Source: Nitrosopumilaceae archaeon (lineage in GTDB: Archaea > Thermoproteota > Nitrososphaeria > Nitrososphaerales > Nitrosopumilaceae). Taken from it: a stretch of DNA of 64,000 nt. Positions within the stretch are counted from its first letter, which is position 1; every line of letters begins with the position of its first letter. Both the position numbers and the translations under genes were made by a program. The stretch lies in assembly GCA_965207375.1 (NCBI GenBank), contig CBDBMG010000002.1:448001-512000 (forward strand), read 5' to 3'. Below, in pieces: positions 1 to 64,000 of the stretch. Below the pieces are notes generated by a model. The model did not search any database, was not told where the DNA came from, and saw only the letters and a program-made list of their open reading frames with translations.

Positions 1-167
1 ACTTCAGGTTTGCCAAAAGTAGGGATTAAACTTTTATAAATTATCTCATGCCAGAATGTTCTCTCGTCCTAAAATCTTATTCCTTGTTTCCTTACTTTTT
101 GTAGCACTATTGAATCCAAAATTCAATCCCTACTTACCTTTAAATTTTTAATTTTTTATCATTCTAG
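1..167 (+). mobile_element. Right arm of the terminal palindrome of a Helitron-like element (continues off the window start)
   Basis: Near-identical to 16272-16438; ends CTAG followed by T. Confidence 0.7.
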
Positions 168-178
168 TTATAATAGCT

Positions 179-2833
179 CAGGGCCGTAGGAAGCAAATTG
201 AAAGTGGTGAGGCCTTTGATCAAGATAGACTTCCATATAATATTATATGTTGGAATTTTATTCCATAACTAAGTGAACTATTATTTTGTATGATGTAATA
301 CTACCTACACATCTACTACCTAATAATTATTAACATTAGCTACTTATTCAAGTCACTTTCTTTGAATGTACCAAAAATTTGTTTTCTGTGCTCATGTTCA
401 AAGACAAAGTCATTAGCAACTTCAATTAAATTAAGCCCGTCAGTTAACTCCTGGTGATTGTTCAAAATCATGCGATGGTTCAGTCTGCTTTGAGACATTG
501 TTGAACGTAAATACGTTTTGATTCTACGAAGGGTGCTAAATGATCTCTCACTAACAGCATTAGTTGCGGGCATAACAAGAAGAAGTTTGAGTAGCTTGCA
601 CACTTCAGAGAGCAAGTCTAACTGGGCTGGCAACAAACTTTTATAATACTCTATAATATCTGATATAAATAGTGTTGCAGACTTGTCAGTAAAGTTAGCT
701 GTAAAAACTTGCAATTGGGTTTTTAATTGCTCGTCATTGAAGTCACTACCATAAAAATTTAACACAAACTCTAATTCAGACTGGTATGAATTGCCTTTGG
801 CAGCATTTATAAGCAAATCTTGAACATTACGATATACAGCAAACCCTGGCTGATCAAACCTCTCTGAGATACAAGTAGTAATGAGATCTAGTGCTTCAAA
901 GTAAATGCATTTGAAGTAATGGTTAGGAGTAGTAACAAATTCAGGCTGAGCATTTCCTATTTCATATCTTTTTGGCATTTTTCTTTGCCGAGGTAATAAT
1001 GGGTCTGAAATATCCAAATCTTTAGCTGTCTTTGTGACCCGTTCCCAAAAGAACTCAAAATTTTCCTCTGACCTCAGAGAAGAAAGTGTTTTAAGTGTCA
1101 TCTTTGCTACCTCCTGTCCTTCTGAAGCAGAAATATCTGTCTTCTGTAATGTTTTACTTAAATTATCACTGTGACGCAAAATTAAGTCACCTAAGCAAAT
1201 CCCAAAATAGTACTCAAACTTCTGCATTTGTGAAGCTACACCTAAAATACGAGCTCGGGCATCAGAATCTTTGATATCATTAAGTAATTCACTCCATAAT
1301 TCAACAAGCACTTGGTAGTTTTGTAAGATACCTTGAAGGGCCTCTGCTCTTACAGTCCACCTAGTGGGACAAAGAACTCGTATTCCTGGTGTATCAGGGC
1401 TAATATCAACTTTGAGCTTTTCAAAACATGATTGTCTTTTAGGAGAATTTTTAACTAGTTTGATAATCTCATGTGTAATATCCAAGGCATCTTTCATCAC
1501 CTTACACCTCTTTAGTGTATCGCCACATGCTAAATTTAGGGCATGGCCATAACAGTGCATGTAAACAGCTCTAGGCTCTTCTTGAGCTAATCGAGTTGCT
1601 ACCCCAGAATGTGTACCTCTCATGGTAGCAGCACCATCGTAGCACTGACCCCTAGCTTTGCTTATTGGAAGATACATTCGCATTAATACACTGTGTATAG
1701 CCTGAACAATGGTTATAGCATCAATTGAATCAACAACATGCAAACCAGCAAACTCTTCATGAACTTTGAAGTCATTGCTTACCCATCGGAAGCATATGAC
1801 AACTTGCTCATGATTAGAGTTGTCAGTTGTTTCATCCACCATAATTGTAAAATATGGTGTGTTACGAAGAGAATAAGCTAGTTGGTTTAAAACTTTCCTA
1901 GCCATTACTTTTATGATTTCATTTTGCATTTCGGGTGATGTATATTTATCTGTCTTTCTTTCAACCAATTCAAACACTCTGCTGTCATCTTCTCCTCGAA
2001 GTCTTAGTAGCTGATTAAAATTTGAATCTTTTTCATCCCCATCACCACGCAATGCAAGGCCTTGCCTAGTCAAAAATTTCAAATTGGACAGAATCTTTAA
2101 AAAGCATTGACGACGGACATGTTTTTCTTTGGCAACCTGTGATGACAAACACTCATCAATAGCAGTGGTTGTAGCTGGAAGTGTTACAGTTGTTAGAAGA
2201 GCATCTTTATGACAATTACTAGCTTCATGGTTTTGAAATTTAACACATGCATCTTTCCAATTTGTGTAATCAGTGGAAATATATGTGGATTCAAGATTGC
2301 TGACTGACTCGAGTTTTCTTTCTATATATGCTCTTACACAAATAAAGCAGAAAGCTGCATCTTTGTGGACATAATAATGCAGCCATGGAAAACGGGAAAA
2401 CCAGTTCTCTTGAAATGATCTCTTAACAACTACCTTTTTTCCAAATTCGCGTGATGGAAATTTGTAGTTCTTTGGCTGATTAGGTTTTTCTCCTATCTCA
2501 GGTGTTTCTATACGTTGTAAAACCCTAGAAATCTTTGATAGTGACATACTCAACAACTCATGCTTGAAACTAGCGACAAAATAATCGATTGTGGGTTTCG
2601 GTTTTTTTCAATTGTGGGTTTGTATTTTTGTAAGCTCAGCAGTAGTAAAGCAGAGGAGGAAACAATGTTTCGGAGTAGAAACAATGCCAATTTAGCTTTG
2701 TTAGTGACTGGGAGCAGGAAATTTTGGTAAGGTGATTATAGTTATAACTTATAAGGCATAAATTTTCAATATCAGATTGCCAAAAAGTGGTGAGGCCATG
2801 GCCTCACCAGCCTCACCGTCTCCTACGGCCCTG
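179..2833 (-). mobile_element. Autonomous hAT DNA transposon
   Basis: 13-bp TIR CAGGGCCGTAGGA (179-191 / 2821-2833); perfect 8-bp TSD TAATAGCT (171-178, 2834-2841); encloses a transposase ORF. Confidence 0.95.
340..2556 (-). CDS. hAT transposase (ZMYM1-like: TTF-type Zn finger, DDE core, hAT dimerisation domain)
   Basis: Uninterrupted 738-aa ORF with FPWL..AFCFIC finger, IMVDETTD, CYDGA, HCYGH, CPTRW and SERSFS motifs. The track start is TTG; the first ATG is at 2547. Confidence 0.92.
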   Translation of the reverse strand: MLSMSLSKISRVLQRIETPEIGEKPNQPKNYKFPSREFGKKVVVKRSFQENWFSRFPWLHYYVHKDAAFCFICVRAYIERKLESVSNLESTYISTDYTNWKDACVKFQNHEASNCHKDALLTTVTLPATTTAIDECLSSQVAKEKHVRRQCFLKILSNLKFLTRQGLALRGDGDEKDSNFNQLLRLRGEDDSRVFELVERKTDKYTSPEMQNEIIKVMARKVLNQLAYSLRNTPYFTIMVDETTDNSNHEQVVICFRWVSNDFKVHEEFAGLHVVDSIDAITIVQAIHSVLMRMYLPISKARGQCYDGAATMRGTHSGVATRLAQEEPRAVYMHCYGHALNLACGDTLKRCKVMKDALDITHEIIKLVKNSPKRQSCFEKLKVDISPDTPGIRVLCPTRWTVRAEALQGILQNYQVLVELWSELLNDIKDSDARARILGVASQMQKFEYYFGICLGDLILRHSDNLSKTLQKTDISASEGQEVAKMTLKTLSSLRSEENFEFFWERVTKTAKDLDISDPLLPRQRKMPKRYEIGNAQPEFVTTPNHYFKCIYFEALDLITTCISERFDQPGFAVYRNVQDLLINAAKGNSYQSELEFVLNFYGSDFNDEQLKTQLQVFTANFTDKSATLFISDIIEYYKSLLPAQLDLLSEVCKLLKLLLVMPATNAVSERSFSTLRRIKTYLRSTMSQSRLNHRMILNNHQELTDGLNLIEVANDFVFEHEHRKQIFGTFKESDLNK

Positions 2834-3415
2834 TAATAGCTAATAGGATAGGAAAAATTGGTACTTACATATTTGCCTTGCAGTAAGTAGCTTTGTCAGT
2901 TTGTGCGCGTGAGGATCAAAGAGAAAATTGATACTATATATGCCATAAAACATCAAGTGTACTGTATAGCAAATACAGCACAGTGCATGGTCAGCAAATA
3001 CAATGCTGTTACGTATATTAATTATAGTCTGCAACTACGTACTGCGTAAACAACCTTGCTTCCTTAAATGGATTTACAAAGGTTATTAGCTAGCACAAAA
3101 ATAAGCCATCTTACCAGACCGACAAGCTTGTTTACAAGAATCGCATCTGCCATTAAGGTTCGCCATAAGGTCAAAGCATCGCATTGTTACGTCGAACAAT
3201 TGTAATAGTAGAGATAACAGTACACCCACTCGACATTGCACTGAATGGCAGATAATTGCAAAGCATCAAGGTAAGAACTTATAAAGCATCACGGTTTGTT
3301 GACTTATAATACTAACATGCCTAAAAGCATCACACCGCAACCGTCATTACAAAAAATACATATTAATCCTCCCACACAAAACTAACAAATCAGTAAAAAC
3401 ACTGTATACTCATGT

Positions 3416-3509
3416 AATACAGCACTCGGGGTGGGGTCTCGTGGCAAATACAGCACTGGCTTCGAATCTTGCTGTATTTGCCACTCGAACCCACCCCTCG
3501 TGCTGTATT
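3416..3509. repeat. Short foldback element (Crypton-like non-autonomous)
   Basis: Arms AATACAGCAC..GGGGTGGG..GTGGCAAATACAGCA / TGCTGTATTTGCCAC..CCCACCCC..GTGCTGTATT around a GGCTTCG loop. Confidence 0.45.
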
Positions 3510-3655
3510 TTATCGTACAACACTCGTAATGGTGCTTTAACTAGTATATAGTGTATGCAATTGTCACGATGCAGCTCATCCTGTGCTAGCTATGTTGTAG
3601 CTATGATTGTGTTTCAGTGACATACCGGCTAACTATAGCTAAATCTCATTTTATA

Positions 3656-5185
3656 TCATGAACCACGGTAGTGGTTCATAATAGGGATCCAACGAAAAAT
3701 TGTGTAAATGCTCTAATAGAACGTACGCCATTTAAAGCTTCCTATACTGTTGAAAAAACCGCCCAGATCCTCTTTCAATACTCCTAAGACTATTACCGAA
3801 GTATAAAAAGCCTAGCTATATGGTATCTATATTTTTCATGTTTTTGAAAATACCCCAATTTCTCCATCTTCTTCTTCTTCTTCTTTCGCGCATCTACAGT
3901 CCACACAAAGTCGAAATCAGAAATAAAAACTGCTGGCGTATCTTTAAAATGCCCCTACCCAGGTCTGTGATATTTTAAATAGTTCGTTTTCTAAAGGGAT
4001 TGGAAGATATGAGCCAAAACTTCCTCCATAAAGATCGAGAAGCCATACGAACGCCCGTGGTGCATGTGCCAAAACGACCTCAACATTATGTGACCAATCT
4101 TATTGACGCCATACTGTCTGTAATAAGTGATTTTATAACTGAGCAACGTATTTCAGCTATTGATTTCAACCCTTTATTTTCATCGCTAGGAAAATAACTA
4201 AGTCCTTTATTTTCCGCGTCATATATAACACTAAGGTTTCCTAGATAAGGCGCTTTAATTAGAAAGCGCCACGTTGTCAGCTGAATGTTGTTCAGAACTA
4301 TTGAAGATGGACAATGACACAGTGGATTTATCCATTCTAAGGTAAGTGCTATTGCGTGCTGTGTTAATCGTTGTATTTAACCACCGCGCGTGCTTTTGTC
4401 CTGGAAGCCGGTATGTGTGCGCGCGTCTGTGTGTGTCCGCCCCTCGGGCTATTAAAGCCATTGACGCCTCAATAACCAATTAAACAAGTCTTACTGCTTT
4501 TCAGTTTCTTTATAAGGCACTTGCTATCGATACTATTGATGGGAGGGAGCTTAGTAACTAAGCGCATCGTGAGTTACTGCCAAAGAGGAGCAAGGTTACG
4601 CGGTATTTGCTGTTCATTACGCGATAAAAGCCGTTTAACCAGCTGTACATTACTAACAAGATAGAGTGCTTCAGTTTTAAAAGTGGGCGTGCCGCGTGGG
4701 TTGCGAAGCTTACAAAACAAGACTGGCCTATAGTGTTACACTAATGCGTGTAAAGAGGCCGTTAGGGAATCTTATGAGAGCAACCCTGAAAAGAAAAGGG
4801 AGGCTGCCAGAACGATACGTGAATAGTAAAAGATAGTTGTTCATACATTTCATATGCAGATGTCATTGTCCAGCAATGGACATGAAAAAACTAAAGAAAC
4901 TAGTAAATATAAAAAAATTGTTAATTTCAAAAAGGAGAATAGGGATCCTGAAAAACTACCTAAACAAGGTGAAGATAGTGAGAGTTTGTGATTTTATTAT
5001 ATTTGAGATACCTATTTTGACTGTTGAAATGATAATTGTAATTGACCATACTCTCAGCTACTGTCAAAATAGGGATCTCAAATATAATAAAATCACAAAC
5101 TCTCACTATCTTCACCTTGTTTAGGTAGTTTTTTCAGGATCCCTATTCTCCTTTTTGAAATTAACAATTTTTTTATATTTACTAG
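3656..5185 (+). mobile_element. Helitron-like non-autonomous element with ~125-bp-arm 3' palindrome
   Basis: A|TC start; 5' hairpin ATGAACCAC-GGTA-GTGGTTCAT then TAGGGATC; palindrome ~4899-5186; ends CTAG|T. Confidence 0.65.
4376..4742 (+). mobile_element. Truncated HINE-family copy nested in the Helitron-like element
   Basis: Homologous to 11388-12122 (CCAATtAAACAAGTC..ACTGCTTTTCAGTTTC...GACTGGCCTATAGTGTTACA). Confidence 0.75.
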
Positions 5186-5456
5186 TATATAATATATAAT
5201 TGTCTGTACCTATGGCTAGTGGCTAGCTACCTTGTTGACTGTTAGTAAGAAGTGTTGCTATAGCTGCTACCATTTGGTATAAAACAATTTCCTTTAACTA
5301 TAAAGTCTATATTAATATTGTAAGCAATTAATTAATGGTCATAAACCCAAACCAATTTGTTGAGTTATTATAATTATATATCCTTCTGCTAAATTATATG
5401 ATATTATGTATATAGCTATGTAATATGTACACCTTACACTGTATGTAGCTACTATA

Positions 5457-5502
<46 letters not shown>

Positions 5503-6374
5503 TACGTATATCAACTCTATCTAAATAAAATATTGGGAAGAAGGGATCACACTCTATAATGGTGGGTCATCAGAGTTCATTGAATGCATGTGTTACAGCT
5601 AACTATAGAGTTTAAAAGTTAATGACATATTATAGCTAGCTAATAAGCAACACATAAGACTAAAATAATTTTATATAGCTATTTTGATAAAAACATCATG
5701 ACAACATACATTCAGGAAAGCTTAATAGATAGCTATATAATATTAGTTAGTAAAAGTTTTTAATAATATCTGTTTAGTTGGCTTCTGTTGTTACCAAATG
5801 ATGTATCAAAGTTACCCATATATAAATGTTATAACTGCATGTGCTTAACATTAGCAAAATAATCATGTTGTTAGTACAAGTAGCTACATACATACATGGT
5901 AAACACGAATACATATACTTGCCTATCTATGTAAATATATTAGTGTCGTAAAAAGATTATTTTTGGGGGCCACTATCAGTATTCATTGACAGGATGCTTT
6001 ATGTAAAAAAGGACATGTATCTATAGCTACCTACATTTGAAATCATACGTACTTCAAGGGCGGAGACAGCTACCAAAAAGTAGGGGTGCTGAATTCCCCA
6101 TGCTACTAGACTCTAACCGTAGAGCCCACTTTCATAAGGGCTCAAAATATGCCCAATTTATTTGGGCATGCACATATACACTATTTTCAAAGTGCAGTTA
6201 CCTAACTACTTATCTACACCTGCATAATTAAACCTAGACTACATATGCATGCTGCTGTTTGTGCAGCTCACTATGCTATGTGTATAATATATACAGAAGG
6301 ATCAGCTTCTACGGTTAATGAATCACATGCATGGACTGCGAGTCATCACTGGATCACATGGGCCGTCAGTTATC

Positions 6375-6509
6375 TGTAGTGTATAGACTGACTATCTATA
6401 TTTAGAATGATTATATATAGGTTGCACGTGATTGCTTGTACTATAAATATATACCTCGTGTTATTGAATTATTGTAATAATCTTGAATCCAATACAACTG
6501 TATTGTACA
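6375..6509 (+). repeat. 5' LTR
   Basis: TGTAGTG...TTGTACA, identical to 10403-10537. Confidence 0.95.
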
Positions 6510-6527
6510 TGGTGTCAGAAGTGGGAT
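6510..6527 (+). promoter_or_regulatory. Primer-binding site (tRNA-Leu)
   Basis: TGGTGTCAGAAGTGGGAT directly after the LTR; complementary to a tRNA-Leu 3' end (..ATCCCACTTCTGACACCA). Confidence 0.85.
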
Positions 6528-6531
6528 AACA

Positions 6532-9500
6532 ATGGCTAGTCTAAGTTTAGAAGTACCAGAAAACTTTGACTTCCGATCTCCGGATGATTGGCCTCGATGG
6601 AAAAAGAGGTTCCAACAATTTCATCTCACTTCTGGGCTAGCAGATGAGGGCGAAGGGCGACAGATCAGTACTCTGTTATATTGTCTCGGCGGAGAAGCCG
6701 AAGACGTGCTGGGGTCAACCAATATCACCGAAGATGAGCGGAAGCAGTACAGCAAAGTACTGGAGAAATTTGACAGTCATTTCCAAGTTCGACGCAATCT
6801 AATTTTTGAAAGAGCAAGATTCAACAAATGTGATCAAAGAGAAGGGGAATCTGAGGAATAACATATCACCGCCTTGTATTAGTTAGCAGAAAGGTGCGAA
6901 TATCGTGATTTCAAATCGGAAATGATAAGAGACAAGCTCGTAGTGGGTATTCGTAATACAGCCTTATCTGAGAAACTCCAGATGGATGCAGCACTGACTT
7001 TGGAAAAGGCAAAGAGGTTAATCAGACAACATGAGGTGGTTCATGAACAGCAAGAGACACTGAAAGATCCTACGAAGGACACTAGTGCCGTAAGTGAGCA
7101 TAACCTAGACTACGTTAAGAATAGAACAGTTGGGTTCCAGAAGGGGAATGGGCACAAAGACAGGACACAAATAAATCAAAACACAGGTTGTCAGAGTAAA
7201 TGTACTCGATGTGGGAAGCCAAACCATGCACGAGACAAGTGCCCAGCTCGTGAAGCTAAGTGTTTTAAATGCCAGAAAATAGGCCATTTTAGTTCCCAGT
7301 GTCGCTCAAAACAAGTTTCTGCCATGACAGACCATAGTGAACAAATGAAGGAAGACCCATTCCTGGGGGCTGTCACCTCAAACTCGTTAACTCAGTGGAA
7401 TGCAACCATTGCAGTAAACAATAAACAGACTCAATTTAAGTTAGACACAGGGGCAGAGGTGACAGCCATATCCAAATCCACTCACAATACTATAGGGGAA
7501 CCAGACCTGATGAGAACAAGTAAAGCACTTTATGGTCCAGCAGGCACATCGCTAGAAGTGTGCGGCCAATTCACAGCTAGCTTGTCATACAAATCAGTTC
7601 AATCCAATCACACTGTGTATGTAGTGAAAGTCTTACGAATAACCTCTTAGGGGTAGCTACCAGCCATAATTTTACTCAACCTAGCCATGAGAATCCAACA
7701 AATAGAGGAGACTAGCACCCAAGTTCAAGATGAATTTCCCAACATTTTCAAAGGGTTGGGCACCATTGGTGAGGAGTATGAGATCCGACTCAAAGATGGG
7801 GTTAAACCCAGAGCATTGTGCACAGCAAGACATGTGCCAATCCCCCTGCGCACAAAAGTCCAAGAAGAACTGAATCGGATGCAATCACTGGGAGTAATTT
7901 CACCTGTAGATGAGCCAACTCCGTGGTGTGCAGGGATGATGGTGGTGGTACCCAAGCCTTCTGGAGACATACGCATCTGCGTAGATTTGAAACCCTTGAA
8001 TGAAGGAGTGTTGCGTGAATTTCACCCATTGCCCAAAGTAGAAGAGACATCGGGTCAATTAAATGGGGCGACGATTTTCAGTAAGTTGGATGCAAATAGC
8101 GGATTCTGGCAAATTCCGCTTGCTAGGAAATCCAAGCTGTTAACAACATTTATAACACCCTTCGGGAGGTATTATTTCAACAAGCTACCCTTTGGGATAT
8201 CTAGCGCTCCTGAGTTATTCCAGAAAAGGATGAGTACAATATTGTCAGACCTTAAGGGAGTGTTATGCTGGATGGATGATATCCTTGTGTTTGGAAGTAA
8301 CACAAAAGAGCATAACAAGAGGCTAAAGGCAGCTCTAGAACGTCTGGAATCAGCGGGAGTTACTCTTAACCCCAGGAAGTGTGAGTTCTCAAAGAGCTCT
8401 CTTAAGTTTCTCGGGCATGTAATTGATAAGGATGGCATATCGGCTGACCCAGAGAAAGTTCGTGCGATCACTGAACTGCCACTACCAACAAACATTCCAG
8501 AGTTGCGTAGAGTTATGGGAATGATCAATCAGTTGGGTAAATTCCTACCTAGTCGTACTAAAGTAACACGCCCAATGACAGCACTACTCAGTCCTAAGAA
8601 TTCCTGGATATGGGGTCAAGCTCAGTCTAACGCATTCAACAAAGTGAAAGAGGAACTTACCAAAAACCCTAAGGTGTTGGCTCTTTACAACCCAGCTGCA
8701 GAGATAAAACTTTTAGCAGACGCATCTTCATATGGGCTGGGGGGAGTACTTTTTGCAGAAAGTTAATACTACATGGCAGCCAGTGGCATATGCATCCCGT
8801 TTGATGTCCACAACAGAAGAGCGCTATGCGCAAGTAGAAAAGGAAGCCCTTGCCATTACCTGGGCATGTGACAAATTTTCAATGTATTTACTAGGGAAAA
8901 AGTTTGAAATAGAAACGGATCATAAACCATTGGTCCCTCTCCTCAGCTCAAAACCCCTAGACAACTTGCCACCCCGAGTTTTGAGGTTCCGTCTGCGCAT
9001 GATGAGGTACAACTATTCAATTTCGCATGTTCCGGGCAAATTGCTCTATACTGCAGACGCTCTATCTAGAGCACCAGTATCTGCATCTGGCAATCATGAG
9101 GATTCCACAAGTTTACAAAATGAGACAGAAGCCTTTGTTGCAGCCATGGTTTCAAATTTCCCTGCAACATCAGACTGCCTAGTGGAATTTTGGAAAGCTC
9201 AAGCAGCCGATCAAACACTCTCTAAAGTAATCAATTTCTGTCAGACTAAATGGCCAGCTGAACTAGCAGTGAGTGCTGCATTAAAACCTTACTAGAAAAT
9301 TCGAGATGAGCTTTCTGTTTGCAAGCAACTTCTTCTGTGTGGAGACAGAATAGTCATTCCTTCTTGTTTACAGGAAGATATTCTACAGCGTCTTCACCAG
9401 GGTCACCAAGGTATAGTCAAATGTAAACTTCGTGCTAAAAACTCCGTCTGGTGGCCAGGGATTTCGACACAAATAGACAAGGTCATTCGCAAATGTCAGA

Positions 9501-10393
9501 CTTGCAGTCAGAACCTTCCAAGCAGGAGTGAACCACTTATTCCCACACAACTCCCATAACGACCATGGGAAAAAGTTGGCTCTGATTTATTTGAACTCAA
9601 GGGAATACATTACCTCCTGATAATAGATTACTTCTCACGTTATATTGAGGTAACAAAACTGTCGACAACTACTTCAGCGAGTGTGATCTCAGCATTAAAA
9701 TCCAATTTTGCCAGATACGGTATCCCAGATGTACTGATATCTGACAATGGCCCTCAATATTCAGCAAAAGAATTTGAAGCATTTGCAAAGTCTTATGAAT
9801 TTACACACCAGACAAGTAGTCCCTATCACCCACAGGGAAACGGGGAAGCAGAGAGGGCAGTCAAGACTGTTAAGAAGTTGCTGAAAAGTTCCAAAGATCC
9901 TCATCTAGCATTGCTATCATACAGAACAACTCCACTTCCGTGGTGTAACCTGTCACCAGCTCAACTTCTGATGGGGAGGCGCATTCGTTCCAATCTCCCA
10001 ATATCAACAGCTTCACTCCAACCAGAATGGCCTGATTTACAAGTATTTCGTATACGAGACTCTTCTTACAAGGAGAAACTCGAGAAACAATATGATAGAC
10101 GACATCGTGCAAGGGAGCTACCACTGTTAGATGAAGACACTCCAGTGTATATTGCAAGTGGGCCAAATAACAATGCCATACCTGGGAGAGTCATTGAACA
10201 TGCTAGTGATCGCTCATACCTCATAGAGACACCAATTGGAATGTCGAGGAGGAACAGGAGTTATCTGAACATTAGAACTGATGAACAAATTGATGTTCTG
10301 GCTACACAAGGCAATGTTCCCCCAAGAACCCCAATTGCTACGAGGCTAAGGACTGGAACTGCCATCAAACCCCCAAACAAACTCACGTTCTAG
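6532..10393 (+). pseudogene. Disrupted gag-pol polyprotein
   Basis: Two CCHC knuckles, protease LDTGA, RT (LDANSGFWQ, PFG, WMDD), RNase H (ADAS, EKEALA, TDHKPL), integrase (SDNGPQY, GEAER). In-frame stops near 6859, 6880, 9293 and 9557; frameshifts near 7630-7690 and ~8750. Confidence 0.92.
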
Positions 10394-10402
10394 GAGGGGA
10401 GA

Positions 10403-10537
10403 TGTAGTGTATAGACTGACTATCTATATTTAGAATGATTATATATAGGTTGCACGTGATTGCTTGTACTATAAATATATACCTCGTGTTATTGAATTAT
10501 TGTAATAATCTTGAATCCAATACAACTGTATTGTACA
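10403..10537 (+). repeat. 3' LTR
   Basis: Identical to the 5' LTR; preceded by a polypurine tract. Confidence 0.95.
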
Positions 10538-11387
10538 TTATCGCTAAATGAAGGCCCGTGGCTGTTGACTCATCATGATCTCAATGTCAGAATCCACTAA
10601 AATAGGCAGCTAAATAGAATCAATTCAATCGGTGCTTTTCCTTTATCACGTGTTCTTGTCCTTCACTATTCCTCTGACGCCGGCATCGGCTTAAATGGCC
10701 CAGCAAACTAACAAAGTTTATGATTCAGTTTCTATGCTTAATATTACATATACCTACCTGAATGTAGCAGCTGGTTTCAGACAGTGTCATTATTAAATCT
10801 TCACACGAGCGCAAGCAATAAGTGGCATAATTCCAAACTGAAATAAAGGGCAATATTCATAAATTTAAATTCTTCACGTGATCAAGTTTAAATTTAAGAC
10901 TGATGAAGGATACATGTTGCTTGTGATGAATAGTAGCTAGCTAAGTTCAGTTTGTATATAATGCTACAGTTTAACTGTGTTAGAGTTCTCAGTATTTTGG
11001 GGGTGCTCAGCCCCCTCTCCTGCGAAGTGGGGGGCTTGAGCCCCTCCTGCCCCCCTATATCTCCGCCCTTGATAGTTAGCTTAGCATTTATATTCCCTGT
11101 TAATTACTTTAGCCAAAAGCTGTGCAGGAAATGTAATTTTTGCTACTTAAAAGTGCCTGCTGAATACTTTGAATGTTACTAATAATAATTAATTATGGTA
11201 TTTAACCTACGTATCAGTGCTGTTACCATGGCAAGAAGTGTTACATAACAGATATTAGTATCAGGCAAATTACCTGCCAATAAGTGGGTTTATAAACATA
11301 ATTGTGACCAGATTTGTGAAAACCCTTCCTTCCATTCACTGGACTGGACTACTGGACTGGAATACTGGACTGGACTACTGGACTGAA

Positions 11388-12122
<735 letters not shown>

Positions 12123-12310
12123 CCATTTTTGGACAAGTTTCTGTGTTTATTTTAGCTACATTTCTGTAAAACAGTAACCGTGAATTATGAAGTAATTTGA
12201 ATGATTATAGAAATAATCTACAGCCCACAATAATTTCATGCAATATGTTTTACTGTAGTGTTTTGAACTGTTTTCAGCAATGCATTAGCTGATATTTGCT
12301 GTTATGATAC

Positions 12311-12750
12311 CATAGATAGTATACCCTACGGATACGGGATTGGAAACGCCGTAACCTTGTTTATGTACTATCCGCGCCCGCTCCTGGTTTTCACCTTTGC
12401 GTACCTGTAACTCTGTGATGTTCTTTACGAATTTTACGAAACTTTTGTAGGTAAATCAGTACGTGTAGTTTTACAGGGATATAGTAATTGGATTGTTTAT
12501 ATTAACCCGTTTATTGTAGATTACAGGTGTTTGTGTTGTTTATACACTCGCACTTTGCGTACCTGTAACTTCATTACTATTGCTATGAATTTCACAAAAC
12601 TGTTGTTAATAAGTTAGTAATGTGTAGTTGTACAGGGAAATCTTGCTTAAGTTACAGGTACACAAAGGTGAAAACCAGAAGCGGGACACGGATAGTACTA
12701 TGAAGCTTACGGCGTTTCCAATTCCGTGTCCGTAGGGTATACTATCTATG
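12311..12750. mobile_element. MITE with long TIRs and 7-bp TSD (P-superfamily-like)
   Basis: TIR CATAGATAGTATACCCTACGGA.. / ..TCCGTAGGGTATACTATCTATG (~100 bp imperfect); TSD ATGATAC (12304-12310, 12751-12757). Confidence 0.8.
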
Positions 12751-13602
12751 ATGATACATATGTAGTGTGCACTGATGAAAGGTACAAATCTAAAGTTACA
12801 TTATAGACATACATACGTATAAGGGGTCATTCACAATCTTTGGTTTTTATGTGAGCGTACAAAGAGTACTCTTTTAGCGGTAAACCCCTTCCTCCCACAA
12901 AGCAAACTCTGAAAATATTGATGTCACATGATCACCGTGTTTTCCTATATCAACATTTTTAAAGTGTAGGCTCCCTCCCCTAATATATACTCTTTGTACA
13001 CTTGCAAAAGGCTGAAAAATTGAATAACCCCTACGCAGAGTATACTGGTAGCTATAAGCATAAGTTTAGCCTAATTATAAATATAAATTTTAATCCCTAG
13101 CTTATCAGAACTTCCACTGGTACAATATGTCATTTTCTGACCAATTTCCGATTTCAGCAGTTTGTTGAGAAAAGTCTAATTAATTTTGGCATTGGGAAAG
13201 TCAATGATAGTCTATAATAATTTTCCTCAATGCATGGGCATTCAATTTCTAATCCTTACGTACGTATGTATAATAATTATATGTATTAATATTACTAGCA
13301 TAGCTGTCATGCATCAACCAAATAATCACCTGTTTAAAGTGCATAAAAATGAAAATAACTCAGTCCAGTAGTCCAGTTCAGTGAATGGAGACACCCCTTC
13401 CTTAATGGCACATTCTGATTCTTTTAAGCATAACTACATGATAGCTACTTCATCCAATAATTATTATTGATTTTTAAAGTTATAGTTCACTGAATGAACA
13501 TGTCACAAGAGATATTATATTAGAGATTGATAAAATACCATTTGTGGTCGGTCTGACATGAGAAAACCAGGAAGTACACAAAATACACCTATTCATATTA
13601 TG

Positions 13603-13815
13603 GTACCGTATAGCCTAAATTTTCAAGGGTTAAAATTTCGTGGAATCATAAATTTAGCAGTCTTGTGGATAAATGTTTCGTGGATTGCAGAAGTACAGTA
13701 TTGAATTGCAGGGTAGGACAAATATTTCAAGGATAAATTTTCGCAGTTGGTCAAAAAACCTTGAAATCAGTAAAAAAAATTCCCCTTGAAAAATTTAGGC
13801 TTTAGCTATACAGTA
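13603..13815. mobile_element. TAC(C/T)GTA..TAC(A/G)GTA MITE family member (related copies near 22590-22698, 26085-26304, 26469-26640, 49787-50008)
   Basis: TACCGTATAGCCTAAATTTTCAAGGG / CCCCTTGAAAAATTTAGGC..TATACAGTA. Confidence 0.55.
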
Positions 13816-14162
13816 GCTAGCTAGCTATGTATTTCCTTTACTGTATAAGATTTAGAAAATCTGTGAACTGCATGAGATTTCCTATTGAAAGCTGCATAAA
13901 TGGTGAAAATTGTGCTAGACTCAATCACAGAAAGGTATTTAGCTAAGTTTGAAATCCAAAATGTGGTCAAATTTTATGTGCACTGATAATATAAGCCCTG
14001 TTTTCTCATGCCGGGTCACATTTTACAGGTATGAAGGCATTCGATTCAAAATTTTGTGCCATAACATTAAGGAACGTTTTCACAAATTTGATCACAATTA
14101 TATATATACTTACATATACGTAGCTATAAAACATACCATATGCATGCAAATACTTAATTATA

Positions 14163-14694
14163 CAAGGGGGTGTCACATACATACTTACTGTAGGGCGATC
14201 TGCGACCGGGGTCAAACTCAAAGTCAACGATCAAGGTCTCCAAAAACTATCCAGTCATAGGTCAAACAAGAAATTACACGGTCAAGAAACAAAACGAAAA
14301 CTTTAACCCACAATCAAATAAAACAAATTTATTAAAGTATACGAATTTATACTAGACTATACGGTATTTATAATTACATTTCGCCTCGCGCTGTGCATGC
14401 GGCTACGTCTTCGAGATCTGTAAACAATGTAGTTACAGCTGCTAGTGAATATGTCAGCTGCTTGTTGCAGCTGACTACTCCACTTGAAGCATCACGCATC
14501 CAAAAATAATTATTTCGCAGACGTTTGTATAGGACCATAGATGTAGGACAAGACCAAGCAGAAAACCGAGAAAGTCAAAGGTCAAGAACAGATAAGCAGT
14601 AAGTCAAGGGTCAAGCTTAATATTTCTCTGGTCAAGACTTTGACCGCGGTCGCAGATCCGGACCTACAGTATATGTGAGCGTGACACCCCCTTG
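14163..14694. mobile_element. MITE with CAAGGGGGTGTCAC TIRs and 5-bp TSD, copy 1
   Basis: ~50-bp imperfect TIR; TSD TTATA (14158-14162, 14695-14699); homologous to 56396-56937. Confidence 0.88.
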
Positions 14695-14806
14695 TTATAC
14701 AGCTATCAATTTATGCATACGAGTTACTAGTATAATAACACGTAAGTGTAATAATTGTTGATTGTTGAACACACATTCGATTCACTGTGCATACACCTAA
14801 GAGCCT

Positions 14807-14900
14807 ACGAATTTTATAAACCAGAGGGCCCGAGGCTGAGCGCTCTCGCTGCCGCGGCGCTCGTCTTGCGCTACTAAGGGCCTGAGGTTTTATAAAATTC
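14807..14900. repeat. Foldback element (Crypton-like)
   Basis: CGAATTTTATAAACC..AGGGCCC / GGGCCTGAGGTTTTATAAAATTCG around a GC-rich loop. Confidence 0.4.
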
Positions 14901-15345
14901 GTTGACTCCATGATATATACGCATAACTGTTTTATACACGATAGATATAATCTTGCTATTTGTCGCTTCGACCGACAGCCATGAGACAATTTCCGTTAAC
15001 GAATAATTATTAGAGGTCGCGCGTAGCAACTACATATTATTTAAGCGCCTGCGCGTCTCGTGTTGACAAATCGATTCGGGGTGGGTAGGTGGATTCGGCT
15101 TGGCCTAGCCATAGATATTAGAGGCGCGTTATGCATGCATGCAAGGTGCTTGTATTATAAAAGTGTTTCTTAGTGCCTAAATTATTAGTAAAGGTGTGGA
15201 GAGATTCAGTCGGTAGCTATGTCCAAGCTAAACACGTGCCTAACTGGAAAAGTTAACAATAATATGAAATAGATAAATGGGATATAGAGAGTATATAACC
15301 ATAGATAGTACCCTCCGGACACTAACCGGAGGTATATAGCTACTA

Positions 15346-16438
15346 TCATTAAGTACGGTAGTACTTAATAGTAGGGATTGGTAAGAAATTGTACGGCTTC
15401 GGGAAAATTTCGCGCTTTAAAAATCAACCTTGCAATAGGCTTTACCCGAAAAAAACCTGCTGGAATGCATTGGTAAGGCTGTAATGATGCTGTACCTTGG
15501 TTAAACGAAATGACAAGTCGAATATTTCGACCTACAGCCAACTTTGAAAATTTCGAAATTCACCTGTATTTCGTCTGACAGCCTGCCAGCCTGCCAGCCT
15601 GCCAGCCAGCCTGCCGTAAGACCGGGTTGCGCTAGGTGTAGGGCTCCAGAAATTTCACACAATAAAGGTAATGGCGGCGCATTTACGAAAATGTTATTCC
15701 GAAGACGATTTACCCACTGCGCCATGGCGATTCCCTTTATCCTTCATTCCTTTCCTTGTTCTTCTTTATTCCTTAGCAAGGTGCGAATTTCACCGAAAGT
15801 ACGATAGCCTGTAACGGCTTCTGCTTATTGCGTCACACAAAAACCTGGCTTGCACGTGATATAATTAGTTACAGTGGCACGATGTTTTCGCGTGTACTTT
15901 ATTACATCGTGAACTTCGAGATTATAGCCTTGGACAAATAGCTTTTGCTGTTTTTCGAGCGTTATTTGCTATCACACAGCTGCTTTGCCATGTCAGCTCG
16001 TTGTTAACAAACGCCTGTAAATAAGGATAATTATTATGTAAGCGCCTGTAAAATTTTGTGCGCCTGCTGAAAGATTAATATGAATGCTTAGCATGTATAA
16101 AAAGTAAACAAACTAGAATGATAAAAAATTAAAAATTTAAAAAGTAAGTAGGGATTGAATTTTGGATTCAATAGTGCTACAAAAAGTAAGGAAACAAGGA
16201 ATAAGATTTTGGGACGAGAGAACATTCTGGCATGAGATAATTTACAAAAGTTTAATCCCTACTTTTGGTTCACTTCAGGTTTGCCAAAAGTAGGGATTAA
16301 ACTTTTATAAATTATCTCATACCAGAGTGTTCTCTCGTCCCAAAATCTTATTCCTTGTTTCCTTACTTTTTGTAGCACTATTGAATCCAAAATTCAATCC
16401 CTACTTACTTTTAAATTTTTAGTTTTTTATCATTCTAG
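15346..16438 (+). mobile_element. Helitron-like non-autonomous element with ~158-bp-arm 3' palindrome
   Basis: A|TC start; hairpin ATTAAGTAC-GGTA-GTACTTAAT then TAGGGATT; palindrome ~16112-16439; ends CTAG|T; lies inside a tiny CATAGATA..TATCTATG element (15300-16446). Confidence 0.68.
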
Positions 16439-17741
16439 TATCTATGGTATAACGCTATAGCTACTGTTATGATATAGCTAAGGTTAGCCTTGTGGTTATG
16501 TGAGCTAGGCATTTTGGATATTTCATTTGCTCAAACTGAATTCTGTTAGCTAATCTCATGACTCCTTGGTGTGGCTCATTAATTGTGCACCCATGAAATT
16601 AAAAATTTCTTTACGTAGCTATGTATGTGACTATTTCTTCTTGAAAATAACCTGCATGCTATAGTAATGGTAATACTGAATTTGGTAATTAAGTAAATTT
16701 GTATCTTCACAACATTTTAAGGTAATTGATGATGTGTATGTTTTATTAGAGTAGTTTGAGTAAATTCTAAAATCTTGAAGTTTTGTGTACCATAAGTTAA
16801 TTTACTCCTTTTAGTTTTAGCATGATATTATTAATATTTATGTTAACATCATATACGTACTTTCACTATTTGCCACAGGAACACAATTCGTTTTGATAAA
16901 CCGAAGCATAAATAATGAAACATGTTGTGTATATATGCACACATGATATGCACAAAGTGTAAAATGGCAATTGAGGCAGTTACAGAAAAAGGATGCAGGT
17001 GATGAAAGAAACATGCAGGTGGTGGATGAGAAAGTAACATTCACTAAATAGCTAGCTAGGACCTGATGTAAATTTAAGATATTGCCTTGTAGTTCGATTA
17101 ATTTGTAGCTATAGTATTGCTGCATGCATATATAGTCAGTATATCACCCACCCTAGCTAGCTATGTATTATGCACCAGATCTTGCAAAAGTAATCAAAAT
17201 TTGTAATTGCTACATGATACGTAGTTTTATAAACTTTTGATATAACTAATGTACATGGCTAAAATTAATTAGCTATGTATAATGAAATACCAAATTCAAA
17301 CTTACATTTTGAAGCAAGGGTCTTTACTGATTTCTAATGCCATTGTTGCTGAAGGAAAGAACAACACCAATGTTAATTATATAGCTACTATATCGTCCAG
17401 CAAATCTGTAGATAAAGTTATTGACAGTAGCTAAGTGGTACTATTCCACTCTCATTCAGTATAATAGCTATATGCATTATATGTGATACAGCTCCACATG
17501 TTGAATGGCTAGTGATATTGTAACTGATGTTGTGCAGACATTATATATCTACTATACTGTACATGTAATGGTCACAGATGGTAGCTAAGTCTGCAATAAA
17601 TAGCAGCAGTAGCACATATTCCTATGCTGCTGTAATACATAAATTTCTATTGAATATTTTTATTCAAAGATTATGATTACATACATTGTAGCAATCAATT
17701 GTTATATACGTAGCTACGTATATGTATATGTACGTAACACT

Positions 17742-17981
17742 ATGTGACCGGGCTTGAGAAAACTACAATACACCTATTCGTATTATGATACCTATCTCTT
17801 TTTCTGTGTGTGCTATTCAAAATCTGTTGGTTTTTTGAATTTCTTAGGAATTTCTACATAGCTATATGATAATTAAAAACTTATGTGAAAATACTATGTA
17901 TGTTATGAAAAAGAGTTATTAAATTTGAATATTGAACAAATTTTATGTGTAGATAAGACCTGTTTTCTCAGGCCTGGTCAC
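17742..17981. mobile_element. TGTGACC..GGTCACA MITE family (other copies 23433-23671, 33504-34920, ~40377-40911; starts at 45653 and 63953)
   Basis: ATGTGACCGGGCTTGAGAAAA / TTTTCTCAGGCCTGGTCACA; the same termini recur through the window. Confidence 0.6.
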
Positions 17982-18539
17982 AATGTCATAATACACTCTC
18001 TCACACAGATATACGTACATACAAATTTGGGTACCAGAATAGGGGGTCATTGGGGGCATTGGGGGCATTTGCCCCATAGTTTTTAATGAAATTTCCATAG
18101 AAACTATTTTCAATAAAAATGTGCATTTTGCTACATCTTTTTGGTTCCCACACTTAGCTAAATAGCTTCAGGCATTCCTGCACTGAACAAATAATATATA
18201 CATACACAACACACGCACATATAGCTATACTTGTAATATAGCTACATGCACATACTTGCACATAGCTACGTATACATAAATACACATGTGCACACTTATA
18301 ATAATAATATTATTATATACGTAGCTGGCTATTTATATATTGTGTTTTCTTACATACCTATAGTGTTGTTATACATAGTTCCTCTAGCTACTGCTGTAAT
18401 GAACGTGTGCATAAATTTCTATTGAATATTTTTATTCAAAGATTGTGATTACATACATTGTGGTTTCATGCAGGTGTGAGTATGATAATTATGTGATAGA
18501 ACAAGTTTATGGCTAGCTACGTAGTTAGTAGTTTTCTGC

Positions 18540-19175
<636 letters not shown>

Positions 19176-19181
19176 CACTGC

Positions 19182-19667
19182 TAGCGCTGTACCTAATATG
19201 CCAGAATAATTTTGGAACAAAAAGAATTAAGAATTACTACATGTACATGTAGCTATGCTAAAATAATGATAGGGCAAATTTTAACTATGCTATACTATAA
19301 AACCAACCTGTCTAGTTTAAAGTACAAAACACTTACTTTTATTAAACTCTCTAGTATTCTCTGATAAAATTAAGGTTAAAAATGCTGCTACATGCAAAGT
19401 CTTTAACAAATGAGTTGTAAATTTAAACCCATAATCAAATATTTCTTGTGTTCATGATATTAACAACTTCATATGCTGCAGTGGGCATTTTCTAGCGCAT
19501 TTAAGGTAATAGCTAGCTAAATGTTAGATTGTGTACTTAATTTGTATAGATTTAACTTAAAAGGGTGGTTTTTATTAAGGATAAATTTAGATTAATACTG
19601 AGGTAAACTTTATAAAAGAATTTCTAGAAAGAATAATAGGATTATAAGCATAATAGGTACAGCCTTA
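19182..19667. mobile_element. Degenerate hAT-like MITE related to 50941 and 53913
   Basis: TAGCGCTGTACCTAATATGCCAGAATAATTTT / AAGCATAATAGGTACAGCCTTA termini. Confidence 0.5.
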
Positions 19668-21437
19668 GAGACATAAGCATACACAGAGACACATGTACAG
19701 ATACAGAGAGAGAGTTATGGACAAGAGGGATTTGCCTGATATACATATACGTACGTAGTTTTGAAGGCCTGATCAAGATATCCCACCTCTGACACCTTGT
19801 AATAAGTATGATAATTATAGCTAGCTATGTAGGTAGTTTCATTCTGTAAGAACACTCTCCTCTTTAATTTGCAATTGATACACTAGCTACCATGCATATG
19901 CTGTATTATAGTGTTTAGGTACATAATTATGAAATACATCCTTATTCCCTCAAAGGCTCTAATAATTATTGTATAGCTACGTAGGCAGTGCCAGGGTGGT
20001 AACACAGTCATAAATATTTATATGAGTAGTGATGTCTACATTAGGCAAATGAAATTCATGGCTCAAGCACAATTATCATGACTGTATGTATGTAAGCTAG
20101 CTAGGTAACAATGTTAATTGCAGAGCTGGAATGAGATAGCCTAGCTACATTTGTTCTGATGTAGTTGTAAACTTGCTGATGGAATCTGTTAGTGTTATAC
20201 TGTAAACATAGTTACTGCAGTGTATAACACCTGTATAGCTATGTGAAAATTATCAAAACTCTGGCAAATTGATGACTATGCACCAATTTGTCAACATTTC
20301 CTGCTACAGATAAAAAATTAATGTAGAAGCCACATATTTACATAGCTGAGAAGTAATATTACACCCACCCACCCCCTTATACACGACACACGTGATATTA
20401 CAGAAACTTTTCAAAAAACCTTTACAAAACCAGTGATTTTGACTAGCTGTCAACTTGTTTATATAATGTTAGCTATAACACTAGTCTACTACTGGAGCAA
20501 GTCTGGCGTGGCTACAATCAAGCACCAGAGGAATACAGTGCCGTGAATATTGAAATTGGTATTTCTCGAAATACCAAATGTGCGATTTGGATTAGGTATA
20601 TATAGTATTACACTACTGAAGCAAATTGCTATGTATAGCTGACAGTAGCTATATGATAATGTGCATATGATGCTGTAACCTTGGTTACTCTGTAACAATG
20701 TTTATCGAACTAAGCATTGATGCTGGCATGTGTGGGTAGACACTTGTTTTGAGTGCAGTTAGGGCTAGGGTCCAGTGCTTACATGCATGTTATAATGTGC
20801 TGTTAAAATTGTTAATTAGCTACATAATCTACAGGTATATATTTTTGTGATCACAAAGACCACCCAATTAACATTAGTTCCATGGTACACTAGTTTGTGA
20901 GTTTATTAAATAATTTTTGCTAAATATTTTTGCTAATAATGTTGCCTATATGTAGTTAGCTATAATTTAATTAATGCTGTGATGTCAATTCTTAACTTAA
21001 TTAGTAGCTACATGTTGTTTATAGAGGCATTAATGTCTGCAAGTGCAAAGTGTTACTATATTTTTGTATGTTCTGACAACCTAAAGTTGTTTACTAACCA
21101 GCTGTAGAGGTGTGTTATTCGTAACTATTATTTAAAGATATGACGTTATTGCTGGTAATAATATATGTATATATATATATATATATATATACACATACAT
21201 ACGTATGTATATCAGTCAAGAGGGCATGAAGCAGCTTGGACACAACTCTCTATCCACTAGGATGCAGCTACAAATGTTGATTGAAGTTTAGAAAAATTAC
21301 AAAAGTAGCTTAAACTACATGCTAATAAAAATTAAAAAAGTACAAAAATCATAGCTGGGGATAGCCATAAAAAATAAGCTTATAAATAGCTAGCTATGTA
21401 GCTACGTATAATTGTATCACATGCTGCTAGTTGCAGT

Positions 21438-24400
21438 TTAAGTTGGTTTTGTTTCAGCATAGGTAACATGGTTATCAGCTTTCATAAATTTTGGCACTTT
21501 ATTACCCAGTTGTATTTCTGCATAGTTCAGCTTAGGTTGCAGTGGAGGAGTGGACTGTAAATGAAACTTATGCTGATATTTAGTGAAATAATTTTAAAAG
21601 TATACCCACTTCATCTTCATCAATGTTGTCATTATGGAGTGATTCGTCAACATGATGATTATCAATTGATGGTTCATGAATAGTTTCAGATTCTTTTGTA
21701 TTCTGTACAACACAATAAAATAGATTATTTGATGGTCGTTGTACATATACATACATAATGATATATGATATGTATATACGTAGCTACATAGCTACACACA
21801 CAATGTACTGTTGCTACGTATTATACTATATAGTAGGGCTGGGCAGTACTGATATAATTAGCTACATATATTATGAAAAAATTACTGTGCTGTTACAATA
21901 TATCGCAGTATCTTTGTACCTGCAAATGCACTCTAAAAATTAGCTAGCATCTAGCTATAACTTGCCTATGAATGTGGTATATATAATCACATTTTTGTGC
22001 ACATTCAGGAAAACCCTGGATTCTAAAACTACATCACAGTTATGTATGTGACTATGTTTGTACACTGTTATTATATGTTTTCCCTTCAGCTAACTACCTA
22101 TATAGCTATATTTATTTGCCTGTAAATCTTAATTGTTCTATGATATAACAATTTTTGCGATGTTACAAATACTTCAACATTATTTCATTGTGCTACCCTC
22201 ACCTTCATCTGCAGATACATACTTGCTTAGAATTATCGTCAGTACCTGGCTCAACGACAAATGCATCTTAGCTCTATTTTCATGATCTTTGCTCAATCTC
22301 ATTAAATTTTTTACTCGTCATTTTTCAGAATCACTCACTATCTAGTCTCTACAGAAGACAAATAGTTACCAGCAACTATCCCCACTACTGAGGTCATGGG
22401 ATCGAGCATGGGATGCATCACCACTTTTAATTTATAAACTATGAAATTCAGTCAATACCGCAATAATATTGATATCACAATAATACCGTTTCAGTAAGTC
22501 TTCATGATACGGTTACCATCTCAGATTATCGTGATATTACTATAATATAGCTAACTATGTATATAACTAGGATACCACCCAGCCAGCCCTACTGTATAGC
22601 ACAAAATGTTTAATGATGGAAAATTTTGACAAATGAGATCAGCCTTACATACAAATGGCAAAAATATTTTTCCTGTCAAAATTTTGTACTTTATGGTAAT
22701 TGGTTAAATGGTGTGCTTTCGATAGAACCACCCTCTGATAGTCATCACATAGCAATACATTACAAATGCCTTGTGCAACATTTTCAAATGAATAAATACT
22801 CCAGCTAATTGCCATAACAGCATGAAATTATAGTAGCTGGCACTAGTTGCAGTGAAATACAGTAGCTACGTATATATAGTAAACAGCTGTCAACAACACA
22901 TATCTCTTGGCTTCTCACTTTCAACTTGTGTAGCAAGTAACATTGATGTAACCATAGCTCATGATCATGTGATCATGTGGCCACAGTGTAAGGATTTTAG
23001 TTTTTCTGTTATTAATTTCAACAGAAATTTCTTAATGAGTTAGTATAGTAGTAGTATTATTTTGCTAAATACACAGCTTTTCACTAAAGGTATTCAAATG
23101 AAGACTGATATGAGCAATTTGAAAATATGTAGCTATAGGCCTTGCACACACAATGACACCTAATGATATGTAGATAATTACATGTATGTACATACTTGAT
23201 TTGCTGCATACATATAGCTACGTACGTATATAACATGGTACGTATGCATGTATGTATCATGGCAATCACATTTTAAACTTACTAAGTGTGTAGAATCTGT
23301 AGACCAGGCTGGGGTTGGTCCAGATACTGCATACTACAAGTGTAGATTATTACATCTACTGACTGCACTTAAACCATTTTAAAATACAGAACTACATATG
23401 TATCTGTATATGCACACAACATGACCAAACATATGTGACCGAGTCTGCAAAAAAAGGTCTTATCTGCACATCCAACTGTACACATTCAGTAAGCCATAAT
23501 TTTTCTTGTGAATTAGCTAACAATTAATACAAAACTTACACCATTTATAGTACTATGCTTGGACTCTCTTGTATCAAATTGGTATGCCTATAGCTATCCC
23601 ACAGGCTGAGTTATGTGCCTTCACAATCATAAAATTGTATGTGCAGATAATTTTTGCAGGCTTGGTCACATACATATATAAAGCCACCATAAATACGTAC
23701 TAAGCTATATTTATAATTATGGCATAATTACATAAACAACAGGTACGTAAGTACATATGTATGTAGCATCTCACTGGTGATGCTAAATCATGACTTGTAT
23801 TATCATCCTGTGTTTCAACATAACTAAAGATACATATCATATTAATTTATGTGTTTACACTTCATAATCATAACACATTACCAATTATCCTCTGTCTTTC
23901 TTCCTGAATTTACATCTAAAAATGAATATTTGTATAACATAACACATCAATAACAAGTAGCATTTACAGTACATTGTGATATCAAAAGTGTTAGATACTA
24001 TTATAATGATAATTATAATAAATCCAATTACCACAACTGCTACAATAATTGTAATTATTATTATTGTTAATGAACTGCCACCAGACCCAGTGTTTTCATC
24101 AGATTGGTCAACATCTAAAAACATAGGTTGTAGTTACAGTAAGTTTCTAGCTATAGCTACATAGTAGCTACCATTTTAAATCTATATATATATATGTACA
24201 TACAATATATAGCTATATATAGAGTCTACACAAATTAAAATGATTTGAAAGACAGTCAAGTAAAAACATGCCTACAGTCATTAGCTAGTAATCTTGTTAG
24301 AGTATTTTGCAAAATGAAAGCACTTAGCTATATAGCTAGCTATTTGCAAGATAATATAAAAACCAAAGATCAATAAAATTAATAGCTTTTGCTAGCACAG

Positions 24401-26758
24401 AATTCAAAGTTTGGTTAAAGAGAAGTGTGATTGCAATACTGAAAGTTATGGTAGAGTTAAGTAGTAGATGCAACTACTATGATGCAGAGAATCTTGTGAT
24501 TCTGCCTTCTGCATGATTTACACTAAAGGCAATACAGCTTATAAAGTAATATTTATACGTATATACAGAGAGTATTGTCCAACACCAAAAAGTTAGTTGT
24601 GCTTTTACAAACTATAGCTACTATTTATAAGAACCTAGCTAGGTAGATGCATTTTTGCAAAGTGACCAATTTTTGCTTACTATAGAGAATAATTAGCTAC
24701 ATATTATGTAGTTAAGCTGCTTACTGGGTGATGTCATATTTGCCGTATCTGGCATACCAATGGTTCTGTTATATATAATAACTGTTGCATTACTTCTTTG
24801 TTCTTTAATGTCAACAACTGTAATATTTATTGTATATGTAATTTTTGTGTCGTTATCCAGATGATCAAATAAAAGAGTGGTTTTGTCAGTTTTTTCTGAT
24901 AGCACTTCAACTTCACCAGAATAAACTCGTACATCATAGTGTTTAATTGCAAACATAGAGCAATTGTTGATTTCTGGTGGCTGTAAATGTACATAAACCA
25001 TCATACACAGTACATACAGATACATAATCTGTAAAAAATATTTTTTGCAGCTAACATATGTAGGTACACAAATTTCCGTCAGTCATGTACATACCTTCCA
25101 CATTACTTGGACTGTATCATTACTTATTTCTTCAATTTCAATACTATTAACATTAATAGAATTAGGAGCTACAAAGAAAAATAGCATCCACAACTCACAA
25201 TTATGTACATAGCTAAGGTATAGATAGCTACAGCAAAATAATAGCTAATAATTAGTCTATATAGCAATAACAGCTTAATAACTACGTAGCTATAATTATT
25301 ATAATGATTAATGTACATACGTAGCAGACTGAAAAAACTTACGCTTTGATAAGTAAGTCCTCACAGATTTGTTAAGTATTCTATAACTACCATTGTGTAA
25401 TGATGTAACTGTAATATCATAAACTGTATCATTCTGCAGTCCATCAATGGTGTATTTAGAGCCACCGTCCATGTCTGGATGTATGACATTGCCTGATATT
25501 GTAACATTACGTGACACATCTCCACATGTTGGATGACTGTGAATATTCAGTGATATGATAATTGATGTAGTGCAAATTTCTTCCTCATTAATAATAACAG
25601 ACAATGGATCTGTTAATGATACGTACGTATAGTTTATTATATTTATTGCCTGTACTATTGCCTTACCCACTACTGTCATTATTCCTACACTGCTTATTAC
25701 TGAACCACCTACTCTTGGGAATATACACTGATATGATGACTGATTGTGTGTCATATTTACTGGACCAACTAATAATTTACTATTAGTACCATTGTTGTCT
25801 CCACTGGTTATATCAGGCAACCATTGTAGACCATTTATGAGTCCATTAAAGATGTCGTCTCTATCAACAGTATCATTACTAATGATACTACCATCAGCAC
25901 TTCTAAAGACTATCCTCCAGTTTGGTATTGCAAGAGTAGGATCAGTTCCATTGAATCCACAGTAACATTCTGCCATAACATTGATACATACAGTTGTATC
26001 CTGTGGTCCATTGGTAATTTTGAAGCCTACGTATGTAAAATACTATTAAACTATCAATAGCTATGTGAGCGTGAAAACTGTAGTATACCATATATGACAA
26101 AATAGTCAAGGTGGAAAACTTTCGCAGATTTTGCGTTTTTTGCTCAATTGCGAAAGTTTTCCTGTCGAATCTTTCACTAGACTATGCAGTATGCATTCAT
26201 TAGCTATTACAAGAAGCTTCTACTGCGAAAGTTTTCACGTTGAATGTCCATTTTTGTTCTAATTGTGAAAGTTTTCCCCCTCAAATGTTTTGTTGTATAT
26301 GGTAGCTACTCCATCAGTCATGAAATTATACACACATGTACATATTAGTAGGCATGTATCAAATTACATATAATTATTAAAAGAATGTCTAACCTACGTA
26401 TATCATCTTATGAATATTAAAGCTTTCCAAACAACAATTATGAACTAACTAGCCATAGTTGGGGTAACTACTGTATGGCACAAAATTTTGATGGGGAAAT
26501 ACTGATGGATTTGATGAATTTCTAGCAACTCAAAAAATTACCATCAAAAATTTTTCTTTAGCAGCTGTTTGTATATCAGGCTGATCTAAGTCATCAAAAT
26601 TTATTTGTCAAACTTTTTCACCATCAAAATTTTGTGCTATGTTACATATATGGTTCATAAATAATATGGCACATTTAGCTTTGCTTACTTTGTGTACTTT
26701 GTGACAAATCACTGACAAGTAGTATCATAAAAGAAATAAAATTAGTAAAATCTTTCAT
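21438..26758 (-). CDS. Receptor gene A: signal peptide, Ig-like, FN3-like x2, TM, cytoplasmic tail with ITIM and ITIM-like motifs
   Basis: Phase-compatible GT-AG exons: 26758-26689 (signal-peptide-like), 26026-25667 (Ig: C..PNW..YQC), 25609-25343 (FN3: YTIDGLQNDTVYDITV), 25168-25095, 24980-24725, 24114-23968 (TM), 23915-23882, 23823-23775, 23333-23283, 21702-21610, 21554-21438 (..PKLNYAEIQL..NHVTYAETKPT*). Splicing just after the TM is uncertain. Confidence 0.75.
21834..22591. mobile_element. hAT-like MITE in an intron of gene A
   Basis: TAGGGCTGG / CCAGCCCTA termini; TSD CTATATAG / CTGTATAG (7 of 8 match). Confidence 0.65.
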
Positions 26759-26894
26759 ATTCTATGCATTGTATGCAATTTTGTCAGTAGCTGCAGTTTT
26801 CAGTCTTGTAGGATATCAAGTTTACTTCACAGGCCAATGGTGATTTACCTAGGCTAGATAATTATGCATTAACTGTAGGTAGCTAGGTACTTGG

Positions 26895-42605: not shown

Positions 42606-43299
42606 TAAGGTAAGGCGGGGCAATTTCGTACATAATTTACGTTCGCCTTCATAACTTCTGATCAATACAATCAATTGCTACCAAACTTGGTTACAAATAC
42701 CATGTGTTTATGCACTCTATGCATACCAGATTGTAAGCAATTCGGCCAAGCCGTTAGGAAGATATGGTGCAAAATTTTCGGAGATGTCAAAAAACGTGTA
42801 TGGGGTAATTTCGTAAATTTCTGCTACAAGCTGCGAAGATCAGCAATCCCACTTTAATGCAAGAAAACTGGTAGAAAACAGGCTATAGAGCAAGATGAGT
42901 CCTTAAATCAGCCGCAGATTCTCTGCAGCACTATTCAGATCGACTCTCTAATACAAGTCAGTATATAATGAAATTAGTACATAAACTAGCTTGTTCACGA
43001 GCTTGTTCATGTTGTTCAACAAACACAGAGGAACAACACAAGTAAGTATAGCTCGCTAAATGTAGTCTGCTTGCTTAGACTAAATGTACGCAGTATTTAA
43101 GTCGTGGTAGCATATCAAAATTTGCAGCAATAAATTTGTTTTTCTTGTTTTGGTACAACCTACAAGTTATACTCGACGGATTATCTTGTATAGGACCTGA
43201 ATTAACTCACGACAACTAGTGTATAAAAACCTAAGGCTTCATACTATAGATAGCTATATATAAATTGCCCCGCACTCGGAATTGCCCCGCCTTACCTTA
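42606..43299. mobile_element. MITE
   Basis: TIR TAAGGTAAGGCGGGGCAATT / AATTGCCCCGCCTTACCTTA. Confidence 0.7.
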
Positions 43300-43356
43300 A
43301 AAGCGGGACGGAAGACGGGGACAGGGATTTTTAGATGGATGGGGACCTGGATTTGG

Positions 43357-43916
43357 ACCAGCCGATTATGCCAGCATAATTTTGAGCATAAATAGGTAGC
43401 ATTAAGCATAATAGGAAGTGTTTGGTTAAATATATTATTAAAGATCGATATACTCTAATAGAACACTCACCATAATTTGTACTCCTGCACATGTACTGCA
43501 ATGGAGTAGGAACAATAATCACATTGGTGTGGATGCAGATTTTATTTTTAATATACATAGCTACTGTGAACTAACATGCATGTGCTAATTCTGAGCAGCT
43601 TAGCTATACCTAATGAGAGTATATTGAACTGCATGAATTTCACAAAATGTGCAGTGCTCTTTCTCACGGGATGCGGTTGCACCCCCTGTTCCTACTCCAC
43701 TGTACTGTAGTGTATAGAACTGTAGATAAAACAATCACCAAGTGAATATAAAATGCATAGAATGTGATTGTTCCTACTCCACTGCAGTAGTACACATTAT
43801 GATGAGTGTTCTATTAGAGTATATCGATCTTTAATAATATTTTTAACCAAACACTTCCCATTATGCTTAATGCTACCTATTTATGCTCAAAAATTTGCTG
43901 GCATAATCAGCTGGTA
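43357..43916. mobile_element. Foldback MITE with ~165-bp TIRs
   Basis: 43357-43525 is the imperfect reverse complement of ~43765-43916. Confidence 0.7.
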
Positions 43917-44365
43917 TTTATTGATTCGGATAACCTGCATGGATGCAAGCCTGGACTGTGTGACTCTTGAAACTACACAACTATTTATTATAAATCCTAT
44001 ACAAGAGATTAACTAACTAGCTAACTTGTATCACTATCATAACAGTGATAATATAGGCTATACAGAGTACTAGTAAACCTGGGGTCAAGAGTTTAATTCT
44101 CTTCTAGATTTGTTTATTTACTGTGCCTTTCTGGAGCTGTTTATTTACTTCAAATACATACTGTATGTTACTATGTAAACCATAAGCTATAGCTATGTAT
44201 GTCACTTCCATTATGTTTTCATATTTACACACTGTGGCTACAGATATGTACCCACCGAAGTAAATTTGAAGTACTTACAAAAACATAATACATATACTGC
44301 TTACATTTTGTTGAACTGGATTATGTAATTTAGATTTAGAACTGGATTATGAACAGGGGTAAAAT

Positions 44366-44869
44366 GTTATAGGAGTCTTGTGCGCCCCATATTGGAGTAT
44401 GCATGTGTTGTGTGGTCCCCTTACCTTAAGAATAATACAAATAAATTAGAAATAACACAACAACGAGCTGCTAGATTTTCTATTAATAACTATGACAATT
44501 ATGCTAGTGTCACAAATATGCTCAAATACTTAGGATGGCCTACATTAGAACAAAGATGCAAAGAACTGAGGATTCTCATGCTCTTCAAAATAATGAATCA
44601 GCTGGTTGAGTTACTTTCAGGGGGTCTTTTAATTCCTATACAAGAGGGCACAAGAAGAAATTTTGGCAGTTTCAAACAAGAATAGATAGCTATCAAAACT
44701 CCTTTTTCCCTGATGCTATTAAATTATGGAACAAGTTACCTGATCATTTAGTTGATATTACTGACTTAAATACTTTTAGGGAAGGATTAATAATTATGTA
44801 ATTACACACACCAGCATACACATGTACAACAATACTCAAATTGAGTCCTATACATTAATGATAATAAGA
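44366..44869 (+). mobile_element. 5'-truncated LINE (CR1/L2-group) 3' end
   Basis: Translates to the RT C-terminus YRSLVRPILEYACVVWSPY..QQRAARF..SVTNMLKYLGWPTLEQR; TAA-repeat tail; candidate TSD GGGTAAAAT (44357-44365, 44870-44878). Confidence 0.85.
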
Positions 44870-45932
44870 GGGTAAAATCTATCAAAGGCGTTGACTAGGA
44901 TAACCTGGATGTGACTCTGAAACAACACAACTATTTATTATAAATCCTATACAAGAGATTAACTAACTAGCTAACTCGTATCACTATCATAGCAGTGATA
45001 ATATAGGCCGATACTATCTAATAGAACAGTCACTAGTATTAATCTATCACTGCCATATTGTTCTAGCTCAGTGGTTAGAGCACCAGAGTAGTAAACCTGG
45101 GGTCAAGAGTTCAATTCTCTTCTAGATTGTTAATTTACTGTGCCTTTCGCTTTGCCCACCCCTTAATTAAAATACCAGTCAGTATATCAACTGTCGGTAT
45201 CATTTAAAAGTAACACTACCCTACTGTAGATTGTGTAGTATAAAAAGGTAGCCCCAGAAGAGAATTGAACTCTTGACCCCTGGTTTACTAGACCAATGCT
45301 CTAACCACTGAGCTATAGGGGCTTTCTATGTGTGCACTCATTTCCAGAAATTTAATCTACGTATGTGTTGATACTGTAAGAATGTATGTACATAGTATGT
45401 ATAGAGCATTTTTACATAAGTGCACTGTATATTGAAGCAAATAAAAAACATGAGTCCCATAAGAGGATTGAACTCTTGACCCCTAGTTTACAAGACCAGT
45501 GCTCACCACTGAACTATAAGGGCTTTATTAATGTGCAAGGTCACTTTCAGAAATTAAAATATTGCAGCTCCACGTGAGTAATGTATGTATATACGTAGCT
45601 GCGTGGCTTGCTGCTTGCTCCACTAGCTAACTATCCCCTTTTTGCCATTCATATGTGACCTGGCCAGTAAAAATGGACCAAATTGATACATACATAAAAA
45701 TTTTTGCTACTTTGCTGAATCATATTGATCATCACTATGAAATGTTTTCCTAAATGAAGGAATATAGTGTAGGCACTAATCATTATTGACTGCTTTATTA
45801 GAGAGTATCAATCAAATGTGCTACTCATATTATTTGACTTCAGGTATGGGGAGTCATTGAGTTTACAAAAGAAAAACAAATGTCTTCCTTATTTGTTATC
45901 ATATGATGTATGGTATGGCAAAATAAAAATAG

Positions 45933-46005
45933 AGCCCCAGAAGAGAATTGAACTCTTGACCCCTGATTTACAAGACCAGTGCTCTAACCACTGAGCTACA
46001 AGGGC
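45933..46005 (-). tRNA. tRNA-Thr(UGU)-like; best-preserved copy, possibly a pseudogene
   Basis: GCCCTTG TA GCTC AGTGGTTA GAGC A CTGGT CTTGTAA ATCAG GGGTC AAGAG TTCAATT CTCTT CTGGGGC T folds as a cloverleaf with one U-U mismatch in the acceptor stem. Confidence 0.45.
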
Positions 46006-46848
46006 ACTTAGCATTGAAATTTTATTTATGATAAGTTATTTCCTTGGGCAATAGCTACATAGCACTGGTCTTGGTCAATTTGGCAATAGCTAGATAGCAC
46101 TGGTCTTGGTCAAGAGTTCAATTCTCTTCAGGGACTATTTTTATTCAAAAGACATTTGTGATGAATTAGTATGTACATAGATTTTATAATAATCTTGAAA
46201 AGCTACATATACATTGTACGTACAGTACGTATGTACTTTCACCTAACACATAGCCCTTGCAGCTCTGTGGTTAGAGTGCTGGTTTTTTGTAAACCAGAGG
46301 TCAAGAGTTCAAATCTCTTCAAGGGCTTAACATTTCTATTTCTCCATTGCAAACTTTAATATCATCACTAAATTATAAGTTACTATGAATAAGTGGAAGC
46401 AGTAAATAATTTTGCACAAGAACAGCAGTTCTAAGCAAGTTTTGAGTGGTAATGGTGTCTTCTTGTGAAACCTGAGCAGTTCTACTACTGAATCAAATGG
46501 CCTTTCATATTCTTTACTTCCATCAACAACATATTTTTCTCACAACAACATCCTATCCACAAATTTTGCACAATGCCAAATGAATAAAAGCCTACAGGAT
46601 CTCTTAAATAAAACAACCATCAATGCTACATTGCTATCTTTTTCAAGTGCTGATTCAGTTGCCTTTTGATCATTTTCTCCATGATACCAAGGCAAGGCCA
46701 ATGGATTGGGACTAGCACTACTTGAGCTTTAATGCAGGCTTTTCCATTTGGTGGGTGGTTTAACATTGGAAGGAGTTGCAAATGTGTTGCGCCCTCCAAT
46801 AGGCATTGCATTAGCAGCTGGCCCTTGAGGCAATTGGTTGATTTGGGG

Positions 46849-47224
46849 GGCTGTAAAAAAGTGCGAGGCCAATCAGAAGCCACAATGGTTATAAGCGACC
46901 AAAACCTCTGATATCGAGTAAGGCCAAGAAGTTGAACATTTTATGAATCCTTTTACTTGAATGACATACAATAGTTTACAGGGCATTTTCACAACTATGA
47001 TTGGCTTTGTCACTTGGCCACCTTTTTGTACTATCATCTTTTATATTTAAGGTGGCCAAGTGACAAAGCCAATCATAGTTGTGAAAATGCCCTGTAAACT
47101 ATTGTATGTCATTCAAGTAAAAGGATTCATAAAATGTTCAACTTCTTGGCCTTACTCGATATCAGAGGTTTTGGTCGCTTATAACCATTGTGGCTTCTGA
47201 TTGGCCTCGCACTTTTTTACAGCC
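46849..47224. mobile_element. Foldback MITE with ~175-bp arms (truncated second copy ~48666-48926)
   Basis: GGCTGTAAAAAAGTGCGAGGCC.. / ..GGCCTCGCACTTTTTTACAGCC; arms appear perfectly complementary. Confidence 0.85.
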
Positions 47225-47559
47225 AGGCTGTTTTTGTTTAGTCTAATACAACAGTCACCTCAAAACATTTTATTTTTAATACAGTAGATACTTGAAGTAA
47301 ACAATATCATCATCTCTAAAATAGGCTATAATAACTGGTATAACATGCATCCTGTAATGACTGGTAACCACTTCTCTAATACAGCAGTCACCTTAAGTAT
47401 GAATATAATTATGTTATGTACATGCATGCATATGTACTTACAACATATTGGTAATAATATACAGCACTCACCCTAAAATATTTTGCGTAAATTGTAAAGT
47501 TGACTATACATAATCATCTATACATGGATGCATGAATAATCTCAGTACATGTATGGCAT

Positions 47560-48180
47560 GCATATCACATACTGGCATACCATTTTCTAATAGAGCAGTC
47601 ACCAAAAAACCTTTAGGTAAATTGCTATAATTATGCACCATAATTATAACATGAAAAATAATATCAATACATATATATAGGATGCATATACATATGGTAT
47701 GTAATACATACCATTTTAATAGAACAGTCACCTTAAGATTCTTTAAGTAAATGGATGTATACAGAAGTTTGCAATATTGCATAACCCATATATACATGCA
47801 CCATAATAGGATGCATGCATAATATCAATACATATATAGGATGCATACATACCACATACTGGTATGTAATACATACCATTTTAATACAGCAGTCACCTTA
47901 AGATTCTTTAAGTAATTAAGTAAATGTATACTGAACCATATATACATGCATCATAATAGGATGCATACATAATATCAGTACGTATATAGGATGCATACAT
48001 ACCACATACTGGTATGTAATACATACCATTTTCTAATAGAACAGTCACCTTAAGATTCTGATTGCATGCATACTAAAGTTTATAATATTGCATAACCATC
48101 TATATATGCACCATAATAGGATGCATACATAATATCAGTACATGATGTCATACCATATATAGGTATGAAATACATACCAT
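47560..48180. repeat. Degenerate tandem repeat, ~150-165-bp unit
   Basis: Recurring ATAGGATGCATACAT..TGGTATGTAATACATACCATTTT..CAGTCACCTTAAGATTC. Confidence 0.8.
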
Positions 48181-48590
48181 GTTATAATCATCTCAAAATA
48201 CTCGAGTAAACTACATAAATTTTAAATTTAGGAATATTGTCTGATCATCTGCACATGCACTTGGTACATTATGATAGTTATACAAGGATATAAATATCCA
48301 TAACATATATCAATATCAGTACATACCATATAATGGTATGCGTAACATTCCATTATTGGTATGTTTGCATAACATACCTATGGTATGAACCATCTGTGGT
48401 ATGTATTTCACTCCTTTCGGTATGGTTTTCATACTTTGTTTTTTGCTGTGTTAAGATGACAAATGTATTGCTCTTGCCAGGCTGGTGCAATTTCATGAAT
48501 AGCTATTTATAATGTGATATACACATATGCACCATAAATGTTAACTACGTAACGTATGTATAAGTGCATTTTCAGTTTCCTACAACGTAC

Positions 48591-48650
<60 letters not shown>

Positions 48651-49444
48651 TAAACAAAAACACCTTGGTTGTATAAAAAGTGCGAGGCCAATCAGAAGCC
48701 ACAATGGTTATATAAGCGACCTAAAACTCTGATATCAAGTAAGGCCAAGAAGTTGAACATTTTATTAAGAATTCTTTCACTTGAATGACATACAATAGTT
48801 TACAGGGCACTTTCACAACTATGATTGGCTTTGTCACTTGGCCACCTTATAAAAGATGATAGTACAAAAAGGTGGCCAAGTGACAAAGCCAATCATTGTT
48901 GTGAAAGTGCCCTGTAAACTATTGTACACTACCAGCAACTTGAGTAATGAAATATCTATTATAATCCCATGAAACATCAAATGATGCCATGACTCATACC
49001 ACGAAGTTTTAATTTCATGGGTAGTTCATGATAACAATGATATACACATGAAATTAGCAAAAAAATTCATAGGTTCTTCAACTATGAAAATCACATGAAT
49101 TTAAATTTCATGGCTTTGGGACATACCATGAATTTTTCTTCAATGCATTCTACAAATTTCATAGGAGTTTCATGGGTCTGCTGATGATTCTTAAAGCTTA
49201 TCAGTTATATATCCAGCTACTTATATTTTGGTGGTGAGAAAGTTGTTAAATATGGTGCTCATCATTTTGATGCAGTTAGGATGATTATTAATTATCATGC
49301 ATACATAGCTATGTATTTGCCCTTTAACCTCAAAGTTTACATTTTATTATGCAACTGTATCTATAACTATAGTAACATGTGTTATGTATGCAGTAGGTTA
49401 ACTACACTAATGCTGATAGTGGAGACATATTTTAGTCTTTTACA

Positions 49445-49750
49445 GCTGCTGCATTTGTAGCCAATAGCTAGCTATTTTGAGCTGCTGTATTTGCAGCCAA
49501 TAGCTAGCTATTTTGAGCTGCTGTATTTGCAGCCAATAGCTAGCTATTTCAGTTCTTGCATTTGTAGTCAATAGCTAGCTATTTTAAGCTGCTGCATTAG
49601 CAGCCAATAGCTAGCTATTTCAGCCCTTGCATTTGTAGCTATTTTAAGCTGCTGTATTTGCAGCCAATAGCTAGCTATTTTAAGCTGCTGTATTTGCAGC
49701 CAATAGCTAGCTATTTAGAGCTGCAGCATTTGCAGCCAATAGCTAGCTAG
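49445..49750. repeat. Minisatellite, ~35-36-bp unit, about 8-9 copies
   Basis: Repeats of GCTGCTGTATTTGCAGCCAATAGCTAGCTATTTT(G/A)A. Confidence 0.9.
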
Positions 49751-50446
49751 TAACTAGAGATGAGTGTATTCTGACATACGTAGCTTATACCATATATGTA
49801 TATAGTCAAAATTTTTGTGGTACAAAATTTTCACGAAATTTGCAAGACAATTTGTCTTTGTGAAATCATAATTGTGAATATCACAGGCTAGAGTGTAATT
49901 GTTTTCTTTGATACTTTCCTAATTTTATGAAATAAAATCATGAAAATCCTATTTTGAAGCTTTACATAGAAATTTAGCTCCACAAAAATTCATACTATAG
50001 CTACACAGTTTATACATGTTTATATAGCTATATAAGTGTTTAATTATATGCATAAACTTTTGCTAATGGCTCATAGCTACATAGCTATCTATCTAGCTCA
50101 CTGATAAATAATTTGTTAATGTCATAGCAAAATTTGGTGCTTGCATGCCCTTGCGTTAGTTGTGTATATATTGTAGTGTACGTATACTTTAAGGGTTCTT
50201 ATCGATAATCAGAGATCACTCGTAATAAGAATGTGCCTATTCAGGATCCCCACAGTAAGGGTGTTGTTATTGACCCCTGTATAACATAATATGCATGACA
50301 TGTGAATGTTTACACATTGTATATGTATTGACGTCCATTGTCCACACATCAGAAAAATGTTTAAAGCATATGTATGCAGCTAGTTGAGGATATTTACATA
50401 CTATTTAATGGATAGGTCTAGTAGCCTTGATTGTCATTGTTACTCT

Positions 50447-52930
50447 CTATATGTTTTGGTAGAGGTGAGGACTCTTCTTATCTATGCTGACATAAGCTGG
50501 TGATGGCTGCATCTGTATATTATCCACATTGAGTTGTCTTTGTAATTGAACTGGAGGAATCGTAACAGCATCTATAGAATAATAATTATACAAAGCTACA
50601 TCAAACTGTACTATAAGTTACCATTGTTCCTCTTTTGACTGCACAGTTTCCAAGAGAGGATGACACTTATTGTAGTAGTTATTACTGAAGTAACTATAGA
50701 CACCACTGCTAGTCCAATAAATATTTCACAATGCCTTTCATCAGTTTTATTAGTGCTGTGTTCATTAACTGTTTCACTGCTTTCATTAACTGTATAAATT
50801 ACACTGTTATAATATGTTGATATCGCTACAGAGTTATCACTAGTTATAACTTATAACTATACATATGTATGCATATTATTTTAGTTGTATATTCAACTTA
50901 ACAACTAAAAAATTGTAAATTCATATACGTAGTATAGAGATAGGCTTGAGCCTAATGTGCTGGCATAATTTTGAGAATAATTTTATTGAGAATAATTCTA
51001 GAATTATAGGATGTTTATAAGCATAATTCGGGAATAGCTAATAGGACATTCATGAGCATAATGTATTAATAAAATAAGGATATTATTTATTCTTTGGACA
51101 TCAGTAGTTCAGTTTCATATGCGTTTTGCAGCCGATTATTGGAAAAATAATAAAGGAGTATAATAGGTGAAAAATTTGGAAATAAATTAAGAAAAATAGG
51201 TAATATTTTTAGGAAGAGTTCAGGAAGGAATAATACTTAGGTTAATTTTTGAGCATAATACGTACTCAAGCCTATATAGAGCCAATAATTATAATGCATT
51301 AAGTTTAGGTAGAACTTAACTATTCATGCAACTACTTACGTACATACCTGTTCTAGCTAATTGTATTTTTGCAAGCTTTCTAGCTATCAAACAGCAACAT
51401 TACACTAGCTATACCTCACAAAACCTTGCCATGTGTTGTTACAGACATGATGATATAATTATACACAATTGAATGGATACATAGCAAACACTTACTGGAG
51501 GTTATATTTTGTATGCCAATGGTCTTTGTAATAACTGTTGAATTACTCCTCTGTCCTTCAATGTCAACAAATGTAATGCTGATATTGAACATAAAGCTCA
51601 AATGATAATCTGAATGTTCAAATAAGAAATTTGTTGTATTGTAAATTCCATGAGATATTACTTCATCTTCATTTGAAATTCTTACATTATAGTGTTTAGT
51701 TGCTAGCATACAGCATTTGTCAATTTCTGGTGACTGTAAATGTAGATAAAATATCATATATACACAGTACATATGGCTTCATAATAGATATACATATATA
51801 TTCATATGTATGTATGTTACTTACGTAGTTACGTACCTTCCACGTTACTATCACATGATCATGCTAGTGACATCAATAGGATTAGGAGCTATAAGGAAAT
51901 ATATAGCATGCAGAACTAATTCATACATGATACGTAGTATGTACGTACAAGAACATAGCACAAAATAAGCAGCTAATGCAATTATTAGGTCATTATACAA
52001 AATTAATGGAAACTTACGCTTTGACAAGGAAGTCCTCACTGATCGATATACTATTCTGGAGCCACTATTGTATGTAGATGTAACTGTAATGTTGTACAGT
52101 GTATCACTCTGCAGTCCATCAATGGTGTATTTAGAGCCACCATGCATGTCTGGATATGTGACATTGCCAGATATTGTAACATTATGTGACACATCTCCAC
52201 ATGCTGGATGACTGTGAGTATTCAGTGATATGATAATTGATGTAGTGCAGATTTCATCCACATTGATAATAACAGATGGTGCATCTGTTAATGACAATTT
52301 GTTAAAAAGTGTTATTATACAGTGCCTGTATAGTTGTCTTACCCACTATTGTCATTGTTCCTACATTGCTTATTACAGAACCACCTCCTATTCTTTGAAA
52401 AATACACTGATATGATGACTGATTGTGTTCCATATTTACTGGACCAACTAATAGTTTATTATTAGTACCATTGTTGTCTCCACTGGTTAGATCGGGCAGC
52501 CATTGTAGACCATTTATGAGTCCATATGAAATGCCATCTCCATTAATAGTATCATTACTAATGATTCATTTCTAAAGACTATCCTCCAGTCTGGTACTAC
52601 AAAATTAGGATCAGTTCCAGTGAATCCACAATAAATTTCTGCCATAACATTCATACACACAGTTGTATCCTGTGGTCCATTAGTAATAATAAAGCCTACA
52701 ATATTATAAGAACAATACAATATGTAGCTTAGCTAGCTATGTACATGAATAATACATATAGCTTTATACAAACTTAGCTATATATATAACAGTTAAATAC
52801 TAAAGCAATTTTATAGTGTCCATAAATCCATCATTAGCTACTTACATGGTGTATTAGAAGAAGACACAGTGATCTTTATTAGTAGTAGTATTAGTAAAAT
52901 CACAATACAAAAACTACCAACATTCTTCAT
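50447..52930 (-). pseudogene. Receptor gene B: paralog of gene A with a different TM and an ITAM tail; frameshifted in this sequence
   Basis: Exons 52930-52846 (signal peptide MKNVGSFCIVILLILLLIKITVSS), 52695-52343 (Ig; 10-nt deletion vs A near 52567), 52284-52018 (FN3), 51888-51837 (22 nt shorter than A), 51733-51496, 50789-50622 (TM IFIGLAVVSIVTSVITTTISVILSW then KLCSQKR), 50571-50447 (..MQPSPAYVSIDKKSPHLYQNI*). Confidence 0.8.
50941..51275. mobile_element. hAT MITE in an intron of gene B
   Basis: TAGGCTTGAG / CTCAAGCCTA TIR; TSD TATAGAGA / TATAGAGC; homologous to 53913-54296. Confidence 0.8.
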
Positions 52931-53071
52931 GTTCTTGAAATTGATTATCTTATGTGCGTAGTTATTTGACTATAAGGGATAAAAAACTATTTTAAAAGTT
53001 GAAGAGACAATATGCAAACCTTTACCACTCCTCTGATATGTAGGTATGAGTTTATGGTTTGTTATTTATTA

Positions 53072-53424
53072 CAGGGGCATAGAGAAGGTGTTTCCAGGGG
53101 TTTCAGGAAACCCCGAAACCCTAGACATTTGTCACTCCATTACATTAAAGCTGGGTCAATAACAAATTTTTAGACACATTAATACAAGAGTATGGGACTG
53201 AGATTGTTGGGAATAACCCAATGTATTTTTGTGGTTGAGGTAAACAAATTCCCTACCGATTATTGACACTCTCTAATATTGCAGTCAAACACTCTATTAA
53301 AGGATTCACTTCAATAATCCATAAATGCATAATTTATTAGTAACTGAAGGACCCCCAGATCCCTGCTTTACTTTTATTTTACCAACAAAAATGATTTGTA
53401 GAAAATCCTGGCTATATGCCCCTG
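53072..53424. mobile_element. hAT-like MITE just upstream of gene B
   Basis: CAGGGGCATA / TATGCCCCTG termini; GGTTTC..GGAAACCCC subterminal motif. Confidence 0.6.
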
Positions 53425-53547
53425 CATTAGTTAGCTATATTTAGACAATGGCACTTGGAGGTATTTAAGTGTTTTATTTGTGAAGACACCTGTTTTGAAT
53501 TACAGTCATCGTCTAAATAACTAAGACATGCACTGCTAAGGGTACTT

Positions 53548-53638
53548 AGTGGATAAACAACCTTTAGGAATCACACAACAATCACCTCGGCTGTGCCTCG
53601 ATGATCATTGTGTCATTCCTTCAGGTTGTTTATCCACT
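53548..53638. repeat. Foldback with CTCGGCTGTGCCTCG loop (Crypton-like)
   Basis: AGTGGATAAACAACCT..AGGAAT.ACACAA / TTGTGTCATTCCT..AGGTTGTTTATCCACT. Confidence 0.5.
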
Positions 53639-53912
53639 GAATTGTACTGCATGTCATACCTATACTTAGATAATGGCATACTTTGATCTTGAAGTGTTTT
53701 ATTTGTCAAGACACCTCATATCCAGAAATTTCTGGCTATGTGTGTGTATTAATAGAGGTTTTGATTTATATAGAAATTCAATGGTAATGGTACCCAAATT
53801 AAATGATAGTGGGCGTATGCAGCTATACACATATTAAACACAACTTACTAATTGTATATTTCCTACTTAAGAAGCCATTAAGTAGTTTCCCATCCCGCAA
53901 ATGCAATGCCTA

Positions 53913-54296
53913 TAGGCTTGAGCCTAATTTGCCGGCATAATTTTGAGAATAATAGGTAGCAATTTTAGTGAGAATAATTCTAGAATTATAGGATGTTTAT
54001 GAGCATAATTCTGGAATTATGGGACATTCATAAGCATAATGCAAGAATAATCAATTATTCATTGACAAAAAATTCATTTTAGAAAGATTCTTTATTCTTT
54101 GGACATCAGCAGCACAGTTTCCGAATAGTTTTAAATGCATTTTGAACATTACTTTTACTGACCCAGTAAAATTAAAAGAATAATAAAGGAATAATAGGTG
54201 ATGATTTGGGAATAAATTAAAAACAATGGGTAAAATTTTTGGGAAGTTCGAGAAGGAATAATAGGTAAATTTTTGAGCATAATAGGCTCAAGCCTA
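53913..54296. mobile_element. hAT MITE
   Basis: TAGGCTTGAGCCTA / TAGGCTCAAGCCTA TIR; perfect 8-bp TSD AATGCCTA (53905-53912, 54297-54304). Confidence 0.88.
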
Positions 54297-54894
54297 AATG
54301 CCTATAATATAATTATATATCCGGTATATGGGAAATTCAATGGTAATAATATTGTGCGTATTGTAATTCACCCAAATTAAATGATATTGGGCGTGTGCAG
54401 CTATATACATATTAAAGACAACCTACTAATTGTATATTTCCTACTTAAGAAACCATTAAGTAGTTTCCCATTCCGCCACACGACATGGCCACAAAATGTA
54501 TGGGGATTTCTGGATATGTGCTTATCGGTGTCTTAACACCCCTGATATTTTCATACATCAATAATCTGCAAATTTAATGATTTCTATTATTATATGGAGT
54601 TTAAAGAATTTAAACGATGTTAATGTTGGAGCGAACTGTGTGTAGCTAACTATAACTAATTATATAAACATCATAAGCATCTAAAGTGTAATCGAAGCAC
54701 ACGACTAGCTACTTGCTAGGTATTAAATAGAATATCATGGCCTGTGTGATTGTATGTACATGCACTGAGGCACAAGTTGCTAAATCCCTCAGGTTGTCGA
54801 AGTTACTGATCAAAATGTCTCGTGGTGCTTCCGTCGCTCCTATCAGCTCGCGTATCTTACATCGAAGAACCACTTCTAACCGTGACACTGCCCA

Positions 54895-56041
54895 GGTGTC
54901 ATAGGGATGCGTGTTTCCCCGGGTATTGTGTTTCCCGCACACATATCCCTAGGGATGCGTGTTTCCCCGCACATATATTACTAACGCATTTATGTCTGCA
55001 AGTCATAGTGATATATGTTTCCCCGGGTATTTTGTTTCCCCGCCTCCGTTGCGCAGATTTACAAGGTAGCTACTGAGCTATGCCATGATGTGATTAGCTA
55101 ACTAGCTATTTGGTTTCATCTAATAACAAGGCGTCACCAAATGTTCAAATCTCTGCGCGGCTCTTCCTGGAATCTTTAATATTTGAAATAGACACATAAA
55201 GGCTAGATTGTATACCCGAGTACGAAAAAAGTTTTAGTGTGCGCGTGCGCATATAGTCTATTACAGTGGGAGTTTTTACTTCTGATTTCCTCCAATTTTT
55301 AATGCTTTTCAGGGAGCTAGAACTAGGAACTAGCTATGGAGGTCATGTGAAGCGTGTTCCCATCCTTAAAGGGCTAGATAACCCTCCCGTAGCTTGGATT
55401 ACTATCGCCGACACCCCCAACAATCTTTGCTGAGCATTACATCGCAAAACTTTGCAGCGTGGCAGTCCTAGAGGATCGAGCGCCCTCCATAGCTCATGTA
55501 CTATCTTTGACTTGGCTCACCGTAGTATTAAAATTGCATCTGATGCCCCGGCTTTGCCGCAATTGGCTGACTATATAGCTACCGACGCAAGCATACTATA
55601 TCGTATAACGAATGATTATCACTACTCGGCAAACCTTGAAAATGTTACCAACTTCCAGAGTGGACATGTGATTTAAAACAAACTTGTTGTTATAACAAGA
55701 AATTTGTTAAATTTGGCACAATTTTCCTGTGAAATTGTACCAAATTTAACAAATTTCCTGTTAAAATAACAAGTTAGTTTTAACAGTGTATCGGTAGCAA
55801 TAAAACTTTTGATAGCTGTGGTGCTACCGGCGCATCGGTGGCAGTAATCTATAGCTATATGTCATTATTGCAATGCATGCAGTCCAGGAAACACGCATCC
55901 CTAGTGAAACGTGTGCGGAGGAAACGTGTATCACTGATGGGAAACACGCATCCCTAGTGATGTATGTGCGGAAACACGCATCCCTAGGGATATGTGTGCG
56001 GGAAACATGATACCCGAGGAAACACGCATCCCTATGACACC
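54895..56041. mobile_element. TIR element with tandem subterminal repeats; nested foldback ~55672-55788
   Basis: GGTGTCATAGGGATGCGTGTTTCC / GGAAACACGCATCCCTATGACACC, with the motif repeated internally at both ends. Confidence 0.75.
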
Positions 56042-56395
56042 GGACCGAAATGCCGTCACCTCCGCAAAAGAGACAATGGAAATAATCCTTCCTCCAGCGT
56101 ATCCACCGACCACCAGTTGACTCATACAAGTTCTGTGGCGGATTAAGACGTGCCTAGCATCGTGAAAGCCGTGTCGGACGCTCAGTACCCGCACCCACCA
56201 CCGGGCGCCTCCGACAGAGACCCCTAGACATAGCTACTGTAAGCTCCCAGAAAATTCCTCGTAAGTCATAGTGTAAAGGTATTATAAAATTTCATAATTA
56301 CATATAGCTATGTAATAGCGATGTACATGCATATGTGATTCGATATCAATTATTGCCAGCTGCTCCGCAAATTGTTGCGATTGCTGTTGGCCTCG

Positions 56396-56937
56396 CAAGG
56401 GGGTATCACATACATACATACTGTAGGGCGATCTGCGACCGGGGTCAAACTCAAAGTCAACGGTCAAGGTCTCCAAAAACTATCCAGTCATAGGTCAAAC
56501 AAGAAATTACACGGTCAAGAAACAAAACGAAAACTTTAACCCACAATCAAATAAAACAAATTTATTAAAAGTATACGAATTTATACTAGACTATACGATA
56601 TTTATAATTACATTTCGCCTCGCGCTATGCATGCGGCTACGTCTGCGAGATCTGTAAACGATGTAGTTACAGCTGCTAGTGAATGTGTCAGCTGCTAATG
56701 TAGCTTGTTGCAGCTGCCTACTCCACTTGAAGTATTGCGCATCCAAAAATAATTATTGTGCAGGCATTTGTACAGGACTATAGATATAGGACAAGACCAA
56801 GCAGAAAACTGAGAAAGTCAAAGGTCAAGAACAGATTTAAGTAGTAAGTCAAGGGTCAAGCTTAATATTTCTCTGGTCAAGAGTTTGACCGCGGTCGCAG
56901 ATCGACCTACAGTATATGTGAGCGTGACACCCCCTTG
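56396..56937. mobile_element. MITE with CAAGGGGG TIRs and 5-bp TSD, copy 2
   Basis: TSD CCTCG (56391-56395, 56938-56942); homologous to 14163-14694. Confidence 0.88.
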
Positions 56938-58411
56938 CCTCGCGACGCCGGATCATTCCGTTGGTTTCTCAGTGCATCAGGAATTACTTGAGCTAATTTG
57001 GGGGCATTAACCAGCTGAGGAATTTTACAAATTTGTCAGTAAACAACCTTGCAAAAACAAAATAGCCATATATAGCCTCAAGAAATATTTCGCGACATGT
57101 AGTTATGCATACCACTTCAAGTTGCGTGCACAGATAGCAATACAACTCACCTTCTAGACCCGAATTGTATCCACATACCCACAACATATACTTACAACAA
57201 AAACATGTATTTGTTTATAATTCAAATAGCCAAACAAAAAAATTCGATATTGCTTGGAATCACCAGCTTACTATTTTATTTTAAAAATCGTATCGTCAAA
57301 TGAAAATATCATTAGCATCGATCATATTGTGCAACAATAATTAGTTGGCTAGGGCAGTGGGACTATACTACATCAGTATGGCATAAGTGGCACATTGCAC
57401 TCCATACATGGCAAATAATATGGCGTAGGCTTCAGTGGCTACAAGTTCCGTGGACTCATGCCGAATGCCATAAATCTGGACATAAATATATATACTTGAT
57501 GGGGGCCATGACTGTGTGCGTTATGCTAGGGCATTCAGCAATTACCTATCTGGTTGGGTGGAAAGGTGTTCAAGCAGGTGAACAACTTTTCCGTGGCCTT
57601 GTTGAAGAAAAAAAGAACTTGGCAGGAGGTAATTAACCCTCTTCCAAGATTCTTTCTTCACACCCAAGCATTAAATGATCAAAAAATGGGCTGCCCCTTT
57701 GGCCATAACATTTCAAAGTTTTTTGGAGGATTACCCTTAGCAATCAAGGTCCAGTGCACTTACCAAACCCCACCACAATCAGCAGATTGTGTGTGGCAAT
57801 TGATAATTTAGGAAGGTAAATGAACAACATTAAATAAAGTTAATATGCAAACTAAGGTAATGGTGGGAGCTGTGCACCGCAGACCACAACACATTATACT
57901 TACTGTGATGTGGCATTATTAAAGGCCAAAATTGCGATTTCAATGCATCACTTATCTGTTTTGAAGATATTTTAAGCCTTTAACTATGGTAGCAACCCAA
58001 ACTCCTTGTGTTTTGAAGTGGGCCTGGCACACGAGCGTTGATCGCACAGGAAGCGTACGGTGAAAAAGAATGTTTATTCACGGATATTTTCGCAATTCAG
58101 TGTAATATGAGCATATTACGAATATTTAAAGGAAAGCCTTATTCTTCGCTTTATTCATGCGAGGAATTTAATATTGCGAATAGGCTAGCTCGCAAGATTA
58201 AACATTGTTTAAATTTTATTTTGGGTAGGGTATAATTTACGGACCGGACCGGACCCACGGACCCATACATTTTTGGGTATAATTTACGGACCAGTCCATT
58301 AACACGGTCTGCGCGCTTTCCACGAGGTGGGAACACATAGTATGCAGCTGTCTCGGCAGCTCCACGAGGTGCGAACACGTGGTAAGCAGCTGTCTCGGCA
58401 GCTGTATAGCA

Positions 58412-61400
58412 ATGGTGTCTCAGGCCAAGCCTATATTCACCCAGAAAACCGAACCCATTGCTTGGGGGGATGCTTATGAGATCTTAGAGAATCCGCCATC
58501 TGTGCCAGAGTTGTGTGTCAAGGTACCACCAGTAAAGCCAAACGCGGGCGAAGTTTTTTGTTTTCTGCTACAGAAAATAGCAAAAGAAGTAAGTATAAAT
58601 ATGGTATGGTATAGCTATATCTATATATATCCATGCAGAGAATATATGCTTTTTACATGTGACTGCATGTCTGAACCCAAAACCAGACATTGTTCACACC
58701 TCCGATTCTGCCCACTTAATTGTTCATAAAATATTTTTGGAGTGCTATGCACATGCAGCTCAAATTTAAATGTAAGGCCAAACAAAGTTTAAAATATGTT
58801 TCTGGTCCTCCTGCCTGCCGGTGGTCATTTTTGTGACTGAGGTAGTGATAGTAACATTTTTGTTCACAGCATGCTGTTATAGTTACACTGTTTAAATAAT
58901 GTTGACAAAAACATTATCAAGTTTTACACTGAATAAAGAAATTTTATGTATTATCATAAAGTAAACAAAAATATAAATGGATTTTGACACAATTTAAGTT
59001 AAAAATAAAAATAAAAACCATGGTTGCCTGATTATATTTTGAAAGTTGGCTGGACCACAAACAGACATTTAACTTTGTGTGGCCTAATGTTATTTGTAGT
59101 GATATTATTACGATCATTTGAGGTATTTTACCGATTGCATGGCTAAATCCGAGTTAATTGTGTTTCGAGTGTATGACAATCCTTTAAAAGTTGTGTATGT
59201 AGCTATATAGCTGTAGCTAATTAATATCAGTATTGTCGTATAGCTATAATGTATATGTATTAATATATGTATACATGTAATCCATAACATTTTTATTATC
59301 ATCTTTTAGACGATTGGAGATGTGATCACTACAGGTGGTTTCAAAATGGTTGTAAAAATCTTCCAAAAGCAGAACCTAAAGTTAAGAAATATTACTTCAA
59401 TATAATGCAACCAGATAACAGCAACAGCAATGAATTTCAGAAGATAGTTTATCAATTACTTGACAATCAAAGTCTTTCTTTAATACAGTATTTAGGAAAT
59501 GATCTCAAAGCTATAGATTATTTACATGGGAATTGTAAAGCAGAAAATCCAAAACCGTACATTCGAACTTGCCCTTCAGTGATTGAAGAAATTAAAGGAA
59601 GTGACCCTTCAGAGTATGCATCAGCATTTTACAAGAAATCCTTATCTACAGCCAGCTGTCTTTCTACATCAAATCCTGCATTGCAGCTTCGAAATAGAAG
59701 ACAAGTTGTTAATCACAAATCACTCGAGCGTCAAAAAATCAGGCTTTCTCATGATGAATTATATAACATTCATGAAATTGCTTATGACCTTGATGGATTT
59801 ATAGCAAAGATTATAACGTATCCAGACCTTGTTATTGTATGTGGCCACCCAAAAATATTAAATGAAATGAGCAATCTTTTTGCAAATTGGTAGTATCACT
59901 CAAGGTCAACTATTTTCCTATGATACAACTTTTGAATTGGGTGACATATATGTTTCTGTACTCCTTATGCGCCATGTGCTCTTTAATGGTGCTCCTGTAA
60001 TTCCAGTGGCCTTTTTACTACATGAAAGAAAGCTTGCATCAGCCCATGGTGAATTTATGAAATTTATTTCCAGTGGATTTCCTACACTGAGTCAAAGTGA
60101 TCATCCTATACAATTTCCTATAGTTACAGATGAGGAAAAAGCCATTTGTTCAGCCATAGACAAGTGGCTACCCGGATTTATTCGTTTACGCTGCTGGAAT
60201 CACACATTTTCAGCAGCTAGATTTTGGTTAAAGAAACACTCTGCTACTTCACAAGAAATTCCAGTTTATATGGAAAATCTTCGATCACTTTTTCACACTA
60301 TTTCTATAGAAGAATATCAAAGTAATTTGAAAGAGCTGGTGGTAAGTATTATTATGCACACTTTACAATTATTTACCATATAGCTACCATAGCTAGCTAG
60401 GGATAATTTAACAAGGTAAAATTTGGAGTAGCATAGTTATATACAGATACTTTTGAATGGGGAAATGCTAACAAATCAATCAATACATGATTGCGCCATT
60501 GAAAATGGGCCTATAGTGGACACAAACTATACACATAGTTTAACTTCTACATGGAGGAGCTATTTGTTGTCTGTGAAAGCTTTCATATTAAATTACATAA
60601 TTAATTACGCTTTATGGAATTTTGTGTATATTACATAATAATGCTAGCTAGCTATGTATATACATATATATATGTATATAGCTGTATACGCATTAAGTAT
60701 TGTTATACTTTAATGAATAAGTAGCTAGCTATATAGCTAGTGGTTTATATTACTTAGGTAAACTGGAGTCAAGCTTTTGTGGATTACTACATGAATGAAA
60801 TCCATCCTGATGTGATCACATGCATTGGTAGATGGGTCTTAGAACCTCTAGGAGTCTATAATTGCTATAGTGGAGTAACAACAAATCAATCAGAAGGATT
60901 TAACACTGTTTTAAAGCGGCTTCAGAAATGGAGAGAAGCTCCACTTGATTCCATCGTATTTTCATTATATCAGTTGCAAAATTATTACTACAATGAAATA
61001 CAAAGAGGGTTGTGTCAGTGTGGTGACTACCAGTTATCCGCAGAGTTTGCCAGTTGTGCACGGGATCCAACTGAGGTTAAACTCAATGAGTCGATTTCTC
61101 CTCAATCAATAGTTGAAAGAGTTCAATCTGAAGGAGCCAATGTGATTGAACCTGCAGTTGCTACACAGTGCCTTGAAAAGAAATCCACAGCCAAATGCTT
61201 ATCCAGCCAAACTTCTCGAGCAAACTTAGTACTTACAGAAGATAGGATATCCTTTGATCCAAAGCTTGGTGTTTTCATTGTTAAAAACAGCGAAGGAAAG
61301 CATCATGCTGTTACCCTTTTTCCAAAGCAGACATGTACATGTCCATCGACAGCTGAATGTTACCATATAATTTCAGCAAAAATGAGTGTAGGCATGCAGT

Positions 61401-63273
61401 CTAAGCACGGAGAGTCAGTTTTAAATTTATCTCAATTAAGAAGAAACACAAGATCAAGAAAAGAAAAGAAATCTGGAAGGAAAAGGTTTGTGCCAACAGA
61501 TATTAATCCAGCACCAGACTCCATCGCAGCAAAGTCTTGTTTTGAGTCAACTGATGATGTCATTGATGTGAATGATCATCATGAAGGTACATAACTAAAC
61601 TGCATATCTCATGTATTAAATATATGTTTTCCAGTAGATTTAACTGAGATGGTAAAGTCTGATGCTGATGATGATAATTTTTCCAATACTGATGTTAATG
61701 CTGATTGTAAGTGTAGCTACATTATAATTCCTGTGATAAATGCTGTGTGTTTATATAACATGCTAGCTGCATTCTGTAATATTTTATTGTGCTCTAGATT
61801 CCAATGGAGAGATGTTGAGACTGTGGGAAGACTTGTCTGTAAAATACAAACAAGATCACATGGAAGATAGAGACATTGAATATATAGAAGTTAATCTGTA
61901 GCTATATGCAATTGTAATAGCTACGTACGTATATAAATATAAATTCTAAACACAGAAAAATGATGGAGATATTTTGATTTTTGTAAACATGGCTGTTCTT
62001 ATATGGACACAATATCGAAAATTCAATAAATTACCTGAATTGAGGAGAGAAGGAAATTATTTAGTAGTCACCAAAGAAGATAGAAGAAATTTCGATCATT
62101 TTCGACAACATCCTTTTTTTCTGCATGGTCCTGTTGTTTCAACGCCACTACTATTGAAATATATGAAAGTAAAGGGCATACCAATTACTTGTGAACAAGA
62201 GTTTGGTCATTCCTATGTTATGTCAATGCCTAAATGTGAATTTACTTTTGATGAGCTGGTTGAGTGGGCCAGAGAGGAGTTAGGAGGAAATGTAGAAGGT
62301 ATTTCATAATATATGTAGATTAAGTACATAACACGAAATTGACTACTTTAGCAACACTAATTTCATGTAAAGAGGATACTCAATCTGTTATATCAAGTCA
62401 AATGGAAGATCTTGCAGTTAAAGGTAAAATGCATGAAATTTTACTATATAGCTAACTATGCCTATATACATTGCATACTCAAGTTGATGAAGGAAGTAAT
62501 TCATGTATCGAAGTTGATGAAGACTGTAATGACATTACTGAAAATGAGCAAAGTATACATGCATACATACATGCACCTGTAGCAAATATAATTTGAATAT
62601 TTATATTAATTTTATGTATTTTACAGGAGGTTTAGAAAAGAAGTTCATGAGCATCGATCAGGACAAAGGTACAGATAGCTGAACAATAGAAGCACACAAA
62701 TAAATTTATGATGTGGGTAACCAGCTAATTTGGCACATTACATTAAATTAATGTGATATCATAACAACGTATTAACAGATAACAAACGACGAAAGCAGAG
62801 ATGTGGAATTTGTAGTGGCTGTCTTACAAAGGAATGTGGAGTATGCAATGCTTGTAAAGATAAGCCTAAATTTGGTGGTCAAGGGAAGCTGAAGCAGTGT
62901 TGTTTGCATAGAAGATGTAAAGAAATAATCTCCAGTATGTAAGAAAATATAAAGTGAATTTTTGTGATGTCTTTAATTGTAGCTATACTAGAGAGTAAAG
63001 AATTTAGAGGATACATACTTTCAAGATTCTGTAAATATCCTTGAAATCCATGAAAATTAGTATCCTCAAAAATAAGTTACTCTCCTAGAATTTTCTGTGT
63101 AACTGGCAAATTATCACCATCAACTGAGCTGTCTGCCTTTCCTATGCTGTGCACACGTGCATGCAAATCTTCTGTTCATATTCATGGTGTTTATATAGCT
63201 ATATATCTATTTTATTGCAGGACAAAATTCTAGGAAACGACCATTCATTAATCTGTATATGATTGCTGTATAG
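58412..63273 (+). CDS. Mutator-like (MULE) transposase with SWIM finger and C-terminal zf-CXXC, 11 exons (~978 aa after correcting two homopolymer frameshifts)
   Basis: Exons 58412-58588, 59310-60341, 60758-61586, 61635-61706, 61798-61889, 61956-62298, 62352-62423, 62484-62552, 62627-62668, 62779-62934, 63221-63273. Motifs DWRCDHYRW, SYDTTFELG, IVTDEEKAI, CWNH, TTNQSEGFN, SWIM CTCPSTAECYH. Frameshifts in T-runs at 58554-58559 and 59877-59881; last exon least certain. Confidence 0.78.
62779..62934 (+). other. zf-CXXC domain exon
   Basis: AG/GT-bounded, phase 1-1; encodes KRRKQRCGICSGCLTKECGVCNACKDKPKFGGQGKLKQCCLHRRC, matching CGxCxxC-CGxCxxC-KFGG-KQCCxxRxC. Confidence 0.92.
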
Positions 63274-64000
63274 ACACGCCCATTTTATCGATCGATCACG
63301 TCGTGCATAAAAGTATGGCTATGCATGCCAGACTAGATGTATACACAGTTACACTAAAGAAGTAGCTACTCCAGTATATTACTGAGCGATTTGCTAGTTT
63401 TTTACATGCACACGAATTAAATACAATGTAATTAAAAACCTTACGAATTTTAATGTTGCGAATTAAGCCAATCGCAAGATTAAAATCCTCGCACTTACTC
63501 CTCTTTCAATGTACACATGATCATTATACACTTTAGCCAGTCTGCGTATATTGTTTGTCAGGACTTCTTTGTAGCTTACAATTACATGCTTACTTGAATT
63601 GTAAATCATTGTAAAGTGGAATGCATTATTTCATTTCTCACTGATTAGCTATTTTTATAACCCAAACTCTTACTGCCATAGGAAGTACGTAACACAGTAC
63701 ATAGCTATTGTCACTCAGACTGTTTGCTCTGATGTTTTCAGATGACTTAACATGCCTGAAGATCATTACAGTGATTTAAACATGTTGGGTTTAAAGTTCA
63801 GTGATTCAGAAGCCTAATCCCCTAATTCTACTGGAAGCCAAACAGTGTAGCTAGTCTTAGACTCTAATAATTTTTAGATAATTATGGAGTCTGTTTTGAT
63901 TTGGCTGTAGACATCGGCATGAAATAAGAAGTAGTACAGCGATAATAATATATGTGACCGGGCCTGCAAAAATCAATCATGTAAGCGCAAATACACCTAG

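Follow-up and report, generated by a model that had tools for sequence, protein, structure and literature searches.

Two members of a likely undescribed sponge IgSF receptor family whose signalling tails appear to have been swapped

Do two neighbouring minus-strand genes with shared Ig and FN3 exons, here called A and B, form a working pair of inhibitory and activating receptors, as proposed in a sequence-only reading that assigned an ITIM tail to A and an ITAM tail to B? The window, i.e. the whole stretch of 64,000 nucleotides analysed here, is eukaryotic DNA sitting inside a "bacterial" assembly. The three named matches among the 16 proteins looked up all come from Dysidea avara, and because the nearest named relatives all reside in this sponge, the host is probably an early-branching animal, a demosponge-like sponge, in agreement with the early-branching animal suggested before. 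The answer that we favour, with some reserve, is that A and B are two members of a large undescribed demosponge-like V-Ig/FN3 family, A being intact and B module-swapped and disabled as assembled. Within this explanation, both would with fair likelihood belong to a large multigene family not described before, whose members are type I membrane proteins composed of a leader, a V-type Ig domain, an FN3 domain and a further FN3-like domain, together with one TM helix and a tail that bears tyrosines; to see in it an undescribed family of sponge IgSF receptors whose signalling tails have been swapped seems on the whole reasonable.

The exons of gene A, from leader to tail, are as follows:

26689 to 26758, minus strand: candidate leader (signal peptide) exon, predicted from an ATG, a hydrophobic core and a phase-1 donor A/GTAAGC
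25667 to 26026, minus strand: V-type Ig exon, 360 nt, phase 1 to 1, splice sites read
25343 to 25609, minus strand: first FN3 exon (FN1), 267 nt; the cDNA-like contig X8 record 30 ends exactly at 25343
25095 to 25168, minus strand: FN2a, first part of the second FN3-like domain, 74 nt, splice sites read
24725 to 24980, minus strand: FN2b, second part of the second FN3-like domain, 256 nt, donor A/GTAAGC, with X8 record 30 piece 24723-24980
23999 to 24114, minus strand: stalk and TM exon, acceptor TTTTTAG, Ile/Val-rich TM; 3' end uncertain, phase-0 donor GTATCT at 23999 predicted
21610 to 21702, minus strand: acidic cytoplasmic exon "X", 93 nt, phase 0 to 0; X8 record 25 and X12 record 10 end at both borders
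21438 to 21554, minus strand: tail exon with LNYAEI, VTYAET and the stop at 21440-21438, seen in X8 record 25; 3'UTR to at least 21355

Gene A is intact and transcribed. In X8 records 25 and 30 and in X12 record 10, predicted A introns are left out exactly; X1 and X4 contigs run through introns. CDNA-like contigs join FN1, FN2a and FN2b with the TM exon of A. In X8 record 30, the piece that ends at 25343 and the one that begins at 24980 are separated by 74 letters, the length of FN2a, and an X8 contig of depth 21.1, the same depth as record 30, covers position 24073 in the TM exon. X8 record 25 joins 21610 to 21554, leaving out a 55-nt GT..AG intron. Two features of A had been overlooked by the sequence-only reading, namely exon X (21702-21610), which is spliced onto the tail exon, and the split of the second FN3-like domain over two exons (25168-25095 and 24980-24725). 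X8 record 30 differs from the window in 18 of 258 letters of the FN2b exon and may thus stem from a divergent allele or a very close paralog. Unplaced letters number 67 in X8 record 25 and 248 in X8 record 30. For the leader exon, no RNA junction was seen.

The peptides LNYAEI and VTYAET precede the stop at 21440-21438 just as first quoted. As for the proposed join of their exon to the ectodomain, the tail exon is transcribed and spliced to 21702-21610, but a junction from the TM exon to 21702-21610 was not seen among the contig matches listed. With the phase-0 donor at 23999, A would comprise about 450 residues, with an acidic stretch and two YAE[I/T] motifs at its C-terminal end. Alternatively, the A protein might end soon past the TM, at the TAA at 23887-23885 or at a splice-junction stop, with 21702-21610 and 21554-21438 as 3'UTR or a non-productive isoform and the ITIM-like peptide never made. 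This we regard as unlikely. It would accommodate the junction missing among the matches listed, and unspliced read-through of the TM exon does run into that TAA, through a frame open for 38 codons past the TM with a basic, stop-transfer-like end. Moreover, three of the four plausible donors (GT at 23968, 23914 and 23882) give a stop on joining the next exon, and both Dysidea relatives with complete C-termini are short-tailed, with 37 and 12 residues by hand count. Yet the phase-0 frame is open across the 69 codons of both downstream exons, which contain a doubled YAE motif that is rare by chance. The paralogous X exons P0122 and P0123 differ by an in-frame indel of five codons (15 nt), with 22 of 26 aligned residues identical (hand count). 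In the X8 allele, 3 nt are deleted at 21499 within A's frame, whereas the deletion at 21399, beyond the stop in the UTR, is one of 4 nt.

Pfam gave no significant match on A's own exons, so the Ig and FN3 labels needed other evidence. The AF2 model of the A Ig domain reaches pLDDT 97.0 and pTM 0.88; Foldseek retrieved at least 500 matches for it at E<=1e-3, with Ig domains on top and DLAR Ig1-2 at rank 1, and VIA comparison with antibody V and Kirrel D1 yielded Z 12.0-12.7 and rmsd 2.2-2.8 over 97-107 of 119 residues. The Cys-Trp-Cys core (C22, W36, C100) is at least 90% conserved among 84 sequences, and distant profile matches of the domain bear Pfam Ig_3 and I-set. Judged by its model, the N-terminal domain is a V-type Ig fold, and the structure prediction called for earlier thus upholds the Ig assignment. 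The following domain is, by sequence comparison at the family level, probably an FN3: Pfam fn3 (PF00041) matches 12 of 17 family members (best E 1.4e-5; A itself has no match at E<=0.1), FN1 of gene B is hit at E 0.024, and the family profile finds FN3 domains of Dscam, fibronectin and RPTP in the PDB (E 5.5e-4 to 0.08). The third domain of A (25168-25095 and 24980-24725) has no Pfam match; its FN2b part aligns weakly, at a consistent position, with the second Pfam fn3 stretch of the Dysidea protein P0165 (E 0.022). Of the FN3-FN3 arrangement first proposed, the first domain is thus backed by family members and the second by this weak alignment.

Gene B is made up of the following exons:

52846 to 52930, minus strand: leader exon, predicted, a good leader from the start at 52930, donor T/GTAAGT
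52343 to 52695, minus strand: Ig exon, 353 nt, with a frame-shifting 10-nt deletion
52018 to 52284, minus strand: FN1 exon, 267 nt, open
51837 to 51888, minus strand: FN2a exon, 52 nt, with a 22-nt deletion, frameshift and in-frame stops
51496 to 51733, minus strand: FN2b exon, 238 nt, open, donor A/GTAAGT
50622 to 50825, minus strand: stalk and TM exon with the conserved motif ER[HY]CEIFIGL...SWKL
50447 to 50571, minus strand: tail exon with YVSI, seven residues, YQNI and the stop at 50449-50447, after a 50-nt intron

Four ectodomain exons, about 1.25 kb, are common to A and B, and in a blastn alignment of 1272 columns A 24776-26030 and B 51529-52699 are 74.3% identical at the nucleotide level. 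The similarity is limited by the Ig-exon acceptor on one side and ends about 50 nt beyond the last shared exon on the other; in the upstream and downstream flanks, sensitive blastn matched only simple repeats, and the leader, TM and tail exons of the two genes bear no similarity to each other. Identity amounts to 88.3% for the Ig exon, 85.0% for FN1 and 76.9 and 68.8% for the other two shared exons, while the introns (67.9, 55.0 and 65.7%) stay below the exon values overall; dN/dS is 0.42-0.53 over 297 codons. Splice phases are identical, and both genes have the 267-nt FN3 exon (A 25609-25343, B 52284-52018). Blastn and splice-site reading have therefore borne out the shared exons, with their sizes and phases, as well as the unrelated TM and tail exons noted before. 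A and B show, as the members of a paired cluster do, closely similar ectodomains combined with different TM/tail modules in neighbouring genes.

B probably originated by a duplication or gene conversion that brought the four ectodomain exons of an A-like gene into one with another leader and TM/tail. Two other genes on the same contig have the B-type TM/tail module; they lie about 250 kb away (C3:242.2 kb and 245.8 kb) and match the B TM at E 4e-11 and 1e-6, and upstream of one of them lies an FN2b-like exon (30% over 74 residues, pairwise E 1e-5). These exon comparisons suggest with moderate confidence, as part of our overall explanation, that signalling modules have been exchanged at exon level within the present family, a process by which paired receptors arise in vertebrates.

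An intact reading frame from leader to tail was not found in B as assembled. A 10-nt deletion between 52568 and 52567 in the Ig exon leads to a premature stop at 52516-52514, and a 22-nt deletion between 51863 and 51862 in FN2a to another at 51853-51851. With these two frameshifts B is unable, as assembled, to make a full-length protein; the deletions would disable the gene, which in its assembled form is probably a pseudogene. Outside B, small indels separate the assembly from X1 contigs, e.g. at 26874. The proposal of B as a working receptor has to be given up for the assembled sequence, and because gene B looks broken, a working on/off receptor pair is unproven and the inhibitory/activating pair is not established.

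It is nevertheless worth asking what the tails would say if the frameshifts of B were assembly or haplotype artefacts and the two genes formed a working pair, the ITIM of A addressing an SHP-like phosphatase and the ITAM of B a Syk-family kinase. We consider this improbable. The similar ectodomains on unrelated tails would suit it, and the leader, FN1, FN2b, TM and tail exons of B have open frames, phases that agree and strong splice sites (for the TM-to-tail junction, donor G/GTAACT and acceptor TTCTATAG). YVSI, seven residues and YQNI are present before the stop at 50449-50447, as had been claimed, and fit the ITAM pattern Yxx[LI]-x(6-8)-Yxx[LI], which occurs in only 273 of 19,534 (1.4%) random 41-residue C-termini; both tyrosines are invariant in all three tails (B and its two paralogs). 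Sponges are reported to possess a Syk-family kinase (PMC9601881). On the other side, the two deletions are independent, with stops after each, and the one of 22 nt would cost seven residues of an FN3 strand region even if in frame. The tyrosines are 16 and 17 residues apart in the two paralog tails versus 10 in B, with F and P/S at +3 of the first and V and V at +3 of the second, so that the ITAM tail of B persists as a pattern whose tyrosines are kept among paralogs but whose spacing and +3 residues are not conserved. The TM segment of B has no basic residue.

The ITIM tail of A fares similarly. LNYAEI fits [SIVL]xYxx[ILV], but VTYAET, also put forward as an ITIM, falls outside the pattern because T stands at +3. 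Among random C-termini from this genome's ORFs, the ITIM pattern is found in 3,230 of 23,015 with 38 residues (14%) and in 1,078 of 4,858 with 69 residues (22%), and a single match is for this reason weak evidence. Two YAE within 38 residues are rare, with one case in 23,015 random ORF C-termini, and the doubled xYAE[I/T] about 21 residues apart resembles tandem ITIM layouts.

A further possibility is that the family consists of IgCAM-type adhesion or recognition molecules, the tyrosines serving as YxxPhi sorting/endocytosis signals or for general SH2/PTB docking (YxN in the B-type paralogs) and not as immunoreceptor motifs. This appears rather doubtful, though less so than the working pair. 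YAEI, YVSI, YQNI and YEIV fit Yxx-hydrophobic, paralogs have KQY[FL]N, and the nearest structures include adhesion molecules (D1 of Kirrel, Neph1, Rst and Duf) and LAR-type RPTP Ig1. These resemble the N-terminal fold of A (Z 12.3-12.6, rmsd 2.2-2.5, 97-99 residues) at a sequence identity of 14-22%, and a common fold does not prove a common function. Also in favour are sponge Aggregation-Factor-associated proteins, whose divergent Ig and Fn3 regions are linked by the authors to adhesion and allorecognition (PMC11670116); they are extracellular like the present family but, according to the published description, secreted, devoid of TM or GPI anchor and equipped with C-terminal Ig/Fn3. The rare doubled xYAE[I/T] speaks against the adhesion explanation.

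The nearest named relatives, XP_065899723.1 (P0165, 410 aa) and XP_065916324.1 (P0277, 295 aa) from Dysidea avara, are both uncharacterized, and a third, XP_065884121.1 (P0136, 255 aa), is named 'receptor-type tyrosine-protein phosphatase H-like', which would also suit an IgCAM-type role. Their Ig domain at the N-terminus is homologous (profile E 9e-30 to 3e-40), and the order of leader, Ig, one or two FN3, acidic stalk and TM is the same. P0165 is 34% identical to A over Ig and FN1 (E 1e-27), the translated intron falling in a gap; identity of these relatives to A is only about one third, no function is described for them, and P0165 and P0277, the only two with complete C-termini read, have short tails without tyrosine.

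In a cluster of vertebrate KIR, LILR, SIRP or Siglec receptors, too, ectodomains that resemble each other are joined to differing TM/tail modules, and LNYAEI of A fits their ITIM. Activating partners in these families as a rule depend on an adaptor for the ITAM and carry a basic residue in the TM, whereas B lacks both such a residue and an intact frame; homology does not extend beyond the Ig fold. The Hydractinia Alr genes, as described by Huene et al. (2022, PMC9546547), form a clustered multigene family with pseudogenes, single-pass proteins, diverse tails and ITAM/ITIM patterns in some members. In that description they are like the sponge proteins in having a V-set Ig domain missed by Pfam and an Fn3-like membrane-proximal region, but have I-set domains 2 and 3 where the sponge family has FN3. 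An allorecognition role of Alr1 and Alr2 is genetically proven (PMC9546547), while none of the present findings bears on such a role for the sponge family.

For our favoured family of tail-swapping receptors we infer ligand binding by the ectodomain at the cell surface, followed by phosphorylation of the tail tyrosines, which would then serve as docking sites for SH2 proteins, with outputs that differ between the two tail modules; the joining of TM and tail in A, the partners bound and any inhibitory or activating sense of the tails belong to the same inferred part. Going further, one might picture a clustered, fast-evolving demosponge paired-type family with near-identical ectodomains on either a tail of ITIM type (A) or an activating module that is cysteine-linked and rich in tyrosines (B type, read by Syk/Src kinases), but we hold this for a long shot. 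When conspecific sponges meet they fuse or reject one another, and sponges also have dense communities of symbionts to manage. If the paired-type family were real, it would place ITIM/ITAM-style balanced recognition, of self/non-self or of symbionts, at the animal base, and if the tails signal via SH2 phosphatases and kinases, ITIM/ITAM logic would be older than the split between sponges and other animals. In the literature searched, we found no description of a sponge cell-surface immunoreceptor family with tyrosine-based signalling tails, and the locus provides a tangible candidate that is transcribed, namely a receptor with V-type Ig and FN3 domains whose YAE motif is doubled. As Pfam misses the family, Pfam-based surveys of immune repertoires would miss it too. 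Even if the tails do not signal in this way, there would still be a large, unannotated, lineage-specific set of IgSF surface proteins. Counting of paralogs, as suggested earlier, returned 216 ORF proteins at E<=0.01 among 354 candidates, with 157 family representatives at E<=1e-3. The family is clustered: many of the 216 members share the same long contigs, and a single contig of 69,160 nt contains both the X-exon paralog P0122 and the Ig-FN1 paralog P0007.

The assembly, filed as a prokaryote, is made up of contig C1 (2.16 Mb) and three further contigs with a combined 2.14 Mb at 37% GC. The window (C3:448001-512000) bears eukaryotic marks: its GT..AG introns are short, and it contains long (CA)n tracts, an LTR-retrotransposon gag-pol and a hAT-type transposase. 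It is eukaryotic, and the receptor locus formed by genes A and B thus sits in host DNA binned together with a bacterium. Apart from the two genes, the following features were located in the window:

340-2607, minus strand: apparently intact hAT-type transposase (755-codon open frame; DUF4371 and hAT C-terminal dimerisation domain)
6487-10393, plus strand: LTR-retrotransposon gag-pol, split over several frames (zinc knuckle, aspartic protease, RVT_1, RNase H, integrase core)
18449-19233 and 41014-41494: long, imperfect (CA)n/(TG)n microsatellites, the source of strong GC skew and of spurious long ORFs in every frame
59288-61594, plus strand: three long ORFs in succession (201, 170 and 278 codons)

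The first and third of the three consecutive ORFs lack a Pfam match at E<=0.001, and the group may represent an unclassified mobile element or a host gene. An "SH2-like" reading of minus-strand ORFs at 46336-46728, based on a WYHG motif, was rejected, as neither piece gave any Pfam match at E<=1. Zero matches to PF00017 (SH2) were obtained across the whole assembly at the same threshold.

Genes A and B are members of an undescribed, transcribed sponge IgSF/FN3 receptor family in which tail modules are swapped at the level of exons. In blastn, A 24776-26030 and B 51529-52699 share 74.3% identity over 1272 columns. With more sensitive settings, no match appeared in the flank ahead of the Ig-exon acceptor, and the downstream flank gave simple repeats only. 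The shared block comprises four exons with identical phases:

Exons shared by genes A and B (all on the minus strand)
Ig exon: A 26026-25667; B 52695-52343
First FN3 exon (FN1), 267 nt in both genes: A 25609-25343; B 52284-52018
FN2a exon: A 25168-25095; B 51888-51837
FN2b exon: A 24980-24725; B 51733-51496

The sequence-only reading had described shared exons and phases and quoted the tail peptides, all of which are present, but four corrections are needed: two exons (FN2a and FN2b) encode the second FN3-like domain, gene A has one further cytoplasmic exon, X (21702-21610), that had been missed, VTYAET does not match the ITIM pattern, and gene B is frame-broken.

The exons of gene A yielded no significant Pfam match. 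An AF2 model of the Ig exon built on a diverse 84-sequence alignment reached a pLDDT of 97.0; a model of Ig plus FN1 from a shallow 17-sequence alignment that included translated intron was useless (pLDDT 43.7). Foldseek returned at least 500 matches to the Ig model at E<=1e-3, headed by DLAR Ig1-2, ZIG-8/RIG-5, antibody and T-cell receptor V domains and Kirrel/Neph D1, and VIA gave Z values of 12.0-12.7. By its predicted structure, the N-terminal domain is a V-type Ig fold with a conserved Cys-Trp-Cys core. The second domain is assigned as FN3 at the family level, judged by 12 of 17 family members matching Pfam fn3 and by the match of the family profile to FN3 domains in the PDB, while for the third the term FN3-like is based on its pattern and on weak similarity in an alignment with the second fn3 of the Dysidea avara protein P0165. 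A language-model atlas also indicated Ig/FN3 proteins (score 0.92), which we treat as a lead only.

Splicing of gene A was assessed with contigs from four sequencing runs (X1, X4, X8 and X12). These are Logan contigs of unknown kind, and X8 and X12 were taken as RNA-derived solely because their contigs skip introns exactly, whereas those of X1 and X4 continue through the introns in a DNA-like manner. Record 30 of X8 (699 letters) contains the pieces 25461-25343 and 24980-24723, separated by exactly 74 letters, the size of FN2a, and has 248 letters more. A lone X8 contig with the same depth as record 30 (21.1) covers position 24073 in the TM exon. Record 25 of X8 (360 letters) joins 21702-21610 to 21554-21355 with removal of a 55-nt GT..AG intron and has 67 extra letters upstream; the same exon X (21610-21703) together with 50 further letters is found in record 10 of X12. 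These intron-skipping contigs thus show splicing of the ectodomain of A to the TM exon, and of the tail exon to exon X.

The junction between the TM exon and exon X is absent among the X8 and X12 alignment rows listed. Several layouts of the 67 and 248 unplaced letters of records 25 and 30 fit the per-bin depth sums about equally, and of the 160 open chains of exons enumerated from the TM exon to 21702, none was clearly best. For a coding, in-frame link between the two exons, four points speak in favour and three against. The sole frame-keeping donor after the TM segment (GTATCT at 23999, phase 0) fits the phase 0 of X, the frame is open across all 69 codons of X plus tail, the ORFs P0122 and P0123, which are paralogs of X, differ by an in-frame 5-codon indel, and the X8 allele carries a 3-nt deletion that stays in frame (21499) and a 4-nt deletion that lies past the stop (21399). 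On the other side, the other donors after the TM segment yield stops, unspliced read-through stops at 23887-23885, and record 30 differs by 7% from the window in FN2b and could therefore derive from another allele or a close paralog. Adding to the third favourable point, the contig of P0122 (69,160 nt) has the same size as that of the Ig-FN1 paralog P0007. Mismatches between X8 contigs and the window amount to 18/258 in FN2b (24725-24980), as against 4/119 in the FN1 exon and 0/93 in exon X, and the intron contigs of X4 differ from the window by about 1-3.5%. FN2b is also the most diverged exon between A and B, with 37 of 79 residues identical. This membrane-proximal FN3-like region may be hypervariable, or the X8 contig may stem from a close paralog.

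Gene B, as assembled, shows two losses, neither of which is a multiple of three. Its Ig exon lacks 10 nt relative to A and the family consensus (353 nt instead of 360) and runs into a stop at 52516-52514, and FN2a, 52 nt long where A has 74, lacks 22 nt and shows stops beginning at 51853-51851; the latter loss would remove seven residues present in both A and Dysidea P0165. All remaining exons, including the leader (52930-52846), have open frames, phases that fit and strong splice sites, and the TM exon joins the tail exon over a 50-nt intron; the frameshifts may be an artefact of assembly or haplotype. Between A and B, identity is 88.3, 85.0, 76.9 and 68.8% for exons and 67.9, 55.0 and 65.7% for introns, dN/dS is 0.42-0.53 and dS, 0.20 in the Ig exon, reaches 0.75 in FN2b, a pattern that fits a gene once under constraint and recently inactivated, with exchange more recent at its 5' end. 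Gene B is probably dead.

The frequency of the tail motifs by chance was estimated from the C-termini of all six-frame ORFs on the host contigs:

Chance occurrence of tail motifs
ITAM pattern, 41-residue C-termini: 273/19,534 (1.4%)
At least one ITIM, 38-residue C-termini: 3,230/23,015 (14%)
At least one ITIM, 69-residue C-termini: 1,078/4,858 (22%)
Two YAE, 38-residue C-termini: 1/23,015 (0.004%)

An ITIM match taken alone is weak evidence, and a chance origin of the doubled YAE motif in A is not likely. The proposed pairing of an inhibitory A with an activating B would draw on a motif that is common, a doubled motif that is rare and an ITAM-like pattern present only in a probably dead gene. 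Of the candidate paired-receptor system put forward in the sequence-only reading, the exon-level swapping of tails stands; opposite signalling is hypothetical.

Paralogs of the B TM exon reside at 242.2 kb (E 4e-11) and 245.8 kb (E 1e-6) of contig C3, each followed by a short phase-1 intron and a related tail exon. The motif ER[HY]CEIFIGL...SWKL is invariant across the B-type TM exons, and one of the paralogs is preceded by an FN2b-like exon (pairwise E 1e-5). Both tyrosines of B are invariant in the three aligned tails. In the two paralog tails the tyrosines are separated by 16 and 17 residues, the +3 residue is F or P/S after the first tyrosine and V after the second, and KQY[FL]N is present in addition; since spacing and +3 residues differ, the exact ITAM pattern is peculiar to the broken copy B. 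In locus L003 (C3:238001-254000) the B-type region reads:

L003 3993-4376 and 7462-8016, minus strand: tandem B-type TM/tail genes or gene fragments

The tail of each contains three tyrosines (KQY[FL]N, SPxY, YEIV), and the FN2b-like exon for one of them lies at L003 10104-10370. A family Ig exon was not found near these genes. A cysteine just outside their TM segment is reminiscent of disulfide-linked signalling chains. At the start of contig C4, 9879-13706 gave tblastn scores exactly equal to those of C3:242062-245890. This part of C4 probably represents a haplotig, or the C3:242-246 kb region assembled redundantly.

Searches with the Ig-FN1 ORF gave 216 matches at E<=0.01, nearly all of them unnamed ORFs on long ENA contigs; among the matches listed, 12 share a 3,565,261-nt contig and 10 a 560,414-nt contig. 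When 1.84 billion representatives were searched by profile, 157 matched at E<=1e-3. Three of the 16 proteins looked up carry a eukaryote name, and all three are from the demosponge Dysidea avara. P0165 (XP_065899723.1) is of the leader-Ig-FN3-FN3-TM type and P0277 (XP_065916324.1) of the leader-Ig-FN3-TM type; both have short tails which lack tyrosine. Screening every six-frame ORF of C2-C4 (2.1 Mb of host DNA) by profile brought up no family Ig exons besides those of A and B, and locus searches with the family alignment returned 47 pattern matches on genome contigs and 65 on metagenome contigs, with 0 confirmed relatives in either set. The top-scoring representative for the Ig profile was P0124, an archaeal protein (Methanolapillus millepedarum) of 7,432 residues named "immunoglobulin domain-containing", in which 34 stretches matched; the match spans mainly the first 40 profile positions and probably reflects a general Ig-like repeat pattern instead of a specific relationship.

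Among the matches listed from a full-text literature search, which comprised work on Hydractinia Alr and Botryllus as well as reviews, no sponge ITIM/ITAM receptor was present. According to the matched passages, Hydractinia Alr proteins form a V-set, I-set and Fn3-like family, 14 members of which have ITAMs and 2 ITIMs (PMC9546547), AF-associated proteins of sponges are secreted and have divergent Ig/Fn3 regions (PMC11670116), and Syk-family kinases are present from sponges onward (PMC9601881).

As one prokaryote genome the assembly scores a completeness of 99.95 and a contamination of 0.06, and C2-C4 make up about 2.14 Mb. At least C3, the contig examined, is animal DNA, containing sponge-like genes as well as introns and retrotransposons; host contamination of this kind is invisible to marker-gene checks.
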